Of a stretch of DNA of 64,000 bases, positions 1-64,000 are shown piece by piece. This DNA is from an uncultured Bacilli bacterium (GTDB lineage: Bacteria; Bacillota_I; Bacilli_A; RF39; UBA660). The translations under genes were made by a program, and so were the position numbers. The notes under the pieces are model-generated. The model ran no database searches. It was not told where the DNA came from and worked only from the letters and a program-made list of their open reading frames with translations. The stretch is taken from positions 53,731 to 117,730 of the forward strand of contig CAKOHV010000001.1 in NCBI GenBank assembly GCA_934086145.1, read 5' to 3'. Position 1 is the first letter of the stretch, and each line of letters begins with the position of its first letter.

Positions 1-63
1 TAATCAACTTAACAATAATTAACTTGAATTATTATTCCTAAAAAAATGGTGTTTACCCCTTGT

Positions 64-97
64 AAAAATGAGAAATAAGCGATTATTTCTCATTTTT
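64..97 (+). terminator. AT-rich hairpin (15-bp inverted repeat aaaaatgagaaataa / ttatttctcattttt) followed by T-run; probably terminates a gene upstream of the window
   Basis: Near-perfect inverted repeat read directly from the sequence, with a short loop and T-run tail. Low GC content in the stem makes it weak. Confidence 0.35.
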
Positions 98-232
98 AAC
101 TAAAAATTCGTCAAAAGCGCCATTTTTTAAGAAAAATAGTAGGTTTTCTCTTGATTTAAATTTGTATTTTTGCTATTTTTAATATGTAAGGGTAATACCT
201 TACAATTCAAAACACATGGGAGGTAATTTTTT

Positions 233-505
233 ATGGGAAAACAAGAATTAGTAGAATTTATTGCAGCCAAAGCTGGTTTAACTAAAGTTGATGCTGGTAA
301 AGCATTAGATGCTGCATTAGAAGGAATTACAGAAGGTCTTAAAAAAGAAGGCAAAGTTGCTTTAGTAGGATTCGGAACTTTCAGTTCTAAAGAAAGAGCT
401 GCAAGAGAAGGTATTAATCCATTAACTAAAGAACCACTTAAAATTCCTGCAAAAAATGTTGCTTCATTCAAAGCAGGAAGCAAATTAAAAGACGCTATCA
501 ACTAG
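233..505 (+). CDS. hup: DNA-binding protein HU
   Basis: 90-aa protein MGKQELVEFIAAKAGLTKVDAGKALDA...GFGTFSSKERAAREGINPLT with the canonical HU/IHF fold motifs. An RBS (GGGAGG) lies upstream. Confidence 0.9.
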   Translation: MGKQELVEFIAAKAGLTKVDAGKALDAALEGITEGLKKEGKVALVGFGTFSSKERAAREGINPLTKEPLKIPAKNVASFKAGSKLKDAIN

Positions 506-526
506 TGTAAAGATTGCGAAAAAAAG

Positions 527-560
527 CTATAAATGAAAATATTATTTATAGTTTTTTTTT
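527..560 (+). terminator. Rho-independent terminator after hup
   Basis: Stem ctataaat/atttatag with a 9-nt loop, followed by a T9 run. Confidence 0.55.
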
Positions 561-597
561 GCACTTTTGATATACTATAAATGAAAAGAGTGATTGT

Positions 598-1704
598 ATG
601 GCCCCAAAGCAAAAAGAAAAAAATAAAATAAACTTTAAATATTTCATGATAGGAGTTATTGGCGCCTTAATAGCCTTTATCTTACCTCAATATAATCTCG
701 TCCGACTTTCACTGATGATCATAGCTATTATTTTGTTTACCATTGCCTTTAGTAAAGAAAATAAAAAGCCTCAAGCATCATTTATGAAAAAGATCATCCT
801 CTTTTGTAGCTTCTTTTTAATCTTGGTTATCATCGATGCTATCAACGTGGTAACATTCAAAAAAATTCCCATCTTCTCTTACAATATAACCAATACCAAA
901 CAAACGCGTGTCTATAATGCCCTTGGTTATCGTGTTTGGCAATGTAATAAAGAAGACTACAAAAATTTAAAAGTAGATCCATTCTACCAAAAAGGTTATT
1001 CTTGTGATTCCGTAGACATCGAAGAAATGGATTCAAATTCCTTCTTAAACTCTGTAATTGAAAACTATGACTTATATAAAAATAGTTATCTTAAAATAAA
1101 TGGTAAAATCAGTAAAAAAAATGGTCAGAATTATCTTGAAATGCAACCTTATGAAACTAATGAAATTACGGTTAATGGCTATGTTACTTTTGCTGATAAT
1201 ATTACCTTAAAAATCCTTTTTAATAATAATGATGATGCACTTGATAAGTATGATGTTTATGATGACATAACGGTTGTTGGAATAATTAAAAATATGGAAA
1301 CACAAGATAATCACTATATTATTTATATGTATGATGCCAAAGTTGTTTCTAATATCACCGAAGAAACTTACGAAGTATCATTAACTAAAGATAGTCAATG
1401 TCAAGAACAAAACTTATTATATCAAAGTGATAATTATAATATTTATACCTATTGTACTAAGGAAGTCTTTGTTACTTCAAATTCTAAAAAATATGAATTA
1501 CCAATGGCTTTATCATCTAATAAAATTAGTCTTGATTACTTACTTGATAACTATACTAGTAAAGATGATGACTTAGAGGGGAATACCTTATATAAATTCA
1601 CTAACTATAACGTAGTTAAATGTGGTAGTAAAGATCTCATTATTGGTCCAACACAAATGACTTTCCAGGATATTACTTGTAGTAAAGAAGATAATCTAAA
1701 TTAA
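598..1704 (+). CDS. Hypothetical membrane-anchored protein (two N-terminal TM helices, Asn/Tyr-rich extracytoplasmic domain)
   Basis: Long ORF with an RBS (AGAGTGA), N-terminal hydrophobic helices and no recognisable catalytic motif. Confidence 0.55.
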   Translation: MAPKQKEKNKINFKYFMIGVIGALIAFILPQYNLVRLSLMIIAIILFTIAFSKENKKPQASFMKKIILFCSFFLILVIIDAINVVTFKKIPIFSYNITNTKQTRVYNALGYRVWQCNKEDYKNLKVDPFYQKGYSCDSVDIEEMDSNSFLNSVIENYDLYKNSYLKINGKISKKNGQNYLEMQPYETNEITVNGYVTFADNITLKILFNNNDDALDKYDVYDDITVVGIIKNMETQDNHYIIYMYDAKVVSNITEETYEVSLTKDSQCQEQNLLYQSDNYNIYTYCTKEVFVTSNSKKYELPMALSSNKISLDYLLDNYTSKDDDLEGNTLYKFTNYNVVKCGSKDLIIGPTQMTFQDITCSKEDNLN

Positions 1705-1909
1705 CTTTAAAAATAAAGCTTTATTATTTTTTCAATAATTGCTATAATATAATCAGGTATTAAAATAAATGCCAACGAATATATGAAATCTACATTAAAA
1801 ATAAACCAACAATAGATAACTTTCATAAAATAAAAGTTTTCTAGGGGGGATTCTTAAATTTTATGTAGAAAGTTATGTATTTGCAAAATAGAAGTGAGGA
1901 TGTGTAAAA

Positions 1910-2848
1910 ATGGCTAATACAAAAAAAGATGAAGTCAAAGAAGCTAAAGTAAGTTCAACTAAAACTAAAAAGACATCAAGTACTACTAGTAAAGATACTA
2001 AAAAGAGTACTAGTGTCAAAAAAGATTCAACTCCAAGTAAGGCTAAAACAACAACCGTTGTTCAAGAAGAAAATAATTATGGTAAAACACTTTTATCAGG
2101 AATCATAATTCTTTTAATCTTAGTAGCAGGCTTTTTTGGTTATAAAAAATTAAATAGTAATGATAACAAAAACAATCAGCCAAGTGTTACTTTAACTGCT
2201 GATGAAAAGAAATTTAAGAAAGATTATGAGTCTCTAAATAATACTAAAAATTCTAATGGTAACCAATACAAAACTGTTAACATAATTGATAACAATAACA
2301 TCAAATATATTTCCTTAGCTGAAGCTGCTACAATGCTTGATGAAGGAACTGGCGTCATCTACTTTGGTTTTGCTGCTTGCCCTTGGTGCCGTAATGCTGT
2401 ACCTGAACTATTAACAGCAATGACTAATACTGGTTTAGATACTATTTACTATGTCAATATTCGTGAAGATAACGATGCCGAAAAAGACGTTCGTGACTCA
2501 TGGGAATTAAATACAAGAAATAAACCATTTAAGAAAAAAGATGCTGATGAAGCTTACTACAAAATACTTGTTTCTTTAGCTAATGAATTACAAGATTATG
2601 TCATAAAAAGTGATAACAACAAAGAAATCAATACTGGCGAAAAAAGACTATATGCACCAACTATTGTTGCTGTTTTAAATGGTGAAATCGTTGGCTTCCA
2701 TGAAGGAACTGTCGAAGGTCATGACATAGATGAAAATGGCGTTTTAAGAGATCTTACTAAAGATGAAGAAGAAGCTTTAGTAAAAATTTACACTGATACG
2801 ATCACTAAAGTTAGCCAAAATGAGTGCAAAGATGATAAAGGATGCTAA
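1910..2848 (+). CDS. Membrane-anchored thioredoxin-fold protein (CPWC active-site motif) with Lys/Ser/Thr-rich N-terminal tail
   Basis: FGFAACPWCRNAVPEL thioredoxin-like CxxC motif; one TM segment (LLSGIIILLILVAGFFGY) after a low-complexity K/T/S tail; good RBS. Confidence 0.6.
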   Translation: MANTKKDEVKEAKVSSTKTKKTSSTTSKDTKKSTSVKKDSTPSKAKTTTVVQEENNYGKTLLSGIIILLILVAGFFGYKKLNSNDNKNNQPSVTLTADEKKFKKDYESLNNTKNSNGNQYKTVNIIDNNNIKYISLAEAATMLDEGTGVIYFGFAACPWCRNAVPELLTAMTNTGLDTIYYVNIREDNDAEKDVRDSWELNTRNKPFKKKDADEAYYKILVSLANELQDYVIKSDNNKEINTGEKRLYAPTIVAVLNGEIVGFHEGTVEGHDIDENGVLRDLTKDEEEALVKIYTDTITKVSQNECKDDKGC

Positions 2849-2864
2849 AAAGCATTCTTTTTAC

Positions 2865-2893
2865 TTGCCATTTTTTCAAGAAAAATATATAAT
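2865..2893 (+). promoter_or_regulatory. Sigma-A-like promoter (-35 TTGCCA, 17-nt spacer, -10 TATAAT) with a ~120-nt leader before the 3018 gene
   Basis: Hexamers and spacing read directly from the sequence. Confidence 0.4.
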
Positions 2894-3017
2894 AAAAACA
2901 ATCGTCATATTGTAAATAGATGATAGCGAGTGGTCAAAGCACTTGCACAAAAAAGATTCAAGAGAGTTTGGAGGTCAAAGTGAAAAATTACTTCTTGAAA
3001 AGAGGAGATAATTTACC

Positions 3018-4394
3018 ATGAATGCTAATGAATCTGGCTTAACAAAGGAAGAAAAAATTATGTTTTCTATCCTCGGCATCATCATTTTAATTGCAATTAG
3101 CTTTCTCATCGTTATGAGTTTTTCTAAAACTGATCGTAATTTAAAAGAAAATCCGGTAAACAATAAGCCAACAACTAAAGATAAAATTACCAAATCACAA
3201 GAAGAAACAACACCAATCAGAATTGATGAAGTAGATGAACCATCATCTAATATAATTGAACCTGTCAAAACGACTCACGTAACAAATAGTGTTACTAAAT
3301 ATAATGTTATTCATGTCAGTAATAAAAATGATTTAAAATCAGAAAATACAACTGATGAACCAACCACTACAACTGATGAAGTAATTCCGGCTATACCTGA
3401 AGTGCCTGAAAAAATAACTTGGGATATTCCTTCAACAGTTCTTCAAGAAGCCTTTGCTAAAGATACTATCTACGTTGATAATACTATCATATTGAGTAAT
3501 GGATTAACGGCTCAAGCCTTAGTAACTGTTCGTAAACTAGAAGATGATGCTTATAATATTGTTGAACTAACAGATAATAGATTTGTTGCAACCGAAGGAC
3601 TTTATAAGTATTATTATACCTATGAAAACATTACTAAAGAATTACCATTAGTCGTCAAAAAACGTCTTGAAAATATTGATATAGCTCTTTTAAGCAACGT
3701 CGCTTATACCGAAAATAGCGAATTTAGTGAAAAAGAATTTAATAACATCATTCAAAATAGTAATCAAACTCAAATTACTAAAAATGAACATGTTTATCAA
3801 CTTAATATTAATCAAACAACCAATACCAATATGGTCGCCTTATTTATTTACTTAAATCGTAAAATAGAATATGTAAATACCTCAACACCTAGTATAACTA
3901 TTGGCTCAAGTAATCCCCAAATGTGGAATGAAGACTATGAAAATGGTCGCTTGCGTCTTCTAATTAGAACTGATGAAATAACGAATAATACCCCTTTAAA
4001 AATTGAAGTAAATTGCAATGATGAAACTTATGTACTCGAATTACTAATTAACATTACTAAAAATATAATTGATAATGAAAATCCGAGTGATGACGCAGTT
4101 GATGATAAAAACCAGGGGGAAGATAATAGCAATGCTAATCAACCTCCAGCAGATAATCAAAGCCCATCCCTAGAAGATAATACCAAAGAAGAAGAGAAAC
4201 CAAATGAAACTTCTGACTTTGAAATTATCCCATCTTCATTCAGCAACTTACCTAAAATTTCATCCGCAACAGATAAAAATACCAATAATCAATTGCTGGA
4301 AGAAGCATCACCAAATACCAAACGGGTGGCTTACGAAAACATTGTAGATAATAAAACAGGACCAATTAGTGAACTTTCTTCTTTACGGACGTAG
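3018..4394 (+). CDS. Hypothetical membrane-anchored secreted protein (N-terminal TM, Thr/Asn-rich, acidic Pro/Asp-rich C-terminal tail)
   Basis: ORF with RBS AGAGGAG and a TM segment FSILGIIILIAISFLIVM. No known domain recognised. Confidence 0.5.
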   Translation: MNANESGLTKEEKIMFSILGIIILIAISFLIVMSFSKTDRNLKENPVNNKPTTKDKITKSQEETTPIRIDEVDEPSSNIIEPVKTTHVTNSVTKYNVIHVSNKNDLKSENTTDEPTTTTDEVIPAIPEVPEKITWDIPSTVLQEAFAKDTIYVDNTIILSNGLTAQALVTVRKLEDDAYNIVELTDNRFVATEGLYKYYYTYENITKELPLVVKKRLENIDIALLSNVAYTENSEFSEKEFNNIIQNSNQTQITKNEHVYQLNINQTTNTNMVALFIYLNRKIEYVNTSTPSITIGSSNPQMWNEDYENGRLRLLIRTDEITNNTPLKIEVNCNDETYVLELLINITKNIIDNENPSDDAVDDKNQGEDNSNANQPPADNQSPSLEDNTKEEEKPNETSDFEIIPSSFSNLPKISSATDKNTNNQLLEEASPNTKRVAYENIVDNKTGPISELSSLRT

Positions 4395-4497
4395 TTGAAT
4401 CTTACAAATACATCTTTTGATGTATTTTTTTCATCTTCTTTATCTTGTCGTTAAAACTAAACTAAGTTATAATAATGATGAATTAAGAGGTGAAGGC

Positions 4498-5775
4498 ATG
4501 AAAATAATTACATTACTACCCGCAGATACATATACGGTAATTAATAAAAGCATTATCACCCCTGAAGATAAAAAAAATCTTATTGCCTTATACGAGCCTA
4601 TAATTGGTCCTATTGCTTTAAGTCTCTATTTTACCTTCTTACATGACTTAAGTCTTAAAGAAATTATCTCTCTTGATTATACTCATCATCACTTAATGAC
4701 TATTATGAAAAGTAATCTTGAAACCATTAAAATAGCTCGTCAAACTTTAGAAGGTGTTGGTTTACTTAAAACCTATTATAAAGAAGGGGAAATCAATAGT
4801 TATGTCTATGAACTTTATTCTCCTTTAAGTGCTAAAGAATTCTTTGCATCGCCCATTTTTAATGTGACACTCTATAATAATATTGGTCAAAGTGAATATG
4901 ACCTTTTAAAATGCGAATATGAACTTCCTAAAATTGACTTAAAAGCCTATGAAGACATTTCTAGTTCTATCGATACAACCTTTAAATCTTCACCTAATCT
5001 TGAACCTTTTGAGACCCAAAGTCATATGAGCAGTAATTTAGCCCTAAACTCTAATATTGACTTTGACCTTATTTATTCTTCAATGCCAAAAGGCTTAATA
5101 AATCCTCATGTGTTCACTAAAAAAACCAAATATCTTATTGAACAATTAGCTTTTATCTATGACTTAGATACCCTTAAAATGATTGAACTTCTTCGGACTG
5201 TTATAACAGAGAAGGGGACATTTGATAAAGATCAACTCCGTAAAAACGCTCGTAAATATTATCAATACAATAATGGCCGTTTACCAACCCTTGTTTATCG
5301 TACCCAACCAGATTATTTAAAAACCCCAGCTGGCGATACTTCACCACTTGCCAAGATTATCTATATGTTTGAAAATACCTCACCATATGACTTCTTACGA
5401 ATTAAATATAAAGGAACTAATCCTACAAGTCGAGACTTAAGGTTACTCGAAACTTTACTAATCGATCTTGAATTAACCCCTGGTGTTGTTAATGTCTTAA
5501 TAGACTATGTTTTAAAACAAAATAATAACAAATTAAATCAAGCATATATTGAAACCATTGCTGGCCAATGGAAAAGATGCAATATCAAAACCGCTAAAGA
5601 AGCCATTGAATTAGCGAAAAAAGAACACCAAAAAACAACTAAGAAAAAAGATCCTAAAGCCAATATTAAAAATAAAAATGAAGAACCAGTTTGGTTTAAT
5701 GATAAAATAGAAAAAGAAGAAATGTCCGCCGAAGAATTAAAAGAACTAGAAGACATGTTTAAAGATTATAGGTGA
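4498..5775 (+). CDS. dnaB: Replication initiation and membrane attachment protein DnaB (Firmicutes DnaB/DnaD-like family)
   Basis: Matches the Bacillus DnaB pattern (YEPIIGPIALSLY...GVGLLKTYY...YVYELYSPL...FF) and sits immediately upstream of dnaI, as in the Bacillus dnaB-dnaI operon. The true start is taken as ATG 4498 with RBS AGAGGTGAAGG; the ORF track begins at 4417 with a non-ATG codon. Confidence 0.75.
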   Translation: MKIITLLPADTYTVINKSIITPEDKKNLIALYEPIIGPIALSLYFTFLHDLSLKEIISLDYTHHHLMTIMKSNLETIKIARQTLEGVGLLKTYYKEGEINSYVYELYSPLSAKEFFASPIFNVTLYNNIGQSEYDLLKCEYELPKIDLKAYEDISSSIDTTFKSSPNLEPFETQSHMSSNLALNSNIDFDLIYSSMPKGLINPHVFTKKTKYLIEQLAFIYDLDTLKMIELLRTVITEKGTFDKDQLRKNARKYYQYNNGRLPTLVYRTQPDYLKTPAGDTSPLAKIIYMFENTSPYDFLRIKYKGTNPTSRDLRLLETLLIDLELTPGVVNVLIDYVLKQNNNKLNQAYIETIAGQWKRCNIKTAKEAIELAKKEHQKTTKKKDPKANIKNKNEEPVWFNDKIEKEEMSAEELKELEDMFKDYR

Positions 5776-5779
5776 TTAT

Positions 5780-6664
5780 ATGGAAGCAAAAGAATATAAA
5801 AGTGATTACAATCGTCGCAGCTTAATCAATAATTATGAAAAAGCTTGTGCAACCCCTGAATTTAGAAACTTAGTAAGTAACTTAGACGTTGATGACAAAA
5901 TAGCTATGAAGTATACTACGGCTCTCGAAACAACCGTTGCAGAGCTTAAAAATTGTCAAGATTGTCCTGGCCTTGTTTATTGTCAAAATCGTTTAGAAGG
6001 GCATATGCTCATTCCTAAAAATAATAATCAACAAATTATTTTTTCTTATGTTCCTTGCCATTATGAAAAGGAACTAAAAGCTCGCGAAGAAAATAAACAT
6101 ACCCGTGATAAAGATATTTTTAATGCTAAAATATCGGAGATTGATTTGACTGACAAAAAACGTCTTCATGTCATTAAATGGCTTCGTACCTTTTTAACTA
6201 CTTATCAAAAAAACGGTGAATTTAAAGGCTTATATTTACATGGAAACTTTGGTAGCGGTAAAACATACCTTATTTCCGCCCTTTTTAATGAATTAGCCAA
6301 AAAAAGAATTAGTACGGAAATTGTCTATTTTCCGGAACTATTACGTGATATAAAAAGTGACTTTGATACATTCGCTGATCGCATTGACTACCTTGAAAAT
6401 GTTGATCTTCTCCTAATTGACGATATTGGTGCCGAAAAAGTAACCGAATGGAGTCGTGATGAAATCTTAGGAACTATTTTACAAAAAAGGATGAATAACT
6501 ATAAGACAACGTTCTTCACTTCCAATCTTAATATTACGGAACTAGAACGTCATCTTCGTATTAATTCCTACAGTGATGATGAAATTAAAGCCCGTCGAAT
6601 TATCGAACGAATTAAACAACTAACAACTGATTTAGAACTGATTAGTGAAAATAAAAGAAAGTAA
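5780..6664 (+). CDS. dnaI: Primosomal helicase loader DnaI
   Basis: N-terminal Zn-binding Cys cluster (CQDCPG...C...C), Walker A GNFGSGKTYL and DnaC/DnaI AAA+ motifs (LLLIDDIGAE). Follows dnaB. Confidence 0.85.
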   Translation: MEAKEYKSDYNRRSLINNYEKACATPEFRNLVSNLDVDDKIAMKYTTALETTVAELKNCQDCPGLVYCQNRLEGHMLIPKNNNQQIIFSYVPCHYEKELKAREENKHTRDKDIFNAKISEIDLTDKKRLHVIKWLRTFLTTYQKNGEFKGLYLHGNFGSGKTYLISALFNELAKKRISTEIVYFPELLRDIKSDFDTFADRIDYLENVDLLLIDDIGAEKVTEWSRDEILGTILQKRMNNYKTTFFTSNLNITELERHLRINSYSDDEIKARRIIERIKQLTTDLELISENKRK

Positions 6665-6726
6665 AACCATATCAAAAAAAGCCAACTTTTGTTGCTTTTT
6701 TTGATATAATTAAAAATGGTGATTAT

Positions 6727-7662
6727 ATGAAAAATTTAAGAGTAATATTTATGGGAACACCCGATTTTGCTGTTCCCGTTTTAGAAAAATTAATAACTAA
6801 CACGAATGTGATTTTGGTTGTCAGCCAACCTGACAAAAAAGTAGGGCGTAATCAAGAATTAAAATTTACCCCTGTCAAAGAAACTGCTATGCTAAATGGC
6901 ATTCCTACCTTTCAACCAGCCAAAATTAGAAATGACTATGAACCAATTTTAGCTTTGAAACCTGATTTGATTGTCACTTGTGCCTATGGCCAAATTTTAC
7001 CGGAAGCTATTTTAAATTGTCCTTCCCTAGGTTGCATTAATGTCCATGCCTCTCTTTTGCCTAAACTACGTGGTGGAGCACCTTTACATCATGCCTTAAT
7101 AGATGGCCTTGATAAAACCGGGATTACTATTATGTACATGGATAAAAAAATGGATACTGGAGATATCATCTCCCAACGTGAATATCAAATTAAAGATGAT
7201 GACAATGTTGGAACCCTTCATGACCAACTAAGTCAAATGGGTGCAGAATTACTAATTGATACCTTACCAAAAATTATAGTTGGCGCCGCTAATCCACAAA
7301 AACAAAACGAAGCTGAAGCAACCTATGCTGGGAATATTACTAGAGAACAAGAACATATTGACTTTAACAAAAGTGCTCGCGAAGTCTATAACCAAATTCG
7401 TGGCTTGTACCCATTTCCAACTGCTTATACAATTATCAATGATACCGAAATCAAAGTTCTAGAATGCTTCATTGGCCAAAAAGATAGCGAGTTTTCCTCT
7501 GGAACAATCTGTGAAATAAATAAAGACAACATAGGAATCGCAACCAAGGATAAAATAATCTATCTAACCAAAGTTAAACCATTTGGTAAAAAAGCTATGG
7601 CGGTCAAAGATTATGTTAATGGTCTTAAAAAAGAAAAAGTAATTCATACTATTGCGGAGTAA
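6727..7662 (+). CDS. fmt: Methionyl-tRNA formyltransferase
   Basis: VIFMGTPDFAVP N-terminus and the HASLLPKLRGGAPL formyltransferase motif, at typical length (311 aa). Confidence 0.9.
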   Translation: MKNLRVIFMGTPDFAVPVLEKLITNTNVILVVSQPDKKVGRNQELKFTPVKETAMLNGIPTFQPAKIRNDYEPILALKPDLIVTCAYGQILPEAILNCPSLGCINVHASLLPKLRGGAPLHHALIDGLDKTGITIMYMDKKMDTGDIISQREYQIKDDDNVGTLHDQLSQMGAELLIDTLPKIIVGAANPQKQNEAEATYAGNITREQEHIDFNKSAREVYNQIRGLYPFPTAYTIINDTEIKVLECFIGQKDSEFSSGTICEINKDNIGIATKDKIIYLTKVKPFGKKAMAVKDYVNGLKKEKVIHTIAE

Positions 7663-7664
7663 AT

Positions 7665-8258
7665 ATGCTAAAAAAAATCTTAAAAGAACATAAAGGTCTT
7701 GTCATATACAGCTTAATCATTATTGTCTTATTATTTGTAATTCTTTTTGTCCTTGATGATGACTTCATCAAAAGACATAGTAGCTTTAAATCTTTCTTTA
7801 AAACCGAGCAAGTAACAACTACCGAACAAGATAATCAAACTAAATTTCTAAGCTATGAAGAACAAATCCAAAAGTTAGAACAAAACAAATATAAGTATCA
7901 GTATGAAATTGACTATAATGGAACCTATTATGAATGTAGTGGGACTAAAAATAAAGAAGAAGATAATGGTACTTGTACCAAACCTAATGTCGTTACCTAT
8001 AATAAAGATACCTTTAATGATACTTTTGCTAAAATAAATACTAAATTCTTAGATGTTAATTATATTTTTACTTCTTTAGCAGAGTATGAACCCCAAGAAG
8101 AAAAATATGGTGAAGAAAGAGTCTTTGTTTATAAAATAAAAACAAGTAATGGAACGAATGAAATAAGTGTATATACCGACTATGAAAATATAACTAAAAT
8201 ATGTATAGCCAAAGGATATTTAACGTATATTCTAAAATATAGTGATATTGATATTTGA
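7665..8258 (+). CDS. Hypothetical protein with N-terminal TM anchor
   Basis: ORF follows fmt closely. TM segment LVIYSLIIIVLLFVILFVL. No known domain. Confidence 0.5.
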   Translation: MLKKILKEHKGLVIYSLIIIVLLFVILFVLDDDFIKRHSSFKSFFKTEQVTTTEQDNQTKFLSYEEQIQKLEQNKYKYQYEIDYNGTYYECSGTKNKEEDNGTCTKPNVVTYNKDTFNDTFAKINTKFLDVNYIFTSLAEYEPQEEKYGEERVFVYKIKTSNGTNEISVYTDYENITKICIAKGYLTYILKYSDIDI

Positions 8259-8314
8259 CAATTGATAACTCTATTGTTATTATAGTCACGATACAAAAAA
8301 AGGGGGCTATATTT

Positions 8315-9127
8315 GTGAGAAAAAAAATAAATAAAATTGAAAATAACGACAAAACAAAAGAATTGACCAAAAAGGCCATTGTTAACCTTATTACAGGGGT
8401 TAGAACTGCTGGAACTTTTGCGATTATCCCAATTTATATGAAAACAGGAGCGACAACAACTGCCTTATGTTCTGGAGCTTTCTTCCTAACGGATATGCTT
8501 GATGGAGCTCTAGCTCGTTCTTGGCATGTTCAATCATTCTTTGGGAGCTTGTTAGATGGCTTATCTGATAAAGCCTATGCGATATCTTGCATGGCCTTAT
8601 TAGCCCATGAAAATCCTATTTACTTGCTTCCCATCGGCTTAGAACTATCTATCTTAAAAATTAACTATGCTAGTATGCAAAGAGGCAACAATGTTAAATC
8701 TAGTATTTTAGGTAAAATTAAAACCGGCGTCCTTGCTTTAACAATGGTTGATGGTTTCTTTTTACTAAAACCAGAAGAATTAAAAAATATCTTAAATAAT
8801 TTAAATATTACATCATTTGATACTTTACTAAATCAAAAACCTAGTGTATTATCTAATATAGCTATAACACCATTAATAATAAGTGAGTTGATTGTTATCG
8901 GTGATTATATTGCCAAGTCTAAAAAACAAGATAAGCTTAAACAACCTGAAGAAAAAGCTAATCTTCAAAAAGAAAAAGCTCGTTTAATTGAAACTAAAGA
9001 GAATTTAGCAGCTCAAAAATTACAATTAAAGAATCGTCAAGAAGTCATTCATGACCTTTTCGATACTGAATTTTATCTTGAAAATAAAGATGGTGGCATC
9101 AAAAAACTATTATATAAAAAAGTTTAA
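8315..9127 (+). CDS. CDP-alcohol phosphatidyltransferase family protein with C-terminal coiled-coil extension
   Basis: Signature D-x2-DG-x2-AR...G-x3-D-x3-D in DMLDGALARSWHVQSFFGSLLDGLSDK. Start moved to GTG 8315, which sits behind RBS AAAGGGGG; the track ORF begins at TTG 8255. Confidence 0.6.
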   Translation: MRKKINKIENNDKTKELTKKAIVNLITGVRTAGTFAIIPIYMKTGATTTALCSGAFFLTDMLDGALARSWHVQSFFGSLLDGLSDKAYAISCMALLAHENPIYLLPIGLELSILKINYASMQRGNNVKSSILGKIKTGVLALTMVDGFFLLKPEELKNILNNLNITSFDTLLNQKPSVLSNIAITPLIISELIVIGDYIAKSKKQDKLKQPEEKANLQKEKARLIETKENLAAQKLQLKNRQEVIHDLFDTEFYLENKDGGIKKLLYKKV

Positions 9128-9150
9128 CAAACAAAGAAAGTGGAGTAAAT

Positions 9151-9645
9151 ATGGACAAGGTAGTAAGAGAGAGTGCTTTTATATTTGATGGTATTAAAAC
9201 TAAAAAAGCCCAAAAAAAAATAATTAACTTATTAAAATGTTGCAAAGAATTAAGAGATACTGCCTATCCATTAAAAAATTCTTTAGTTACTGAAGTAAAA
9301 CTCCTTGATCTGCACGCTCAAAAGCAAAAAGATTATACTTATGTTACGGGGTCTCTTTTATTAGAAGACTTACCGTCTATGGAAAAGCGTACTTTTGAAG
9401 CCTATATTACTAATAAAGACAATGAATATCATATCTTACTTGATATTACGCGTGTTGATGCTAAAGATTTACCTAATATGATTAGAACCACTGATATTAT
9501 CAAAGAAGAACAAGATAACATAATTTCCGTTACTAGTTATTGTGGAATAGGCTACCTTCATGAAAAAGTCTTTTCCCAAGAATTTACTAAAGAAGAATAC
9601 GAAGCTAATGTTGACCTTGCCCTTGAACAAATAAGTGCCTTATGA
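9151..9645 (+). CDS. Hypothetical cytoplasmic protein
   Basis: ORF with RBS GTGGAG. No domain recognised. Confidence 0.45.
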   Translation: MDKVVRESAFIFDGIKTKKAQKKIINLLKCCKELRDTAYPLKNSLVTEVKLLDLHAQKQKDYTYVTGSLLLEDLPSMEKRTFEAYITNKDNEYHILLDITRVDAKDLPNMIRTTDIIKEEQDNIISVTSYCGIGYLHEKVFSQEFTKEEYEANVDLALEQISAL

Positions 9646-9693
9646 CACTTTTTTTTCTTATCCAATATGCTATAATAAAAAAAGGGTGGTCTA

Positions 9694-11010
9694 ATGAAAA
9701 AAATATTTCCAGACATAATTTATTTATTTATCTTTCTTTTATCATTTTTTATTACAACTAAAAAAGTTAGTTTCTTTTTATTAATCCTTTTTCTCCTTTC
9801 ACTCATTACAAAATTTATCTTTAATTTAATAACTAAAAACTATCACTATACGGAACTTCCTCCCTATAAAAAATCTGCCTTTTATCCTTTAATTTTTTCC
9901 CTTATCATTGCTATTATAGCTTTCTTTAACTATCAAAGTGACTTATCCCTTTTTAAATCCTTTGTAACCTCCCTTATCTATTACTTAGTTACTTTTTTAT
10001 TACTATTACCTCCTCATTTAAAATACTATTCTAAAGAAAATTCAGTTTCTAATGCTTTTGCTTTATCTTGTACCAAGACTATTTTCTTACCACAGGTTAG
10101 TAACTCGGAACTTTCCAAATTCTTAAAAATCCTACATTGTGCTAAGCTAAACTTAATAATCTGCTCTGATAGTGAACTTTCTCCTAAACTTACTTCGTCT
10201 TTTCAAAAAGTAAGTTATGCTGATTTAGATTTGTCGAAAAGACAAAATATTATTTTACAAGAGAACCAATTAACCGCCGAGCAAATTCAAAAGTTAACCG
10301 ACCATAGAAATCTTTACTATGTTAAGGATGAAGATTTAGCAACCAGTATTTCGCAAATAAAAAAAGCTCGTGGTATAATTGACAATTTAATTAAAGCGAC
10401 GAATCTAAATACTATTTTAACTAGTGCCTTATTTTTATCTATCATTTTTACGAGTTTGTTAGGTTATCCTATGCCTTTTAATTATCTCTTACTATTAATT
10501 ATCGGTTTTAAGAAAAATATCTTCCTTACTTGCTTTGCCCCATACTTTCGTTTTGATACTGATATTATGGAACGTTCACCTCGTCAAGAAAATGCTCCTT
10601 TTTATCTAAAACAAGACTTAATTCTTTTGGTAATTTCTAGTCTCCTAGTCACTTTTGCTGTAACTATTCCGTATATGGAATCTTTATCTGCTGGCGGCTC
10701 AGCTTCCTTAGCAACAACTTTAGCTTTAAATACTTACCTTTTTTGTTTCTTGCTTTTATCTCTTCAGAATGTTACGGAAAAGGTGACAATTCTAAATCTC
10801 ATAACTATCTATCAAGATCGCCATATGCTTCTTGCCATCATTATAACTATCATCGCCATACTTGCTTTACCTTATTGCCCTTTTATTGCCATCAAATCGA
10901 CTATTTTCAGTAACTATCTTCGTTGCTTTTTGGTTGCATTCTTCCTCTTAATTACTCTCGATTTAACCAAATTAGCTCGTTTTACCACAATTAGAAAGAA
11001 GGAAAAATAA
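9694..11010 (+). CDS. Degenerate, shortened P-type ATPase-like membrane protein (likely non-catalytic relic)
   Basis: Has a decayed phosphorylation motif, IICSDSELSPKLT versus canonical ICSDKTGTLT. Its C-terminal TM region aligns to the intact ATPase at 33127 (LGYPMPFNYLLLLI...DTDIMERSPRQENAPF vs FGYDIPLVAIQLLWLN...EKDVMNAKPRSTKESLF). The nucleotide-binding domain is absent and the protein is 438 aa. Confidence 0.5.
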   Translation: MKKIFPDIIYLFIFLLSFFITTKKVSFFLLILFLLSLITKFIFNLITKNYHYTELPPYKKSAFYPLIFSLIIAIIAFFNYQSDLSLFKSFVTSLIYYLVTFLLLLPPHLKYYSKENSVSNAFALSCTKTIFLPQVSNSELSKFLKILHCAKLNLIICSDSELSPKLTSSFQKVSYADLDLSKRQNIILQENQLTAEQIQKLTDHRNLYYVKDEDLATSISQIKKARGIIDNLIKATNLNTILTSALFLSIIFTSLLGYPMPFNYLLLLIIGFKKNIFLTCFAPYFRFDTDIMERSPRQENAPFYLKQDLILLVISSLLVTFAVTIPYMESLSAGGSASLATTLALNTYLFCFLLLSLQNVTEKVTILNLITIYQDRHMLLAIIITIIAILALPYCPFIAIKSTIFSNYLRCFLVAFFLLITLDLTKLARFTTIRKKEK

Positions 11011-11924
11011 TGATTAATTTAACTAAAAATATTACGGAAGCCACCTTAATTACCCATGGTGGAACTTTTCATCCTGATGATGTCTTTTCTAGCGTTTTTT
11101 TAAATAAAATATTTCCTAATTCCATCGTTTACCGCGCTAATTCGCTTCCTACAAAATTACGTGGTGACCAAATTGTTTATGATATTGGTTATGGTCGTTT
11201 TGACCACCATGGTCCTAATGCCCAAATGCGTAATGATAAAATAAAATATAGTTCCTTTGGTTTACTATGGAAAGAATATGGTCTTTCTTATCTAGCTAAA
11301 ATAACCACAGAACCAGCCAAACTTTGGCAAGTAATTGATGAAAAACTAGTTATGCAAATTGATGGCATCGATAATGGCAATTTTCCTAAAATCGAAGCTG
11401 ACTATAAACTAATGGATTTAGATAATGTGATAGATTTATTTAACAAAGCTTGGAATGAAGATGTTGATAATGATGAAGGCTTCAAACAAGCTTGCCAAGT
11501 TGCTGAAATCATCTTTGACCGTTTAATTTTGAAAGAAAAGGCTAAATTAACTGCACAAAAGCAAATTGAAAAACTAATCGCTCAAAATAATCATCAACCA
11601 ATCTTAATCTTAGATGAATATATGCCATACAATGATGCTTTATTTGATTCTGAAGACCCTTCAGCCCAAGAAATTAAAATCATTATCTTTCCTTCAAATA
11701 GGGGAGGATACAACATTAAACCACGAACTATTAGTAAGGATTCAAAAGAATTAGTTGTTAATTTTCCTTCCACATATTTAGGCTTAAGTAACGACGAACT
11801 AGCCCAAGTAAGTAACATTAAAGATGCTCGCTTCGTTCACATAAATGGCTTTTTAGCTTGTGCCAACACCTTAGATGCGGCCATCGCCCTTGCTAATCAA
11901 GCCCTTCACAACAAGGAAAATTAA
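11010..11924 (+). CDS. MYG1/UPF0160-family metal-dependent hydrolase
   Basis: N-terminal THGGTFHPDDVF...FDHHG motif characteristic of the UPF0160 (MYG1) family. Start overlaps the previous stop (ATGA). Confidence 0.7.
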   Translation: MINLTKNITEATLITHGGTFHPDDVFSSVFLNKIFPNSIVYRANSLPTKLRGDQIVYDIGYGRFDHHGPNAQMRNDKIKYSSFGLLWKEYGLSYLAKITTEPAKLWQVIDEKLVMQIDGIDNGNFPKIEADYKLMDLDNVIDLFNKAWNEDVDNDEGFKQACQVAEIIFDRLILKEKAKLTAQKQIEKLIAQNNHQPILILDEYMPYNDALFDSEDPSAQEIKIIIFPSNRGGYNIKPRTISKDSKELVVNFPSTYLGLSNDELAQVSNIKDARFVHINGFLACANTLDAAIALANQALHNKEN

Positions 11925-11968
11925 ATCCTTGTTTTTTTCTTCTTTAAACACTCTTTTCATGTTATAAT
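11879..11968. repeat. 90-bp perfect direct repeat, copy 1
   Basis: ggccatcgcccttgctaatcaagcccttcacaacaaggaaaattaaatccttgttttttt...catgttataat is identical to 12294-12383. It contains the last 46 nt of the upstream CDS and a TGnTATAAT promoter. Confidence 0.9.
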
Positions 11969-12293
11969 CCTGAATTTGACAGTTTTGAAGAAAAAAGTTT
12001 CACAATCCCTTTATTTATAAGGTTTTTGCTCCATTTAAAAAATGCGTACCATTGTATTTTTTTCAAACTTGATAATTTTTTTTGAAAAAAATTTTTGGAC
12101 ACATTGTTTAAAGCCTTATAAATAAAGCAAATTAGTATAAATTTAATAGTCAAGTGTTTAACTATGTTTAAATTTTAACATAAATTTATAAGTAAATCAA
12201 TGTCCGAATATGGTACGCATTTTGTAAAAATAAAGAAGTCCTTATTTTATGAGGCTTTGCGGGCAAAAAAAAGTTGAAACTGTCAAACTCGGG
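11969..12293. mobile_element. 325-bp non-coding element with ~20-bp imperfect terminal inverted repeats (core TTTGACAGTTT) and nested internal inverted repeats; MITE-like or small integrated element
   Basis: The 5' end cctgaatttgacagttttgaag matches the reverse complement of the 3' end (cccgagtttgacagtttcaactt). Internal inverted repeat aaaatgcgtaccat / atggtacgcatttt. Flanked by 90-bp perfect direct repeats. Confidence 0.4.
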
Positions 12294-12383
12294 GGCCATC
12301 GCCCTTGCTAATCAAGCCCTTCACAACAAGGAAAATTAAATCCTTGTTTTTTTCTTCTTTAAACACTCTTTTCATGTTATAAT
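12294..12383. repeat. 90-bp perfect direct repeat, copy 2 (carries the likely functional promoter for the 12408 gene)
   Basis: Identical to 11879-11968. Includes a pseudo 3' end encoding ...AIALANQALHNKEN* and the extended -10 tgttataat at 12375-12383. Confidence 0.9.
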
Positions 12384-12407
12384 TAGTTAGAATAGGAGTG
12401 CTATTAA

Positions 12408-15400
12408 ATGAAGAATAATAAAGAGGAATTCATAAATTATTTAATTACTGATGATGCTAAATCAAAAGAATTACTTTTAAACTTATTAGCTGAAAAAGAC
12501 TATCAATCTATTAAAAGTATAATCATGTCCCTAGACCGAATGATAAAAAAACAAGAGCTAAACAAGAATATTAAGGAAAACTTCTTATTTTTAATTGCTC
12601 AAAATATTGATGAAACAGATTTATTTGATGAAAAAATGTCTTTAAAAAAGGAATATAATTTTTTAAATGGCATGGAAATTGTCTTATTACAAAAATTACT
12701 TCGCCACAATTATCATTTTAATAGCGAACAATTAACCAACACTAAAGATGCTCTTTTACTAGAAATAATCAAATATCCTGATTCTCTTAATTGCGAAGAA
12801 GCCTTTAATATTCTTACGACCCGTATCCAAGATAAATCATTTACTATTGACCACTTTGCCGAAAGTGATATGTTAAATTATCTTAAATTAGCCAGTAAAT
12901 TAGCTAATCAAACCGGTGTAGAAGAATTAATAAATGATGAAACCTTCATTAGTTTATATAACTCTAATAACATCACTTTACCAACTATTTTATTAGCTTC
13001 TAATCACGTAAGTAAACCACGTTTAAAAATCATAACTGCGGATAAATCCAAAACTTATATTAAACAAAACCCTTCAATGATTGCGAATCTCTTAACTAGT
13101 GAAGAAGTTGCCATTCTTTGGCAAGATACCGACCTAAAAAATCTTTTTATAAATCACCAACTTCGTTATGACTGCCTTGATGCGAAAAGTCAAAAAAACT
13201 TACTTGAAAATATTGAAGTCTTTTCCTTATATTCCTTAAAGACAATCAAAGAATTTATCAAGGGCTATGAAAATAAAGAAGTCTTAATTCACCATCTTGA
13301 TTTTCTTTTCACTTATTTTACAGCCTTAAATAAAGAACCACTTGCTTATGATACCATCGATTCCTTTATTAATCTCTTTGATGAAGAAACTTTATTTATT
13401 ATCACGGATGATCCAAGATTTCCTTATCTGCAAGAAAGTATCATCCTCTACCTTATCAATAGTCTAAAACCATATTATCTTGAAAACTTTTTTACTAACG
13501 CTAAAGTTCATGAAGTTCTTTTAAATAATAAAAATGTTACTATTTATACTAAACTTCCCGTCAACATTCAAAAAGAAATTCTTGCTTCCTTAGATAAATT
13601 ATTATTAAATAACGTTAATCGTCAATTATTTTTAAATAGTAATGATGACTTAATTAAGAAAATCTTTAAACAAAATGATAATTTATACAATGAAATCTTA
13701 GATATCTGTCTTAATGAAAAGAAAGCCTTAACTTATCAAGAATTAAATCGCTTAATTAAATTAATGCCAAGTGAATTCTATGAAAAGTTAACTAATGAAG
13801 ATATTTATAAATTATCCGGTCCTACTATTATTGCTATCTTAGGTGATTCTAAAAATACTTTCCGTAAAGTCATATTAGATAATGAGATATTATGTTCACG
13901 TATCGTCAACTCAATTAATTCCACCAATATTACGATGATTCAAGCCTGTCTTTTAAAAATCACTGACCGCGAAAAAGTCTCTTTATTAACTAAAGCCCAA
14001 AACATTACCAATCCATATGGGGCCATTAGTATCATTAAAACTATGACAGATGAAATAAAAAAAGAACTTTATCAAAACCGTGCCCTTAAAAATCTAATTT
14101 TATTTAGTAGTTCCACTGATTACTTAATTGATAATTTAACGATTTCTTATCTTTTAGAAAACAAAGAATTAATTAGTAAATTATCAAATAATGCTTTAAT
14201 AGAATTCCTTACTTCTCTTAATTTAAAAGAACTAAATAACTTACTTAAAGAAGAAAGTATTCTAAGTAAAATTCTTTCAAGTGAAGTTGCTTATTCTAAC
14301 ATTATAACCTTATTGAACCATGATAATCTTTTACTTAGTAGTTTAATAAATAATCGTACTGCTAAGTATTTAGAAGCTACGACCTTAATTAAACTTCTAG
14401 AACAACTTTCCATTAATGATAAGAAGTTAATTTGTACGAATGAAGATGTCCTTTTAAAACTCTTCGATAATAATCAAGCTGTCTTAAAGACTTTTAAAAA
14501 TCTTTATGAAAAAAATAATTATCTTTTAGATAGTCTAGACTTAAAATTCTTAAATAGCCAAACTATTAAATTAAAATTTGCGCACCTCGAATATCTAACT
14601 AAACATAATGACTTACAACAACTCTTACTTGATATCTATCAAAAATATCCGTTAGATAATAAATTCCTTACTACTTTATTTAATAATGATGCTATTGGTT
14701 TTAATCATTCTCCTTTATCTAACATCTTAAAGACTATTGTTGAATCAATTGATGGTATTAATCGTAAGAAATATGGTAATTTCTTAAAAATATTTGCTAA
14801 TACTTCCTTTGCTAACTTATCCGTCTTAGAAATGAATAAAATAATAACTTATTATTTATCGGTTATTCCATGGCTTCAAACTAAAGAGGAGATAAAACGT
14901 CCGGCTGTAGTTTCTGTTCCGCGTACTTTAGAAGAAGTCCTTAACTATGAAGAAAACTATGCTAAAAATATTGAAGAAAAAATTCGTCTTAAAGATTATG
15001 ATAGTTACCAAGCCATTGTTTGTTTAAAATACTATAAAATGACCTTAGAAGAAGCGACTACCTTTATTAATCAATATGATGTAACTAAAATAACTGAAAA
15101 AGCTTATCAAAATGAAATAAATTTCTTACAAAATCTTAACCATTTCCTTCATCAATCAGAAAAAGAAATTAGAAAGAATAAAAGACTAAAAGAGTATAAA
15201 ATAACTGATATCTTTAAAATAAATAATCGTCTTCATGAATTATTCAATAAACTCTATAATTATGAATTAAACATCAATCTTAATAATTACCAACCACTTA
15301 ACGTTGCTTTATATGGTAAAGAAATTACTCTTTATGAACCAAAAGAAAAATTTACTTACTTATTAAGTTCAGTTAATCCGAAAAGAATGCTAAATTTTGC

Positions 15401-16184
15401 TGACTTTTTAAGTAGTTGGAATGATACCCTTGCTTCTTTGCCAAATGAGCAATTAACGGCGACACTTATTACTAATGATAATCTACATGTCTTTGTTCCT
15501 GAAGATATTAATTTTGGTTTTACAAAGTTAAATAATAATACTCTTGAAAATATTATCCTTCCTAATCGTTTTGGTCATTCTTTCTTTGCTTTGCCTCGTA
15601 CCTTAATCAATAATAGTTCCCAAAATCATAATCTTTTCTTCTTAAATAAGTATGAGAATAATAATCAAACCGCCAAAAATCCATATCTAACCCCTGATTA
15701 TCTTCTTTTATTTAAAGATTTAATCTTTATCGATGATGAAACTATTAAAACGGCTTACTTAGAATATGTCTATCGTACAAGTCAGTCTTTTAAAACTAAA
15801 AAAACACCAAATGGGTTACCAATTATTCTCCTCGATCGCCATAAAATAATTACTGACGAAGTAGGGGAATTAAAAGCATCTATCCTTGAATATAACGAAA
15901 ACCATAATGTTATTCTCTTAAAGAAAATTATTGAAAAATATAGTAATAATCAACTTGGTTTAGCATATTTTACTAATGAATTTCTTAATAAATTCGCTAT
16001 TCAAGAACTACTTACAACTATCGAAGAACGCTTAAAAAATTGTCATAACTTATCTGAACTAAATTTATTAAAAGAACTATTTACTGCCGAATTAACTAAG
16101 TATAACTATCTCAAAGACCCTGAAATACCTAATAAAATCCCTTATAATAAATATCTAAAAATAATCGAAAGTAAGTTAAGTTAA
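12408..16184 (+). CDS. Large (1258 aa) Leu/Asn/Lys-rich hypothetical cytoplasmic protein, no recognisable domain
   Basis: Uninterrupted 3.8-kb ORF with RBS AGGAG. No TM segments or catalytic motifs seen. Confidence 0.6.
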   Translation: MKNNKEEFINYLITDDAKSKELLLNLLAEKDYQSIKSIIMSLDRMIKKQELNKNIKENFLFLIAQNIDETDLFDEKMSLKKEYNFLNGMEIVLLQKLLRHNYHFNSEQLTNTKDALLLEIIKYPDSLNCEEAFNILTTRIQDKSFTIDHFAESDMLNYLKLASKLANQTGVEELINDETFISLYNSNNITLPTILLASNHVSKPRLKIITADKSKTYIKQNPSMIANLLTSEEVAILWQDTDLKNLFINHQLRYDCLDAKSQKNLLENIEVFSLYSLKTIKEFIKGYENKEVLIHHLDFLFTYFTALNKEPLAYDTIDSFINLFDEETLFIITDDPRFPYLQESIILYLINSLKPYYLENFFTNAKVHEVLLNNKNVTIYTKLPVNIQKEILASLDKLLLNNVNRQLFLNSNDDLIKKIFKQNDNLYNEILDICLNEKKALTYQELNRLIKLMPSEFYEKLTNEDIYKLSGPTIIAILGDSKNTFRKVILDNEILCSRIVNSINSTNITMIQACLLKITDREKVSLLTKAQNITNPYGAISIIKTMTDEIKKELYQNRALKNLILFSSSTDYLIDNLTISYLLENKELISKLSNNALIEFLTSLNLKELNNLLKEESILSKILSSEVAYSNIITLLNHDNLLLSSLINNRTAKYLEATTLIKLLEQLSINDKKLICTNEDVLLKLFDNNQAVLKTFKNLYEKNNYLLDSLDLKFLNSQTIKLKFAHLEYLTKHNDLQQLLLDIYQKYPLDNKFLTTLFNNDAIGFNHSPLSNILKTIVESIDGINRKKYGNFLKIFANTSFANLSVLEMNKIITYYLSVIPWLQTKEEIKRPAVVSVPRTLEEVLNYEENYAKNIEEKIRLKDYDSYQAIVCLKYYKMTLEEATTFINQYDVTKITEKAYQNEINFLQNLNHFLHQSEKEIRKNKRLKEYKITDIFKINNRLHELFNKLYNYELNINLNNYQPLNVALYGKEITLYEPKEKFTYLLSSVNPKRMLNFADFLSSWNDTLASLPNEQLTATLITNDNLHVFVPEDINFGFTKLNNNTLENIILPNRFGHSFFALPRTLINNSSQNHNLFFLNKYENNNQTAKNPYLTPDYLLLFKDLIFIDDETIKTAYLEYVYRTSQSFKTKKTPNGLPIILLDRHKIITDEVGELKASILEYNENHNVILLKKIIEKYSNNQLGLAYFTNEFLNKFAIQELLTTIEERLKNCHNLSELNLLKELFTAELTKYNYLKDPEIPNKIPYNKYLKIIESKLS

Positions 16185-16254
16185 GAAAAAAGACCCCAAA
16201 ACTTGCTTTGTTTCTGATAAATGTTACAATTAGTAAGAAGACGGAGAGTACCTT

Positions 16255-16893
16255 ATGCAAAAAGAAAAATTAAATTTTTATAACCTTTTTTACTTATTTA
16301 TTTTTGGTTGTCTACTAGGTTGGCTAGTAGAAGGCCTTTGGTCCTTACTAAAAAAACACCTCTTAATAAACCATTCTGCTTTAGTTATTGGTCCTTTTAA
16401 TGTCGTTTATGGCGTAGGAGCCGTTGTCTTAACTGTTATGCTTTATAAAATAAAAGATGCTAGTTTAGTTAAAATATTTAAAACTTCCTTTATAACTGGT
16501 TCTATCTTAGAATATATTATGAGTTTTCTAATGGAATATATGTTAGGATTTGTTGCTTGGAATTATAGTAAAAAATTCTTAAATATACATGGTCGTATTT
16601 GCTTAACTTATTCTATCTTTTGGGGCTTCTTAGGCATCTTTTGGATCAAATTAGTCTATCCTAAAATAAAAAAGATAATTGATAATCAAGATCATGAAAT
16701 TGGTACTAAAGTCATGAAATTCCTAATTGTCTTTCTTATCTTTGATACTTTCTTAACCTTTAGTGCCGTAAATCGTGGCAAAGACTTTGAAAGAGGGTTG
16801 CCTCCTGCTAATCGCTATGAAGAATTCTTAGATAATACCTTTGGTGTATCTTATTTAAATAATATGTATAATAATCGTTGGAATCGTCATTGA
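16255..16893 (+). CDS. Hypothetical polytopic membrane protein (~6 TM)
   Basis: Hydrophobic segments throughout, RBS GGAGAG and an upstream promoter TTGCTT-N17-TACAAT. Confidence 0.5.
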   Translation: MQKEKLNFYNLFYLFIFGCLLGWLVEGLWSLLKKHLLINHSALVIGPFNVVYGVGAVVLTVMLYKIKDASLVKIFKTSFITGSILEYIMSFLMEYMLGFVAWNYSKKFLNIHGRICLTYSIFWGFLGIFWIKLVYPKIKKIIDNQDHEIGTKVMKFLIVFLIFDTFLTFSAVNRGKDFERGLPPANRYEEFLDNTFGVSYLNNMYNNRWNRH

Positions 16894-16905
16894 TTCCTTT
16901 TTTTT
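16880..16905 (+). terminator. Rho-independent terminator overlapping the stop codon
   Basis: Stem ggaatc/gattcc with a 6-nt loop, then a T8 run. Confidence 0.6.
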
Positions 16906-16914
16906 GAGCAAAAT

Positions 16915-16943
16915 TTGACTTAATTAAAACATTCTATAATAAT
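16915..16943 (+). promoter_or_regulatory. Promoter (-35 TTGACT, AT-rich -10) for paralog gene 1. An almost identical copy precedes paralog gene 2 at ~17996-18030
   Basis: ttgacttaattaaaa...tataataatagtaaaccgaNaaataaaaaacattttttgtataaaaagggggaacc is duplicated upstream of both paralogs. Confidence 0.4.
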
Positions 16944-16996
16944 AGTAAACCGATAAATAAAAAAACATTTTTTGTATAAAAAGGGGGAACCAAAAA

Positions 16997-17878
16997 ATGA
17001 ATGTTATAGGTACTTTAGAAAAAGAATTGAAAGATCATATTTGGACACCTGATGAAATAGCTCGTTATCTTTATATAAGAAGTGGTGAATTATTTTCTTA
17101 TGATCCACGCTATTTCTATGCCGATGATGATTTAGAAACGGAAATTTTTGAACGGAAAATTGATTTAGAAAACGTTACTGATTTCCGTGTTGTTTGCGCT
17201 AGTTGGTCTAGTCAAGTTTATGTTCCGTTATTAACTGAATTGGCTAAAATACCTGCTAAGGTCCTTAGATACGGTAGTCATTGCTTAGTTGAGACCCCAA
17301 AAATAATAGGCGATGCTTGTATAAAAAATGACTTAGCTCGTATCAAAATGCGCCTTAATACCGAAGGTTATACCAATCTTAGCTATGAACAGATTGATTT
17401 AGTCGACACTGATCGCCGTATCCAATATATCGAAAACTACTACGCAACCTACAAAATTAATGCCATCGCTCAAACACTCCGAAGTGAATTTATGCGTATA
17501 AATAACATCGTTGATAGTCAATGCATTAACCCAAGTACTCTTTTTGCTTACAAAATTGCCAAATTAAAAAAATTACTTGCTACCTTTCCACTTGTAACAA
17601 GATATAATGATATTACTTTTATGATTAATTACCTTGTTCGTAAACTCTTTACCATCGATGAACGTACGCGCGTTAGGGAATCTGAATTGTACGACAAAAG
17701 GTACGAAGATTGGAATTTTGCTAAAATATTTTACTTCACCTTACCAAATGGTTGTGTCATCCACTATATCTTATCTAAGAAAAATGGTCTTTATACCTTT
17801 GAACAAGCTGACTATCAAGATATTCATAATCTCTTAAATGCTTATTCTCGTGGTGGCAATGAAATAGCATTGCATTAA
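16997..17878 (+). CDS. Hypothetical protein, paralog A of a tandem pair
   Basis: 293 aa, about three-quarters identical by eye to the 18076 ORF. RBS AAGGGGGAA. No domain recognised. Confidence 0.6.
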   Translation: MNVIGTLEKELKDHIWTPDEIARYLYIRSGELFSYDPRYFYADDDLETEIFERKIDLENVTDFRVVCASWSSQVYVPLLTELAKIPAKVLRYGSHCLVETPKIIGDACIKNDLARIKMRLNTEGYTNLSYEQIDLVDTDRRIQYIENYYATYKINAIAQTLRSEFMRINNIVDSQCINPSTLFAYKIAKLKKLLATFPLVTRYNDITFMINYLVRKLFTIDERTRVRESELYDKRYEDWNFAKIFYFTLPNGCVIHYILSKKNGLYTFEQADYQDIHNLLNAYSRGGNEIALH

Positions 17879-17905
17879 AAAGACTAAATTAATTGAATTT
17901 TCTTA

Positions 17906-17975
17906 TTATAATCCTAAGTTTGATAGCTTCTTGCTAAAAAATTTTGCTATCCCTTTGTTTATAAGACTTTGAAAA
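17906..17975. repeat. Diverged partial copy of the left end of the 11969 element (including the ttataatcc junction)
   Basis: tattataatcctaagtttgatagcttcttgctaaaaaattttgctatccctttgtttataag aligns (~70%) with tgttataatcctgaatttgacagttttgaagaaaaaagtttcacaatccctttatttataag. Confidence 0.3.
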
Positions 17976-18075
17976 ATTTTATATTTCTAAAAAAATTGAC
18001 TTAATTAAAATATCCTATATAATAGTAAACCGACAAATAAAAAACATTTTTTGTATAAAAAGGGGGAACCAAAAA

Positions 18076-18966
18076 ATGAATGTTATAGCTACTTTAGAAA
18101 AAGAATTAAAAGATTGTATTTGGACACCTGATGAAATAGCTCGTTATCTTTATATAAGAAGTGGGGAATTATTTTCCTATGATCCACGCTATTTCTATGC
18201 CGATGATGATTTAAAAAGGGAAATTTTAAATCGTAAAATCGACTTAGAAAATGTTACTGATTTCCGTGTTGTTTGCACTAGTTGGGCTAGTCAAGTTTAT
18301 GTTCCATTAGTAATTGAGCTAGCTAAATTACCAGCTAAGGTTGTTAGCTTTAGCGGTCATAGTTATGCTGAGATTCCGAATATATCTGCTGATGCTTGTA
18401 GGCTAAATGACTTGGCTCGTATCAAAATGCGTCTTAATACTGAAGGTTATATCAAACCTGGTGATCATTCATTTGACCAGACTACCTTAGTCGACATTGA
18501 TCGCCGTATTCAATATATCGAAAACTACTATGCAACATACAAAATTAATGCCATCGCTCAAACACTCCGAAGTGAATTTATGCGCATCAATAATATCGTT
18601 GATAGCCATCGCCTTGACCAAAGTAAACTTTATGCTTACAAAATTGCCAAGTTAAAAACATTACTTGCCACTTTTCCGCTTGTAACAAGCTATGATGATA
18701 TTGATTTTGCCATTAATTACCTTGGTCGTAAACTATTTACCCTCGATGAACGTACAAGCATTACAACCTGCGAATTATACGACGAAAGATACGAAGATTG
18801 GAACTTTGCTAAAATATATTGCTTCAACTTATCAAATCGTTATGTCATTTATTATATCTTATCTAAGAAAAATGGTTTTTATACCTTTGAACAAGCTGAT
18901 TATCAAGGTATACATAATCTCTTAGATGCTTATCCCCGTGGTGGCGATGAAATAGCTTTGCATTAA
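18076..18966 (+). CDS. Hypothetical protein, paralog B of a tandem pair
   Basis: 296 aa, high identity to the 16997 ORF (about three-quarters by eye), with a duplicated promoter and RBS. Confidence 0.6.
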   Translation: MNVIATLEKELKDCIWTPDEIARYLYIRSGELFSYDPRYFYADDDLKREILNRKIDLENVTDFRVVCTSWASQVYVPLVIELAKLPAKVVSFSGHSYAEIPNISADACRLNDLARIKMRLNTEGYIKPGDHSFDQTTLVDIDRRIQYIENYYATYKINAIAQTLRSEFMRINNIVDSHRLDQSKLYAYKIAKLKTLLATFPLVTSYDDIDFAINYLGRKLFTLDERTSITTCELYDERYEDWNFAKIYCFNLSNRYVIYYILSKKNGFYTFEQADYQGIHNLLDAYPRGGDEIALH

Positions 18967-19045
18967 AAAAACTAAATTAATTGACTTGTCTTACTATAAT
19001 AGATAAAATATATGATATACTTTGTAATAAAAAAGGAGGAAAAAT

Positions 19046-19894
19046 ATGCAAGAAATAATTTGTGATACTTTAGTGGATACTGCTCGTTTAGTTCCTTTTT
19101 TATTCCTTTCGTTTATAGTAATTGAACTACTGGAACATAAGCTAAGCACTAAAACCAATAATATTTTATTAAAATCAGGAAAACTTGGTCCTTTATTAGG
19201 TAGTATCTTAGGAATGATTCCTCAATGTGGTTTTTCTGTTGTCGCTACCAATCTTTACATTACGCGTATAATTTCCCTAGGAACTTTAATTGCTATTTAT
19301 CTATCAACGAGTGATGAGATGCTCCCAATTCTCTTATCAGAAAAAGCTCCTTTCAAAGATATCGCCTTAATCCTTCTAATTAAATTTGGTGTTGCTTTAA
19401 TAGTTGGTTACCTAATTAATCTCTTCTATAAAAAGAAACCTGAAGAACATGAACACTATGATATATGTCATGAAGAACATTGCGGTTGCGAACATGAACA
19501 TCACTTAATTCAATCAAGTATGATTCATACTGCCAAAACCTTAGTATACTTACTTCTAATAACTTTTATCATCAATGTTATCTTCAACTACTTTGGTAGT
19601 CCTTACTTGAGCAAAATCTTCCTTAAAGATTCTCCATTTGGACCATTTATTACTAGTTTAATTGGTTTAATCCCTAGCTGTGGCTCAAGTATCATGTTAA
19701 CAGAACTATATTTAAAAGGTGCTATCAGCTTATCATCAGTTATATCTGGGTTACTAACTGGTAGTGGAATAGCTATTTTAATCCTTTTTAAATCAAATAA
19801 AAACTTTAAAGAAAATATGAAAATTTTGGCCATTATTTACAGTACAGGCGTTCTTACTGGCTTAATAATTCACATCCTAACAAGTATTTTTTAA
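19046..19894 (+). CDS. Putative metal-ion permease (two internally repeated halves with IPQCGFS / IPSCGSS motifs and a His/Cys-rich loop HEHYDICHEEHCGCEHEHH)
   Basis: Polytopic membrane protein with a duplicated Cys-Gly-Ser motif reminiscent of the ArsP-like 10-TM heavy-metal exporter family. The metal-binding loop is evident. Family assignment is from memory. Confidence 0.45.
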   Translation: MQEIICDTLVDTARLVPFLFLSFIVIELLEHKLSTKTNNILLKSGKLGPLLGSILGMIPQCGFSVVATNLYITRIISLGTLIAIYLSTSDEMLPILLSEKAPFKDIALILLIKFGVALIVGYLINLFYKKKPEEHEHYDICHEEHCGCEHEHHLIQSSMIHTAKTLVYLLLITFIINVIFNYFGSPYLSKIFLKDSPFGPFITSLIGLIPSCGSSIMLTELYLKGAISLSSVISGLLTGSGIAILILFKSNKNFKENMKILAIIYSTGVLTGLIIHILTSIF

Positions 19895-19954
19895 CATACT
19901 TGTTTTTGTTTGCTTCTCTTTTCCAAAAAGATGGTTCAATTTAAATAAAAAGTA

Positions 19955-19989
19955 TGTTATAATTTTCGATAGGATAGGAGAGTTTTATA
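19955..19989 (+). promoter_or_regulatory. Extended -10 promoter (TGtTATAAT) plus conserved leader tcgataggataggagagtttta, upstream of giant pilin-like gene 1
   Basis: The same architecture recurs upstream of all three giant genes (19955, 24837, 29442). Confidence 0.55.
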
Positions 19990-22900
19990 GTGAATAAAAA
20001 AGGTTTTACATTAGTAGAACTACTAGCTGTCATAGCCATTTTAGGTATCTTATCGGTCGTAGCTATCGGCGCTTATAGTGGTGTAACTAATCGTTCAAAA
20101 CAAAAAGCCTATGAATCCAAAGTTTCCCAAATTGAAACTTCGGCTGCCAAATGGGCTCGTGAAAATAATATTGACCGTACAACATCAGTTTCTGTTAATA
20201 AACTAGTCGTTGAAGGCTACTTAACAGCCGATGAAGCTACGGAAAATGGTTTATCAACTATCAAAAATCCTGTTAATAACGAAAATATGATTTGTAAGAT
20301 GGTTGAAATAACTTATAAGAATGGTGAAATCCAAACAAAATTTGATGCAACTAAAAACAATTGTAGCTTAGCTGAACAAGCCTTAAATGATACCCAAATA
20401 AAAGTTGTGGCCTATCAAAAAGGTGTGGCTGGGGCATCTGCGGCAATAAGTCCTAACTCAAACAATGCTTTAGCATGGACTAACAAAGCCTTAACTTTGG
20501 TTGTTTCAAGTGATACTTACAAAGATGAAGCCCAAAATTCTAAGGAATCAAATCCAGTTGTTGCCGTATCTTTTGACTTTAATGGTAGTACAACGGAAAA
20601 GACCATCGTCATCGATAATGCTAATCCATCAAATAAAAAATCTAATGTTTATACTGGTACTACTTATCTTGATGATACAACGACTTATTACAATACTTTC
20701 AATGTTGATGCCGCTGTTATCCTTGATAGTAATGTTGTTGTTTCATATCGTTTCAAAGATGGATCAACTAAATCTCGTACCATCAATGTTCGTATCGATA
20801 AAGAAGAAGCAACAGCTTCCGTTATTGCTACATCAGATTGGGTTACAGCCACCCAAAAAGTTATCGTTAAACTAGATGATGGTAATGGTAGTGGTGCTCG
20901 TCGCTTCTACGTTGGTGTTGGCAATGCTTATAACGATCCTGGAGTTCAAAAAGTTGACTTATGTGGTGCCAATGGTAAAAATTGTAAATATGAAAAAGAA
21001 TACAATGCTCCAAGTGTTGGGGAATACAACATTTGGACTGAAGATATGGTTGGTAATATTTCCGTCCAACCTAAAAATAAAATATCAGTCAATAACGTCG
21101 ATACTTCTACACCATCATGTAACTTCGATAATATCGGAACTATGGGTCAAAATAATTGGTATGTAACCGATGTTACACCACGTATGCGTACAAGCGTCGC
21201 TGGTAATAGTGGATTATACTTTGGTATTTCTAAAACCCAAAATGGTAAAGATAATCCTAACTATTCTAATTACGTAGGTTATGGTAGTGTAGGTATCAGT
21301 CAAGCGGCCAAACTAAGTGATACTAAGGGTCAAGATTACACTTGTTACGTTAAATCACTGGCTGGTACCAAGGCCCAAAAGAAAACTAATATCAAAGTCG
21401 ATACAACCCCACCAACTATTACCGTATCACCAACTAATCAATCTAGTAGTTACGTTAAAGAAAAAACTATTACGATTAAAGCCCGTGACACGATCAGTGG
21501 TTTAGGTAAAAATAGTCGTATAGAATACGCTTGGAGTACTGATAGCAATAACGAACCATCTACTTGGCAGACAGTTGCACTTCCAGGAACTGACTATACT
21601 GGCGAAAATGGTCCAACTGATGAAAAAACAGTGACCATAACCGCCAAAGGAATGACCGGTGTTTACTACCTTTGGATCAAAGAAGGAACTATTTCTGATG
21701 CCGCCGGAAACACTAGTCAAGGCCTACAAGGCAAATCAGCCCGCTACGGACCATATAAATTTGATAACACGCCCCCTTCTTGTGAGCTTCAAGCTGATGG
21801 TACTGTCGGTGATAACTCTTGGTATACAAGCAATGTCACTATAAGCTTTAAAACGCATAGTGATAATGATAGTGGCGTTAAAAACTATGGTATAAGTAGT
21901 ACAACCGGTTCTAAAACCGCTTCCTTAACTAGTGATACAAGTTCTAAAACTTATACTGGTTACATTGAAGATAACGCCGGTAATAAGAGCTCTTGTAGTA
22001 TTACAGTCAAAAGAGATGCCACTAAACCAAGTTGTTCTTTACAAGCCGTTGGAACAAAAGGCGAAAATGATTGGTATACAAGTGATATCACTGTTAAATT
22101 TAAAACTTCAACAGACGCTATGAGTGGTCTTGCTAAAAAAGGTATTGATAATATAGCTAATGCTGAAACACTTCATGTTACTAATGACAATACCGGTACA
22201 AAATATACTGGTTATGTTAAAGATAATGCTGGTAATATTGGAACCTGTGCAGCTTCTTATAAAATCGACCAAACGCCACCTAGTTGTAGTTTAAAAACAT
22301 CTGGTACTAATGGTGATAATGGTTGGTTTAAAAGTAATGTTACTGTTGAAGTAGCAACTCACACGGATGCTACAAGTGGTGTTGATGGCTATGGCTTAAG
22401 CACTAGTGGGGCAAACTATACTACTACTAAACTAGTTCAAAAAGATGATACATCCGGTGTAAAATATACTGGTTATATCAAAGATAAAGCCGGTAATAAG
22501 GCTACTTGTGGTCCGGTAACAGTTAAAAAAGATACTAAAGCTCCATCATGTAAATTACAAGCTAGTGGAACGCTTGGTAACAATGGCTGGTATAAAAGCA
22601 ATATTGTTATTTCTTTTAAATCTCCAACAGATGCGACTAGTGGAATTGCTGCCAAAGGTATAGGTGGCTTTGATAAAGCTGATACCCTAACTGTTGACTA
22701 TAGTACAAGTGGAACAACTTACTATGGCTTTATTAAAGACAATGCTGGTAATCAAGCAATATGTAATGCAGTATACAAAGTTGATAAAACTGTTCCAACT
22801 TGTTCAATTACAGCTAGTGGATCTTATGGCTGGAATAGTTGGTACAATTCAGATGTTGAAATTTCATTGAAGAGTAGTGGAACAGATTGGCCAAGTGGTA

Positions 22901-23853
22901 TTAAAAGTTATGGAATAGGTAGTACAACAGGTGCTACAAGCGCTAAATTGACTACTGATACTAAATCTAAAACATATACAGGATATATTGAGGATGAAGC
23001 TGGTAATATAGGATCATGTGCCGTTACCGTTAAAAGAGATACTACACCACCTTCTTGTACATTAAGCAAGACTTGTACAAACTCGGGCGAAAATGGTTGG
23101 TGTAAATCAAATGTTGGTATTAAATTTAGTTCTACCTATGATGCTATGAGTGGGGTAGATGGTTATGGTATAGGTGGCTATTATAACTATCCAAGAGAAA
23201 AAACACTAGATTACGACTCTGGAGCCAATGGTGTAACATATATTGGATATATTGCCGATAAAGCTGGTAATACAAGTTCATGTTATACAACAGCTTATCG
23301 TGATACAATTCCTCCAGCATCATCAATATGTTCATCTGGCTTTAGAGTAAGTGGAACATCTGGTAATTCCGGCTGGTACCGTTCCAGCGTAACATTAACT
23401 TCTACTAGTAGTGATGTTAATTATTTCAAGGTAAATGGAGCAAGTACAAAGTATTATTCTACTTATACAATGTCTAGTGATGGTAGCCATTCCGCTGCTA
23501 TAACAATTTATGATGATGCTGGAAATAGTACTACTTGTCCGACAAAATATTTTTCAATCGATAAAACATACCCAACCCTTTGGGTTTCCAATGCTGATAA
23601 TGGTTGTCCTGCCGGCGTAAATAAAACTTACCGAACCGGTAATGTTTACGATGCCACAAGTGGATTATCAAAAGCTGATTCTTCTTACCTTATAGGTGCG
23701 GATCTTGAACATGCCGCTTACAAATCGCCAGTAACTCCAAATGGAGCCCATTCTGGAAAAGAAGGCTTTTGCTCAGGAATTGGATCGTTGTATGCATCAT
23801 GGACTCTTTGTGATATTGCAGGTAATTGTACTTATGATTCAGGTTCATGGTAG
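19990..23853 (+). CDS. Giant (1287 aa) prepilin-type protein: type IV pilin N-terminal domain + ~6 tandem ~90-aa Cys-pair Ig-like modules + conserved Cys-rich C-terminal domain
   Basis: GTG start. N-terminus MNKKGFTLVELLAVIAILGIL is the prepilin peptidase cleavage/methylation motif (G|FTLVE). Repeats begin [TK]xPSC[ES]L[QK]A.GT.G.NGWY; C-terminal EGFCSG...CDIAGNC. Paralogous to the 24870 and 29475 genes. Confidence 0.8.
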   Translation: MNKKGFTLVELLAVIAILGILSVVAIGAYSGVTNRSKQKAYESKVSQIETSAAKWARENNIDRTTSVSVNKLVVEGYLTADEATENGLSTIKNPVNNENMICKMVEITYKNGEIQTKFDATKNNCSLAEQALNDTQIKVVAYQKGVAGASAAISPNSNNALAWTNKALTLVVSSDTYKDEAQNSKESNPVVAVSFDFNGSTTEKTIVIDNANPSNKKSNVYTGTTYLDDTTTYYNTFNVDAAVILDSNVVVSYRFKDGSTKSRTINVRIDKEEATASVIATSDWVTATQKVIVKLDDGNGSGARRFYVGVGNAYNDPGVQKVDLCGANGKNCKYEKEYNAPSVGEYNIWTEDMVGNISVQPKNKISVNNVDTSTPSCNFDNIGTMGQNNWYVTDVTPRMRTSVAGNSGLYFGISKTQNGKDNPNYSNYVGYGSVGISQAAKLSDTKGQDYTCYVKSLAGTKAQKKTNIKVDTTPPTITVSPTNQSSSYVKEKTITIKARDTISGLGKNSRIEYAWSTDSNNEPSTWQTVALPGTDYTGENGPTDEKTVTITAKGMTGVYYLWIKEGTISDAAGNTSQGLQGKSARYGPYKFDNTPPSCELQADGTVGDNSWYTSNVTISFKTHSDNDSGVKNYGISSTTGSKTASLTSDTSSKTYTGYIEDNAGNKSSCSITVKRDATKPSCSLQAVGTKGENDWYTSDITVKFKTSTDAMSGLAKKGIDNIANAETLHVTNDNTGTKYTGYVKDNAGNIGTCAASYKIDQTPPSCSLKTSGTNGDNGWFKSNVTVEVATHTDATSGVDGYGLSTSGANYTTTKLVQKDDTSGVKYTGYIKDKAGNKATCGPVTVKKDTKAPSCKLQASGTLGNNGWYKSNIVISFKSPTDATSGIAAKGIGGFDKADTLTVDYSTSGTTYYGFIKDNAGNQAICNAVYKVDKTVPTCSITASGSYGWNSWYNSDVEISLKSSGTDWPSGIKSYGIGSTTGATSAKLTTDTKSKTYTGYIEDEAGNIGSCAVTVKRDTTPPSCTLSKTCTNSGENGWCKSNVGIKFSSTYDAMSGVDGYGIGGYYNYPREKTLDYDSGANGVTYIGYIADKAGNTSSCYTTAYRDTIPPASSICSSGFRVSGTSGNSGWYRSSVTLTSTSSDVNYFKVNGASTKYYSTYTMSSDGSHSAAITIYDDAGNSTTCPTKYFSIDKTYPTLWVSNADNGCPAGVNKTYRTGNVYDATSGLSKADSSYLIGADLEHAAYKSPVTPNGAHSGKEGFCSGIGSLYASWTLCDIAGNCTYDSGSW
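21770..23310 (+). repeat. Array of ~90-aa Ig-like coding repeats inside giant pilin-like gene 1 (approximate bounds)
   Basis: Recurring PSC-x-L...NGWY...D..SG...YTGY..D.AGN..C modules. Bounds estimated by eye. Confidence 0.45.
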
Positions 23854-23868
23854 AATAGAGGAGATAAA

Positions 23869-24669
23869 ATGAAAAAAGATAAGAAAAAAATAATTATAAT
23901 AAGCTTAATTGCTGTTGCAGTTATTGCTTTAATTGTTATCATCGTTGTAGCTTGCTTACCTAAAAAAAATAAAACAGAAGACAAAAAGCAGGACGAAGCT
24001 CCAATTTACACACCAGAAATTGCTGCTGCTCAATTAAAGGACTATGAAATAGGCAACTTTAAATTTCATGATATAAAAGTTCTTCCTGCTTGTGCTAAAG
24101 AAGAAGAGTGCTTTTTAGCTAATAGCTACTTTAGACAAATCAGTTATAAAGAAGATAATGCCGTAATTAATGAAGCTTTAACAACTATCAATAATAAAAC
24201 TAATGAATATTATGATCGTATAAATGCTCCAGAAAATACAAAATCATGTGACAAATATGTTAGAAATCTATACTATAAACCATCTGTTGAAACTTTTGAA
24301 AATGACCAATACATTAGTATTGCTGTTTCTAATAATCTTGGAGCACTATGTGATGCCAAATCTCTTTATGAAGATGGTGAATATTACATCTATAGTAAAG
24401 AAAGTCAAACAATGCTAACTAAAGAAGAAATATTAACTTCTTTCAATCTAACAGAAGCTGATATTCTTAGCAAAATTAATAAATACTATAAAAAAGATAC
24501 TTTAGCTGATTTAGATTACAATATCTTTATTAGTGTAACTGGGGAATTAAAAATAACATTCCTTGGCGATGATGGTCGTTATTATATTACTCTTCAAGAA
24601 TTGTATAAAGAAAGTCAAGATGATCAAAAAAATCAAAGTAGTGGTCTTACCGATATTGATTTTGAATAG
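23869..24669 (+). CDS. Hypothetical N-terminally membrane-anchored protein co-transcribed with giant pilin-like gene 1
   Basis: Starts 15 nt after the pilin stop with RBS AGAGGAG. TM segment IIIISLIAVAVIALIVIIVVA. Cys-containing extracytoplasmic domain. Confidence 0.55.
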   Translation: MKKDKKKIIIISLIAVAVIALIVIIVVACLPKKNKTEDKKQDEAPIYTPEIAAAQLKDYEIGNFKFHDIKVLPACAKEEECFLANSYFRQISYKEDNAVINEALTTINNKTNEYYDRINAPENTKSCDKYVRNLYYKPSVETFENDQYISIAVSNNLGALCDAKSLYEDGEYYIYSKESQTMLTKEEILTSFNLTEADILSKINKYYKKDTLADLDYNIFISVTGELKITFLGDDGRYYITLQELYKESQDDQKNQSSGLTDIDFE

Positions 24670-24679
24670 TGAACTTCTT

Positions 24680-24710
24680 AAGCTTACACCTAAAAGTGTA
24701 GGCTTTTTTT
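24680..24710 (+). terminator. Rho-independent terminator
   Basis: Stem aagcttacac/gtgtaggctt (9 of 10 paired) with a 6-nt loop, then a T7 run. Confidence 0.65.
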
Positions 24711-24836
24711 AATACTTTTACACTTTAAAATTTTAATTTTTTTCTTAACTAAGCCCTTTAAAATCGAGGACTTTTAAAAGAAGAAAATTAAAATTCAACA
24801 AAAATGAAAAAGATATCACAAATTTATAAAAATGTA

Positions 24837-24869
24837 TGGTATAATTCTCGATAGAATAGAGGCGTTTAT
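24837..24869 (+). promoter_or_regulatory. Extended -10 promoter (TGgTATAAT) + conserved leader, upstream of giant gene 2
   Basis: tatggtataattctcgatagaatagaggcgtttatATG; homologous to the elements at 19955 and 29442. Confidence 0.55.
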
Positions 24870-27800
24870 ATGCATAATAAAAAAGGTTTTACATTAGTTG
24901 AATTATTAGCTGTTGTAGCCATTCTTGGTATATTATCCATTGTTGCTATCGGTGCTTATAGTGGCATAACCAATAGATCAAAACAAAAAGCCTATGAATC
25001 TAAAGTTTCGCAAATCGAAACATCAGCTGCTAAATGGGCTCGTGAAAACAATATTGATCGTACAACTTCCATTTCTGTTAACAAACTGGTTGTTGAAGGT
25101 TACTTAACGGCTGATGAAGCAACTGAAAATGGTTTATCAACTATCAAAAATCCTGTTAATAACGAAAATATGATTTGTAAGATGGTTGAAATAACTTATA
25201 AAAATGGTGAGATTCAAACCAAATTTATTGATAATAAAAATAATTGTACGCTTGCTGAGCAAGCTCTAAATGATACGAAGATAAAAGTTGTTGCGTACCA
25301 AAAAGGGGTTACGGGAGCATCTGCTGCTTTAAGTCCTAATTCAAACAATGCCTTAGCATGGACAAACAAAGCCTTAACTTTAGTTGTTTCTAGTGATAAT
25401 TATAAAGATGAAGCCCAAAATAGTCGTGAAACCAATCCTATTGTTTCAGTATCCTTCGATTTTAATGGTAATACAACTGAAAAAAATGTTGTCATTGATA
25501 GTACTAATCCTTCTAAAAAGAAGTCTAATGTTTATACAGGTAACACCTATATTGATAATATTGATGCTTATTACAATGTTTTCAACGTTGATGCAACTGT
25601 CATTCTTGATAGTAACGTAGTTGTTTCATACCGCTTTAAAGATGGTTCAACTAAATCACGTACTATCAACGTTCGTATTGATAAAGAAGAAGCAACCGCT
25701 TCCGTTATTGCTACATCAGATTGGGTTACAGCCACCCAAAAAGTAATCGTTAAACTAGACGATGGTAATGGTAGTGGTGCGCGTCGCTTCTATGTTGGCG
25801 TTGGTAATTCTTACAATGCACCAGGCGTTAATAAAGTTGAATTATGTGATGCCAACGGCAAAAATTGTAAATATGAAAAAGAATACAATGCTCCAAGTGT
25901 TGGAGAATACAACATTTGGACTGAAGATATGGTTGGTAATATTTCCGTCCAACCTAAAAATAAAATCTCAGTCAATAACGTCGATACTTCTACACCATCA
26001 TGTAACTTCGATAATATCGGAACTATGGGTCAAGGCAACTGGTATATAACTGATGTTATCCCACGTATGCGTACAAGCGTCGCTGGTAATAGTGGTTTAT
26101 ACTTTGGTATTTCTAAAATTCAAAATGGTAAAGATAATCCTAATTATTCTAATTACGTTGGGTATGGTAGTATAGGTATCAGCCAAGCTGCTAAATTAAG
26201 TGATACTAAGGGTCAAGATTATATTTGTTATGTAAAATCATTAGCGGGTACAAAAACCCAGAAGAAAACTAATATTAAAGTTGATACAATTCCACCAACT
26301 ATTACCATATCACCAACTAATCAATCTAGTAGTTATGTTAAAGAAAAAACTATTACAATTAAAGCTCGTGATACTATTAGTGGTTTAGGTAAAAATAGTC
26401 GTGTAGAATATGCTTGGAGTACCGACAGCAATAACGAACCATCTACTTGGCAAACGGTTGCTCTTCCAGGAACTGACTATACTGGGGAAAATGGTCCAAC
26501 TGATGAAAAATCAGTAACCATAACCGCTAAAGGTATGACTGGTGTTTACTACCTTTGGATTAAAAAAGGAACAATTTCTGATGCTGCTGGTAATGCTAGT
26601 GAAGGCTCTCAAGGCAAATCAGTAAGATATGGTCCTTTCAAATTTGATAACACACCACCTTCTTGTGAATTGCAAGCTGCTGGTACTATCGGTGATAACG
26701 CTTGGTATACAAGCAATGTCACTATAAGCTTTAAAACGCATAGTGATAATGATAGTGGCGTTAAAAACTATGGTTTAAGTAGTATAACGGGTTCTAAAAC
26801 CGCTTCCTTAACTAGTGATATAAGTTCTAAAACTTATACTGGTTACATTGAAGATAACGCCGGTAATAAGAGTTCTTGTAGTATTACAGTTAAAAGAGAT
26901 GCTACTAAACCAACTTGTTCTTTAGAAGCTAAAGGAACCAAAGGCACAAATAATTGGTTTACTAGTGATATCACGGTCAAATTTAAAACATCAACTGATG
27001 CTATGAGCGGCCTCGTAAGAAAAGGAATAAATAGTATCAATAATGCTGATACACTACGGGTTACAACTGACAACACTGGTACAAAATATATTGGTTATGT
27101 TAAAGATAATGCGGGAAATGTCGGAACCTGTGAAGCAACTTACAAGATTGATAAAACAGCTCCTACATGTGCCCTTAAAGTTACAGGAAATCTTGGTGAT
27201 AATGGTTGGTATAAGAGTAATACTACGATTACAGTTGATACTCATACTGATGCCACAAGTGGTGTCGATGGTTATGGTTTAAGTACCAATGGTTCAATTA
27301 ATTATACCAATACTTACCTCACTCAGACTCTTGATACCAAAGGTGTAATATACACTGGTTATATTAAAGATAAAGCTGGTAATACGGCAACTTGTGGCCC
27401 AGTAACTATTAAAAAGGATAGTAAAGCTCCATCATGTCAATTACAGGCTTCTGGTACTAAAGGCGAAGACAATTGGTATGTAACTAACGTTAACGTTAGT
27501 TTCAAAGCTCCATCAGACGCCACAAGTGGTATTGCCAAAAAAGGTATTGGTGGTTTTGATAATGCTGATACTCTTACCATAAATTATGATACAACTGGTA
27601 CAACATATTATGGTTTTATTAAAGATAATGCTGGTAACTCAGCGATTTGTAATGCTACTTATAAAGTCGATAGAACTAAACCAACATGTTCATTAAAAAC
27701 AAGTGGTACAGCTGGTGAAAATGGTTGGTACCGAGGCGATGTTGCTGTCGAATTCGCTAGTTATAATGATTGGGCTAGTGGTATAAGTGGTCATGGTTTA

Positions 27801-29237
27801 AGTACTAACGGCACTGCAAATTATACTAATACCAAACTTACCCAAACTAGCGATACCACTGGAACAACATACACTGGCTATGTCAAAGATAATGCTGGTA
27901 ATAAGAACTCTTGTAGTGTTACAGTAAAAAGAGACACTCAAGCTCCATCGTGTGAATTACAAGCCAGTGGAACCGAAGGAGAGAATGGTTGGTATAAAAG
28001 TGGTATTACTGTTTCCTTTAAATCCGCCACTGATACCACAAGCGGAATTGCTCTAAAAGGTCTAGGTGGGTATTATGGTTCAGCTACAGAAACACAAAAT
28101 GATAATACAGCTGGCAAGAATTATACCGGCTATGTCAAAGACAACGCTGGTAATACGGCAACGTGTACAGCAACTTATAAAATTGATAAAACCGTTCCAA
28201 CTTGTTCAATAACAGCTAGTGGAACTTATGGTTGGAATAGTTGGTATATTACAGATGTTGCTATTTCATTAAAGAGTAGTGGAACAGATTGGCCAAGCGG
28301 CGTTAAAAGCTATGGTATAGGAAGTTTAGGTGGCGAAAAATCAGCTACTTTAAATTACGATACTTCTTCTAAAAAATATACTGGCTATATTGAAGATGAA
28401 GCTGGTAATACGAATTTTTGTTCTATTGAAGTTAAAAGAGATGCTACTAAACCTTCTTGTACGTTAAGCAAGTCATGTTCAACCTGGGGAGAAAATGGTT
28501 GGTGTAAATCTAATGTTGGTATTAAATTTAGTTCAACTTATGATGCTATGAGTGGGGTAGATGGTTATGGTATAGGTGGCTATTATAACTATCCAAGAGA
28601 AGCAACACTAGATTACGACTCTGGAGCCAATGGTATATCGTACTTTGGATATATTGTTGATAAAGCTGGTAATACAAGTTCATGTAGTACAACAGCATAT
28701 CGTGATACAACTCCACCAGCTGCTTCATTGTGTTCTACTGCTGTTAGCAAAAGTGGAACCCTTGGTAATGAAGGATGGTACAGGTCAGATGTTACTGTAT
28801 CTACAACAAATAGTGATATAAGTTACTTTAGATTAGATGGTCAAGCTAAAACAACGCTTACAACAGATGGCTACCACACAGTCACTTTATATGATGCTGC
28901 TGGTAACAGTAGAGAGTGTGATAAAATTAAAATCGATAAAACTAATCCGACTATAGACATATTGAGTTACGTACCAGCATGTCCAAGTGATGCTAAAGTA
29001 AATTATCGTATGGGGCATGTTACTGATGCTACAAGCGGTATATCTAAAAACTCATACTATTGGGTTGGTACGAGCAAAGATGACAAAAAATATTATCCAG
29101 GAGCAACTCCTCACGAATCAAATGAAGGCGTAGAAGGTTTTTGCTCGGGGAAAAACACTTTATATACTGCATATCATACATGTGATGTAGCAGGTAATTG
29201 TATTAATGGATCTTGGTCATGGGATACAACGCCATAG
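24870..29237 (+). CDS. Giant (1455 aa) prepilin-type protein, paralog 2 (~8 Ig-like modules)
   Basis: MHNKKGFTLVELLAVVAILGIL prepilin signal. The first ~600 aa are highly similar to gene 1. More repeat modules. Same C-terminal Cys-rich domain (EGFCSG...CDVAGNC). Confidence 0.8.
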   Translation: MHNKKGFTLVELLAVVAILGILSIVAIGAYSGITNRSKQKAYESKVSQIETSAAKWARENNIDRTTSISVNKLVVEGYLTADEATENGLSTIKNPVNNENMICKMVEITYKNGEIQTKFIDNKNNCTLAEQALNDTKIKVVAYQKGVTGASAALSPNSNNALAWTNKALTLVVSSDNYKDEAQNSRETNPIVSVSFDFNGNTTEKNVVIDSTNPSKKKSNVYTGNTYIDNIDAYYNVFNVDATVILDSNVVVSYRFKDGSTKSRTINVRIDKEEATASVIATSDWVTATQKVIVKLDDGNGSGARRFYVGVGNSYNAPGVNKVELCDANGKNCKYEKEYNAPSVGEYNIWTEDMVGNISVQPKNKISVNNVDTSTPSCNFDNIGTMGQGNWYITDVIPRMRTSVAGNSGLYFGISKIQNGKDNPNYSNYVGYGSIGISQAAKLSDTKGQDYICYVKSLAGTKTQKKTNIKVDTIPPTITISPTNQSSSYVKEKTITIKARDTISGLGKNSRVEYAWSTDSNNEPSTWQTVALPGTDYTGENGPTDEKSVTITAKGMTGVYYLWIKKGTISDAAGNASEGSQGKSVRYGPFKFDNTPPSCELQAAGTIGDNAWYTSNVTISFKTHSDNDSGVKNYGLSSITGSKTASLTSDISSKTYTGYIEDNAGNKSSCSITVKRDATKPTCSLEAKGTKGTNNWFTSDITVKFKTSTDAMSGLVRKGINSINNADTLRVTTDNTGTKYIGYVKDNAGNVGTCEATYKIDKTAPTCALKVTGNLGDNGWYKSNTTITVDTHTDATSGVDGYGLSTNGSINYTNTYLTQTLDTKGVIYTGYIKDKAGNTATCGPVTIKKDSKAPSCQLQASGTKGEDNWYVTNVNVSFKAPSDATSGIAKKGIGGFDNADTLTINYDTTGTTYYGFIKDNAGNSAICNATYKVDRTKPTCSLKTSGTAGENGWYRGDVAVEFASYNDWASGISGHGLSTNGTANYTNTKLTQTSDTTGTTYTGYVKDNAGNKNSCSVTVKRDTQAPSCELQASGTEGENGWYKSGITVSFKSATDTTSGIALKGLGGYYGSATETQNDNTAGKNYTGYVKDNAGNTATCTATYKIDKTVPTCSITASGTYGWNSWYITDVAISLKSSGTDWPSGVKSYGIGSLGGEKSATLNYDTSSKKYTGYIEDEAGNTNFCSIEVKRDATKPSCTLSKSCSTWGENGWCKSNVGIKFSSTYDAMSGVDGYGIGGYYNYPREATLDYDSGANGISYFGYIVDKAGNTSSCSTTAYRDTTPPAASLCSTAVSKSGTLGNEGWYRSDVTVSTTNSDISYFRLDGQAKTTLTTDGYHTVTLYDAAGNSRECDKIKIDKTNPTIDILSYVPACPSDAKVNYRMGHVTDATSGISKNSYYWVGTSKDDKKYYPGATPHESNEGVEGFCSGKNTLYTAYHTCDVAGNCINGSWSWDTTP
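26650..28720 (+). repeat. Ig-like coding repeat array inside giant gene 2 (approximate bounds)
   Basis: Eight modules starting PSCELQAAG, PTCSLEAKG, PTCALKVTG, PSCQLQASG, PTCSLKTSG, PSCELQASG, PTCSITASG, PSCTLSKSC. Confidence 0.45.
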
Positions 29238-29298
29238 ATAAAAAATATAAAAGAATGTTTTATGTTAAACACTAAAACATAATTACTATAAATAAAAA

Positions 29299-29329
29299 AG
29301 TTAACGTTCAAGAAACGTTGGCTTTTTTT
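29299..29329 (+). terminator. Rho-independent terminator after giant gene 2
   Basis: Hairpin around aacgtt/aacgtt arms (agttaacgtt-caagaa-aacgttggct), then a T7 run. Confidence 0.5.
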
Positions 29330-29441
29330 AAATCTAAATATTTTTGATATACGTTTAATAATTGCTAAAGCAAATATGAAAAAAACTTATTTAAAAAAAT
29401 AATTTTTATTATAAAAGTTAATTTAAATCATCAAAATTGTA

Positions 29442-29474
29442 TGATATAATCATTAGTAGGATAGAGGAGTTTGT
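29442..29474 (+). promoter_or_regulatory. Extended -10 promoter (TGaTATAAT) + conserved leader, upstream of giant gene 3
   Basis: tatgatataatcattagtaggatagaggagtttgtATG. Confidence 0.55.
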
Positions 29475-32400
29475 ATGAGTAGTAAAAGAAGTCGTAGTAA
29501 AAATAATAAAAAAGGATTTACCTTAGTTGAATTGCTTGCCGTTGTTGCCATCTTAGGAATTGTATCTGTCATTGCCATTGGAGCATATAATGGAATTTCA
29601 AATCGTTCAAAACAAAAAGCTTATGATTCTAAGGTCTCTCAAATTGAAACATCAGCTGCCAAGTGGGCTCGAGAGAATAATATTGATCGAACAACATCCA
29701 TTTCTGTTAATAAATTAGTCGTTGAAGGCTACTTAACTGCTGATGAAGCGACCGAAAATGGTCTTTCCATTATTAAAAATCCTAAGACTAATGAAAATAT
29801 GATTTGTAAAATGATTGAAATAAGTTATAAAAATGGGGAAATTCAGACTAAATTCATCGATAGTAAGGACAATTGTACTTTAGCCGAGCAAGCTTTAAAT
29901 GATACTAAAATAAAAGTAATTGCCTATCAAAAAGGTGTTACTAAAACGGCTGCAGCTTTAAATCCAAACTCTAATAATATTTTACCTTGGACAAACAAAG
30001 CTGTAAGTTTAGTTGTTTCTAGCGATGCTTATAAAGATGAAGCCCAAAATAGTCGTGAAACCAATCCAATTGTTTCTACTTCTTTTGACTTTAGTGGTAA
30101 TAGTAACGAAAAGAAAGTTATTATAGATAATTCAAATCCTTCAAACAAAAAATCCAATGTATATTCTGGCAAAGCTTATGTTGACAATCCCGATGCTTAC
30201 TATAATGTCTTTAACGTTGATGCCAGCATTATTCTTGATAGTAACGTTGTTGTTACATATCGTTTCAAAGATGGTACAACAAAATCAAGAACTATTAATG
30301 TTCGTATTGATAAAGAAGAAGCTACAGCTTCTGTAATTGCTGAATCTGACTGGGTTACAAATACTCAAAAAGTAATTGTTAAAATCGACGATGGTAATGG
30401 TAGTGGAGCTCGTCGCTTCTACGTTGGAGTCGGTAATGCCTATAATGCTCCTGGAGTCGAAAAGGTTGAATTATGTGATAGCAATGGTAAAAACTGTAAA
30501 TATGAAAAAGAATATAGTGCTCCAAGTGTTGGTGAATATAACATTTGGACAGAAGACATGGTTGGCAATATTTCTGTTAATCCTAAAAATAAAATTTCTG
30601 TTAATAACGTTGATACATCTGTGCCATCATGCTACTTCGATAATATCGGAACAATGGGCCAAAATAATTGGTATGTAACAGCCGTAACACCTCGTATGAA
30701 CACTAGTACTGCCGGAATAAGTGGACTATATTATGGTATTTCTAAAGGAACCAATAATCCTAATTACAAAAATTATGTTGGGTATAATGCCGTTGGTACA
30801 AGTACCGCTGCCAAAATTAATAACGATACACAAGGTCAAGATTATACCTGTTATGTTAAATCACTTGCTGGTAATGAAGCTAAAAAGACCTCAACAATTA
30901 AAGTTGATACAACTCCACCAACTATAACAGTTAGCCCAACTAAACAAGAAACTTATGTTAAATCACAAAAAATTACCATCACAGCTAAAGATACAATTAG
31001 TGGTTTAGGTAAAAATAGTAAAATAGAATATGCTTGGAGTACTGATAGCAATAACGAACCATCTACTTGGCAAACGGTTAATCTTCCAGGAACTGACTAT
31101 ACTGGGGAGAATGGCCCAACTGATGAAAAAACAGTAACCATAACCGCCAAAGGAATGACTGGTGAATATTATCTTTGGATAAAAAAAGGTACTATAAGTG
31201 ATGTTGCTGGAAATAGTAGTGTAGGAAAAAATGGTAAGTCAATTAATTATGGTCCATTTAAATTTGATAATACTGCGCCAGAATGTGAACTCAAAGCCGA
31301 AGGAAAAAAAGGAGATAATGATTGGTATACTGGTAATGTTGAAATTAGTTTTAAATCAACTTCAGATGTTGGCAGTGGTGTTAAAAGTTATGGTATTAAT
31401 AGTACAACTGGTTCTGAAACAGCTTCCTTAACTAGTGATACAAGTTCTAAAACTTATACTGGTTACATTGAAGATAAAGCTGGTAATAAGAGTTCTTGTA
31501 GTATTATAGTAAAAAGAGACACTGAATCCCCATCATGTGAATTACAAGCAACCGGAACAAAGGGCGATGATGGTTGGTATAAAAGTGATATTAAAGTTTC
31601 CTTTAAATCAGCCACTGACAAAACAAGTGACGTTGATAAAAAAGGGATAAATGGTATTGATAAAGATGATACTCTTGATGTTTATACAGAAACCGACGAT
31701 AAAGGCGAAACTTATACAGGCCACGTAAAAGACAAAGCCGGTAATACTGGAACTTGTAAGGCAACTTACAAAATAGATAAAACAGCCCCAAGTTGTAGTA
31801 TAAAAATTTCAAGTAAACCAACTGGTAATAAAGATTGGTATGTAAGTGATAGTGTTACTATAGAGTTTGATGGTGACGTTACTGATGCCCGTAGTGGTGT
31901 AAGTGGTTATGGTTTAAGTAGTGATGGAAAAGCTAATTACAAAGATAACAAAATAACTCATACCGCAGATACTACTGGAATAACTTACATTGGCTATGCT
32001 ATAGATAAAGCCGGCAATACGACAACATGCGGTTCGGTTACCTTTAAAAAAGATTCAACAAAACCTTCTTGCTCATTAAAAACAAATTGCTCAGCTATTG
32101 GGACGCAAGTAAGTGATACAACAGACAAATATTGGTGCAAGTCAAGTACCGTAGACGTTGAATTTGCTACGACAAATGACGCTACTAGTGGGATTGTAAA
32201 AAAAGTTATAAGCACTGAAGGTGAAGCTGAAGCTAAAGATAGTATTTTTAGCAATATTCCTGATACAGGGGCTAACGGTAAAAGTTATACAGGTTTTGTG
32301 GAAGATGAAGCTGGTCATAAAGCCGATTGTAAGTTAACTGTTTATAAAGATTCAGTTGCTCCGGCAGAATCTTTATGCACCAGTACTAAGCTTAAAGAAA

Positions 32401-32978
32401 GTGTTGCCGAAGGTACTGAAGCAGGTAGAAATGACTGGTATCGAGGTAATGTTACAATAACATCAACCGATAGAGATGTCAGTTACTTTACGGTAAATGG
32501 TAAGGGAAGTTATACAAGCAGTTATACTATTGAATCTGAAGGAGAACATGAGATAAACATTACTCTATATGATGCGGCGGGTAATGGTATGAGTTGCTCA
32601 ACCAAATTTATAAAAATCGATAAAACTAATCCAATATTTATCACAACAGGAGACGATCCAGGGTGTCCGACTAAAAAAAAAGAAACTGATCCAGAATATA
32701 AAACATGGCGTAAGGGTATCGTAACAGACGATGTAAGTGGCATAGATCCGAACCCTGAATATACAAATTATAAAATTGGTGCAACAGCAGACACTATGGC
32801 TGATTTTAATCCTGCTACAAAGAAAAAAGGTGCAAAAATCGGGTACGAAGGCTTCTGCTCAGGTGGTACAGAAGTACATATAAAATACAACATCTGTGAT
32901 ATGGCAGGTAATTGCATTAAAGGCAATAATTTTTGGAAACAACCACCACCTCCACCTCCTGAAACCAAAACTTCGTAA
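29475..32978 (+). CDS. Giant (1167 aa) prepilin-type protein, paralog 3 (~4 Ig-like modules, poly-Pro C-terminal tail)
   Basis: MSSKRSRSKNNKKGFTLVELLAVVAILGIV prepilin signal with a longer leader peptide. Diverged C-terminal region ending FWKQPPPPPPETKTS. EGFCSG...CDMAGNC is retained. Confidence 0.8.
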   Translation: MSSKRSRSKNNKKGFTLVELLAVVAILGIVSVIAIGAYNGISNRSKQKAYDSKVSQIETSAAKWARENNIDRTTSISVNKLVVEGYLTADEATENGLSIIKNPKTNENMICKMIEISYKNGEIQTKFIDSKDNCTLAEQALNDTKIKVIAYQKGVTKTAAALNPNSNNILPWTNKAVSLVVSSDAYKDEAQNSRETNPIVSTSFDFSGNSNEKKVIIDNSNPSNKKSNVYSGKAYVDNPDAYYNVFNVDASIILDSNVVVTYRFKDGTTKSRTINVRIDKEEATASVIAESDWVTNTQKVIVKIDDGNGSGARRFYVGVGNAYNAPGVEKVELCDSNGKNCKYEKEYSAPSVGEYNIWTEDMVGNISVNPKNKISVNNVDTSVPSCYFDNIGTMGQNNWYVTAVTPRMNTSTAGISGLYYGISKGTNNPNYKNYVGYNAVGTSTAAKINNDTQGQDYTCYVKSLAGNEAKKTSTIKVDTTPPTITVSPTKQETYVKSQKITITAKDTISGLGKNSKIEYAWSTDSNNEPSTWQTVNLPGTDYTGENGPTDEKTVTITAKGMTGEYYLWIKKGTISDVAGNSSVGKNGKSINYGPFKFDNTAPECELKAEGKKGDNDWYTGNVEISFKSTSDVGSGVKSYGINSTTGSETASLTSDTSSKTYTGYIEDKAGNKSSCSIIVKRDTESPSCELQATGTKGDDGWYKSDIKVSFKSATDKTSDVDKKGINGIDKDDTLDVYTETDDKGETYTGHVKDKAGNTGTCKATYKIDKTAPSCSIKISSKPTGNKDWYVSDSVTIEFDGDVTDARSGVSGYGLSSDGKANYKDNKITHTADTTGITYIGYAIDKAGNTTTCGSVTFKKDSTKPSCSLKTNCSAIGTQVSDTTDKYWCKSSTVDVEFATTNDATSGIVKKVISTEGEAEAKDSIFSNIPDTGANGKSYTGFVEDEAGHKADCKLTVYKDSVAPAESLCTSTKLKESVAEGTEAGRNDWYRGNVTITSTDRDVSYFTVNGKGSYTSSYTIESEGEHEINITLYDAAGNGMSCSTKFIKIDKTNPIFITTGDDPGCPTKKKETDPEYKTWRKGIVTDDVSGIDPNPEYTNYKIGATADTMADFNPATKKKGAKIGYEGFCSGGTEVHIKYNICDMAGNCIKGNNFWKQPPPPPPETKTS
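31270..32340 (+). repeat. Ig-like coding repeat array inside giant gene 3 (approximate bounds)
   Basis: Modules starting PECELKAEG, PSCELQATG, PSCSIKISS, PSCSLKTNC. Confidence 0.4.
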
Positions 32979-32996
32979 TAAACAACTTCTTAATTA

Positions 32997-33028
32997 AAAG
33001 CTTTTGCCTTCCCAAGCAAAAGCTTTTT
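32997..33028 (+). terminator. Rho-independent terminator after giant gene 3
   Basis: Perfect 12-bp stem aaaagcttttgc/gcaaaagctttt with an 8-nt loop, then a T-run. Confidence 0.7.
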
Positions 33029-33126
33029 AAAAATAGAACAAGTTACGATAAATATGGTAAAATATAAAAAAATAGAAAGGAATATTAATTGTATGGATCT
33101 TTTATATAATTAATTAGAAAGATAAT

Positions 33127-35730
33127 ATGAATTTTTATGATAAAAATATTAAAGAAACTTTAAAATTATTAGAATCTAGTGAAGATGGTTTATCGAAGAA
33201 AGAAGCCCAAAAACGTTTAGAAAAATATGGTCCTAATGAACTACCACGACCAGCGCAAGAGAGTATTTTTCAACTATTCATTTCCCAATTTCAAAATCCC
33301 ATCGAACTTATTTTAGTCATGACTGTTATTTTTTCCTTTATTGCTAAGGAATATATTGATGGCACTGCCTTAATCTTTATTATTTTAGTTGATGTCATTA
33401 TGGGAACTTACGAAGAATGGAAAGCTCGCAAAGATGCCGAAAGTTTAACTAATATGATCAAAGTAACGGCTCGTGTTATTCGTGATGGCAAAGAAATTGA
33501 AATTCCTTCTAAAGAACTTGTCGTAGGGGATTTAATGCTTCTTGAAAGTGGCGATAAGATAAGTGCTGATGCTCGTATCATTGAATCACATAATTTTCAA
33601 GTAAATGAGTCTTCTTTAACTGGGGAAAGCCTTGGTATTGTCAAAAATAATGAAGCTTTAAAAGAAGGAATTCCTTTGGCCGAACGTAAAAATATGGCTT
33701 ATGCAGGAACCACGGTCATTACCGGTCGCGCCCAAGTTATCATAACGGCTACCTCAACGGCTACTGAAATTGGTCGCATTGCTGATAAAGTAAGTAATAC
33801 GGTTGAAGAGAAATCCCCATTAACCATCAGAATCGAAAAATTTTCTAAGCAAATCAGTATTATTATAATTTTTATTGCTATTATTACAACTTGTGTTTTA
33901 TTAAGTAAAGGTTATCCTTTAAATTCAATTTTTTTAAGTGTTATTGCCCTAAGTGTCTCAGCTATGCCTGAAGGTCTTCCTCTTGCTTTAACGATGGCCT
34001 TAACAATTGCTTCTAAAAGAATGGCTAAGAAAAATGTTATTGTAAAAAAATTAAATTCAGTCGAATCTCTGGGAAGTTGTACGGTCATTGCTTCTGATAA
34101 AACGGGCACCCTAACTGTTAATGAACAAACGGCTAAAGAAATCGTCTTGGCTGATGGTTCTAGATATGAAGTAACTGGATCTGGTTATAATGGCGATGGA
34201 AAAGTAATTCCGCTTGCGGGGGCTGACTTAGAGAGAGCTCGTGAAATTGCTTTACTTGGAGCTCTTAATAATGAAGCACACCTTGAACTAAAAGGGGATA
34301 CATGGGACTCTTTTGGTGATTCTATTGATATTGCTTTCTTAAGCTTAGCGGCTAAATTAAATATTACTTCAAAACCAACTATCATCGAAACGATTCCTTA
34401 TGAATCAGAAAATCAATTTTCAGCTGTTTTTTATCAAAAAGGCCATGATACTTACTGTACTATTAAAGGCTCATTAGAAAAAATTTTAACCTTTGCTACT
34501 CCCGAAGCTAAATATTATCAGCAAAATGAAGAATTAACTAAAAAAGGTTATCGTATTATTGCTCTTGCTGATGGTAAGGTAAATGGTACTACTTTAGCTG
34601 ATATTAAAAATTTAACTTTTAAAGGAATGGTTGCTTTCATTGATCCAATTAGAAATGAAGTTAAATCATCTTTACAAGAATGTCAAAAAGCCGGCATAAA
34701 AGTTGTTATGATAACAGGGGACCATCCTTTAACGGCCTTTGCGATAGCTAAAGAATTAGGACTATGTTCTAAGAAAGAAGAAGTTGCAACTTTTAAAGAA
34801 GTTGATGAATATCGTAAAAGAGGGGAAAAACAATTTGATGAGTTTGTTAGTAAAATAAAAGTATTTTCTCGTGTAACGCCTCTTGATAAACTAGATATTG
34901 TTAATTCTTTTAAAAGACAAGGTGAATTTATTGCGGTAACAGGTGATGGCGTTAATGATGCTCCGGCTATTAAAGCGGCCAATATTGGTATTGCTATGGG
35001 TTCCGGAACTGATGTTGCTAAAGAAACTGCTTCCATGATTGTTACTGATGATAACTTTACTTCAATTGTTGAGGGAATTAAAGAAGGACGTACGGCTTAT
35101 AGCAATATTCGTAAAATTATTTTATTCTTATTAGGTTGTGGCTTTGCTGAAGTAGCTTTCTTCCTTTTATCAATTGCTTTTGGTTATGATATTCCGCTTG
35201 TTGCTATTCAATTACTATGGTTAAACATTGTTACCGATGGGATGCAAGATGTGGCTTTATCTTTTGAAAAAACCGAAAAAGATGTCATGAATGCTAAACC
35301 TCGTTCTACAAAAGAGTCACTATTTTCTAAAGACTTAATGATTGAAGTTTTAATTTTAGGTATTACAATAACCTTTGTGGTTTTCTTAACTTGGAAATTC
35401 ATGCTTGATAATGAAACAGACCTTATAACAGCTCGTTCTGTTATCATGATGCTAATGGTTTTCGTTCAAAATGTTGACGTCTTAAATTGCCGTAGTGAAA
35501 AGAAATCCGTCTTTAAAAAGACTTTATTAGATAATAAAATGGTCTTATTAACCGTTTTTGGTTCAATTATTCTCCAAGTTATTGTTTCTGAACTTGATTT
35601 TACTGCTCAATTCTTAAAAGTAACTCCTTTAGCCCCAATAACTATTGCTAAAATATTCTTCTTATCACTAATTATTATTGCGGTCTTTGAAATTTATAAA
35701 ATTTTCCTTTTATTATTTAAGAAAGACTAA
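33127..35730 (+). CDS. Cation-translocating P-type ATPase (type IIA, Ca2+-ATPase-like)
   Basis: 867 aa with the DKTGTLT phosphorylation site (IASDKTGTLTVNE), TGES-like actuator region and GDGVNDAPAIK hinge motif. Extended -10 tggtaaaat upstream. Confidence 0.85.
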   Translation: MNFYDKNIKETLKLLESSEDGLSKKEAQKRLEKYGPNELPRPAQESIFQLFISQFQNPIELILVMTVIFSFIAKEYIDGTALIFIILVDVIMGTYEEWKARKDAESLTNMIKVTARVIRDGKEIEIPSKELVVGDLMLLESGDKISADARIIESHNFQVNESSLTGESLGIVKNNEALKEGIPLAERKNMAYAGTTVITGRAQVIITATSTATEIGRIADKVSNTVEEKSPLTIRIEKFSKQISIIIIFIAIITTCVLLSKGYPLNSIFLSVIALSVSAMPEGLPLALTMALTIASKRMAKKNVIVKKLNSVESLGSCTVIASDKTGTLTVNEQTAKEIVLADGSRYEVTGSGYNGDGKVIPLAGADLERAREIALLGALNNEAHLELKGDTWDSFGDSIDIAFLSLAAKLNITSKPTIIETIPYESENQFSAVFYQKGHDTYCTIKGSLEKILTFATPEAKYYQQNEELTKKGYRIIALADGKVNGTTLADIKNLTFKGMVAFIDPIRNEVKSSLQECQKAGIKVVMITGDHPLTAFAIAKELGLCSKKEEVATFKEVDEYRKRGEKQFDEFVSKIKVFSRVTPLDKLDIVNSFKRQGEFIAVTGDGVNDAPAIKAANIGIAMGSGTDVAKETASMIVTDDNFTSIVEGIKEGRTAYSNIRKIILFLLGCGFAEVAFFLLSIAFGYDIPLVAIQLLWLNIVTDGMQDVALSFEKTEKDVMNAKPRSTKESLFSKDLMIEVLILGITITFVVFLTWKFMLDNETDLITARSVIMMLMVFVQNVDVLNCRSEKKSVFKKTLLDNKMVLLTVFGSIILQVIVSELDFTAQFLKVTPLAPITIAKIFFLSLIIIAVFEIYKIFLLLFKKD

Positions 35731-35783
35731 GTTCTTTCTTTTTTCGTATAATGTGATAAAATTAATTAGAAAGAGGTTAACTT

Positions 35784-36572
35784 ATGAAAAAAAAATATCT
35801 TGTTCTTTTCCTTCTTATTTTATTCCTTACAAGTGGCTGTAATAGTAAAATAAAAAATAAACAAGAACAAATTACGAAAGAAATCGAACAAGCAATCGAA
35901 GATACAGAAAATGTTTCTATTATGGAAATAACGACAGCTTTTAATTATATCAACGATAATTATGAAACATTAAAGAAAAACTCAGCTGAACAAGAACAAG
36001 TCTTAAAATATGCAACTTACTTAGAAAAAATAGGGACTTCTTCTAATAAATTAACTAATAACTCTCTTACTAAACTTGGTCAAGTAACTAGAGAGTATGC
36101 TATCAGCCTAAAAGCTTCGCAAAAAGATGATATTAGAGATTTATTAGCAAAGATAAAAAGAAACCAAGCTGATTTCATCAATGAATTTTACAATACTTAT
36201 CATGAAGATAAAACGATGAATGAATACTTTACTAATGCTAAGTCTAACTTAAAAAATAAAGATAAAGAAAAAGACTTTGTTAATCTAAAAAATGCGACTA
36301 AGTATTTAAATTATTTAATAGATAATTATAAAAATCCTTTAAAGAATAGTGAAGTAACTGAAAAGACCACTTATTATCTTGAATATTTTCTAATGATTGG
36401 TCAAAAGAAGAATTGCCAAGATAATGATATTGTTAAATTTGCTCAAGCAACTAAAGAATATTTCTTAAAAAATGATAGCCAATCATTAAAAAATATTGAA
36501 AAATATTTAGAGAATATTACAAAAAATGAAGAAACATTACTTAATGATTTAGTAACTAATTATAATAAATAG
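35784..36572 (+). CDS. Putative lipoprotein (signal peptide ending LTSGC), Lys/Asn-rich helical protein
   Basis: N-terminal MKKKYLVLFLLILFLTSGC lipobox-like sequence. No catalytic domain. Confidence 0.5.
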   Translation: MKKKYLVLFLLILFLTSGCNSKIKNKQEQITKEIEQAIEDTENVSIMEITTAFNYINDNYETLKKNSAEQEQVLKYATYLEKIGTSSNKLTNNSLTKLGQVTREYAISLKASQKDDIRDLLAKIKRNQADFINEFYNTYHEDKTMNEYFTNAKSNLKNKDKEKDFVNLKNATKYLNYLIDNYKNPLKNSEVTEKTTYYLEYFLMIGQKKNCQDNDIVKFAQATKEYFLKNDSQSLKNIEKYLENITKNEETLLNDLVTNYNK

Positions 36573-36583
36573 AAGGTGATAGA

Positions 36584-37309
36584 ATGCCGGAAGTTAATAA
36601 AGCCAAGAAAGAAATTTTAAAACCATTTTATTTAATTGGGGTTATTATTATTTTTACTTTACTTGTTTTATACTTAATGAATTATTTTAATTTAATTCCT
36701 AAAGAAGTCTATAAAGCTAGTGATTTTAATATTAAGACCATTTATAGTAGAATTGATTATAATCATGATAATATTGATGATTATTCAGCTTTTGTTCTAG
36801 GGGCGCGTGCGGATGCCCAAAATCATCCTACTTATAAAAGTGCTTATTATGATACCGCTTATCCTCCCGATAATGTTGGCGTTTGTACGGATGTTATTTG
36901 GCGTGCCTTTAAAAGTGCTGGTTATTCCCTAAGAGATATGGTAAGTGAAGATATTAAAAATAACTATGATGATTATAAAAAATATGTTACAACACCTGAT
37001 TCTAATATTGATTTTCGTCGCGTGGGTCCTTTAAAAGTCTTTTTTTCCAAATATGCGCAATCGCTAACTACTGATCCGGAAGATATAGCAGCTTGGCAAC
37101 CGGGTGATATTGTCATTTTCCGTGATACTAAGCATATTGGCATTATCTCAGATAAACGTAATAAAAATGGAATACCATATGTTATTCATAATGCTGGGCA
37201 ACCAAATCGCGAAGAAGACTATCTTTTAAAAGATGAAATAACTGGACACTATCGTTTTGATGCTTCTTTAATAAGTGATGATGTTCTAAAACCTTGGCAA
37301 GACGCCTAA
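36584..37309 (+). CDS. Membrane-anchored NlpC/P60-like (DUF1287-type) papain-fold hydrolase
   Basis: Cys in GVCTDVIWRAF and His in PGDIVIFRDTKHIGIIS...YVIHNAG match the NlpC/P60 Cys-His-His arrangement. N-terminal TM. Starts 11 nt after the previous gene. Family assignment is from memory. Confidence 0.4.
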   Translation: MPEVNKAKKEILKPFYLIGVIIIFTLLVLYLMNYFNLIPKEVYKASDFNIKTIYSRIDYNHDNIDDYSAFVLGARADAQNHPTYKSAYYDTAYPPDNVGVCTDVIWRAFKSAGYSLRDMVSEDIKNNYDDYKKYVTTPDSNIDFRRVGPLKVFFSKYAQSLTTDPEDIAAWQPGDIVIFRDTKHIGIISDKRNKNGIPYVIHNAGQPNREEDYLLKDEITGHYRFDASLISDDVLKPWQDA

Positions 37310-37414
37310 AAAACTTACGAAAAAAATTTAAAAATGTTAAAATAGTAATATGACAAGTAGCCTTTATTAAAAGACCGTTTGCTACTTGTTTTGTTCTAAG
37401 AATAGGGTGGTATT

Positions 37415-37630
37415 ATGTGTTGTCTTGAAGATAATGTAAACAAATTAGCAATTTCTGATAAATTAAAAGAAAAACTTTTTTCAAATAAAATAAAAACTAT
37501 TAAAGAACTTTGGCAATTAAAAAGAAAAGAACTAAAACAATTAAATTTTAATGATCATGAAATAAATGACATTATTATTGCTTTACAGTTAGAAGGTTTA
37601 GATTTAAATAAAAAGATTTATGATAAATAG
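37415..37630 (+). CDS. Small protein resembling RNA polymerase alpha C-terminal domain (HhH) fold
   Basis: 71 aa; LAISDKLKEKLFSNKIKTIKELWQLKRKELKQLNFNDHEINDIIIALQLEGLDL fits the RpoA-CTD-like helix-hairpin-helix pattern. RBS GGGTGG. Confidence 0.35.
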   Translation: MCCLEDNVNKLAISDKLKEKLFSNKIKTIKELWQLKRKELKQLNFNDHEINDIIIALQLEGLDLNKKIYDK

Positions 37631-37718
37631 TTGTCAAATTCATGTTAAAAGATATGTAAAAGTCTAAAAGCAGTTTCAAAATTCGCCAAAATATGAAATA
37701 ATTATCATAGGTGATAGT

Positions 37719-38681
37719 ATGAAAAGGAAAGTATTTATGATGACGTTTATGGCAACGTTAATGATGCCATTTACTGTCTTTGCAGCTAATTTAACAAAGG
37801 ATGATTTATCAGCTGCTTTAACAAAATTTGGTTCAGCTTGTCAGGACTATAAGGATCAACTTGCCAACTCCGCTTGGACTTGCACGGATAATAAAAATGT
37901 TTACACCGTTGATGATACCAAAATAACTATTAAAGCCGAAGATGGTTCAACTCAAGAAGTTAACTATGTTATTAATGAAGATGGCACAATCAACTTTACT
38001 CAAGAAATCGTTTATACGAAGGGTCTAACTTATGACCAATATAAAGCCAAAAGAAAAGAGGGTAGTGCTCTTCCAAGTGTTGCTATGGTAGCTGTTGCAA
38101 TGGCTAGAGGCGCTGCTGCTCATGATATTGCAGCTTATCATTTGCTAACATTATTTTATGAACTAGCTGAAAAAAGCAAAAATGGCACAACTTCTAGCCC
38201 TAGTTATATAATTTCAGCTGATGACGTAACTGCATCAAATGATAACGGCTTGGTTATTAAAGAAAGTGAATTCCCTGAAAGAATATTAGAAGTTCTTCCT
38301 TTAGATTTCCCAAATTGGACTTATACTGATACTTATAAAGATGAAAGTGGTCAAGACTACAGCATTAATAGTTATAAGTATACGCGAAATTATACTAAAA
38401 TAGATGATAATAGTGGTAAAGTTACCCTTACAACTGTTGTTGATAGTAATGCTGATTATACTAAACTTAATGGCTTTTATGATGCTCACTTAAAAGATCT
38501 TGACATTTCTTTAGATTCAAGTAATAAGTCTCAAGATCCTACTCTTGAAGAAGAAACCAAACCTACTGAGAAGAATCCTAATACATCAGTTTTAATTTCT
38601 AAATATAGCTTAATTGCTTTAGCTGCTATCTTAATAGGCGTTGTTCTAATTAGAAAAAAAGCTTACTTCCATAAAATTTAG
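37719..38681 (+). CDS. Secreted surface protein with C-terminal sorting-signal-like tail (NPNTS + hydrophobic segment + RKK)
   Basis: Signal peptide MKRKVFMMTFMATLMMPFTVFA. C-terminus EKNPNTSVLISKYSLIALAAILIGVVLIRKKAYFHKI. Confidence 0.5.
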   Translation: MKRKVFMMTFMATLMMPFTVFAANLTKDDLSAALTKFGSACQDYKDQLANSAWTCTDNKNVYTVDDTKITIKAEDGSTQEVNYVINEDGTINFTQEIVYTKGLTYDQYKAKRKEGSALPSVAMVAVAMARGAAAHDIAAYHLLTLFYELAEKSKNGTTSSPSYIISADDVTASNDNGLVIKESEFPERILEVLPLDFPNWTYTDTYKDESGQDYSINSYKYTRNYTKIDDNSGKVTLTTVVDSNADYTKLNGFYDAHLKDLDISLDSSNKSQDPTLEEETKPTEKNPNTSVLISKYSLIALAAILIGVVLIRKKAYFHKI

Positions 38682-38747
38682 TCTTATGACTAAATTTTTT
38701 TTCGCTAAAAAAATCATTCCTTATGTTATACTTATAAAGGTGATAAA

Positions 38748-39401
38748 ATGCAATTAAAAGATTTAAATACCGAATATGATAAATTACAACAGATCTATGG
38801 TAATCCTTCATTACATTCTATCTATAATGGTGGGGAAGAAGACCATCCACAAATTTGTTTTGTTTTTATGAATCCAACTGGCCGCAATGTCGCTGCTTTA
38901 AATAACTGGACTGGTTCTTACTATCCTTGGTTAGGTACTAAAAATATCTGGGACTTATTTAATAAAATTAATTTATTAGATGATGATATTCTTACCCAAA
39001 TAAAAAAAATGAAAGGCTCTGAATGGACTCCCGCATTTAGTGAACAAGTTTATCAAAATATCAAAGAACATCATGTCTTTATTACTAATTTAGGTAAATG
39101 TACCCAAACTGATGCTCGTCCTTTGAAAGATCATTATTTTCTTGATTATTTACCCTTATTAGAAAAAGAAATTGCGATTGTTAAACCAAAGATCATTATT
39201 TTATTTGGCAATCAAGTAAGTTCTATCTTTCTAAATAAAAAAATTGCTGTTTCTGAAAATCGCAAACAGTATCATGAAAAAGAAATTGCTAATCATTCTT
39301 ATAAGTGTTTTCCTGTTTATTACCCAGTTGGTAATGGTCACTTTAATATTGATAAAGCTATTGAAGATTTAAACTGGATTATTGCCAATTATCTTACTTA
39401 A
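38748..39401 (+). CDS. Uracil-DNA glycosylase superfamily protein (MUG/SMUG-like MNPTG motif)
   Basis: FVFMNPTGRN resembles the G[IM]NPG motif of MUG/SMUG-type UDGs, at similar length (217 aa). Assignment is tentative. Confidence 0.45.
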   Translation: MQLKDLNTEYDKLQQIYGNPSLHSIYNGGEEDHPQICFVFMNPTGRNVAALNNWTGSYYPWLGTKNIWDLFNKINLLDDDILTQIKKMKGSEWTPAFSEQVYQNIKEHHVFITNLGKCTQTDARPLKDHYFLDYLPLLEKEIAIVKPKIIILFGNQVSSIFLNKKIAVSENRKQYHEKEIANHSYKCFPVYYPVGNGHFNIDKAIEDLNWIIANYLT

Positions 39402-39422
39402 TCTAAGAAAGAAGGAATAAAT

Positions 39423-39950
39423 ATGAAATTAATTATTGCTAGTGACCTGCATGGTTCACTAAAATATACCCAAAAATTAGAAGAACTTATTATTAGTGAA
39501 AATCCCGATAAAATAATTTTACTTGGTGATCTTTTATATCATGGCCCTCGTAATGCTTTACCGGAAGAATATGCTACCATGCCTGTTGCCGAAATCTTAA
39601 ATAAATATACTGCTAAAATTATTGCGGTTCGTGGTAATTGTGATGCGGAAGTTGATGATATGGTCACTGATTTTTCTTTAACTAAAGATTATGAAACAAT
39701 CAACCTTGATGGTCATCTTTTTTACTTAACACATGGCCACTTATTTGAAAAATATAAGAATCTGATTGGTGATAACTACTGTCTTTGTGGCCATACGCAC
39801 ATTTATAACTTAGAAGGAAAAAGATTAAATCCAGGAAGTGTCGGTATTCCTAAATTTCATCCCGAACATACTTGTTTCATCTATGAAAACAAGACTTTCT
39901 CTCTAGTTGATCTAGATACCAAACAAATAATTCAAGAAAAAACAATTTAA
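39423..39950 (+). CDS. YfcE/MJ0936-family metallophosphoesterase
   Basis: DLHGS...GDLLYHGPRN...GNCD...HGH...GHTH metallophosphatase motifs in a 175-aa protein. Confidence 0.8.
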   Translation: MKLIIASDLHGSLKYTQKLEELIISENPDKIILLGDLLYHGPRNALPEEYATMPVAEILNKYTAKIIAVRGNCDAEVDDMVTDFSLTKDYETINLDGHLFYLTHGHLFEKYKNLIGDNYCLCGHTHIYNLEGKRLNPGSVGIPKFHPEHTCFIYENKTFSLVDLDTKQIIQEKTI

Positions 39951-40012
39951 TAACTTTAAAATATATTAAAACTTCAAAAAATATAGTATAATAAATTTAG
40001 GTGGGTGATATC

Positions 40013-40951
40013 ATGAGGTTGAAATACATAAGTGGTTTAATGGGATTTGTTGTTGGGGATGCTATGGGAGTTCCTCTTGAATTTAAAAGCCGTGAAGAAT
40101 TATTAAAAAAACCAGTAACTAAAATGATTGGTTATCAAACTCATAATGTTCCAGAAGGAACTTGGAGTGACGATACGTCTTTACTTATTGCTTCCATCGA
40201 TTCTATTAATGCTAAATTGACCATCGACTATGATGATATTGCCTTAAAGTTTGTTTCTTGGAAATACCATGCTGATTACACCCCATACAAGGAAGTCTTT
40301 GCCATTGGCAATACCTGTAATGCAGCTATTTCTAAGTATAATGAACTAAGAAAAGATCCTTTAAGTTGTGGTCTTAAAACCCTTGATAGTAATGGTAATG
40401 GTTCCTTAATGCGTATCTTGCCAATTGCTTATTATGCGACAGCTAAACATCTTAAAGATTTTGAAATAATTGAATTAGTAAAAAACATCTCTTCGATAAC
40501 TCATGCGCATCCAATTAGTCAAATGGGCTGTTATATCTTTGTACGTTTTATTATGTTTTTACTAAATGATAAAGATAAATTTTCAGCTTATAGTATGACT
40601 AAATGTGTTGATTATTCGATGTTTGGGGAAGAAGCTTTAAATGCTTATGCTCGTCTTTTAAAAGATGATATAACTAAATACAAACTAAAAGATATCAATT
40701 CAACATCTTATATCGTTGATACCCTTGAAGCAACCATTTGGATTTCCTTAAAATCTGAAAATTATAAAGAAGCTATTATTGGTGCTATTAACCTTGGTGG
40801 GGATACTTCAACTATCGGAGCTCTTACTGGAGCTGCCTGTGGAATTATTTACGGTTATGACCAAATACCTGAACAATGGTTAGCGCAAATTGCTCGTCGC
40901 GAGTACTTAATGGATATTTTTGAAGAATTTAGTGAAAACAAGTATCAATAA
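40013..40951 (+). CDS. ADP-ribosylglycohydrolase family protein
   Basis: GFVVGDAMGVPLEF...GTWSDDTS...GGDTSTIGALTGA motifs of the DraG/ARH family. Start set at ATG 40013 behind RBS AGGTGGGTGA. Confidence 0.8.
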   Translation: MRLKYISGLMGFVVGDAMGVPLEFKSREELLKKPVTKMIGYQTHNVPEGTWSDDTSLLIASIDSINAKLTIDYDDIALKFVSWKYHADYTPYKEVFAIGNTCNAAISKYNELRKDPLSCGLKTLDSNGNGSLMRILPIAYYATAKHLKDFEIIELVKNISSITHAHPISQMGCYIFVRFIMFLLNDKDKFSAYSMTKCVDYSMFGEEALNAYARLLKDDITKYKLKDINSTSYIVDTLEATIWISLKSENYKEAIIGAINLGGDTSTIGALTGAACGIIYGYDQIPEQWLAQIARREYLMDIFEEFSENKYQ

Positions 40952-40972
40952 TTTATAAAAGGAGTCAATAAT

Positions 40973-41347
40973 ATGTTAGAAGAATTAAAAAATTATGCTA
41001 AATTACTAGATATCATGTCATATATAATTAGTATTTTATCTATTTGCTGCTGTTTTTTATTTAAAGCTTCCTTTTTATATTTAATCTTAGGAATTGTTTT
41101 AGGCATAATTGGAATCATCACGGCAATCGTTTCCCGTCTATATAAAGCAGATAAAACATCGATTGATAGTCTTATGCTTTCTTCCATTGGCTTATTCTTT
41201 AATATCTTACTGGCTTTAGCTATCTTTATTACTTTTACTAATAATAATTTACGTCCAGAAACCAAGATAACCAATGAACCATTTTCTTACTCTGATTATG
41301 ATAATTATGATTATGATTATGGGTTTGGTTATGATTATTTCAATTAA
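40973..41347 (+). CDS. Small membrane protein with Tyr/Asp-rich C-terminal tail (YSDYDNYDYDYGFGYDYFN)
   Basis: Three hydrophobic segments. RBS AGGAG. Confidence 0.5.
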   Translation: MLEELKNYAKLLDIMSYIISILSICCCFLFKASFLYLILGIVLGIIGIITAIVSRLYKADKTSIDSLMLSSIGLFFNILLALAIFITFTNNNLRPETKITNEPFSYSDYDNYDYDYGFGYDYFN

Positions 41348-41348
41348 T

Positions 41349-41369
41349 AAAGTGCGATGCACTTTTTTT
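41349..41369 (+). terminator. Rho-independent terminator
   Basis: Stem aagtgc/gcactt with loop gat, then a T7 run. Confidence 0.65.
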
Positions 41370-41434
41370 CTTTGGCTAAATATTGTCATGTAATTTCTAA
41401 TATGATACCATGTTATAGAGTAGAGGATGATTTT

Positions 41435-43249
41435 ATGAAAAAAAATATTTTATTACTATTAATACTTTTAATTCCTATAACTATAAAGGCTTATGACCAA
41501 TATTCTCTTGCTGATTATGCCTATTTTGACCCTATAAGTAACGCAAAGTGCGATGAAACCAATTATTGGACTCCTTTTTACCAAGACACCACTTGCTATC
41601 GTTTTATCACTCTTGAAGATAACGATACATCAGCGCAAGCTACCTTAAAAGTTATGTTGGATCATAATGTGGGCTTTGATACTTATCAGAACTATGCCAA
41701 TATTTTAAAACAAGTTCAAGAAAGTTGGGTTAACTATCAAGGAACTCTCGATTTAATCGATGAAGATACCGTTGTCAAATTTATGAAACTTAATGCCAAG
41801 CCTGAAATAAGTAGTGAAAACCCAAGCGCTATCAGCGTTAACAATAATGGCTTAGTATACCCTCGTTTTATGTTAAATTCCTATTACTATAATAATCAAA
41901 CATTAATTAATTACTATGGCTTTTGGTCGAAAGACTTATATCCATCTAATCAAAACTATGCTTATACTATTACAGAATATGGTAATAATCGTCTTGTTGC
42001 CTTAACTGAAAAACGTGGCATTCGTCCGGTTCTTACCGTGCGTAAACAACAACTAACCAAATCTTCATCTTCCCAAGACTTTACTTCCCAAATCACTAAA
42101 AAATATTCATATCAATATTCATCAACTAAGTATGATAATTTTACCTATAAACAACTTCAAGGCTTTACTAAAACCAAAGACAAATTAGTTTTTTACTCAA
42201 GTAATAATGCTAATCCTGAAAAAGGCTTAGTTATATCATATACGGGATCTGACTATCATACTTTATATAAAATATCTTATGATAATACTGGCCATGGTAA
42301 TGATATGACATATAATAGTAAGACTAACGAAGTATTATTAGTTGGTCCTAATAATTATAAAGAAATATTTGTTTACAATGCTGATACGATGGAACATACT
42401 AAAACTTATTCTGAGAATGTAACTGGTTATAGTGCTATTGCTTATGATAAATATAATGATTTATATTTCGGTTACAGTGGTCAAAGAATTTATGCCTTAG
42501 ATAATTCTTTTAACCGTCTATATTCCTTTGATGCTAGTTTCCTTGAAACAACCCAAGGTATGGAATATCACAATGGTTACATTTATATGACAACCTATGA
42601 AGGTGGCTGTAGTTCTTCTTATCAACTATGGTGTTTAAATACCACCTCATCAGCGCTTGTTTATGTTTATAATGCTAAACTTAATACCGATAAGACGCCA
42701 TCATCATCTTTTGGTCGTTTAGAAAAGATTATATATCTAGGACCTAAGATTGGTGAACTTGAATCTATTAGCTTTGATGATGCTGAGGCTATCTTTGGTT
42801 ATGCTACGCAATATTATGATGCCAATAATACTTATCAATTTTATACGACTTCCTTAAATAATTTGGCAAATAAACCTTCTTATACCATTAAATATCTTAT
42901 TGAAGAAAATAGTGCCAAAATCAGCATTTTATCTAATGAAGAACTGGCTTTAGCTGAAGGTTTTACCGCTGTTAGTAAGGCTATTATGGAAAAAGAAATA
43001 AAATCTACTGACTCAAATTTTTCCGTTAAAATTTGCGATAATTATAATAATTGTAGTACCGACAAAATAAACGTATCGCAACTTTTTAATACTAGTCAAG
43101 ATAATCAAAATAATATGCAAGACCCCAAGCCAAATCCATCCCCTGAAAATCCCCAAACAGGTGCCTTTGTTTCATTAGCTGTTATCATAATCGGCGGTAT
43201 CTTTAGTTTAATTGGCTTATTTGGTATTAAAAACAAATTTAAAATCTAA
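41435..43249 (+). CDS. Secreted cell-surface protein with C-terminal NPQTG sorting signal (sortase-substrate-like)
   Basis: Signal peptide MKKNILLLLILLIPITIKA. C-terminus ENPQTGAFVSLAVIIIGGIFSLIGLFGIKNKFKI, i.e. motif, hydrophobic segment and basic tail. Start set at ATG 41435 behind RBS GAGGATGA. Confidence 0.6.
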   Translation: MKKNILLLLILLIPITIKAYDQYSLADYAYFDPISNAKCDETNYWTPFYQDTTCYRFITLEDNDTSAQATLKVMLDHNVGFDTYQNYANILKQVQESWVNYQGTLDLIDEDTVVKFMKLNAKPEISSENPSAISVNNNGLVYPRFMLNSYYYNNQTLINYYGFWSKDLYPSNQNYAYTITEYGNNRLVALTEKRGIRPVLTVRKQQLTKSSSSQDFTSQITKKYSYQYSSTKYDNFTYKQLQGFTKTKDKLVFYSSNNANPEKGLVISYTGSDYHTLYKISYDNTGHGNDMTYNSKTNEVLLVGPNNYKEIFVYNADTMEHTKTYSENVTGYSAIAYDKYNDLYFGYSGQRIYALDNSFNRLYSFDASFLETTQGMEYHNGYIYMTTYEGGCSSSYQLWCLNTTSSALVYVYNAKLNTDKTPSSSFGRLEKIIYLGPKIGELESISFDDAEAIFGYATQYYDANNTYQFYTTSLNNLANKPSYTIKYLIEENSAKISILSNEELALAEGFTAVSKAIMEKEIKSTDSNFSVKICDNYNNCSTDKINVSQLFNTSQDNQNNMQDPKPNPSPENPQTGAFVSLAVIIIGGIFSLIGLFGIKNKFKI

Positions 43250-43290
43250 GCAATTGATTCGCTTATAATCATAAAAAGTGAGGTAATTAT

Positions 43291-43713
43291 ATGCTTTCCA
43301 TTGATAATAAAAAATTAAAAGTTACTAAACAAGAAATATTTGTTGGAAATATTATTAATAATGGCATTAAAGGTTATGATGCTTGGATAACCTTAGAGTT
43401 TATTAATGAGGATAATGTTAAAGGGTATCTAAATTTAGATGTCGGTTATGAAAAAAGCAATGATATAAACGTTTTTCTAAATAGAGAATATAATGGAATT
43501 CCTCTTTTTGATGATGATCAATTTATCTATTTTGAAGTCTTCGATACCGAAAAATTCCTAGATACTGAAATAGAAAGTAATATAGTAATTAAATTTGAAG
43601 ATATAAAAGACAACAAAGTAAAAGTTTCTTTTGAATTAAATGATGAATTAATTAATATAAAATATACTGGTTATTTAGGCATCGTAAATAAGTTAAATAA
43701 TACTACTAATTAA
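43291..43713 (+). CDS. Hypothetical cytoplasmic protein
   Basis: ORF with RBS GTGAGG. No domain recognised. Confidence 0.45.
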   Translation: MLSIDNKKLKVTKQEIFVGNIINNGIKGYDAWITLEFINEDNVKGYLNLDVGYEKSNDINVFLNREYNGIPLFDDDQFIYFEVFDTEKFLDTEIESNIVIKFEDIKDNKVKVSFELNDELINIKYTGYLGIVNKLNNTTN

Positions 43714-43831
43714 ATTAATGTCTATACTACCTAGCAATCTTTCCAACCCAGTTCCTTCTTTAGCAAATAATCACTATTAAAGCGAATAAAAATAAATTAA
43801 ATCTTCCTAAATGTTTTTAGGAGGATTTTAT

Positions 43832-44608
43832 ATGTATAATAAAAAAGTCGAAATAACAGGAATTAATACTAGCAATATTCAAGTCTTAAAAAATGATGAA
43901 ATGAATCAACTATTTCAAGCTTACCAAGCTGGTGATTTAACAGCTAAAGAAACCCTTGTTAATGGTAATTTAAAATTAGTTTTAAGTATTCTAAAAAGAT
44001 TTAATACCACTAAAGAAAATATCGATGATCTATTTCAAATCGGTTGTATCGGCCTCTTAAAGGCTATCGATAATTTTGATTTATCAATTGGTGTTTGCTT
44101 TAGTACTTATGCTGTTCCTTTAATCCTTGGTGAAATGAAAAGATATAATCGTGATTCAACGCCTCTTAGAATCAGTCGTAGTATTAAAGATATGGCTTAT
44201 AAAATAATTGAATTTAAAGAAAAGTATACTAATATTCATGGCTTAGAACCAACTAATGCGCAAATTGCTACTGAACTAAATATTTCTGAATACCATATTG
44301 TTTATGCTTTAAACTCTCTTAAAGAACCAGTTAGTATCTTTCAACCTATCTATAATGATGGCGGAGATACAATCTATCTTTTAGACCAAATTGCTGATCC
44401 TAAGAATTCCTTATATGATAAAGATACCTTAATTTCTTTACGTAAAGCTTTAACCTCTTTAAAAGAAAAAGAACGTAAAATATTAATTGATCGTTATATT
44501 GTTGGTAAAACTCAAGTTGAAATTGCTGATACTTTAGGAATTTCCCAAGCGCAAATTTCTCGTATCGAAAAAAATGCTATTAATAATGTTAAACGTCTTA
44601 TAAAGTAG
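43832..44608 (+). CDS. sigG: Sporulation-type RNA polymerase sigma factor, SigG-like
   Basis: Close to Bacillus SigG throughout: KKVEITGINTSNIQVLKNDEM, LVNGNLKLVLSILKRFN, DDLFQIGCIGLLKAIDNFDL, FSTYAVPLILGEMKRY, PVSIFQPIYNDGGDTIYLLDQIAD, GISQAQISRIEK. Start set at ATG 43832 behind RBS AGGAGG. Followed by ylmC/ymxH as in Bacillus. Confidence 0.7.
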   Translation: MYNKKVEITGINTSNIQVLKNDEMNQLFQAYQAGDLTAKETLVNGNLKLVLSILKRFNTTKENIDDLFQIGCIGLLKAIDNFDLSIGVCFSTYAVPLILGEMKRYNRDSTPLRISRSIKDMAYKIIEFKEKYTNIHGLEPTNAQIATELNISEYHIVYALNSLKEPVSIFQPIYNDGGDTIYLLDQIADPKNSLYDKDTLISLRKALTSLKEKERKILIDRYIVGKTQVEIADTLGISQAQISRIEKNAINNVKRLIK

Positions 44609-44638
44609 GGAAGACTCATATAATTAAATGGTGATTAT

Positions 44639-44863
44639 ATGTATCTATCAGAACTGCAAAGTAAAGACATCATTTCTTTAAAAGATGGTCGTAAATTAGG
44701 GCGAATTATTGATGCTGAGATTAATCCCCAAGGTCAAATTATCTTCCTAGTTATCGAATCTCGCCGCAGTTTTAAAAAAATTTTCTCCCATCAAGAAGAA
44801 AGTAAAATATCATATGATAGTATAAGTAAAATAGGGGAAGATGTAATCTTAATAAATATGTGA
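44639..44863 (+). CDS. YlmC/YmxH-family PRC-barrel protein
   Basis: MYLSELQSKDIISLKDGRKLGRIIDAEINPQGQIIFLVIE matches the YlmC/YmxH family; conserved position next to sigG. Confidence 0.7.
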   Translation: MYLSELQSKDIISLKDGRKLGRIIDAEINPQGQIIFLVIESRRSFKKIFSHQEESKISYDSISKIGEDVILINM

Positions 44864-44889
44864 TATAATGGACATGAGGTGCAAAGTAA

Positions 44890-45378
44890 ATGAATAAAAA
44901 AATTATTGGGGTTGCTGCTATTATTCTTTTTCTCGATCAAATAACTAAGTTGTTTGCCGAATCTTACTTAAAATTGAATAAGTCAGTTTCCATAATTTCT
45001 CATTTCTTTTCTCTTACATTATGTCATAATGAAGGAGTTGCCTGGGGCTTACTTGCTAACAAACCACTTTTAATTGCCATTGGTAGCATTGTTGCCATCG
45101 TCTTAATTTACCATTTTATTTTTTGCTTTAAAAGAAATCTTCGTAACGATATTGCTTTTGGCTTATTAATTGGTGGGATGTCAGGTAACTTAATTGATCG
45201 CATTTTTTTCGGATATGTAAGAGATTTTTTTGATTTTACAATATTTAATTATGATTATCCAGTTTTTAATATAAGTGATATAGCTATTGTTATTGGTGTC
45301 TTATTACTTATTTATGCTGTAATGAAGGGGGAAGATGTAAGTGAAAATAATTGTTCCAGAAAGTCAAAATCAAAATAG
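44890..45378 (+). CDS. lspA: Lipoprotein signal peptidase (signal peptidase II)
   Basis: LspA conserved blocks: HNEGVAWGLL, GGMSGNLIDRIFFGYVRDFFDF, NISDIAIVIG. Four TM segments. Confidence 0.8.
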   Translation: MNKKIIGVAAIILFLDQITKLFAESYLKLNKSVSIISHFFSLTLCHNEGVAWGLLANKPLLIAIGSIVAIVLIYHFIFCFKRNLRNDIAFGLLIGGMSGNLIDRIFFGYVRDFFDFTIFNYDYPVFNISDIAIVIGVLLLIYAVMKGEDVSENNCSRKSKSK

Positions 45379-46243
45379 GTTAGATAAATATTTAGCCGAC
45401 CAAACTGAATTTACTAGATCAACCATTGCTAAAATGCTTAGCGAAAATTATATAACCGTTAATGGGAATGTCGAAAAATCATCATACAAGGTTCATCCTC
45501 TTGATGAAATTGACATCAAAGATGGCTTTATCAAACAAACTGACATTTTACCAAGTAAAATGCCATTGGATATTGTTTATGAAGATCACGATATTATTAT
45601 TATCAATAAACCAAGTGGTTTAGTTGTTCATCCTGGTAATGGAAACCAAGAAAATACTTTAGTAAATGGTTTAATGTACTATACTAATTCTTTGAGTGAT
45701 TTAAATGGCGAAGAACGCCCAGGCATTGTTCATCGTCTTGATAAAGATACCTCTGGTCTTTTAGTTGTTGCTAAGAACAATAAAACACATGCTATTTTAG
45801 GAGAATATTTTAAAAATCATGACAAGATTAAAAGAGAGTATATTGCTTTATTAGTTGGGGAATTTCCTCATGATACGGCAACAATAGATGCGCCAATTGC
45901 TCGAGATACTACAGATCGCAAAAAGATGACTGTTTCTGATAAAAATGCAAAAGAAGCCGTTACACATCTTAAAGTCTTAAAAAGATATGTCGGCTATACC
46001 TTAGTTAGCCTTGTCTTAGAAACCGGTCGTACCCATCAAATTAGAGTTCATATGAAATACATTGGTTATCCAGTTTTCAACGACCCAGTCTATAACTCTA
46101 AAAAGGCCACTCCTTTTGGGCAATTCTTACACTCTAGTAAGATTGACTTAATTCATCCAACAACGCATGAATTAATGCATTTTTCCTGCCCCTTACCAAG
46201 CGAGTTCCAAGCTTTCCTAGATACCTTAGAAGAAAAAGCTTAA
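45341..46243 (+). CDS. rluD: RluA-family 23S rRNA pseudouridine synthase (RluD-like)
   Basis: S4-like N-terminal domain (RLDKYL), catalytic HRLDKDTSGLLVVAKN and RTHQIRVH motifs. GTG start overlapping the end of lspA, as in the Bacillus lspA-rluD arrangement. Confidence 0.8.
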   Translation: MKIIVPESQNQNRLDKYLADQTEFTRSTIAKMLSENYITVNGNVEKSSYKVHPLDEIDIKDGFIKQTDILPSKMPLDIVYEDHDIIIINKPSGLVVHPGNGNQENTLVNGLMYYTNSLSDLNGEERPGIVHRLDKDTSGLLVVAKNNKTHAILGEYFKNHDKIKREYIALLVGEFPHDTATIDAPIARDTTDRKKMTVSDKNAKEAVTHLKVLKRYVGYTLVSLVLETGRTHQIRVHMKYIGYPVFNDPVYNSKKATPFGQFLHSSKIDLIHPTTHELMHFSCPLPSEFQAFLDTLEEKA

Positions 46244-46620
46244 AGATTTACTAAGAATAAATCTAAAATAATAAAAAAAATACAAAATACATAAATTAAA
46301 TATGGTATTGAAAGATATTTATATTTATCATAGGTATTCTTAATTTCCAAATTAAGAAATATCGTATTTAGTAGTAATAAAAAGATATTTACTAAACTAA
46401 AGAGATAATCATTATAATAAGCAAAGAAAATAATAAATGAAAAAGATAAGATATAATTAGTAAAGACAAAGAATAATAAGTCATTCTTCATTTTATTTTC
46501 TTGGATTATATGACAGAATAAAAAAGATAATAAAGATAAAACAATTACATATATTACTAACAATACATATGTCAAGCAATTCACCCCTTTAAACTTCTTA
46601 GTAATATTATGATAAAACAA
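46240..46620 (-). CDS. Possible small hydrophobic membrane protein in an otherwise AT-rich 450-bp gap
   Basis: A 126-codon open frame on the minus strand is improbable by chance in ~75% AT DNA, and the plus strand is full of stops. However it has a TTG start, no clear RBS and Phe/Ile/Leu/Tyr/Asn-rich composition. Confidence 0.3.
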   Translation of the reverse strand: MFYHNITKKFKGVNCLTYVLLVIYVIVLSLLSFLFCHIIQENKMKNDLLFFVFTNYILSFSFIIFFAYYNDYLFSLVNIFLLLLNTIFLNLEIKNTYDKYKYLSIPYLIYVFCIFFIILDLFLVNL

Positions 46621-46689
46621 TTTAATCTATGCTATGATTAACTTTACTAGTTAAAAAAAGTAAGATAAAATTAAAAGAGGAGGAAGAAT

Positions 46690-47853
46690 ATGAGTACAGT
46701 TGTAATGAATAAAAGAGATGAACTCATTATGAAATTAGTCCATTACTTTATTACAGAAGAAAATTATAATCCCATTGTTGTTAATGGGGTAAAAGATGAA
46801 ATTTGGTTAGAAAATGATAATGGACCATATCGTATAATAAGAATTAATTCAAATAATATTTTTAATAAAGAACAATTAAGATATGATTATTTTAAAACGG
46901 AAAGTATCGTTCGTCAGATTAAGAAGAAAACCTTATCATTTAATGTTAATACGTTAACTATTTTCCTAGATGTTAATGAGGATTTAGAAATTGAAGAGCG
47001 TAAGCATATTGAAACGGCGACTATCTTTAATGATGATCCCCATATTATTAGTGAAAATATTTTAGCTGCTTTTCCTGATATTAATGAAAAGTTACTTAAT
47101 GATACGAATGGAATTGATTTGATTATTAATGTTACTAAAGATATTAATGAAAAAACTGAAAGAGAAAATAAGTCTTATGAAGAAACTTTTAAACCTAAAA
47201 AAATAATTGTTACCCCAATTTTAATTGCTTTATGTTTTATTGTTTTCTTTGGCTTAGAAATATTTGCTTTTGGTAGTATCAAAGATCTTTTTGGAGTCAC
47301 TAATATAGCAGCACTCCTATCTGGTGCTTTATATAAAGCTGAAGTTGGCAATGGTCAGATATGGCGTTTAGTAACCTACATCTTTGTTCATGGTTCCATC
47401 TTACATTTACTGGTTAATATGTATTCACTATATGTTGTTGGAACTCAAATTGAAACTTACGTCGGTAAAGTGAAGTATTTAATTATTTTCCTTGTAAGTG
47501 GCATCTGCGGTGGCCTTTTATCATGCCTACTAAGTAGTGGCTTCTCAGTTGGCGCTTCAGGAGCTATCTTTGGTTTACTTGGAGCTTTAGCTTACTTCGG
47601 TTATCATTATCGTTTATACCTTGGCAATGTTTTAAAATCTGAGATTATTCCGTTAATAATTTTAAACTTAGGAATTGGTTTTGTCCTTCCGGGCATTGAC
47701 AACTTCTGTCATATTGGTGGTCTTGTTGGCGGATTATTTGCTAGTATGGCCGTAGGTATTAAAAATAAAACTACTAAAAGTGAACAAATTAATGGGGCTA
47801 TTTGCTTAGCTATTTTCATTGCTTTTACGACCTATTTAGCTTTCTTTAGATAA
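46690..47853 (+). CDS. Rhomboid-family intramembrane serine protease with N-terminal cytoplasmic domain
   Basis: GASGAIFGLLGA catalytic serine motif and HLLVNMYSLYVVG, with catalytic His in FCHIGGLVGG. RBS AGGAGGAAG. Confidence 0.75.
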   Translation: MSTVVMNKRDELIMKLVHYFITEENYNPIVVNGVKDEIWLENDNGPYRIIRINSNNIFNKEQLRYDYFKTESIVRQIKKKTLSFNVNTLTIFLDVNEDLEIEERKHIETATIFNDDPHIISENILAAFPDINEKLLNDTNGIDLIINVTKDINEKTERENKSYEETFKPKKIIVTPILIALCFIVFFGLEIFAFGSIKDLFGVTNIAALLSGALYKAEVGNGQIWRLVTYIFVHGSILHLLVNMYSLYVVGTQIETYVGKVKYLIIFLVSGICGGLLSCLLSSGFSVGASGAIFGLLGALAYFGYHYRLYLGNVLKSEIIPLIILNLGIGFVLPGIDNFCHIGGLVGGLFASMAVGIKNKTTKSEQINGAICLAIFIAFTTYLAFFR

Positions 47854-47883
47854 AAAAACTTATTCATCACGAATAAGTTTTTT
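47852..47883. terminator. Bidirectional rho-independent terminator between convergent rhomboid (+) and lexA (-)
   Basis: Perfect 9-bp stem aacttattc/gaataagtt with loop atcac, flanked by an A7 run on one side and a T6 run on the other. Confidence 0.75.
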
Positions 47884-47888
47884 AATAT

Positions 47889-48509
47889 CTATAAACTACG
47901 ATACAAACCAATTGCCTTTCCTAAAATATAACAATTATCTAAATAAATAGGGGCCATTGTATCATTTTCTGGTTGTAAACGAATGCGATCATTTTCTTTA
48001 TAAAAAGTTTTTAAAGTAACTTCATTATCAAGCGTCATCGCGACAACAACATCCCCATTACGAGCTACTTTTTGCTTTTGCACAATAATAATATCGCCAT
48101 CATAAATTCCTTTATTAATCATTGATTCACCACTTGCTCTTAAAGTAAATACCGTTTCTTTAGCAGGAATCAAACTAGCTGGCAATGTAAACCATTCATC
48201 AGGCATTTCAATAGCTTCAATCGGACTACCACAAGTTATTTTACCCAGTAGGGGAACTTTAACCAAATCATCTCTTTTTTGCTCATATTCATTGTCTACT
48301 AAGATTTCTATTGTTCTAAATTTGGCATTTGTTTTCTTAATATAACCGGCATCTTCTAACTTTTTTAAATGGGTATGAACAGTAGCTGGACTTGACAAAC
48401 CAAGCGCAGCACCAATCTCACGCGTTGCAGGGGGATAGCCATGTTCAACAATGTATTTTTTTATATAATCTAAAACATCTTCTTGTCTTTTTGTTATCTT
48501 CTTATCCAT
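47889..48509 (-). CDS. lexA: SOS-response repressor LexA
   Basis: N-terminal wHTH (TRQEDVLDYIKKYIVEHGYPPATREIGAALGLSSPATVHTHLKKLE). S24 peptidase domain with GESM and the catalytic Lys region (DIIIVQKQKVARNGDVVVAM). Confidence 0.85.
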   Translation of the reverse strand: MDKKITKRQEDVLDYIKKYIVEHGYPPATREIGAALGLSSPATVHTHLKKLEDAGYIKKTNAKFRTIEILVDNEYEQKRDDLVKVPLLGKITCGSPIEAIEMPDEWFTLPASLIPAKETVFTLRASGESMINKGIYDGDIIIVQKQKVARNGDVVVAMTLDNEVTLKTFYKENDRIRLQPENDTMAPIYLDNCYILGKAIGLYRSL

Positions 48510-48553
48510 AGAGTACCTCCATCAAAATAATATCATAGCCATTTTTTAAAGTC

Positions 48554-48565
48554 AAACAAATGTTT
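48554..48565. promoter_or_regulatory. Putative LexA operator (Cheo-box-like AAC-N4-GTT palindrome) in the lexA / glycosyltransferase divergent intergenic region
   Basis: aAACaaatGTTt lies ~45 bp upstream of the lexA start. The Firmicutes SOS-box consensus is CGAACATATGTTCG. An adjacent second palindrome is ttacatgtaa. Confidence 0.35.
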
Positions 48566-48690
48566 ACATGTAACATTATTCATAAAAAAGCTTTTTTTGT
48601 CATTATTTTAAGTAGTAAATACATCTAGTTTCGTTAAAAGGTTTAATTTCAAGAAAAAGTATAGTATAATTTTAAGCAGAGGTTGGTAAT

Positions 48691-49824
48691 ATGAAAAAAA
48701 GAATTCTCCTAACTTATGCGATGTATGGTAATGGCCATCGCGCTGTTGCGGAATACATTGAAAATTATTTTAAAACAAAGGATCCTGAATTAGAAATATT
48801 ATCGATAGATTTATTAAAATATTCAACTCCGATTCTTGGAAATTTAAGTCAAAAAGCTACTGATTTCTTTTTACTTAAGTTTCCCTTAGGTTGGTCTTTT
48901 ATCTATAATTTATTTGACAATAAAATAAGTAGTGCCATTGCTAATCAAATGAGCGGACAGCTCTTTAAAAATAAACGTATGAAAAAGATTATTACGGATT
49001 TTAATCCGGATATGACTATTTCTACGCACTTTTTTGGTAGTAGTTTAATTGATTATTATAATCGTAAAGGGTATACAAATTGTAAACTTATCACTGTTGT
49101 AACTGATTATGAAGCTCATGCTTTATGGCTTCGTGGTTATAAAAAAGAGCAAGCTATCATTGTCGGCGACAGTGATGAAGTAAATTACTTAGTAAAAAAA
49201 GGTGTGGCTCGGGATAAAATAAAACCAATTGGTATTCCGATTAATCCTTTAACAAGTAGTGATTTTGATGCTGCGAAAGCTAAGAAAAAATATGGTTTTG
49301 CTGATGATCGTCCTTTGTGTGTATTCTTCGGTGGCGGTGGAAACGGCGGAACACATTCGCTTCCTTACATTAGACGTTTGATTAAACAAAATGTAAATGT
49401 TAACTTTATCTATATCGCTGGTAAGAACCAAATGGCCAAAGAAAAAGTTGAATATTGGCTTAAAAAGTATAACGTTTCTAATATTAAAGCTTTAGGTTAT
49501 GTAAATAATGTCCCTGAACTTTTACAGATGTGCGACTTTGTTATTACTAAACCAGGCGGAGCTCAAACAACCGAAAGCCTTTACTTTAAAAAGCCAGTTA
49601 TCATGATTAATTGCTCTGGTGGTCAAGAAATCGCCAACTATAAATACTTTGTTAAAAATGGCTATGGTCGTCGTTTCCGTACTTCCTTTATGTTTACTAA
49701 ATACTTAAAAGAAATTGCGGCTCATCCAGAAATTATCACTAAAATGCAAAAAAATATGGCGCAGAATAACAATAACCAAGCTATGGCTAAATTATATCAA
49801 ATTGCCATGGATCATTTAAAATAG
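48691..49824 (+). CDS. UgtP/MGDG-synthase-family (GT28) diacylglycerol glycosyltransferase
   Basis: N-terminal ILLTYAMYGNGHRAVAEYI and C-terminal LGYVNNVPELLQMCDFVITKPGGAQTTESL blocks align with Bacillus UgtP (ANYGNGH... ITKPGGITLTEA). Confidence 0.7.
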   Translation: MKKRILLTYAMYGNGHRAVAEYIENYFKTKDPELEILSIDLLKYSTPILGNLSQKATDFFLLKFPLGWSFIYNLFDNKISSAIANQMSGQLFKNKRMKKIITDFNPDMTISTHFFGSSLIDYYNRKGYTNCKLITVVTDYEAHALWLRGYKKEQAIIVGDSDEVNYLVKKGVARDKIKPIGIPINPLTSSDFDAAKAKKKYGFADDRPLCVFFGGGGNGGTHSLPYIRRLIKQNVNVNFIYIAGKNQMAKEKVEYWLKKYNVSNIKALGYVNNVPELLQMCDFVITKPGGAQTTESLYFKKPVIMINCSGGQEIANYKYFVKNGYGRRFRTSFMFTKYLKEIAAHPEIITKMQKNMAQNNNNQAMAKLYQIAMDHLK

Positions 49825-49845
49825 TAAAAATATCATAATTATAAA

Positions 49846-49893
49846 AAACCTATAAAGGTGGCTCAATAATCTGAGTATCCTTTATAGGTTTTT
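49846..49893 (+). terminator. Rho-independent terminator
   Basis: Perfect 13-bp stem aaacctataaagg/cctttataggttt with a 20-nt loop, then a T5 run. Confidence 0.7.
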
Positions 49894-49978
49894 ACTATTT
49901 TAAAAATAATTCATTTAATATCTTTTTAAAATTAGCTAAAATTGTTATAATATTATATAGAGTAGGAGAGTGATATGA

Positions 49979-52012
49979 ATGAATCCAGATTTGGTACATT
50001 CGTTAAATAGTTTAAGAATTCTTAGTATTGATATGATTGATCAAGCAAGTAGTGGTCATCCCGGTATATGTTTAGGTGCCGCTCCTATCATTTTTGCTCT
50101 TTTTGCTAATCATTTAAAAATAAATCCTGCTGATCCTAAATGGATTAATCGTGATCGCTTTGTTATGTCAGCTGGTCATGGGTCAGCTCTTTTATATGCC
50201 ACTTTATTCATGGCTGGATATAATATTTCCATTGATGAACTTGTTAACTTTCGTCGCTTAGACTCATTAACGCCAGGTCATCCAGAGTATGGTAAAACCC
50301 CTGGTGTCGAAGTAACAACGGGACCTCTAGGGCAAGGTTTTGCTAATGCCGTCGGAATGGCCATCGCCGAAAAATATTTACGTAACTTATTGGCTGAACA
50401 AATGCCTAAGCAAAATATTATTGATTATTATACTTATGTTTTAGCATCCGATGGGGACTTGATGGAAGGTGTTGCGACGGAGGCAGCAGCTGTTGCAGGT
50501 AATTTGGCTTTAGACAAATTAATTGTCTTATTTGATTCTAATGATGTCACTTTAGATGGTAGCTTAAAAATGTCTAGTAATGAAGATATTATTCGTAAAT
50601 ATATTGCGATGGGATGGGAAGTTGACTTCGTTCAAGAAGGTAATGATACTCGCGAAATTGATAAAGCTATTACCCGTGCTAAATATAATAAAAAACCAAC
50701 TTTAATTGAAATAAAAACCGTCATTGGTCGTGGTAGTGTCAATGAAGGTAAAAATATTGTTCATGGTAAACCATTAACCAGAGATGATATTAATAACTTA
50801 CGAAAGAAATATAAAATAACGACTAATCCCATGGAAATAACTGAAAATGCCGTTAAATTTTTACGTCTATCTATTGCTAATCGTATTAATGAACCATACA
50901 AAACTTGGCAAAAAGCTTTTCTTGATTTAAAAAAACATGCTAGTGGGGAAGTTCTTAATATTGTTCGTTTCCTTGAGAATCAAGATATTGGTTTAACATT
51001 TAGTTCCACTAATTTTAGAATTCAAAGTGATTATAATGAAGAACTTCGTGAATCCAATTCTAAATTAATGAACATTATTAGTGATCGTACAAAATTTTTC
51101 CTAGGTGGAAGTGCTGATGTTTCCTCATCATGTCACACTAATCTTTATAAAGAAATTGAAATGAGTCGTAAGTATCCAACTGGTCGTAATATTTATTTTG
51201 GGGTTCGTGAACACGCCATGGGAGCTATTTTAAATGGTCTTGCCTTAAGTGGGTTCAAAGTCTTTGGTAGTACTTTCTTAGCTTTCGCTGATTATTTAAA
51301 ACCAGCCTTACGAATGAGTGCTATGATGAATCTTCCTGTTACTTATATTTTTACCCATGATTCGGTTGCCATTGGCCAAGATGGTCCAACCCACGAACCA
51401 ATTGAACAACTAGCTATGCTTCGTTCAACTCCTAACGTTATTGATTTCCGTCCCGCTGATATCAACGAAGTTGTCGGCTGCTGGGATTATATAATGAACA
51501 ATAAAAGAACCGTCTTCTTAGCCCTTTCCAAAGACGAAGCCCATATTCTAGCAGGAACAAGTGGCGAAAAAACCAAACTAGGAGCCTATGTCGTTCGTGA
51601 AGAAAAAGACCATCTTGACGCTATCTTAGTTGCCACCGGCATCGAACTAACCACCGCCTTATTAATTAGCGAAGAATTAAAACACCAAGGCTATGACATC
51701 CGTGTTGTTTCTATGCCATCCATGAATCTTTTTAAAGCTCAAGATGCTGCTTACCAAGAAACAATCCTTCCTAAAGATGCCTTAATCATTACCATCGAAG
51801 CTGGTAGCACCATGCCATGGACTTACTTTACCCCTAAAGAAAACACGATTGGTATCGATGAATATGGCTATAGTGGCACCAAAGATGAAGTCCTTCATAA
51901 ACTACACTTTGATTACGAAAGCATCCTTAATAAAATCACTACTATCATTGGTGAACCTAAAAGCCCTTTAAATGAAACCATCGAAGAACTAATCATGGAA
52001 GATAATGCTTAA
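49979..52012 (+). CDS. tkt: Transketolase
   Basis: 677 aa with the N-terminal thiamine-diphosphate-binding motif SGHPG, GDG...E and the transketolase C-terminal domain. Extended -10 tgttataat and RBS AGGAGAG upstream. Confidence 0.9.
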   Translation: MNPDLVHSLNSLRILSIDMIDQASSGHPGICLGAAPIIFALFANHLKINPADPKWINRDRFVMSAGHGSALLYATLFMAGYNISIDELVNFRRLDSLTPGHPEYGKTPGVEVTTGPLGQGFANAVGMAIAEKYLRNLLAEQMPKQNIIDYYTYVLASDGDLMEGVATEAAAVAGNLALDKLIVLFDSNDVTLDGSLKMSSNEDIIRKYIAMGWEVDFVQEGNDTREIDKAITRAKYNKKPTLIEIKTVIGRGSVNEGKNIVHGKPLTRDDINNLRKKYKITTNPMEITENAVKFLRLSIANRINEPYKTWQKAFLDLKKHASGEVLNIVRFLENQDIGLTFSSTNFRIQSDYNEELRESNSKLMNIISDRTKFFLGGSADVSSSCHTNLYKEIEMSRKYPTGRNIYFGVREHAMGAILNGLALSGFKVFGSTFLAFADYLKPALRMSAMMNLPVTYIFTHDSVAIGQDGPTHEPIEQLAMLRSTPNVIDFRPADINEVVGCWDYIMNNKRTVFLALSKDEAHILAGTSGEKTKLGAYVVREEKDHLDAILVATGIELTTALLISEELKHQGYDIRVVSMPSMNLFKAQDAAYQETILPKDALIITIEAGSTMPWTYFTPKENTIGIDEYGYSGTKDEVLHKLHFDYESILNKITTIIGEPKSPLNETIEELIMEDNA

Positions 52013-52089
52013 CCCATTATCTTTTTTTTCGTCAAAAATAGACTTTTTCTGCTAAAACCATCCTTTAAAATAAAGATGGTGAAGAAAAA

Positions 52090-52506
52090 ATGCGAACATT
52101 CTACATATTTAAAATAAAAAAACCATATGTCATCCTAACTAAACATAATCCCTTTAATCTTTATAAAACTATTGAACATATCTCTAACGTCAAATCAGAT
52201 GAACTAAAAATAGCCACCAACTTATTTAACCAAATCTCTGATACTTTTAACAAAGACCAACTTAATAAACAACTCTTCAAAAAATATCAAAATGCTTATA
52301 GCTATACTAATCACTTAAATACTCATACAATCTACGATTATCATACTAAAGAACAAACCAAATTAATCATTTATCGTAGCTTTATTATTATCAAAAGTAC
52401 CAAGCAAATCCCCAGCTTTTTAAAAACAATTGCGACCACTAACAATCTCTTTATCTGTGATTTTAATAACAAAGACTACTTTTGGTTAGATCAAGCATTC
52501 AATTAA
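52090..52506 (+). CDS. SirA/YneE-like protein (sporulation inhibitor of replication family, DUF2522)
   Basis: The N-terminus RTFYIFKIKKPYV and C-terminus LFICDFNNKDYFWLDQ resemble Bacillus SirA (YYTYLIKEEFA ... LAMDFNSKRYGWLNP). The tkt-yneE-yneF order matches Bacillus. Sequence comparison is from memory. Confidence 0.5.
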   Translation: MRTFYIFKIKKPYVILTKHNPFNLYKTIEHISNVKSDELKIATNLFNQISDTFNKDQLNKQLFKKYQNAYSYTNHLNTHTIYDYHTKEQTKLIIYRSFIIIKSTKQIPSFLKTIATTNNLFICDFNNKDYFWLDQAFN

Positions 52507-52559
52507 ACTTGTTAAATAGTCCTAATTAAGGTAAAATAAGGATACAAAGGAGAGATAAA

Positions 52560-52769
52560 ATGTTAGCTGATATATTATACGTTTTACTTGGTGTTGTTAT
52601 TGGAGCTATTGCTGGTTTCTTTATTGCTAAAAAGGTTTTCACTAAACAATTAAAAGAAAATCCTCCAATTAATGAAAAAATGATTGAAGTTATGATGAGT
52701 AGTATGGGACGTAAACCTAGTCAAAAGCAAGTACGTCAAGTAATGCAACAAATGAACAAATATATGTGA
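52560..52769 (+). CDS. yneF: UPF0154/YneF-family small membrane protein
   Basis: 69 aa with a single N-terminal TM (LADILYVLLGVVIGAIAGFFIAKK) and conserved tail MMSSMGRKPSQKQVRQVMQQM. Confidence 0.75.
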   Translation: MLADILYVLLGVVIGAIAGFFIAKKVFTKQLKENPPINEKMIEVMMSSMGRKPSQKQVRQVMQQMNKYM

Positions 52770-52839
52770 TTTAAATAAGAATATTATTGAAGAAATAATA
52801 TTTTTTTGTTATTCTAATATTATAGAGTAAAGAGGTGTT

Positions 52840-53574
52840 GTGATGTACTCATTAAACATTATTGATAAAATATATAGTAGTAGTTATTTTACAACTTTTT
52901 TAGTCGGAGCTATCGTTTTATTAATTATTTTATTTGTTATTGTCCTTATTATGGGAATTAAAGATTCCAAAAAGATTAATCAAATAGTTGAAGAAGAGGA
53001 AGAACCGACAGATATTACTTTAAAACCATTAGAAGAATTAGAAAAAGATGAAATAAAAGAAGATGTTACTTTTGAAATTCCTTCTATTACGGCTAATTTA
53101 GAAAATTTTAAAAAGAACTTAGAAATTGAATTACAAAAGAATAATAAAGTGGAAACCTTAAATAATAGTAATAAACAATTTAAAGTTACGGAAGTAAATG
53201 AATTAGAAGATACTGTTTTATTAAATCCCGTTGAAATTACTTCTGTTGAAGAAGTTGTTGAAGAAGTTACAGAAATTAAAGAAGAGACCAAAGTTGCCGC
53301 AAGTATGCCAACTATAGCTCAGCCAGAAACTTTACCTTCTCATGATAATGTTGTAGAACAATCAAGTACTATCATTACTAATTCTACGGAAGAAGTACCA
53401 GAAAAGCCATTGAAGCAAGAACGTCCTTTAAAAACCAACTTACTTGATGAAAATCGTTATGAAGAAATTAGAAAAATTTACTTAAGTCAAACGCAAACTA
53501 CACCAAGGACCGAAACTAAAACAAGCGAAGAAGATTTTGATGATGTGTTTGAATTACCATCTTTAAAAGACTAA
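52840..53574 (+). CDS. Hypothetical N-terminally anchored acidic (Glu-rich) protein
   Basis: TM segment FTTFLVGAIVLLIILFVIVLIMG followed by a Glu/Val/Thr-rich region. Confidence 0.5.
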   Translation: MMYSLNIIDKIYSSSYFTTFLVGAIVLLIILFVIVLIMGIKDSKKINQIVEEEEEPTDITLKPLEELEKDEIKEDVTFEIPSITANLENFKKNLEIELQKNNKVETLNNSNKQFKVTEVNELEDTVLLNPVEITSVEEVVEEVTEIKEETKVAASMPTIAQPETLPSHDNVVEQSSTIITNSTEEVPEKPLKQERPLKTNLLDENRYEEIRKIYLSQTQTTPRTETKTSEEDFDDVFELPSLKD

Positions 53575-53676
53575 AAGTAAGAAAAAGAGCCTAAAATATG
53601 CCTATTTATTTGACATAATTTTATAAATCTCTTTTTTTTTGGAATCAATTTTGTTATACTAGCAATGGTGAAAAAA

Positions 53677-55587
53677 ATGACAACAACAAAGTATGATGAA
53701 AATTCTATAAAAATTTTAGAAGGCCTAGAAGCAGTGCGAAAAAGACCCGGTATGTATATTGGTTCAACTGATAAACGAGGCCTTCATCATTTAGTATGGG
53801 AAATCGTTGATAACGCCATCGATGAAAGTATCAATGGCTATGGCGATTACATAAAAATTACCTTAAATAAAGATGGCTCCATTACGGTTGAAGACCATGG
53901 CCGTGGGGTTCCAATCGGCATCCATGAAAGCGGTATGTCCACTCCTGAGGTAGTCTATACCATCTTACATGCCGGTGGTAAATTTGAAGAAGCCGGTTAC
54001 AAAGTATCAGGCGGCTTACATGGCGTAGGTGCTTCCGTTGTCAATGCCTTAAGTAAAAGAATGGAAGTAACAATCTATAAAGAAGGCGTAATTAGTAACA
54101 TAAAATTTGAAAATGGGGGACATGTTGCGCAAAAACTAAAAACTATCGGTACAACTAACCGTACTGGAACAACAGTTAATTTCCTTCCTGATCCTGAAAT
54201 TTTTAAAAGTACTAACTTTTCCTTCACAACAATTACCGAACGTATGCAAGAAAGTGCTTTCTTATTATCAGGTATAACAATTGAAGTTATCGATGAAGAA
54301 GACAAACGTAGTGTTAAATACCATTATGAAAATGGCTTAATCAATTTCGTTGAATATATTAATGAAGGAAAGAATGTCTTACATAAAGTCATTAACTTTA
54401 ATGGTATCAAACAAGGTATCGAAGTAGATATTGCTCTGCAATACCAAGAAGGTTACAATGAAAACATTTTATCTTTCGTTAACAATGTTAAAACAAGTGA
54501 TGGCGGTTCTCATGAAACTGGTTTTAAATCAGGTATTACGAAAGCCTTCAATGATTATGCTAAAGAAAATGGCATTTTAAAAGGCAAAGATAGTTCTTTT
54601 GATGGCTCTGATGTCAGAGAAGGTCTAAGTGCCGTAATAAATTTAAAAATTCCCGAAGCTCTTTTACAATTCGAAGGTCAAACTAAAGGTAAACTAGGAA
54701 CACCAGAAGCTCGTACTGTAACAGAACAAATAACTTATGAAAACATGAAATTCTTCTTAGAAGAAAATCGTGAAATAGCCCTAACTATCGTTGAAAAAGC
54801 ATCACGTAGTAAAGTTGCCCGTGAGGCAGCTCGTAAAGCGCGTGAAGCGGCCCGAAACGGTAAAGGTAAAGAGAAAAAAGATAAAATATTAAGTGGTAAA
54901 CTTGCTAAAGCAACTGGTAAAGATGCCAATAAAAATGAACTATTCTTAGTCGAAGGAGATTCAGCCGGTGGCTCTGCTAAAACAGGACGTAATCGTGAAA
55001 CTCAAGCCATCTTACCATTGCGTGGTAAAGTCTTAAACTGTGAAAAAGCATCCAACAACGATATCCATAATAACGAAGAATTAAATACCTTAACTTACGC
55101 TATCGGAGCTGGCATTGGTAATGAATTTGATGCCTCAGAATCTAATTATGGCAAAGTAATCATCATGACCGATGCCGATGACGATGGTGCTCATATTCAA
55201 ATTCTTCTTCTAACATTCTTCTATCGCTTTATGCGTCCCTTAATTGAAGAAGGAATGTTATATATTGCTAATCCTCCATTATATGCCCTTGATTTTGGCA
55301 AAAACAAAGAGTATGTTGCCACCGATGAAGAATTAGAAGAACGTAAAAAAGAAATAAAACAAAGCTATAAAGTTCAACGTTTCAAAGGACTAGGTGAAAT
55401 GGATGCCGACGAATTATATGAAACAACCATGAACCCAGAAACCCGTAGTCTAATTAAAGTTAGCATAACTGATGCCGCTTTAGCTGAAAAACGAGTATCT
55501 GTTTTAATGGGTGACAAAGTTGAACCACGTAAAGAGTGGATTGAAGAAAACGTTGACTTTACTTTAGAAGACAACTTTAGGAGGTAA
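53677..55587 (+). CDS. parE: Type II topoisomerase ATPase subunit, most likely topoisomerase IV subunit B (ParE)
   Basis: GHKL ATPase, TOPRIM and EGDSAGG motifs are evident. The ParE call over GyrB rests on its partner lacking a GyrA box and on proximity to the lexA-tkt-yneF block, as near the Bacillus par locus. Start chosen at ATG 53677 (MTTTKYDENSIKILEGLEAVRKRPGMYIGS); the track start at 53665 adds MVKK. Confidence 0.7.
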   Translation: MTTTKYDENSIKILEGLEAVRKRPGMYIGSTDKRGLHHLVWEIVDNAIDESINGYGDYIKITLNKDGSITVEDHGRGVPIGIHESGMSTPEVVYTILHAGGKFEEAGYKVSGGLHGVGASVVNALSKRMEVTIYKEGVISNIKFENGGHVAQKLKTIGTTNRTGTTVNFLPDPEIFKSTNFSFTTITERMQESAFLLSGITIEVIDEEDKRSVKYHYENGLINFVEYINEGKNVLHKVINFNGIKQGIEVDIALQYQEGYNENILSFVNNVKTSDGGSHETGFKSGITKAFNDYAKENGILKGKDSSFDGSDVREGLSAVINLKIPEALLQFEGQTKGKLGTPEARTVTEQITYENMKFFLEENREIALTIVEKASRSKVAREAARKAREAARNGKGKEKKDKILSGKLAKATGKDANKNELFLVEGDSAGGSAKTGRNRETQAILPLRGKVLNCEKASNNDIHNNEELNTLTYAIGAGIGNEFDASESNYGKVIIMTDADDDGAHIQILLLTFFYRFMRPLIEEGMLYIANPPLYALDFGKNKEYVATDEELEERKKEIKQSYKVQRFKGLGEMDADELYETTMNPETRSLIKVSITDAALAEKRVSVLMGDKVEPRKEWIEENVDFTLEDNFRR

Positions 55588-55590
55588 AAC

Positions 55591-58173
55591 ATGGCAAAAA
55601 AAGAAGAAAAAACAATCATCGAGAAAATATTTGATTATACCTTAGAAGACATCATGGGCGACCGCTTTGGTCGTTACTCTAAAAGTATCATCCAAGATCG
55701 TGCCTTACCAGATGTCCGTGATGGCTTAAAACCTGTTCAAAGAAGAATTTTATATACCATGTGGGAAGATCATAATACTTTTGACAAACCATATCGTAAA
55801 TGTGCCAAAGCGGTTGGTGATGTCATGGGTAAATACCATCCTCATGGAGATTCATCTATCTATGGAGCCATGATTTACATGTCTCAAAAATGGAAGATGC
55901 GTGAACCATTTATTGATATTCATGGTAACAATGGTTCCATCGATGGCGATGGCCCTGCTGCTTATCGTTATACCGAAACCAGACTAACTAAACTAGCTGA
56001 AATAATGCTAAAAGACATCAATCGTAATGCTATTGAAATGACTTTAAACTATTCTGATGAAGACTTAGAACCAACGGTCTTACCAGCTAACTTTCCTAAC
56101 TTACTAGTTAATGGATCAACAGGTATTTCCGCTGGTTATGCAACTAATATTCCCCCTCATAACTTAGGGGAGGTAATTGATGCGACTATTCATCGTATCG
56201 ACAATCCTAATTGTCACTTAGATACTATCTTAAACATCGTCAAAGGACCGGACTTCCCAACTGGTGGCGTTGTTGAAGGCAAAGAAGGCCTTCTTCAAGC
56301 CTATGAAACTGGTCGTGGTAAAGTTGTTTTAAAAGCCAAGACGGAAATAGTCAAAGAAAAAGGTGTTCATCAAATTATCATCCATGAAATACCATATGAT
56401 GTTTTAAAAGAACAACTTCGTAAGAAAATCGAAGATATTAAAATTGACAAAAAAGTTGATGGTATCACGGATGTTATCGATGTTTCTGACAAAGACCACA
56501 TGGCTAAATTAATCATTGAATTAAAAAAAGATGCCAATGCAGAATTAATCTTAAACTACTTATTTAAAAATACTGATTTACAAGTTAACTATAACTTTAA
56601 CATGGTTGCTATTGTTAATCGTCGTCCTAAACAACTAGGAATCTTAGAAATTTTAGATGCCTTCATTGCCCATCAAAAAGATGTTATCTTAAGAAGAACA
56701 AGATTCGACTTAGAACATGCTAAAGCTCGTCTTCATATCGTTGAAGGTCTACTAAAAGCCGTAGACATCCTTGATGAAATCATTAAGACAATTCGTGCTT
56801 CCAAAAACAAAGCTGATTCAATCGCTAACTTAGTAAGTGCTTATGACTTTACCGAAGAACAAGCAACAGCTATCGTTACGATGCAACTATATCGTCTTTC
56901 TAATACTGATGTAACACAATTACTTAATGAACAAAAAGATTTAAATATTCGTATTGAATTCTTAAATTCTATCTTAAATGATGAAAATATCTTAAAAAGA
57001 CGTATGAAACAAGAAATAGCTGAAATTAAAAAAGAATATGCTAATCCTCGTCGTACCGAAATTCGTGATGAGATAACCGAAATAAAAATCGATGCTAAAG
57101 ACATGATTAGTAAGGAAAATGTTATCGTTGTAACTACTAATGATGGTTATGTAAAACGTATTCCGCTAAAATCATATGTTAGTTCCCAAGGCGAACCAAC
57201 TACTCTTAAACCAGGTGACTTTATTCGTGGCTTCTATAGTACTACGACCGTCGATACTTTATTGATGTTTACTAACTTAGGTCACTATTTATATGTTCCA
57301 ATTCATGAAATCGTTGAAACTAAATGGAAAGAACTAGGTAAACATATTAGTAACTTAATTCAAATTGGTGCTGAAGAAAAAATAATTGCGACAATGATTT
57401 TAGATGATCCAAATCAAAATATCATCATGACTACTAAAAATGGTATAACTAAACGTACTAAGTTAGAAGATTTAATTGTTAGTCGTTATACTAAACCAAT
57501 TAATGCCATGAAATTAAAAGATGGCGATGAATTAGTTAGTGTTATCAAGGACAATTCTTCTGTTATCTTTATTACCAAAACGGGTCATTATCTAAATGTA
57601 GCTTCTGAGGAAATTCCTATTGTTGGTGCTAAAGCTGCCGGGGTTAAAGGAATCAGCCTTAAAGATGACGAAGTCGTTACTTGCTTATCTCCAGCCCAAG
57701 ACGCCGAATACCTTGCTGTCTTTACTAACAAAAATACAGCCAAACGTTTGAAAATTGCCGACTTAGAAGTTTCAACTCGTGCGAAGAAAGGTAATACTTT
57801 AATTAAAAAAGTTAAATCAACTAACTATGCCATAACAAATGCTCTTATCCTTAACAATCACGAAATCATCGGCTTAAAAATTGATGGTGACTTCAAAGAA
57901 ATCAGGGCTACTGAACTGCCAATCATGGATTTATCATCAACTGGTAGTACTATTTCTAAAGTTAACATTGATGCTTCATATATCATTCCTGAACTTGAAG
58001 AACGTAAACTAGAACTAGGAACCATTACCCCTAAACCAGCACAACAAGAACCAAACGAAGTTCAAGAAGAAATCGAAGTCCTTGATGAACCAGAAATCTT
58101 AGAACTACCTAAGACCAAACAAGAAATTGAAGAACTAACCCTTGATGATTTCTTAGATGATTTTAAATTATAA
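55591..58173 (+). CDS. parC: Type II topoisomerase subunit A, most likely topoisomerase IV subunit A (ParC)
   Basis: Catalytic-Tyr region (AAYRYTETRL) and the GyrA/ParC N-terminal domain. No QRRGGKG GyrA-box is visible in the C-terminal beta-pinwheel. RBS GGAGG. Confidence 0.7.
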   Translation: MAKKEEKTIIEKIFDYTLEDIMGDRFGRYSKSIIQDRALPDVRDGLKPVQRRILYTMWEDHNTFDKPYRKCAKAVGDVMGKYHPHGDSSIYGAMIYMSQKWKMREPFIDIHGNNGSIDGDGPAAYRYTETRLTKLAEIMLKDINRNAIEMTLNYSDEDLEPTVLPANFPNLLVNGSTGISAGYATNIPPHNLGEVIDATIHRIDNPNCHLDTILNIVKGPDFPTGGVVEGKEGLLQAYETGRGKVVLKAKTEIVKEKGVHQIIIHEIPYDVLKEQLRKKIEDIKIDKKVDGITDVIDVSDKDHMAKLIIELKKDANAELILNYLFKNTDLQVNYNFNMVAIVNRRPKQLGILEILDAFIAHQKDVILRRTRFDLEHAKARLHIVEGLLKAVDILDEIIKTIRASKNKADSIANLVSAYDFTEEQATAIVTMQLYRLSNTDVTQLLNEQKDLNIRIEFLNSILNDENILKRRMKQEIAEIKKEYANPRRTEIRDEITEIKIDAKDMISKENVIVVTTNDGYVKRIPLKSYVSSQGEPTTLKPGDFIRGFYSTTTVDTLLMFTNLGHYLYVPIHEIVETKWKELGKHISNLIQIGAEEKIIATMILDDPNQNIIMTTKNGITKRTKLEDLIVSRYTKPINAMKLKDGDELVSVIKDNSSVIFITKTGHYLNVASEEIPIVGAKAAGVKGISLKDDEVVTCLSPAQDAEYLAVFTNKNTAKRLKIADLEVSTRAKKGNTLIKKVKSTNYAITNALILNNHEIIGLKIDGDFKEIRATELPIMDLSSTGSTISKVNIDASYIIPELEERKLELGTITPKPAQQEPNEVQEEIEVLDEPEILELPKTKQEIEELTLDDFLDDFKL

Positions 58174-58179
58174 TAATAA

Positions 58180-58219
58180 AATCACTTATTAAACATAACA
58201 TTTAATAGGTGATTTTTTT
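58180..58219 (+). terminator. Rho-independent terminator whose 3' arm contains the RBS (AGGTGA) of the next gene
   Basis: 14-bp stem aatcacttattaaa/tttaataggtgatt (13 of 14 paired), loop cataaca, then a T7 run immediately followed by ATG 58220. Confidence 0.6.
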
Positions 58220-58561
58220 ATGGGAAAAGAAGAATTTAAAAACTTTGTTAAAACAAAACCTGAATTAATTGATTATATTGAAGACAATTCTATGACTTGG
58301 CAAAAATTCTATGAAATATATGATATGTATGGCGAAGACGAAAGCGTTTGGCAACGTTATAGTAAAAAAAAGACCCCAGAAAATCCTAAAGTATCTAATT
58401 TTATGGACAAAATTGATATTGATACTATTCGTTCACACATTGACACTGCGCAAAAAGCTTTAGGTGTTATTAGTGAATTAACTACTAAAGGAAATGAATC
58501 TATTTCTAACATCATTAAACCTAAAGCAGAAAGACCAATTACCAAGTTCTTTGGAGATTAA
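58220..58561 (+). CDS. Hypothetical protein (113 aa)
   Basis: ORF immediately after the parC terminator. No domain recognised. Confidence 0.45.
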   Translation: MGKEEFKNFVKTKPELIDYIEDNSMTWQKFYEIYDMYGEDESVWQRYSKKKTPENPKVSNFMDKIDIDTIRSHIDTAQKALGVISELTTKGNESISNIIKPKAERPITKFFGD

Positions 58562-58562
58562 A

Positions 58563-58781
58563 ATGAAACAAGTTGTTTTAGCTAATATCAAAAAAGATAA
58601 AATGTATGACTATCTTAAACAGAACTCTTTCTATATAAAAGATTTAAATCGTAATCCCTTACTTTACACCCAGTTTAAAGAATATATCAAAGACAAATAT
58701 CATCTACGTCTAACCGACAAAGTAGAGGGAATTATAAACGACATTGAAACAGTAAGTGATATCATGAAAGTGATAAAATAA
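58563..58781 (+). CDS. Hypothetical small protein (72 aa)
   Basis: Start chosen at ATG 58563 behind RBS GGAGA. A degraded copy of its 3' end sits at 59181-59255. Confidence 0.45.
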   Translation: MKQVVLANIKKDKMYDYLKQNSFYIKDLNRNPLLYTQFKEYIKDKYHLRLTDKVEGIINDIETVSDIMKVIK

Positions 58782-59017
58782 TGGTATTAACAAAACTTGA
58801 TGACATTAGGAATCTTAATTGTGTAACTCATTATCGTTATGCAAATTACCCTTTAGTGATACCAGTAAATACACTTATCACAGAAACAAAATTTGTCTTT
58901 AAACATGACACTAAAGTCGGTACGCCTATTTATGCATTTCAATTTATTTTTTGCACAAATGGTGATACAGGTGCCGAGTATCCTGTAATTCGTTGCATAA
59001 GTGAGAGAATTAAATAA
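58781..59017 (+). CDS. Hypothetical small protein (78 aa)
   Basis: ATGA overlap with the upstream gene, so translationally coupled. Confidence 0.4.
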   Translation: MVLTKLDDIRNLNCVTHYRYANYPLVIPVNTLITETKFVFKHDTKVGTPIYAFQFIFCTNGDTGAEYPVIRCISERIK

Positions 59018-59037
59018 TTAATTGCATTTACTAATAG

Positions 59038-59067
59038 AAGATGATAGAAAATATCATCTCTTTTTTT
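59038..59067 (+). terminator. Rho-independent terminator (gatgat...atcatc family)
   Basis: Stem agatgata/tatcatct with loop gaaaa, then a T7 run. Same core motif as the terminators at 60093 and 61186. Confidence 0.65.
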
Positions 59068-59180
59068 CTTTTGATTAAACACAGTACTTTTACATTAAAA
59101 ATAATAATTTTTTATAAATGACAAGATAAGGAAGAATTACTTTACACTAATTAAAAAAATATCAAAAATAGCTACATCCC

Positions 59181-59255
59181 GCGTATAACCGCCAAAATAA
59201 AGGGTATTATAACTAATGCAAAAACAATAGACGATATCATGAAAGCGATAAAATA
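59181..59255 (+). pseudogene. Fossil 3' fragment of the 58563-58781 gene
   Basis: gcgtataaccgccaaaataaagggtattataactaatgcaaaaacaatagacgatatcatgaaagcgataaaatag is ~75% identical by eye to the last 75 nt of the 58563 gene (...ggaattataaacgacattgaaacagtaagtgatatcatgaaagtgataaaataa). No start codon or RBS. Confidence 0.35.
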
Positions 59256-59340
59256 GTGTAAATCGTTTGAAACTGTGTTGAAATTGTGAAGAAAAGATAG
59301 TAAAATATAATCTATAAAATAGAAAGAAAGGTAGAGAAAA

Positions 59341-60078
59341 ATGAAAAAAATGAAAAATAATAGAAAAGGTTTTACATTAGTAGAATTATTGGCCGTTATC
59401 GTTATCCTTGCTATTTTAATGGTAGCAGCTGGATCAGCCGTAATGTCAACAATGAATAATGCTAAAGTTAATACATTTAAGAATGAGGCATTATCAGCAA
59501 TTAACATGGCTACTAACATGTATACTGAAATTTCTATGAACTCTGATGATGCAGGAAATTATTTAGTAAATGATACCGATGCTAAATACAAAGGAATGTG
59601 TGTAACATTACAAGGTCTTGTAAACAATGGTTACTTAGAAAAAGATTTACATGATGGAACTACTTACGGAACTATTATTGTTGAAGTACCATTCGATGGT
59701 GGCGCAACTAAATACTCAATTTGGACTTCTGATGGAACTTATGGTATCCAAGGATATGAAAAGAACAAAATCAGTAAGTTGAAATTTACTAGTGCAAACA
59801 ACAACGTAATTACTAATGATTACACAGTTGGTGGCAGTGGTATTGTAACTAAATTAAATGGTATTAAAGCTATAAATAATGCTACTCATTCAACAGTAGC
59901 TAGTGGTCAAACAGCAAATACTATAGCAAGTGCAGATGTAGCAACTAATAAATTTAAGTATCCTTCTGATGGTACTGTTGGACCAAAAGTTGCTTCAATT
60001 CAAACAATTGGCGGTGCTAATGGTGGTACTGGTACAACTTATAACAATATAACTTGTATAAATAACAAAATTCAATAA
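59341..60078 (+). CDS. Type IV pilin-like protein (245 aa), tandem copy 1; candidate major pilin
   Basis: MKKMKNNRKGFTLVELLAVIVILAILMVAAGSAV is a class III prepilin signal (G|FTLVE) plus hydrophobic alpha-1 helix. RBS AAAGGTAGAG. Identical protein to the 60429 gene. Confidence 0.75.
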   Translation: MKKMKNNRKGFTLVELLAVIVILAILMVAAGSAVMSTMNNAKVNTFKNEALSAINMATNMYTEISMNSDDAGNYLVNDTDAKYKGMCVTLQGLVNNGYLEKDLHDGTTYGTIIVEVPFDGGATKYSIWTSDGTYGIQGYEKNKISKLKFTSANNNVITNDYTVGGSGIVTKLNGIKAINNATHSTVASGQTANTIASADVATNKFKYPSDGTVGPKVASIQTIGGANGGTGTTYNNITCINNKIQ

Positions 60079-60092
60079 TTAGTTATTGAATT

Positions 60093-60124
60093 AAAAAGGA
60101 TGATGACAAATATCATCTTTTTTT
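60093..60124 (+). terminator. Rho-independent terminator (gatgat...atcatc family)
   Basis: aaaaaggatgatgacaaatatcatcttttttt. Confidence 0.6.
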
Positions 60125-60428
60125 CTGCCTATTTTATCTACTACAATCGCATATTTTTTAAGAAATTGTTTATAAAAAAATACAGTATAAAATTATTACT
60201 ATTGTAAGAGAAAAATAATTATTATGTTTTACTTTACATCAAATGAAAAAATATAAATAATAGAGAATTAAGTATATTTGCCTAAATATAGGGCATGATA
60301 AAAAATATAGAGGTGATCTGCTACATTGTAAATGTGATAAATTTGTGTCAAATATATAGAAATATGTTGAAATTGTGAAAAAAAAATAGTAGAATTAATA
60401 TGAAAATAGATAGAAAGGAAGAAGGAAA

Positions 60429-61166
60429 ATGAAGAAAATGAAAAACAATAGAAAAGGTTTTACATTAGTAGAATTATTGGCCGTTATCGTTATTCTTGCT
60501 ATTTTAATGGTAGCAGCTGGATCAGCCGTAATGTCAACGATGAATAATGCTAAAGTTAATACATTTAAGAATGAGGCATTATCAGCAATTAACATGGCTA
60601 CTAACATGTATACTGAAATTTCTATGAACTCTGATGATGCAGGAAATTATTTAGTAAATGATACCGATGCTAAATACAAAGGAATGTGTGTAACATTACA
60701 AGGTCTTGTAAACAATGGTTACTTAGAAAAAGATTTACATGATGGAACTACTTACGGAACTATTATTGTTGAAGTACCATTCGATGGTGGCGCAACTAAA
60801 TACTCAATTTGGACTTCTGATGGAACTTATGGTATCCAAGGATATGAAAAGAACAAAATCAGTAAGTTGAAATTTACTAGTGCAAACAACAACGTAATTA
60901 CTAATGATTACACAGTTGGTGGCAGTGGTATTGTAACTAAATTAAATGGTATTAAAGCTATAAATAATGCTACTCATTCAACAGTAGCTAGTGGTCAAAC
61001 AGCAAATACTATAGCAAGTGCAGATGTAGCAACTAATAAATTTAAGTATCCTTCTGATGGTACTGTTGGACCAAAAGTTGCTTCAATTCAAACAATTGGC
61101 GGTGCTAATGGTGGTACTGGTACAACTTATAACAATATAACTTGTATAAATAACAAAATTCAATAA
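60429..61166 (+). CDS. Type IV pilin-like protein (245 aa), tandem copy 2
   Basis: Encodes a protein identical to the 59341 gene with only a few synonymous nucleotide differences. Its own RBS GGAAGAAGGA. Confidence 0.75.
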   Translation: MKKMKNNRKGFTLVELLAVIVILAILMVAAGSAVMSTMNNAKVNTFKNEALSAINMATNMYTEISMNSDDAGNYLVNDTDAKYKGMCVTLQGLVNNGYLEKDLHDGTTYGTIIVEVPFDGGATKYSIWTSDGTYGIQGYEKNKISKLKFTSANNNVITNDYTVGGSGIVTKLNGIKAINNATHSTVASGQTANTIASADVATNKFKYPSDGTVGPKVASIQTIGGANGGTGTTYNNITCINNKIQ

Positions 61167-61170
61167 TTGA

Positions 61171-61216
61171 TTGTTGTTTAGCAACAAAAAGGTGATGATT
61201 AATATCATCTTTTTTT
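61171..61216 (+). terminator. Two consecutive hairpins (ttgttg-tttag-caacaa, then gatgat-taat-atcatc + T7), the second being a rho-independent terminator
   Basis: Read directly from the sequence; shares the gatgat/atcatc core with the two upstream terminators. Confidence 0.55.
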
Positions 61217-61415
61217 GTGCTTTTAAATAAACTTAAGCCAATAATTGTTATTAAAAGATACTTGTAGTTTCAATAAGTTATAAAAACATTATTCATAATA
61301 ACTTTCTTCTTTTAAAACGTCGTCAATTTCTTGCCTTTTTTCTAACTTCTTTATTGCATTTTGGCCCTCGACAATGTATGATTAAGGTAGTGAAAATAAT
61401 GCGAGGGTGGTTTTG

Positions 61416-64000
61416 ATGAAAAAAACTAAAGTTGTTATAATTGGTGCCGGTCCGGCTGGGTTGACTGCCGGTTATGAATTACTAAAAAAGGATAAAAATT
61501 ACGATGTAACAATACTCGAATCTTCAAATGATATTGGGGGAATATCTAAAACAATTAATTATAATGGTAATCGAATGGATATCGGCGGGCATCGTTTCTT
61601 TTCTAAGGACCCTAAGGTCAATGAATTTTGGCAAGAAATTTTACCATTACAAGGGAAGCCTTCTATTGATGACCTTGATTTAAAGCGTGAAAAAAAACTT
61701 GCTGAAAACGGACCTGATCCGCAAAAAGAAGATTGCATCATGCTTAAACGTCATCGTGTTTCAAGAATATATTATCTTAATAAATTTTTTGATTATCCGG
61801 TCAGCCTATCTTGGTCAACTATTAAAAATTTAGGCTTCGTTAGAACGATGAAAAGTGGCTTTAGTTACTTAAAAAGTTTGCTTTGGAAAAAAGAAGAGGA
61901 TTCTTTAGAAAATTTTTATATAAATCGTTTTGGCAAGAAACTATATAGTATGTTCTTTGAAGGCTACACCGAAAAATTGTGGGGAAGACATCCTAAAGAA
62001 ATTGATGCCTCTTGGGGTAGCCAACGTGTCAAAGGTATTTCTATTACCGAAGTTTTAAAAAATGCTTTTTCTAAAATGTTTCATCTAAAAAATAAAAAAG
62101 TTGAAACTTCTCTGATTGAAGAATATTACTATCCCAAATATGGTCCAGGTCAACTTTGGGAACAGGTAGCAATCGAATTTGAAAAAATGGGTGGCAAAGT
62201 TTTAAAAAATCATGAAGTTACCAAAATAAATGTTCAAGATAAAAAAATCGTTAGTGTTGTATGTCAAGAAAAAGAAATTCAAGGCGACATCTTTATTTCA
62301 TCGATGCCTATAAAAGACTTAATTGCGGATATGAATAATGTCCCTGAAAAAATCGCCGATATTGCCAACAATTTACCATATCGTGACTTTGTTACGGTTG
62401 GCTTACTTGTTAAAAACTTAAAAATAAAAAATCAAACGGCTATTAAAACATATAATGAACTTGTTCCTGATTGTTGGATTTACGTTCAAGATACTAAGGT
62501 CAAATTAGGCCGTATTCAAATTTTTAATAACTGGAGTCCTTACTTAGTTAAAAATCCGAAAAATACAGTATGGCTTGGTCTTGAATATTTCTGTAATGAA
62601 GGAGACCAATTTTGGAATCTAAGTGAAGAAGAGTGTGTCAAATTAGCAATAAATGAACTAGAAAAAATCGGTATCATTGATTCTAACCAAGTAATCGATT
62701 CACATCGTGAAAAAATTAAAAAAGCTTATCCTGCTTACTTTGATAGTTATGAGCATATTGATGAAGTTATTACATACTTAAATGAAATTCCTAATCTTTA
62801 TTGCGTAGGTCGTAATGGCCAACATCGTTATAACAATATGGATCATTCTATGATGACTTCCTTTAACACTGTAGAATGTATTATAAATAATAATCCTGAC
62901 AAAAGTAGCATCTGGAATGTTAATACGGAGCAAGAATACCATGAAAGTGCCGAAGAAACAAAAAAAATTAAGAAAAAACCTAACTTTAATATCCCATTTT
63001 TAAATAAAAAGAATTTTTTATTGCTATATTTACTTGTTTCTATCTTTTTAATTACTGCTCCATGGTATATTGATAACGATAGTTGGTTTATCTTTACCCA
63101 TGGCCGCTATATTTTAAATAATGGTTTTCCTTATATTGAACCATTTACTATCCATGAGGGCTTAAACTTTGTAATGCAACAATGGCTCTTTGCTCTCATC
63201 CTATATTTATGTAAATTTAAATTTGGTGTTAAATCATTGTTTTTCTTTGTTGTTACTGTCAATCTCTTAATCGTTTTTGTTCTTCATAAGTTATGTATGG
63301 TTGTTACCAAAAACAATTATAAAATAGCTATTCCTATAGCTTTCTTAATTGATTTCCTACTTATCAAGTTGACTTTTATAAGGACTCGTCCGCAAATATT
63401 TTCATATGTTTTAATTCCTTTATTTATTTATCTTATAGAATTATATCGTACGAAAGGGAATAAGAAGACTCTTTTCCTTTTACCACTTGTATCCATTCTA
63501 GAAGTCAATGTTCATGCTTCAATGTGGGCTTTCCTTTACGTTTATTCTATGCCATTTATTGCAGAATTAGTTATTCAAAAATTCACCAAAGAATCACCAA
63601 CTTATAAGGTTAAACCTTTAATTATTGCTCTCATTGCTTCAGTATTAGCTGGTTTTATCAATCCTTATGGTTATAAGGCTATGCTTTATTTCTTTACATC
63701 CATTAATAAGGGTGCTAATATTTACATATATGAAATGCAAACCCCATCGGTTTTCTCGAAGGAAGGTTTATGTAATATTTTATTAATTGGTATTTTTATA
63801 GGTTTAAGTACTATGAAGTTTATGAAAAAAGGTAAAGTTGAATGGCGTTATATTTTCTTAACTTATGGTAGTTTTATTTTAGCTTTAACTAATAAAAAAA
63901 GTATAGCTTATTTTGTTATTTTTAGCTTATACCCAGCTGCTTATTATTTAAATATTTTACTAACCAATGAAGAAGCATCTATTAAAAAGGCGCCATCTGC
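61416..64000 (+). CDS. FAD/NAD(P)-binding oxidoreductase (amine-oxidase/UDP-galactopyranose-mutase-like Rossmann N-terminus) fused to a C-terminal polytopic membrane domain; 3' end beyond the window
   Basis: [17 protein letters not shown] (GxGxxG) and ...IGGHRFFS motifs. A frame-0 hand translation stays open to position 64000. From ~63000 the product is a run of hydrophobic helices. The ORF is absent from the supplied track because it has no in-window stop. Confidence 0.55.

Follow-up and report, generated by a model that had tools for sequence, protein, structure and literature searches.

A recently inserted MITE, very probably derived from an IS1634-family insertion sequence, between perfect 90-bp repeats carrying a gene end and a promoter

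What placed 325 bp of AT-rich DNA between two perfect copies of the end of one gene and the predicted promoter of the next? The question arises in the window, the whole 64-kb stretch of DNA from an uncultured Bacilli bacterium analyzed here, at the boundary between a MYG1-like gene and a gene encoding 1,258 amino acids. An earlier sequence-only reading of this locus proposed either a small integrated or MITE-like element flanked by attL and attR, or an insertion mediated by a tandem duplication. The 325-bp segment is very probably a recently inserted MITE derived from an insertion sequence (IS) of about 1.95 kb that belongs to the IS1634 family, with the 90-bp repeats representing its target-site duplication.

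Architecture of the repeats and the element

A search for direct and inverted repeats confirmed the arrangement described from the letters, an inverted-repeat element of 325 bp with flanking perfect 90-bp direct repeats (Table 1). The repeats are 100% identical and spaced 415 nt apart, and the GC content of the element between them is 26% versus 31% for the 64-kb window. Its 17-nt terminal inverted repeats are complementary at 15 of 17 positions, and further inverted repeats (I1, I4, and I18) are nested inside. The sole coding potential of the element is a 63-aa ORF with a TTG start on the minus strand. No transposase similarity was detected in the 325 bp, and no transposase gene was found within the 64-kb window.

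Within each 90-bp repeat are the final 46 nt of the MYG1-like gene, a terminator-like hairpin, and, at the 3′ end, TGtTATAAT. Duplication of the gene’s 3′ end together with an extended −10 promoter had been recognized at the outset, and the terminator proves to be duplicated with them, the second hairpin lying at 12325-12348. Downstream of the hexamer in copy 2 there is a ribosome binding site (AGGAG), followed by the ATG of the 1,258-aa ORF, which begins 24 nt after the end of the repeat. We infer from these signals that the TGtTATAAT of copy 2 serves the 1,258-aa gene. Transcription from the predicted promoter of copy 1 into the element is plausible. The left subterminal arm of the element is probably a transposase-binding site or a subterminal repeat.

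Table 1. Features of the locus, named according to the preferred reading (all on the + strand of the window)
Feature	Coordinates	Strand	Basis and remarks
Upstream host gene, MYG1/UPF0160 family	11010..11924	+	Pfam PF03690, E 9.7e-54; 3′ end within duplicated target
Target-site duplication, copy 1	11879..11968	+	Direct-repeat search; empty alleles with single 90-mer. Parts: MYG1 3′ end 11879-11924; hairpin 11910-11933 and T-run
Extended −10 box of copy 1 (predicted)	TG 11960-11961, TATAAT 11963-11968	+	Faces into MITE
MITE, non-autonomous IS1634-family derivative, 325 bp, without transposase gene	11969..12293	+	Presence/absence, end homology
Left terminal inverted repeat CCTGAATTTGACAGTTT	11969..11985	+	I9; corresponds to transposase-3′ side of parent IS; abuts −10 hexamer
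Left subterminal repeat arm with AAAAAATGCGTA	12017..12052	+	I1; AAAAAATGCGTA kept in all full-length IS left ends
Right subterminal repeat arm with TACGCA	12210..12245	+	I1; TACGCA kept in full-length IS right ends
Right terminal inverted repeat AAACTGTCAAACTCGGG	12277..12293	+	I9; matches IS right ends AAACTGTCAAAnTnGGG
Target-site duplication, copy 2	12294..12383	+	Orphan MYG1 3′ end and terminator; intact TGtTATAAT, TATAAT 12378-12383
Downstream host gene, 1,258 aa, no Pfam match	12408..16184	+	ORF list; predicted promoter preserved by duplication
Decayed solo left-end fragment, same element family	17913..17990	+	BLAST, 75% over 68 nt spanning junction

Filled and empty alleles

The element is present in 3 strain contigs and missing from 7. 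The same arrangement appears in the independent assemblies L001 and L003, and seven other assemblies contain an empty allele with exactly one 90-mer, which rules out an assembly artefact. Filled and empty alleles are exactly 415 bp apart, corresponding to the 325-bp element plus one 90-bp repeat. Strains with an identical MYG1 protein have either a filled or an empty site. All filled alleles belong to a single identical haplotype over 4.7 kb, and the empty alleles are diverse. The break of contig L010 within the element hints at further copies. The sequence-only reading had looked to empty sites and to copies elsewhere for a decision on mobility, and both were found; the recent insertion of a small, non-coding, MITE-like mobile element that it suspected is supported by the empty sites and by the one identical filled haplotype.

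The distribution among strains also bears on whether the segment could be native to the locus, as a conserved structured regulatory region or a small-RNA gene giving rise to a hairpin RNA from promoter copy 1. Folding of the 325-nt segment, which had been suggested from the sequence, predicts a strong, long hairpin of −54.4 kcal/mol (z = −6.3 versus shuffles). The hairpin is retained in three copies of the element with a few compensatory pairs, the alignment of these copies showing compensatory changes between the left and right subterminal arms, and the promoter of copy 1 faces the element. However, most strains with the identical flanking gene lack the element, its ends are transposon ends, and a long hairpin fold is to be expected of any MITE. 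Scans of the window with Rfam and for tRNAs returned no match, which excludes a known RNA family as well as a tRNA-linked att site. The alternative arrangement that would have pointed to a native region, with diverged flanking repeats and no copies elsewhere, is not what is seen, since there are other copies as well as empty sites. We therefore consider a native regulatory RNA very unlikely, and a domesticated role of the element’s transcript, though conceivable, would be secondary.

The parent insertion sequence and its transposase

About 85 nt on the left and about 80 nt on the right of the MITE align to the ends of full-length IS copies, which are 1953-1969 bp long, encode a single ORF of 576-579 aa, and are hosted by related uncultured gut Bacilli/Mollicutes. 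Compared with the IS at L018, the first 24 nt of the MITE are identical and the first 55 nt are 91% identical. The IS ends, CCTGAATT... and CCC(G/T)A(G/C)TT..., have C as their first base and TT at positions 7-8. Size, single ORF, and terminal inverted repeats all fit the IS1634 family, whose members measure 1.5-2.0 kb and have terminal inverted repeats with a conserved C-----YT end (PMC2266710).

The transposases of L012 and L018 match the NCBIfam model NF033559, “IS1634 family transposase” (E 2e-103, 347 bits; curated cutoff, 100 bits), and the ORF of the parent IS also matches Pfam DDE_Tnp_1. The transposase has more than 8,000 homologs, some of which NCBI names “IS1634 family transposase.” In this family the catalytic motif is a variant form, an incomplete YREK motif with a long N3-C1 spacer. 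A genome scan with the left-end pattern produced 18 matches in 9 MAGs of uncultured Bacilli. Of these, 14 coincide with the end of a contig, as is characteristic of a multi-copy repeat, and the internal matches run on into an ORF of 578-579 aa. In two scans of JGI metagenomes, the family left-end pattern had 0 matches, and a MITE-specific 24-mer matched a single locus, L062.

Because the MITE retains only the ends of an IS, it needs a transposase from elsewhere. The DDE transposase of the parent IS, supplied in trans from another position in the genome of the window organism, would be expected to move it. The closest parent IS end (L018) is in a different MAG from the window element, and the transposases closest to that of L018 (P0005 and P0009) come from samples other than those with the window organism. 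A cognate IS1634-family IS in the window organism would be expected to have ends starting with CCTGAATTTGACAGTTTTGAAGAA.

A hairpin followed by a U-run in the left end of the IS might conceivably be a terminator that blocks read-in transcription. Its fold z-scores range from −1.5 to −2.8, and a simple terminator scan gave no detection. The MITE has a 10-nt deletion that breaks up this hairpin.

Further copies and their long, variable duplications

Three full copies of the MITE were recovered, each in a different genome and genomic context. In addition to the one in the window, there are 325-bp copies at the unrelated loci L062:1659-1983 (95% identity) and L015:56-380 (74%), and the duplications at these two measure 91 nt (89 of 91 identical) and up to 308 nt. 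When the element was compared with the window by BLAST, no second full copy appeared, and the one match was a partial relative of 68 nt at 17898-17965. The decayed left-end fragment recognized there (Table 1) lies directly 3′ of TTATAAT (17906-17912), and a degenerate duplication around it is marginal, with 25 of 500 shuffles scoring equally well.

Perfect duplications flank 10 full-length IS copies and measure 45, 47, 59, 63, 63, 93, 125, 184, 226, and 320 nt; the flanking repeats of the related elements differ in both sequence and length at every locus. Many contigs cross a full IS without a duplication and were counted neither for nor against; the likely cause is either chimeric short-read assembly across the 2-kb repeat or insufficient flank length. 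Long target duplications of variable length have been known for IS1634 and IS1549 since 1998-99, and to our knowledge their origin from staggered cuts has never been demonstrated in the IS1634 family. According to the 2008 review of the family, these two elements “produce long, variable-length DRs” of 8-514 bp, for which no mechanistic model is proposed, and most other members make duplications of 5-6 bp (PMC2266710). The 90-mer at our locus is best understood as a long, variable target-site duplication of the IS1634 type, and the tandem duplication considered in the sequence-only reading gives way to this explanation.

The variability of the duplications contradicts an attL-element-attR footprint. 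A tyrosine- or serine-recombinase integrative element, or a CIME-like remnant of one, could have entered the MYG1 3′ end with the 90-mer as its att core. This would account for repeats that are perfect and direct, that overlap a gene’s 3′ end as at many integrase att sites, and that are represented by one copy at the empty site. Yet a fixed att site is incompatible with what flanks the other copies, duplications of 45-320 bp that bear no relation to one another, at loci that are likewise unrelated. No integrase or recombinase lies nearby, and the ends of the element belong to a DDE-transposase IS. Searches of phage and plasmid collections with the element (blastn) and of viral contigs with its ends (two exact scans) also found no match. 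We regard site-specific integration at this locus as extremely improbable.

Insertion next to −10 hexamers

At 42 of 45 independent junctions, one end of the IS abuts a −10-like hexamer, TAnnnT, and at 28 of the 45 the hexamer is TATAAT. For the first 44 sites, the probability of this against background is about 1e-52 for TAnnnT and 1e-61 for TATAAT. A TG lies two bases upstream of the hexamer in 69% of the 42 junctions, compared to 7% at random TATAAT, and a −35 score of at least 4 is found in 50% of them, compared to 13% in the background. No motif was found at the other IS end. Since the hexamer is located inside the duplication or in the empty site, it belongs to the target rather than the element. 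With the IS end flush against the −10 hexamer, duplication regenerates both the promoter and the end of the upstream gene. Selection that removes insertions damaging genes could add to the promoter bias, but an exactly flush junction is beyond its reach.

This regularity likewise tells against a replication or repair accident, in which template switching or tandem duplication captured 325 bp of foreign DNA without transposition. The perfect duplication around the insert and a window without a transposase are what such an accident would leave behind. A random event would not, however, be repeated with fixed ends at a specific target motif, and here two other loci share the 325-bp element, its terminal inverted repeats, and the architecture, while more than 40 IS copies obey the same junction rule. 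An accident of this kind has hardly any probability.

In the literature covered, from which both original papers are missing, we found no published report of −10 targeting by IS1634 or IS1549. We tentatively raise the possibility, with more doubt than confidence, that this IS1634-family lineage and its MITE, rather than simply favoring AT-rich DNA, target active sigma-A promoters, with one end joined between −7 and −6 and the second 45-320 bp upstream. The duplication would then be a built-in regenerator of promoter and gene end that makes insertion nearly harmless. Joining at −7/−6 could possibly come about if the open complex of RNA polymerase were captured or if TAnnnT were read in a sigma-like manner. 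If true, this would provide the first anchor point for a mechanism behind the unexplained long direct repeats of IS1634 and IS1549, and a bacterial counterpart of the targeting of transcription start sites by Ty3.

A model for the insertion and its significance

The insertion between the MYG1-like gene and the 1,258-aa gene is recent and belongs to a single lineage. In the proposed sequence of events, one end would be joined immediately 3′ of the −10 hexamer in TGtTATAAT, and the other 90 bp upstream, to the opposite strand. Filling of both single-stranded gaps by repair would then duplicate the intervening 90 bp and leave a spare promoter copy facing the element. Because these 90 bp include the MYG1 end, the terminator, and the promoter, both neighboring genes are intact. 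This sparing of both genes and their signals suggests a route by which transposons could spread in small, gene-dense genomes without killing the host.

The MITE extends the long-duplication property to a 325-bp element with IS ends alone; ends plus a transposase in trans should therefore suffice, which offers a minimal experimental substrate. A duplication with one end fixed at the 3′ edge of the −10 hexamer and the other floating lends itself to a testable asymmetric model. There are practical consequences as well. Short-read assemblies of gut Mollicutes/Bacilli MAGs break off at promoters where these elements lie, and the orphan promoters and duplicated gene ends that the elements leave could confuse annotation.

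Comparison with known systems

The closest known relatives are IS1634 from Mycoplasma mycoides subsp. mycoides SC and IS1549 from Mycobacterium smegmatis. In common with them, the parent IS has an IS1634-family-equivalog DDE transposase, measures ~1.95 kb, contains one ORF, and is bounded by short terminal inverted repeats conforming to C-----YT. Its duplications are likewise long and differ in length among copies, at 45-320 bp against the reported 8-514 bp (PMC2266710). The differences are that the hosts are uncultured gut Bacilli/Mollicutes-like bacteria, that the 325 bp in the window constitute a non-autonomous derivative, and that one end shows a strict junction at −10 hexamers, which is not part of the description of IS1634 and IS1549 in the literature covered (again without the original papers).

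Like the bacterial MITEs known as Correia elements, RUP, and MITEAba12, the element is small, non-coding, and AT-rich, carries the terminal inverted repeats of a parent IS, duplicates its target, has copies at several loci, is predicted to form a long hairpin, and is intergenic and polymorphic among strains. Known MITEs make duplications of 2-10 bp, however, whereas those described here are 90-308 bp and copy a whole promoter, terminator, and gene end. The duplicated 3′ end of a target gene that stays intact after insertion is reminiscent of phage and ICE att sites and of CIMEs, but a recombinase and a fixed att sequence are both lacking, and the duplicated DNA is derived from the target rather than carried by the element.

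A further parallel is Ty3 of yeast, a eukaryotic retrotransposon that integrates at RNA polymerase III transcription start sites and is targeted there via TFIIIB. Both insert at a fixed position relative to a site of transcription initiation and avoid coding sequence. In place of TFIIIB, the candidate modes for the IS1634-family elements are direct recognition of DNA or capture that depends on RNA polymerase or sigma.

A MITE derived from an IS1634-family insertion sequence

The 325-nt segment between the two direct repeats has a GC content of 26% (versus 31% for the window) and is bounded by 17-nt terminal inverted repeats, CCTGAATTTGACAGTTT and AAACTGTCAAACTCGGG, with several nested inverted repeats inside. 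The coordinates of this arrangement and the 100% identity of the 90-nt copies, which start 415 nt apart, were confirmed as the sequence-only reading had described them, and the long hairpin it foresaw was recovered in a single-strand fold (long and imperfect, −54.4 kcal/mol, z = −6.3, equaled by 0 of 100 shuffles). Each 90-mer does contain the final 46 nt of the MYG1-like gene and an extended −10 promoter, with TGtTATAAT at its extreme 3′ end, and also a terminator-like hairpin with a T-run. An AGGAG lies between copy 2 and the ATG of the 1258-aa ORF 24 nt downstream; this ORF, the only one of the very large ORFs searched, gave no match in Pfam. Genes of the 64-kb window are almost all carried on the + strand.

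Neither a second full copy of the element nor a transposase is present in the 64-kb window, which does contain a 68-nt stretch (17898-17965) similar to the left end of the element plus the preceding TTATAAT and overlapping a decayed left-end fragment. The positions common to this fragment and the window element were used as a pattern to scan a species-representative genome collection, giving 18 matches in nine “uncultured Bacilli bacterium” MAGs from the guts of rabbits, goats, and chickens. For 14 of these matches a contig end is no more than about 75 nt away, as expected of a multi-copy repeat in short-read assemblies.

At the three internal matches that are not full MITE copies (L012, L018, and L023), the left-end sequence runs into a 578- to 579-aa ORF that matches the NCBIfam model NF033559 “IS1634 family transposase” (E = 2e-103, 347 bits, cutoff 100) as well as Pfam DDE_Tnp_1. 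More than 8000 homologs of this transposase occur in public data at E < 1e-30, many on contigs of about 2 kb, and some carry NCBI names such as “IS1634 family transposase [Mollicutes bacterium]” or “[Bacilli bacterium].” An alignment of four full-length IS copies with the window element revealed homology over its left ~85 nt (inverted repeat, ATCCCTTTATTTATAAGG and AAAAAATGCGTA, the first 24 nt being those of the L018 IS) and its right ~80 nt (a TACGCA motif and the inverted repeat AAACTGTCAAAnTnGGG), with ~150 nt of unrelated AT-rich sequence where the IS has its transposase gene. Two further 325-bp copies were found at unrelated loci, one 95% identical (L062), with the match to the window confined to the element, and one 74% identical with conserved ends (L015). 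The homology of both ends, the replacement of the transposase, and the copies at unrelated loci together identify the element, by sequence, as a MITE whose parent is an IS1634-family insertion sequence, bearing out the earlier “MITE-like” description.

The parent IS agrees with the IS1634 family in each feature tested: transposase model, size, end pattern, and long variable repeats. The window element likewise shows the MITE features tested, save a co-resident transposase, which may lie outside the window. Just three full copies of the MITE were obtained, each from a different genome, and the transposases most similar to that of the best-matching parent IS (L018) come from samples other than that of the window organism. 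Among the three copies, the bases beside the subterminal TGCGTA/TACGCA (window ~12049-12051 and ~12211-12213) change in a compensatory manner (CCA/TGG, TCA/TGA, AGT/ACT), which points to retained pairing or retained symmetric binding of a protein, three sequences being too few to judge.

Features of the MITE locus, related sequences in the window, and further MITE copies
Feature	Position	Remarks
MYG1/UPF0160 gene	11010-11924	Pfam PF03690; final 46 nt within 90-mer
Direct repeat copy 1	11879-11968	90 nt, 100% identical to copy 2
Terminator-like hairpin and T-run	11910-11933 and 12325-12348	one in each 90-mer
Inter-repeat segment (MITE)	11969-12293	325 nt
Direct repeat copy 2	12294-12383	90 nt
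1258-aa ORF	12408-16184	ATG 24 nt downstream of copy 2
Decayed solo left-end fragment, same IS/MITE family	17913-17990 (flank 17906-17912)	intergenic, before ORF at 18076; directly 3′ of TTATAAT
Very large ORFs (1167-1455 aa)	12408-16184, 19990-23853, 24870-29237, 29475-32978	all + strand
Further 325-bp copy, L062	1659-1983	95% identical; unrelated locus
Further 325-bp copy, L015	56-380	74% identical, ends conserved; unrelated locus

A recent, polymorphic insertion

Contigs encoding exactly the same MYG1 protein fall into 3 filled loci (L001, L003, and L010) and 7 empty ones (L002 and L004-L009). In nucleotide sequence, the empty allele has a single 90-mer followed directly by TAGTTAGAATAGGAG...ATG, and the filled allele (90 + 325 + 90) is exactly 415 bp longer. 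The filled alleles of the window, L001, and L003 show no difference across 4.7 kb of flanking DNA, with one base differing in the L003 element, whereas empty and filled alleles differ by 12 to 19 SNPs per ~2- to 2.6-kb flank and empty alleles differ from one another by up to about 20. Identical filled alleles among diverse empty ones fit one recent insertion event, in a single lineage within a diverse species. The MITE locus is thus a real, polymorphic insertion and as recent as had been supposed. The L010 contig breaks off after ~57 nt of the MITE, at the very site of the one T/C difference in L003, which hints at extra MITE copies or variants in that sample and proves nothing.

Long target-site duplications

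Perfect direct repeats of host DNA flank full-length IS copies as well, with lengths of 45, 47, 59, 63, 63, 93, 125, 184, 226, and 320 nt and a different sequence at each copy; L012 has an older, diverged duplication of ~164-173 nt. The other MITE copies have duplications of 91 nt (L062, 89/91 identical) and up to 308 nt (L015, limited by the contig start). According to the 2008 revision of the IS4 superfamily, most IS1634-family members make 5- to 6-bp AT-rich duplications, and IS1634 and IS1549 make long direct repeats of variable length (8-514 bp) for which it gives no model (PMC2266710); 6-bp duplications are described for other members in other papers. The 90-bp repeat is a target-site duplication like those of IS1634 and IS1549. 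The architecture had also suggested an attL-element-attR footprint, but the flanking repeats differ at every locus and no recombinase accompanies them, which excludes att sites. A tandem-duplication-mediated insertion is excluded because the same ends and architecture recur at other loci.

Many of the contigs with mismatched flanks cross the IS without a detectable duplication. Within two sets (L039/L040/L043 and L041/L047/L052), contigs have one IS flank in common and the other not, or flanks shifted by 5 nt; such mismatches could reflect recombination between IS copies or short-read chimeras across a 2-kb repeat. Two full-length IS copies stand in tandem, in the same orientation and ~200-350 nt apart, at L035/L037 (one contig), L059, and L061. 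One possibility is that the promoter-bearing duplication from one insertion was hit again; a simple nested pattern was sought at these junctions and not seen. At the decayed fragment in the window, the upstream flank gives marginal support for a degenerate duplication (25 of 500 shuffles as good), and a separate canonical promoter, TTGACT-N17-TATAAT, lies downstream at ~17996-18024.

Insertion flush against promoter −10 hexamers

Wherever the orientation could be resolved, a −10-like hexamer immediately adjoins one particular IS end, that on the 3′ side of the transposase gene, which is the counterpart of the MITE left end at 11969. With all collected junctions reduced to 45 independent sites, TAnnnT was present at 42 (TATAAT 28, TATACT 4, TACAAT, TATTAT, TAAAAT, and TAGAAT 2 each, TAAACT 1, and TAAGAT 1), the remaining 3 being TTTACA (2) and TATATA (1). 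Background frequencies per position in the same DNA are 4.5% for TAnnnT and 0.22% for TATAAT, giving P ~5e-52 and ~8e-61, respectively, for the first 44 sites. The positional profile (T at −6 in 100%, A at −5 in 95%, and T at −1 in 93%, plus TG at −9/−8) corresponds to the extended −10 consensus, TGnTATAAT. That the hexamer is part of the target and not of the IS follows from its presence in the empty allele, its position within both duplication copies wherever both are visible, and its variation among insertions of IS copies with identical ends. No motif was found at the opposite IS end, where the mirrored pattern occurs in 4 of 40 flanks, so the specificity is one-sided.

Compared with random TATAAT words from the same host DNA, the 42 TAnnnT sites are enriched in an upstream TG (69% versus 7%, Fisher 5e-22) and in a −35 element matching at least 4/6 of TTGACA 16 to 18 nt upstream (50% versus 13%, Mann-Whitney 1e-5). 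The ribosome-binding site and start codon usually follow 13 to 50 nt past the second duplication copy. Several targets are textbook promoters, such as TTGACA-N17-TG-n-TACAAT (L031) and TTGACA-N17-TATACT (L029, on a 1.30-Mb contig of GCA_964261755.1), the latter driving a tRNA operon (tRNA-Asp, Phe, Arg, and Pro) with a duplication of 226 nt. The −35 enrichment shows that the targets are, as judged from their motifs, functional promoters; it could arise from the mechanism itself or from the purging of insertions at TATAAT words within genes.

At the transposase-3′-side junction of the L050 IS, the promoter TTGACA-CGAACACCTGTTCG-TGATAAGAT carries CGAAC-N4-GTTCG between −35 and −10, which we take to resemble the Gram-positive LexA box consensus, and a lexA gene adjoins the junction. 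This one IS copy may therefore sit behind an SOS-regulated promoter.

Proposed mechanism and consequences

The MITE has kept the IS's terminal and subterminal sequences but has no transposase, and its left end is flush against TGtTATAAT with 90 bp of upstream target DNA duplicated. In the most likely mechanism, both MITE ends would be bound by a cognate transposase of the IS1634 family whose gene lies elsewhere in the genome. One 3′ end would attack the target strand immediately 3′ of the −10 hexamer; attack by the other 3′ end, on the opposite strand, would fall 90 bp upstream (45-320 bp in relatives), the interval then being duplicated by gap repair. The −10 element may be read by the transposase directly or via RNA polymerase/sigma. 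IS1634-family transposases bind the beta sliding clamp (PMC4549789).

Copy 1 leaves MYG1 its final 46 nt and terminator, and copy 2 leaves the 1258-aa gene its promoter and 90 bp of upstream DNA, so the insertion should be near-neutral for both genes. The spare promoter of copy 1 points into the MITE, and the spare gene tail and terminator of copy 2 lie downstream of it. When the element is a full-length IS, this promoter is antisense to the transposase gene and meets a hairpin and then a U-run, at best a doubtful terminator. A 10-nt deletion in the MITE removes one arm of this hairpin, making transcription from copy 1 into the palindrome plausible.

Comparison with known elements

The MITE itself is an ordinary class of object, a transposon remnant, and its interest lies in the precise and apparently undescribed target rule that it exposes. 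This rule offers a way into a property left unexplained for 25 years in the IS1634 family, still “a poorly characterized family” in 2015 (PMC4549789). No report of −10 targeting was found in the searchable literature, outside which the original IS1634 and IS1549 papers lie, and an earlier description is possible. What is new here is, first, an IS lineage whose insertions lie flush with the −10 hexamers of promoters and, second, a MITE with a long target duplication: ordinary MITEs duplicate a few bp of target, whereas the present copies duplicate 90 to 308 bp.

Follow-up and report, generated by a model that had tools for sequence, protein, structure and literature searches.

Giant pilin genes and their neighbourhood

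The window, a 64-kb stretch of DNA, contains three neighbouring giant genes on the forward strand, each encoding a protein with a prepilin signal at its N-terminus. The genes, the signals around them and the gene between the first two are as follows.

19955-19963, + strand: extended -10 element of giant pilin gene 1, TGTTATAAT (sequence reading)
19977-19982, + strand: RBS of giant pilin gene 1, GGAGAG
19990-23853, + strand: giant pilin gene 1 (G1), GTG start, 1287 aa
23869-24669, + strand: gene for a 266-aa single-pass membrane protein, directly after G1
24680-24715, + strand: hairpin and T-run resembling an intrinsic terminator, at the end of the unit of G1 and the 266-aa gene
24837-24845, + strand: extended -10 element of giant pilin gene 2, TGGTATAAT (sequence reading)
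24870-29237, + strand: giant pilin gene 2 (G2), 1455 aa
29442-29450, + strand: extended -10 element of giant pilin gene 3, TGATATAAT (sequence reading)
29475-32978, + strand: giant pilin gene 3 (G3), 1167 aa

The original prediction of three open reading frames of 1287, 1455 and 1167 aa was borne out at these lengths. Its observation of three giant prepilin genes is confirmed as real, while its interpretation of the proteins is partly supported. The genes are neighbours as claimed but not strictly tandem, as the 266-aa gene separates G1 from G2, and position 19955, which had been given as the start of the feature, belongs to the extended -10 element and lies outside the coding sequence. The promoter layout of G1 is repeated at G2 and G3, and each of the three genes has a separate promoter. 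The 266-aa membrane protein gene is apparently co-transcribed with G1. A homologue of its product is encoded directly 3' of the syntenic giant pilin gene in UMGS1573 (L004), and a weak homologue follows the pilin gene at a further locus (L009). Other strains possess four giant genes, compared with three here.

The leader peptides are MNKKG in G1, MHNKKG in G2 and MSSKRSRSKNNKKG in G3, followed by FTLVE (FTLVELLAV in G1) with Glu at +5 in all three proteins. The Pfam N_methyl family (PF07963, gathering score 21.2 bits) scored 29.5, 31.2 and 32.8 bits for G1, G2 and G3 respectively, and all three exceeded the cut-off of NCBIfam TIGR02532. The prepilin signal claimed for each protein was thus recovered above the thresholds of both profiles.

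Domain organisation of the giant pilins

The domains of the three proteins occupy the following positions.

19990-20379, + strand: G1 pilin module, residues 1-130 (leader MNKKG, Phe+1, Glu+5, hydrophobic alpha-1, beta head)
20380-21774, + strand: G1 proximal region, residues 131-595 (approximately four all-beta domains; RIDKEEATA, DDGNGSG, IWTEDxAGN)
21775-23304, + strand: G1 tandem Ig-like modules, residues 596-1105 (six modules of 84-88 aa)
23305-23850, + strand: G1 two-domain Cys-rich tip, residues 1106-1287 (EGFCSG...CDIAGNC)
24870-25262, + strand: G2 pilin module
25263-26657, + strand: G2 proximal region
26658-28706, + strand: G2 modules, eight and one variant
28707-29234, + strand: G2 tip
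29475-29891, + strand: G3 pilin module
29892-31277, + strand: G3 proximal region
31278-32348, + strand: G3 modules, four of 84-92 aa
32349-32939, + strand: G3 tip
32940-32975, + strand: G3 poly-Pro tail, PPPPPPETKTS

Sequence comparison and modelling indicate that each protein begins with a complete small pilin of approximately 130 aa. In a PDB sequence search, residues 6-99 aligned to Neisseria PilE and residues 2-58 to Geobacter PilA-N. The AlphaFold2 (AF2) model of G3, which is full-length with a mean pLDDT of 81, exhibits a helix at residues 17-67, strands at residues 74-132 and then approximately ten beta domains. Features characteristic of type IV pilins were found in the sequences, namely a basic leader, Gly-1, Phe+1 and Glu+5, and in the model, where the hydrophobic N-terminus forms an alpha-1 helix of the expected ~50 residues (51 as predicted) and the strands form a predicted beta head with a conserved Cys pair. 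Across the 70 family members compared, Glu+5 never varies (70/70), and conservation reaches 90% or more for Gly-1, Phe+1 and the Cys pair of the head. The pair corresponds to Cys102 and Cys125 in G1 and to Cys111 and Cys134 in G3, and the head is predicted to be small and disulfide-closed. The pilin chassis that had been proposed is therefore upheld by the class III signal, the predicted alpha-1 helix and the beta head.

Behind the pilin, the polypeptide is predicted to form a single unbranched series of Ig-like beta-sandwich domains, 10-15 in number, and to end in a Cys-rich, two-domain tip. The proximal region, which is all-beta by prediction in the G3 model, matched no Pfam family; a profile built on it (A1) defines the family. 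Identity between paralogues is 85-98% over the first ~600-680 residues, in agreement with the shared region of ~600 aa described originally, and falls to ~40-50% distally. Six, eight and four regular modules of 84-92 aa were counted in G1, G2 and G3, as expected from the claim of four to eight modules with two Cys each, and in every giant gene variant modules lie on both sides of the regular run. The Cys residues are at position 3 and approximately position 74 of each module, ~71 residues apart, and a conserved Cys pair near the N- and C-terminal ends recurs in most of the Ig-like domains. The Ig-like nature ascribed to the stalk is supported by the predicted beta-sandwiches and by multi-Ig rods as its best Foldseek matches. 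The rod-like stalk of tandem repeats by which fibrillar adhesins are recognised (Monzon et al. 2021) is present, and its length can be estimated from the domain count at roughly 35-65 nm.

The EGFCSG...CD.AGNC C-terminus and the poly-Pro tail of G3 were both found as described. By Foldseek, the tip model resembles BIg tandems of SiiE (E = 7e-6), FN3 tandems and the Deinococcus HPI S-layer protein, of which the S-layer protein is the best structural match. Structure comparison recognised no ligand-binding fold or site in the distal domains, and because the fold of the tip is a generic Ig/FN3/BIg one, the adhesin role is a putative one.

G1, G2 and G3 terminate in CTYDSGSW, SWSWDTTP and PPPPPPETKTS respectively, and a sortase sorting signal (LPXTG-like motif and hydrophobic stretch) is absent from all three C-termini. 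SLH, LPXTG/NPXTG, LysM and choline-binding anchors were not found in these proteins. Without a C-terminal motif or hydrophobic tail, identity as a sortase-assembled pilin or LPXTG protein was ruled out. Sortase and substrates of the NPQTG type do occur in the organism; in the window, the ORF at 41357-43249 ends in an NPQTG-type signal and that at 37719-38681 in an NPNTS-type signal.

Selection, family spread and assembly genes

Between paralogues, the pilin module exhibited a dN/dS of 0.04-0.06 (0.05-0.06 for that of G1) at a dS of 0.7-1.6, and its conservation can therefore be attributed to selection rather than recent gene conversion. Distally, dN/dS climbs to 0.22-0.36. Purifying selection acts most strongly on the pilin module and least at the distal tip, where the giant pilins vary the most. 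The distal 260 residues of G2 are mosaic between strains, with a dS of 0.68 compared with 0.03-0.11 elsewhere in the gene.

The giant proteins are members of an extensive family of pilins, 500-2300 aa in length and entirely without a name, that occurs in uncultured gut and rumen Bacilli. The prepilin signal occurs at the same position in 92 of 137 further top family representatives, and the same Ig-like modules are found in many giant surface proteins of Firmicutes that carry a Sec signal. Characterised pilins are indeed several times smaller than G1-G3, as stated originally, but this does not hold for database pilins, which reach ~2300 aa. No name for the family was found in the sources searched, as the original prediction had it, but the grafting of bulky modules onto a pilin module is published and widespread, with 264 architectures of such modular pilins (Raynaud 2021, PMC8179133). 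With a ~130-aa pilin module fused to 10-15 predicted beta-sandwich domains, G1-G3 fall within this definition; the largest modular pilin in the 2021 survey was 860 aa (PMC8179133). The design principle of the giant pilins is thus already published, and G1-G3 are an extreme, unnamed form of it.

Two pilins of canonical size are encoded further downstream.

59341-60078, + strand: 245-aa type IV pilin, copy 1 (N_methyl 37.6 bits)
60429-61166, + strand: 245-aa type IV pilin, copy 2 (protein identical to copy 1)

The 245-aa pilin is a candidate major pilin; its alpha-1N, FTLVELLAVIVILAIL, hardly differs from the alpha-1N of the giant pilins. Pilins of 228-383 aa sit between parC and efp in the Bacilli lineage, and the pilin cluster at this location is also kept in a relative (L036). 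In Erysipelotrichales the position upstream of efp is reported to be that of comG (PMC12786226); no comG genes were found there in the window species.

Neither the 64-kb window nor ~26 kb of same-species flanks yielded a gene for a prepilin peptidase, a T2SSE ATPase or a T2SSF platform. In two relatives (L012 and L013), a giant pilin gene abuts tadZ, tadA (T2SSE) and tadB/tadC (T2SSF). The ancestral tadZABC site, upstream of a CmpB-like gene, here holds MYG1 and a 1258-aa gene. Among the best 120 CpaF matches there was no TadA cluster whose prevalence would fit this species, and none of 80 unrelated CpaF loci had an N_methyl pilin within 10 kb of CpaF. At 12 of the 14 loci inspected, the giant pilin gene is an orphan amid housekeeping genes. 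An NCBIfam profile bearing the name 'bindosome assembly system ATPase' was also met. PBP and Mur genes are present in the organism.

Proposed role and comparison with known systems

On balance, and with considerable reserve, G1-G3 are regarded as modular type IV pilins of extreme size, which probably put an adhesive fibril on the cell surface of an uncultured human-gut Firmicute. A prepilin peptidase would cut after Gly-1, and the hydrophobic alpha-1 would leave the membrane and take its place in the packed core of a type IV filament, most likely composed for the greater part of the 245-aa pilins, whose genes lie 26 kb downstream. The giant pilins would be minor subunits of low abundance, located at the tip or sparsely on the shaft, each projecting its rod of ~35-65 nm so that the variable distal domains might meet a gut ligand. 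Oxidation of the Cys pairs, if it occurs, would render the rod force-resistant, and the number of paralogues (three or four per strain) together with the mosaic tips may diversify specificity or antigenicity.

Counted in favour of a modular pilin were the PF07963 and TIGR02532 scores, the PilE and PilA-N alignments, the AF2 helix and sheet, the conserved Glu+5, Gly-1, Phe+1 and head Cys pair, selection on the pilin module, the multi-Ig and SiiE-like structural matches, the identical pair of 245-aa pilins in the window with their near-identical alpha-1N, tadZABC beside the giant gene in two relatives as against no N_methyl pilin near any of 80 unrelated CpaF loci, the lack of a sorting signal in G1-G3 despite the sortase of the organism and the precedent of S. 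sanguinis PilB. Counted against it were the lack of assembly genes in ~90 kb, the replaced tadZABC site, the want of a fitting TadA cluster among the best 120 CpaF matches, the lack of comG genes upstream of efp, the orphan position at 12 of 14 loci and the generic tip fold with no recognisable ligand-binding site. A further reading, which is considered unlikely, takes the pilin module for a mount of fibrillar adhesins on the Gram-positive surface that has not been listed before, and would have both the giant N_methyl pilins and the parC-efp pilins as substrates of a pared-down Tad motor (tadZABC) without a nearby Flp gene; the species may have moved or replaced this motor, and the products would be pili tipped with the 35-65 nm rods or short stubs with wall-spanning rods. 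If true, such a machine would be a hybrid in which a motor of type IVc serves pilins of the type IVa/Com-like kind.

It is less likely that the signal is cleaved and the module stays in the membrane or in a short pseudopilus-like stub, the rod crossing the peptidoglycan as a wall-spanning fibril that displays the tip; the pilin module would then anchor a fibrillar adhesin at its N-terminus and would not be part of a long pilus. The rod-length estimate is at least that of a Gram-positive wall in an organism with PBP and Mur genes, long-pilus machinery was not found in the DNA examined, and the giant genes are orphans distant from assembly genes. An analogy is offered by archaeal surface proteins with class III signals, such as those of the Sulfolobus bindosome. 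Glu+5 and the features of alpha-1N, however, matter for filament assembly and not for simple anchoring, and here Glu+5 is invariant and alpha-1N near-identical to that of the 245-aa pilins. The very strong purifying selection on a pilin head with a predicted disulfide, and the filament motor adjoining the giant gene in two relatives, also argue against a fibril of this kind. In a survey of fibrillar adhesins whose anchor search used no pilin/N_methyl model, almost half of the candidates lacked any known anchor (PMC8286594), which is consistent with a wall-spanning fibril.

A bottle-brush filament, in which the giants are the major subunits, polymerise by way of alpha-1 and each project an Ig rod radially to give a thick appendage, is very unlikely. 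The duplicated, identical genes for pilins of canonical size are better candidates for the major subunit, and thousands of 130-160 kDa subunits would be costly for a gut organism with a small genome; to our knowledge, a major pilin larger than ~250 aa has no precedent. Such a filament would nonetheless accord with the small pilin module, from whose C-terminus the rod leaves after the head, with our own estimate that a rod of ~2.5 nm fits the surface area per subunit, and with the strong-looking extended -10 promoter of each gene. Slimmer still is the chance that these are ordinary cell-wall or S-layer-type proteins in which the prepilin-like N-terminus is a mere Sec signal-anchor. Giant Sec-signal surface proteins of Firmicutes share the Ig-like modules and the best structural match of the tip is an S-layer protein, but the signal lies above curated thresholds in all three paralogues, recurs in place in 92 of the 137 further representatives and combines an invariant Glu+5 with a full pilin head behind it, and SLH, LPXTG/NPXTG, LysM and choline-binding anchors are absent.

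PilB and PilC of S. sanguinis are encoded in the pil locus, whereas the genes of G1-G3 are orphans. PilB (vWA) and PilC (lectin) resemble G1-G3 in their monoderm host, class III pilin module and short linker (PMC8179133; PMC9934059), and the proposed role, filament display of a binding module, is alike. PilB, with its bulky vWA module, mediates adhesion and per structural modelling can pack into a filament (PMC8179133). PilB and PilC carry one functional module, and processed PilB is 50.5 kDa compared with ~125-155 kDa here; G1-G3, unlike them, have 10-15 Ig-like domains and lack any domain that is recognisable as ligand-binding. TcpB of V. cholerae is a type IVb tip minor pilin like CofB. CofB of ETEC, which binds a ligand or an adaptor at the pilus tip, has a comparable layout, in which a flexible linker joins beta-repeat and beta-sandwich domains to the pilin module (PMC8179133). 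CofB and TcpB have two extra domains as opposed to 10-15 in G1-G3 and are products of pilus-operon genes in diderm, type IVb systems; the PDB search found only alpha-1 and head matches and no CofB/TcpB-like sequence similarity.

Flp pilins of Tad systems are ~50-80 aa in length with a G/XXXXEY motif. Tad systems (type IVc) also include the large pseudopilins TadE, TadF and TadG. Their pilins are reported to be short Flp proteins that lack a beta head, and TadG-like pseudopilins likewise bear large C-terminal domains (PMC12786226). The giant gene abuts tadZ-tadA-tadB-tadC in two relatives, and no tad genes were found near G1-G3 in the window. Tad/Flp pilin identity was ruled out by the lengths of 1167-1455 aa, the GFTLVE motif and the predicted beta head. 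Substrates of the Sulfolobus bindosome, where a prepilin-type signal places large non-filament proteins on the surface, are only a functional analogy; the cargo consists of solute-binding proteins and the organism belongs to another domain of life.

Like G1-G3, Salmonella SiiE and the stalk-repeat adhesins anchored by sortase are long monomeric rods of tandem Ig-like domains with a distal end that is presumed to be adhesive (PMC8286594). These are held by a C-terminal LPXTG motif, RTX/T1SS retention or a beta-barrel, whereas the anchor of G1-G3 would be the N-terminal pilin module. [quoted passage not shown]

Sequence, layout and predicted fold of the giant pilins

G1, G2 and G3, the three giant type IV pilin genes of the window (G+C approximately 30%), each encode a brief basic leader followed by G|FTLVELLAV. 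Pfam N_methyl scores ranged between 29.5 and 32.8 bits against a curated threshold of 21.2, and the threshold of NCBIfam TIGR02532 was also exceeded by all three, confirming the prepilin signal that the original prediction had assigned to each ORF. A sequence search of the PDB aligned residues 2-58 with Geobacter PilA-N and residues 6-99 with Neisseria PilE. The description of the array as tandem needs correcting: the three large ORFs share the forward strand but are not strictly adjacent, since a 266-aa gene follows G1.

19990-23853, forward strand: G1, 1287 aa, GTG start
23869-24669, directly after G1: 266-aa single-pass membrane protein, terminator at end
24870-29237, forward strand: G2, 1455 aa
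29475-32978, forward strand: G3, 1167 aa

Each giant gene has a separate extended -10 element and RBS in front of it, and the start first proposed for the array, 19955, is base 1 of the G1 extended -10 element, TGTTATAAT. The 266-aa gene terminates at a good terminator, is retained behind the syntenic giant pilin of the relative UMGS1573 (L004), and has a weak homologue behind another giant pilin (L009 9749-10249). Its product yielded no family match and may serve the giant pilins as a partner or chaperone. The array lies between a CmpB-like gene and a P-type ATPase gene in a locus syntenic with relatives, in which no mobile-element genes were seen. Rfam and tRNA scans across the window returned no matches. 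Just upstream of the array, between the CmpB-like gene and an ArsP_2-like permease, lie paralogous ORFs of 293 and 296 aa (16997-17878 and 18076-18966) with no Pfam match, present as a single copy in UMGS1573 (L004 6775-7674).

Identity between the paralogues is 85-98% across the first 600-680 residues, falling to 40-50% in the distal part. The common part is followed by tandem modules of 84-92 aa, six in G1, eight in G2 and four in G3, each with a Cys pair at position 3 and approximately position 74; related variant modules flank the run on both sides. These counts and identities agree with the common region of about 600 aa and the 4-8 two-Cys modules originally proposed. A full-length AlphaFold2 model of G3, with a 70-sequence family alignment as input (mean pLDDT 81), predicted a single 51-residue helix (residues 17-67), a small sheet (residues 74-132) with Cys111 and Cys134 at its borders and approximately ten all-beta domains beyond the pilin head. 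Module counts give some 12-13 domains for G1 and 14-15 for G2, and rods are estimated at approximately 35-65 nm if each Ig-like domain spans about 4 nm. Foldseek matches in the PDB were to multi-Ig rods (GhpA grappling hook, mastigonemes, CEA and DSCAM) which, together with the all-beta domains, support the Ig-like repeat stalk. Matches of the protein bodies to Pfam and NCBIfam (HYR, Big_3_2, Filamin, DUF6006 and OmpL47-type) were all sub-threshold, and the bodies therefore have no assignable family.

No sortase signal was found in G1, G2 or G3. Such signals do occur nearby, as does a sortase gene on L020, the same-species upstream flank:

41357-43249 and 37719-38681: surface-protein ORFs with sortase-type sorting signals (NPQTG; NPNTS), then a hydrophobic stretch and basic tail
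L020 4790-6346: sortase gene, 518 aa, just upstream of the window

A conventional wall-anchoring route is therefore present and is unused by the giant pilins.

Selection, family and host

Between paralogues, dN/dS was 0.04-0.06 in the N-terminal pilin module, 0.09-0.15 in the proximal region and 0.22-0.36 in the repeats and tip. As dS in the pilin module was 0.7-1.6, its conservation reflects purifying selection and not recent gene conversion. All 70 family members compared have Glu+5; conservation of Gly-1, Phe+1 and the two head Cys residues is 90% or higher. Comparison of G2 between two strains (window 24870-29237 and L001 1255-5625) gave a dS of 0.68 and a dN of 0.16 for the distal 260 residues, while dS elsewhere in the gene was 0.03-0.11. 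This difference points to a recombinational exchange of tip alleles.

A word-indexed search yielded 112 homologues, nearly all of 700-1770 aa with N_methyl, none of which was named in any source searched. An exhaustive profile search, using the head plus proximal region as query and representatives clustered at 50% identity, returned 1786 representatives at E <= 1e-3 and 145 at E <= 1e-30. Among 137 top representatives not previously seen, an N-terminal class III signal was present in 92, with lengths up to 2296 aa; the remainder were Sec-signal giant surface proteins with the same Ig-like modules.

Among the closest genomes, UMGS1573 and two other MAGs bear the label 'uncultured Tenericutes bacterium'; a rumen Bacilli MAG is also in this group. 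Synteny links UMGS1573 to the window, with 73-79% nucleotide identity. This MAG carries one giant pilin and the 266-aa gene at the syntenic site, with at least five further giant pilins on other contigs. NCBI and ENA assemblies of the window species match G1 at 99-100% identity. Same-species contigs are known from several human-gut cohorts, the Hadza among them, and their arrays vary between three and four giant genes, the latter encoding 1287, 1456, 1309 and 1167 aa. The 'Tenericutes' label is misleading for the host organism: the presence of SpoIVA, SpoVIF, sortase and PBP genes shows it to be a Firmicute with a cell wall and no mollicute, and the lineage has PBP/Mur genes. The sporulation-associated genes are:

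58220-58561: YlbD_coat
L020 1384-1626: SpoVIF
L020 6527-8011: SpoIVA

Canonical-size pilins and assembly machinery

Two pilins of canonical size are encoded between parC and efp:

59341-60078: 245-aa type IV pilin, copy 1
60429-61166: 245-aa type IV pilin, copy 2, in tandem, identical protein

Their DNA is approximately 92% identical, flanks included, and their alpha-1N is almost equal to that of the giants, making them obvious candidates for the major pilin. Other strains carry a 245-aa and a 241/242-aa version, and one relative has three pilins (383, 228 and 230 aa) within the same interval. In Erysipelotrichales, comG has been reported just upstream of efp (PMC12786226); no comG genes were found upstream of efp in the window species. 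The apparently ORF-free 2.6 kb at 61404-64000 proved to be the 5' portion of a 1048-aa amino-oxidase/DAO-family gene, which continues past the window end and is complete in L016 12064-15210.

No genes for an A24 peptidase, T2SSE or T2SSF were found in the window or in same-species flanking DNA extending approximately 10 kb upstream (SpoIVA, sortase, PriA) and 16 kb downstream (PBP, L33, EF-P). Two relatives do carry a candidate motor:

L012 12343-16010 and L013 5678-9802: tadZ-tadA-tadB-tadC cluster abutting a giant N_methyl pilin gene

Both clusters comprise a ParA-like tadZ, a CpaF/TadA-type T2SSE ATPase and two single-domain T2SSF genes. ORF reading, Pfam and tblastn located CpaF-type ATPases at these two giant-pilin loci only; a T2SSE Walker A motif screen was too strict and missed them. 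No Flp or prepilin peptidase gene was seen near either cluster, and L013 has a weak TadE-like ORF. The arrangement suggests a Tad-type motor acting with non-Flp pilins.

In three further relatives the order is tadZABC, CmpB-like gene, P-type ATPase, which is likely to be ancestral; in a fourth, tadZABC lies downstream of obg. The pilin array of the window lineage is located between the CmpB-like and ATPase genes, and MYG1 and a 1258-aa gene stand upstream of the CmpB-like gene in place of tadZABC. Among the best 120 CpaF matches, none of the TadA clusters was as prevalent as expected of the window species. A group at 83-87% identity belongs to another species lacking the pilin array, and singletons at 71-73% derive from another relative or a bulk metagenome assembly. 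The evidence at most leans towards absence of TadA from the ancestral site in the window species. The more distant giant pilins P0086 and P0073 are also orphan genes by neighbourhood reading. JGI metagenomes scanned with a TadA profile contributed mostly distant environmental Tad loci, which serve only as a negative control, and none of 80 CpaF loci had an N_methyl pilin within 10 kb. On this evidence the Tad link counts as a lead and not as a result.

The 1258-aa ORF (12408-16184) has no family match; its product is probably cytoplasmic, as no signal sequence was seen by eye. Its UMGS1573 counterpart shows 75% identity, and a 1059-aa ORF adjoining the L010 giant pilin approximately 30%. Separately, ORFs resembling TasA/camelysin-type proteins and SipW-like signal peptidases by eye (L011 2195-3323, 8564-9127 and 13349-15892) neighbour the giant pilin of a related MAG and would point to a further fibre system, unrelated to the pilins.

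Interpretation and comparison with known systems

The reading favoured, by a modest degree, is that the giants are modular minor type IV pilins showing an Ig rod with a putative ligand-binding tip. Processing would occur at Gly-1, with alpha-1 then inserted into a filament made mainly of the 245-aa pilin. The filament would display the long Ig rod, probably disulfide-stabilised, whose variable tip may bind something in the gut.

Assembly machinery is where the type IV pilus case is weakest. The main rival, a minority possibility, holds that the pilin module is only a membrane or stub anchor and that the rod itself spans the wall. Less likely than this are a bottle-brush, with the giant pilins themselves as major subunits, for which the 245-aa pilins are the obvious candidates, and a false prepilin signal, set against profile matches above threshold in all three proteins; the former is improbable and the latter more so. 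It is rather doubtful that the array brings to light a new way of anchoring at the surface, or a hybrid machine in which a Tad-type motor works with N_methyl pilins; the N_methyl pilin-Tad-type motor link, if true, would blur the division between type IVa/Com and type IVc. If the rods are pilus-displayed, they would be candidate factors for colonisation and antigenic variation in a prevalent uncultured human-gut lineage, and a natural scaffold for long cargo on type IV pili.

Studies of type IV filaments have mostly concerned cultured pathogens, with pilins of about 15-25 kDa, and the few modular pilins of these organisms carry a single extra domain. Modular pilins were defined by Raynaud et al. 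as a group of more than 1,200 proteins in 264 architectures, the most extreme of 860 residues, and S. sanguinis PilB is both bimodular pilin and adhesin (PMC8179133). G1-G3 fall within this group, so the original view that they belong to no described family survives only in that their homologues are nameless in the sources searched. They differ in scale (1167-1455 aa, 10-15 extra domains), in carrying a fibrillar stalk instead of one functional domain, in their organisation as orphan, paralogous arrays varying between strains, and in their origin from uncultured gut Bacilli. The family comprises hundreds of sequence clusters of 500-2300 aa from uncultured gut and rumen Bacilli. In the fibrillar-adhesin survey of Monzon et al., nearly half of the candidates had no known anchor and a pilin anchor was not searched for (PMC8286594); the giant pilins suggest an anchor type outside that search. 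They represent the modular-pilin idea at the scale of a fibrillar adhesin.

Follow-up and report, generated by a model that had tools for sequence, protein, structure and literature searches.

A tandem array of giant modular type IV pilin-like genes in an uncultured gut bacterium, probably diversified by recombination between paralogs

Genes and predicted products at the locus

The window, which is the whole 64-kb stretch of DNA (64,000 nucleotides) analyzed in this study, comes from an uncultured human-gut bacterium of low GC content (about 30%). The bacterium uses genetic code 11, and its relatives carry the NCBI label "uncultured Tenericutes." Given that a PBP dimerisation domain is present in the contigs of these relatives, the host appears to be walled. 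ORF calls in the window identified three paralogous ORFs arranged in tandem on the + strand, whose products were 1287, 1455, and 1167 amino acid residues long, respectively. Gene 1 (19990–23853) has a GTG start and is followed by gene 2 (24870–29237) and gene 3 (29475–32978). Between genes 1 and 2 lies an ORF of 266 residues with an N-terminal transmembrane segment (23869–24669, + strand). Its position after the first pilin gene is conserved, and a 262-aa ORF is found at the same position in the sister species. Family searches with the 266-aa ORF returned no significant match, and no homology was found between it and a 233-aa ORF at a second pilin locus. Moreover, two tandem genes for 245-aa type IV pilins are located further downstream on the + strand (59341–60078 and 60429–61166), with matches to TIGR02532 and to Pfam N_methyl (E = 1e-9). 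The translations of this pair are identical, and the genes differ by 4 synonymous substitutions in 738 nt.

The products of genes 1, 2, and 3 all possess the class III signal peptide KKG/FTLVELLAV with Glu at position +5. They also matched Pfam PF07963 (N_methyl) with 29.5–32.8 bits versus a cutoff of 21.2 (for gene 1, E = 5e-7) and NCBIfam TIGR02532 with 27–30 bits versus a cutoff of 16.3. Matches from a sequence search of the PDB were confined to the N-terminal helices of pilins. The gene 3 product has a Lys/Arg/Ser-rich leader of 14 residues and a proline-rich C-terminal tail. Its AlphaFold2 model (pLDDT 79) comprised an α1 helix (residues 17–67) followed by about 12 β-sandwich domains, and the strands after the helix (residues 74–77, 112–132, and 146–152) were modelled with moderate confidence (pLDDT 46–85 for residues 30–140). 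A Foldseek search with the whole gene 3 model returned tandem Ig-like arrays, of which the neck of GhpA (9flp) was the best match (E = 3e-21). Judged from their sequences, the products of genes 1–3 are giant type IV pilin-like proteins with strings of Ig-like domains. The family to which they belong contained 400 cluster representatives at E ≤ 1e-10. The UMGS1573 genome contains at least 6 copies, and related gut metagenome contigs, possibly of another species, carry a second locus. Some family members possess Lys-rich leaders of 43–65 residues, which are atypical for pilins.

An extended -10 promoter (TGnTATAAT) was found upstream of gene 3 at about 29443 and was the only site flagged by the promoter scan. 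TATAAT-type sequences were also found upstream of genes 1 and 2, and a terminator precedes gene 2 as well as gene 3. Every copy is a full-length ORF with a start codon and a ribosome-binding site. The best explanation for this arrangement is that genes 1–3 are independent transcription units, as predicted from these signals.

Modules and similarity among the three paralogs

The three proteins share the same layout, in which a conserved N-terminal part of ~600 residues is followed by a module string and a divergent C-terminal domain. The N-terminal part is under strong purifying selection (dN/dS 0.07–0.2); toward the C-terminus, dS climbs to about 2. Counting of the modules by PxC anchors and a module HMM gave 6 canonical modules in gene 1 (21775–23313, + strand; residues 596–1108), 8 in gene 2 (26658–28715, + strand; residues 597–1282), and 4 in gene 3 (31278–32360, + strand; residues 602–962). 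These are the numbers given in the preliminary description of this DNA, and the lengths of the proteins track the number of ~90-aa modules, as it had proposed. The repeat region that it placed at 21770–32340 corresponds to the interval between 21775, where the modules of gene 1 begin, and 32360, where those of gene 3 end. The canonical modules contain two cysteines and range from 84 to 99 residues (~85). In addition to the canonical modules, a degenerate module near the C-terminus and a module-like domain around residues 375–475 are encoded once in each gene. The modules of genes 1–3 show positional orthology, and the extra modules m5–m6 of gene 2 (27681–28196) explain its length excess over gene 1.

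No Pfam family matched the modules above threshold: HYR scored 20.4–20.6 bits versus a cutoff of 21.7 and Big_3_2 scored 13.4 versus 23.3. When the modules were scanned singly, 3 of 18 touched HYR, only at E ≥ 0.03, and a profile search of the PDB with the modules found nothing. The model of a single module (pLDDT 94), however, resembled PKD domains (4jgu, 6aem, and 2y72) with a TM score of about 0.6, suggesting a PKD/Ig-like fold.

Modules of the same gene were 38–63% identical in protein and ≤70% identical in DNA, and their longest exact sharing was ≤22 nt. They are therefore too diverged to be slippage-prone repeats. Similarly, Tandem Repeats Finder detected no module arrays. Orthologs from close strains also kept the same number of modules (1287 and 1287, 1455 and 1456, and 1167 and 1167 residues, respectively). 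Thus, if the earlier term variable-copy repeats is taken to mean unstable repeats, it went too far, and frequent gain or loss of modules within a gene is unsupported.

The 50-mer reported as shared by the three genes was found exactly at 21958 in gene 1, with 1 mismatch at 26841 in gene 2 and with 4 mismatches at 31461 in gene 3. By chance, 0 matches of the quality seen at 26841 were expected. Genes 1 and 2, described as close to identical over their first 1.8 kb, were 86.9% identical there, with identities ranging from 76 to 96% per 150-nt bin. Over the first 937 codons, dS between these two genes was 0.55–0.71 and dN/dS was 0.07–0.2. The longest exact run shared by them was 77 nt, and their synonymous identity reached 89–96% locally, in three patches. 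Runs of agreeing sites, assessed by permutation, were counted as support for recombination.

Differences among strains in gene number and sequence

The comparison strains belong to the same species, with flanks 98–100% identical to those of the window, and all data are metagenome assemblies. The locus contains 1 gene in the sister species, 3 genes in the haplotype of the window, and 4 genes in the commonest haplotype, which supports the gain and loss of whole genes. In the window, the intergenic region between genes 2 and 3 (29238–29474, + strand) contains the junction of this one-gene indel. Its left ~100 nt, containing the gene 2 terminator, was 85% identical to the spacer between gene 2 and the gene for a 1309-aa paralog in the 4-gene strains. 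From about 29344 on, it was the spacer between the 1309-aa gene and gene 3 of these strains (94%), including the gene 3 promoter.

Conversion tracts were sought by a site-pattern test, in which the window allele at each site differing from the other-strain ortholog was compared with the paralogs and the counts were compared with the rest of the gene by Fisher's test. Gene 1 was near-invariant between strains (99–100% identity; 99.3% for P0004). In module 1 of gene 2 (26678–26729, + strand), 14 of 15 such sites equalled gene 1 (p = 5e-5), and the DNA identity of this module to module 1 of gene 1 was 95%, versus 89% for the ortholog of the other strain. In module 8 of gene 2, a tract of about 214 nt (28469–28682, + strand) equalled gene 1 at 49 of 55 sites (p = 4e-11). 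The identity to gene 1 over 28480–28700 was 92%, whereas that of the other-strain ortholog was 73%. Consistently, module 8 of gene 2 was 91% identical in DNA and 87.5% identical in protein to module 6 of gene 1, but only 78 and 77% identical, respectively, to its own ortholog. By these site patterns, gene 1 is the donor of both tracts. A third tract of 157 nt was found in gene 3 (30993–31149, + strand), where 35 of 41 sites equalled gene 1/2 (p = 2e-9). As the allele of the other strain tends to equal the 1309-aa paralog, the direction of this event is ambiguous and either lineage may be the recipient. The identities between tracts and donors were 92–96%, below 100%, so that either some time has passed since the events or the true donor allele has not been sampled.

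Two longer stretches also differed among strains. The C-terminal domain of gene 2 (28770–29237, + strand) is a diverged allele, with 79% DNA identity and a dS of 0.66 versus the ortholog in strains otherwise 99–100% identical. None of the known paralogs qualified as its donor and no match was found elsewhere in the locus; thus, this domain represents an allelic replacement from an unsampled source. The module region of gene 3 (30875–32630, + strand) is a cassette-like hypervariable stretch that is replaced in one haplotype (L028). There, it was 46–72% identical to the window and 85% identical to the module-coding region of the fourth paralog (1309 aa). Outside this stretch, the same haplotype was 95–100% identical to the window over 23 kb.

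Since all sequences were assembled from metagenomes, mosaicism and differences in gene number between strains might come from assemblers that jump at shared k-mers. The only variants in module number, P0002 and P0003, are both inter-paralog chimeras whose junctions lie in a 204-nt block exactly identical in two paralogs, and they may therefore be artefacts of short-read assembly. The contigs that carry them (L015 and L016 with P0002; L017 with P0003 and P0011) are short-read assemblies with 2.7–3.6x coverage, and L017 resembles a path that loops through the assembly graph. If genuine, the chimeras P0002 and P0003 would prove that unequal crossover takes place within genes. For the locus as a whole, however, an artefact of this kind is quite improbable. 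At least 11 independent contigs of up to 148 kb, stemming from different samples, studies, and assemblers, contained the window haplotype, defined by its 3-gene order and by exact copies of the proteins of genes 2 and 3, and more than 20 contigs contained the 4-gene haplotype. The conversion tracts are only 92–96% identical to their donors and hence are not graph jumps, and the C-terminal allele of gene 2 has no match in the locus from which an assembler could have taken it.

It is also conceivable that the genes arose by old tandem duplication and no longer exchange sequence, and that their similarity reflects ancestry and purifying selection on the N-terminal half, the shared blocks being the most constrained codons. 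The shortness of the longest exact run between genes 1 and 2 is consistent with this, and their dS and dN/dS values suggest that most of their similarity is constraint rather than homogenisation. Nevertheless, this account is very improbable for the locus, because synonymous identity leaps in the three patches, because the strain differences of gene 2 cluster in tracts that equal gene 1, and because gene number differs among strains. Gene conversion between paralogs, which the preliminary description had suggested, is thus supported. The nucleotide-level search for recombination tracts found them in genes 2 and 3, in backgrounds 99–100% identical, and mosaicism between paralogs was found across strains.

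Phase variation, which had also been suggested, is not supported by the sequence, in which no invertons, simple sequence repeats, G4 motifs or poly-G/C tracts were found. A search of both strands for (G3+N1-7)x4 between 19001 and 33500 was negative, the only A9 run sits in the 3' part of gene 3, and the upstream inverted repeats are weak and AT-rich only. Silent cassettes are absent, as each copy is full-length and has a promoter and a start codon of its own. Programmed surface-variation systems are common in the reduced-genome lineage to which the host belongs. High-frequency switching within a clone, as in Neisseria pilE/pilS or the surface-protein systems of Mycoplasma, would also be consistent with a surface-protein family of several genes that share blocks of homology and among which non-reciprocal transfers are documented. 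Such programmed antigenic or phase switching is, however, very unlikely indeed here: sequence elements for a switch are lacking, including an inverted-repeat switch, the haplotypes are stable enough to be recovered identically from many samples, and the tracts have diverged from their donors and hence are not fresh. The diversification shown by these comparisons of assembled sequences is at the population level, between strains.

Proposed function and comparison with known systems

The reading that we consider probable is that the locus is a tandem array of independently transcribed giant modular pilins diversified at the population level by recombination between paralogs. The class III signal peptide and the long hydrophobic α1 helix would anchor each protein in the membrane or in a filament core. 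A prepilin peptidase would cleave the protein, which would then be exposed on the cell surface as a membrane-anchored stalk or at the tip of a type IV filament. The rod of 4–8 PKD/Ig-like modules and the fast-evolving C-terminal domain behind it would form the distal, variable part, which may contact ligands, antibodies or phages. The 5' halves, which are 75–90% identical, and the patches in the module regions would provide the homology for RecA-type exchange between paralogs. Short non-reciprocal conversion tracts (50–220 nt from gene 1 to gene 2 and 157 nt in gene 3) are seen in the DNA itself, as are replacement of a 1.7-kb module cassette (in one haplotype), presence or absence of whole genes, and diverged C-terminal alleles acquired from unsampled sources. 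The outcome would be diversity of a surface fibre across the population rather than a programmed on/off or cassette switch.

If the giant pilins are carried by a filament, the 245-aa pilins at 59–61 kb are candidates for its major subunit. The search of the 64-kb window for type IV machinery, including a prepilin peptidase and PilB/PilC-type assembly genes, found none, and filament assembly is therefore inferred. Alternatively, the signal peptide may serve export and anchoring only, and the proteins may be free-standing Ig-repeat stalk adhesins, with diversification driven by phage or host IgA pressure on a cell-surface coat and not on a filament. Archaeal sugar-binding proteins and pseudopilin-like anchors are examples of such a use of the signal peptide. 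Subunits of 1167–1455 residues would be unable to pack in the body of a filament, which is consistent with this alternative, as are the missing assembly genes, the multi-copy and dispersed nature of the family, and the long Lys-rich leaders of some members. The window, however, also codes for two pilins of ordinary size. Moreover, a distant homolog from another MAG (L010; 35% identical) is followed directly by genes for a ParA/TadZ-like (AAA_31) ATPase and a T2SSE-family ATPase, and the known modular pilins Streptococcus sanguinis PilB and PilC and CofB are tip-located filament subunits (PMC8179133). Free-standing stalks are thus possible, although fairly unlikely.

On the preferred reading of recombining modular pilins, a broader proposal would be that giant Ig-repeat pilins, which occur in multiple copies in the genomes covered, are the main variable coat of a prevalent, uncultured reduced-genome lineage of the human gut, that is, undescribed stalk adhesins displayed on type IV filaments and diversified by exchange among full-length paralogs, both tandem and dispersed, under host IgA or phage pressure. 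This proposal is speculative and, on balance, unlikely. If it is true, a family of some 400 clusters would be the functional analogue of the variable adhesins of mycoplasmas on a pilin chassis. Modular pilins and recombining surface-protein families are both already known; the kind of diversification is ordinary and the protein family is unusual.

The resemblance to the neck of the grappling-hook protein GhpA and the PKD domains of clostridial collagenases, the best Foldseek matches, is at the fold level only. With identities of 12–19% and single-module E values of 0.009 or weaker, it is a generic β-sandwich resemblance that does not imply function. In the alpha C/Rib, Aap/SasG, and Bap proteins, near-identical DNA repeats change in number by slippage. 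Similar to these proteins, the giant pilins would have a stalk of repeated Ig-like modules whose number varies among family members. Different from them, modules of the same gene are ≤70% identical and the counts of orthologs are constant.

In Mycoplasma genitalium, the large adhesin MgpB/MgpC is diversified by recombination with dispersed homologous copies, the MgPar repeats. Similar to such Mollicute adhesin families, the locus described here combines a reduced-genome host-associated bacterium, a large surface protein, and recombining homologous copies. However, the proteins belong to an unrelated family, truncated archive copies are absent, and the host appears to be walled and uses code 11. 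Likewise, short tracts pass non-reciprocally between pilin paralogs with conserved blocks, similar to pilE/pilS of Neisseria. Different from the silent cassettes of that system, the donors here are complete and bear promoters, and no G4 initiator was found here. Moreover, the variation is between strains, and the variable part is the Ig-like modules rather than the pilin head.

A modular pilin consists of a pilin module and one or more structural modules that are not specific to type IV pili (Raynaud et al., 2021; PMC8179133). In S. sanguinis PilB and PilC and in CofB of ETEC, a class III signal peptide/pilin module is fused to non-pilin modules, and the most extreme size in the survey of modular pilins was 860 residues (PMC8179133). 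Different from these proteins, the giant pilins are 1167–1455 residues long and would possess about 12–16 Ig/PKD-like domains instead of one effector module. Their modules have no Pfam match above threshold, and their genes form tandem arrays of recombining paralogs with no adjacent assembly genes. As the gene 3 model indicates, the products of genes 1–3 would nevertheless be modular pilins, since their pilin module is followed by additional structural modules that are not peculiar to type IV pili. Similar to the known modular pilins, they combine a signal peptide/pilin module with extra modules, and the bulk of the protein suggests a location at the filament tip.

Giant pilin-like proteins and their relatives

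Gene 1 (19990-23853, 1287 aa), gene 2 (24870-29237, 1455 aa) and gene 3 (29475-32978, 1167 aa) were all ORFs on the + strand, and an ORF for a 266-aa membrane-anchored protein (23869-24669) was located between genes 1 and 2. The preliminary description had dealt with 21770-32340, an interval that opens with the first module of gene 1 and closes with the last one of gene 3. All three giant proteins possessed KKG|FTLVELLAV at the N-terminus, and all three exceeded the curated thresholds of Pfam PF07963 and NCBIfam TIGR02532 for the prepilin N-terminal cleavage/methylation motif. In a PDB sequence search, the solved structures similar in sequence were pilin N-terminal helices only. The AlphaFold2 model of gene 3, built from a 51-sequence alignment (mean pLDDT 79), had an N-terminal helix of 50 residues and a small beta head, followed by about 12 serial beta-sandwich domains, and the neck of GhpA was among the tandem Ig-like arrays that Foldseek matched to this model. 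Given the prepilin motif, the helix-only PDB matches, the beta-sandwich model and the Ig-like Foldseek matches, the three products are giant modular type IV pilin-like proteins, in which a pilin-type signal and helix lead into a rod of Ig-like modules.

Searched against 1.84 billion proteins, the conserved 595-aa N-terminal part matched 400 cluster representatives (E <= 1e-10). These were mostly 600-1500 aa in length and mostly started at residue 1. The giant pilin family is sizeable, unusually large and uncharacterised, and is undescribed: our search of the literature yielded no account of giant pilins from RF39, Tenericutes or TANB77, and the pilin paper on TANB77 deals with pilin-like proteins of the Tad type, which are 143-236 aa long. 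The family comes from an uncultured gut lineage whose surface biology is almost wholly unknown. Its homologs were found almost exclusively in human-gut metagenome assemblies, and the GTDB species genomes with relatives were UMGS1573 and another MAG, both named 'uncultured Tenericutes bacterium'. At least six dispersed giant pilin copies were present in the UMGS1573 genome, and a second locus on related gut metagenome contigs carried a 1286-aa paralog. The UMGS1573 contig L008 was rejected as a case of four tandem pilins, as motif inspection left one true pilin. Lys-rich leaders of 65, 48 and 43 aa, much beyond the usual prepilin length, preceded GFTLVE in the members on contigs L018 (10001-13861), L009 (9863-12640) and L011 (6878-8023), respectively. 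On L009, also from UMGS1573, an uninterrupted series of five paralogous ORFs, each about 300-325 aa (16447-21444), adjoins the giant pilin gene; a Tim44-like domain was found in all four that were scanned singly, and five such matches were found across all loci.

The window has a GC content of about 30% and contains housekeeping genes, including dnaB/dnaI-like genes, fmt, gyrB/gyrA and the genes for a transketolase and a P-type ATPase. A 1258-aa ORF (12408-16184) was kept in all strains and the sister species and had no Pfam or NCBIfam match. Two paralogous tandem ORFs (16997-17878 and 18076-18966; 293 and 296 aa) were about 85% identical in DNA and had no Pfam match, and the sister species contained a single 300-aa copy in their place. 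Comparison of the 266-aa ORF with a 233-aa ORF of the second pilin locus revealed no homology.

Modules and similarity between paralogs

Canonical modules of 84-99 aa, counted with PxC anchors and a module HMM, numbered 6, 8 and 4 in genes 1, 2 and 3, respectively, in agreement with the preliminary counts. The canonical module contains two cysteines and the signature PxC...GWY...SG...YxGYxxDxAGNxxxC. In addition, each gene has one degenerate C-proximal module and one module-like domain near residue 380. The modules were positionally orthologous across genes. Modules 1-4 of gene 1 (m1-m4) correspond to m1-m4 of gene 2, the two additional modules of gene 2 are m5-m6, and m5 and m6 of gene 1 pair with m7 and m8 of gene 2; gene 3 has m1-m3 and a diverged last module. 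A single-module model from 18 window copies (pLDDT 94) was PKD/Ig-like (TM ~0.6, weak E-values). Pfam, NCBIfam and PDB profile searches returned no family above threshold for the module, with Pfam HYR just below.

The modules had also been regarded as repeats of variable copy number, and our results did not support this in the sense of unstable repeats. Modules of the same gene were 38-63% identical in protein and at most 70% identical in DNA, with at most 22 exact nucleotides shared. As they lack the homology that it needs, within-gene slippage is not supported, and module number was constant in orthologs across strains. Slippage-prone repeats were likewise rejected with Tandem Repeats Finder, which detected no module arrays in 19-36 kb.

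A 50-mer cited as an example of near-identical DNA shared by the paralogs was found exactly at 21958, with 1 mismatch at 26841 (0 expected by chance) and with 4 mismatches at 31461. Over their first 1.8 kb, said to be close to identical, genes 1 and 2 were 86.9% identical, so the resemblance had been overstated. Between genes 1 and 2, the longest exact run was 77 nt, dS was 0.55-0.71 and dN/dS was 0.07-0.2. Thus, the high protein identity of the paralogs is attributed mainly to purifying selection (dS ~0.6), which corrects the reading made from sequence alone, as does the finding that the Ig-like modules are not unstable. Constraint was graded along the proteins, with the base conserved and the distal end variable.

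Exchange between paralogs and gene number among strains

Contigs with exact or close copies of the proteins were retrieved for comparison of strains, a check that the preliminary description had suggested. Between strains, gene 1 and flanking DNA were 99-100% identical, and genes 2 and 3 contained sharply bounded divergent patches. Paralog alleles were read at each site where a window gene and its ortholog in the other strain differed. In gene 2, the window allele was that of gene 1 at 14 of 15 differing sites in 26678-26729 (Fisher p = 5e-5) and at 49 of 55 in 28469-28682 (Fisher p = 4e-11), and the rest of gene 2 gave 73:66:43 (window allele : other-strain allele : neither). The tract at 26678-26729 had also been flagged by a within-window permutation test. 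In agreement with the site test, the DNA of module 8 of gene 2 was 91% identical to module 6 of gene 1 but 78% identical to its own ortholog. In gene 3, the window allele was that of gene 1/2 at 35 of 41 sites in 30993-31149 (p = 2e-9), where the alleles of the other strain leaned to a fourth paralog, the 1309-aa gene of strains with four genes. These site patterns bear out the exchange between paralogs, and the strain-level tracts the gene conversion, that had been proposed. Moreover, gene 2 of the 4-gene strains matches their 1309-aa gene exactly over a 204-nt block of module 5, although identity between the other modules of the two genes does not exceed 65%; this block is another conversion footprint.

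Between strains, the gene 2 C-terminal domain (28770-29237) was 79% identical, with a dS of 0.66 versus 0.02-0.07 upstream. No donor for this domain was found among the paralogs compared, and thus alleles also arrive from elsewhere. Derivation of the gene 2 C-terminus from the 1309-aa paralog, by an intragenic unequal crossover that left a 3-gene array, was ruled out, as its best match was its own ortholog at 79%.

The locus occurred in four states. The commonest haplotype, on more than 20 contigs, had four giant pilin genes in the order 1287-266-1456-1309-1167. The 3-gene haplotype of the window was found on at least 11 independent contigs of up to 148 kb and is therefore real; its indel junction relative to the 4-gene haplotype was in the intergenic spacer near 29344. 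The haplotype of contig L028 was the same as the window across 23 kb (95-100% identity) apart from 30875-32630, where the module region of gene 3 was swapped for sequence 85% identical to that of the 1309-aa paralog. The syntenic locus of the sister species (L026) contained a single 1139-aa gene and the small ORF. The 1-, 3- and 4-gene states support gene gain or loss at this locus. Thus, the preliminary observation was confirmed in part, and its interpretation was supported in part: gene conversion stood, as did the gain or loss of genes, and unstable module repeats and phase variation did not. Conversion tracts, cassette replacement and gene-number polymorphism were all present, and the results demonstrate population-level diversification through homologous exchange.

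Two homologous proteins were chimeric: P0002 has the head of gene 2 and the tail of the 1309-aa gene, P0003 is the reciprocal, and both switch paralogs inside the 204-nt block. Contigs L015-L017 were downgraded as proof of reciprocal unequal crossover, as their junctions were within this exact repeat. Since the contigs with P0002 and P0003 are short, low-coverage and short-read, the chimeric genes are either products of real unequal crossover or assembly artefacts. L017 (8216-16630; compared with L018, 10187-18574) also fuses the array, through a hybrid 1233-aa gene, to downstream genes of the second pilin locus, which encode the 233-aa ORF and a MiaB-like radical SAM enzyme. Chimeric assembly via shared pilin sequence is more likely here than a large rearrangement. 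After gene 3 on L024 (4671-7080), a 476-aa ORF and a P-type ATPase truncated to its C-terminal domain (244 aa) take the place of the intact 867-aa ATPase; the DNA here, downstream of the array, may have undergone an insertion or a deletion.

Expression, display and comparison with known systems

Gene 3 had a TGnTATAAT-type promoter, similar TATAAT-type sequences were upstream of genes 1 and 2, and a terminator was upstream of both gene 2 and gene 3. Searches of the upstream regions and locus found no convincing invertons, simple sequence repeats, G4 motifs or poly-G/C tracts, and all copies were complete genes, not silent cassettes. Therefore, there is no evidence for the suggested phase variation or for a programmed switch. 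The only long homopolymer of the locus, an A9 tract at 32673-32681, encodes KKK in the C-terminal domain of gene 3, and no frameshifted alleles were seen there among homologs.

A prepilin peptidase would cleave the giant pilins, which may then be displayed either on the tip of a type IV filament or as a stalk anchored in the membrane. The main rival explanation is that they are stalk adhesins outside any filament, with the class III signal serving export and anchoring only. Pfam searches of about 40 ORFs found no type IV pilus machinery or assembly genes in the window. On L010 (8187-15384), from a distant MAG ('uncultured Tenericutes'), a 35%-identical giant pilin (P0020, 1317 aa; raw ORF 1342 aa) was directly followed by an AAA_31 (ParA/TadZ-like) ATPase, a T2SSE-family ATPase and a 318-aa ORF without match, an arrangement that suggests a Tad-like assembly module tied to the giant pilin family. 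The window also contains tandem type IV pilin genes (59341-60078 and 60429-61166) with identical 245-aa products. They differ by 4 synonymous changes in 738 nt, all inside the first 111 nt, and their flanks are about 92% identical; this candidate major pilin pair looks like a case of concerted evolution. Whether on a filament or a stalk, the distal modules and C-terminal domain of the giant pilins would be the part exposed to ligands, antibodies or phages, where diversification would be selected. In this organism, the locus is a candidate for determining interactions with the host or with phages.

In otherwise clonal strains, recombination in this one array has had three outcomes, namely short conversion tracts, replacement of a cassette and gain or loss of a whole gene. 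The locus is a clean natural example of the three, and could therefore be a strain-typing marker. Modular pilins are a recently recognised route for adding functions to type IV filaments. The extreme case cited in a survey of modular pilins was 860 aa (PMC8179133), and the giant proteins of this study exceed the largest of that survey in length by a factor of about 1.4-1.7. Different from pilE/pilS, the array, with its complete copies, gave no evidence of such a programmed switch. It combines two known kinds of system, modular pilins and recombining surface-protein gene families, and its evolutionary mechanism is conventional.
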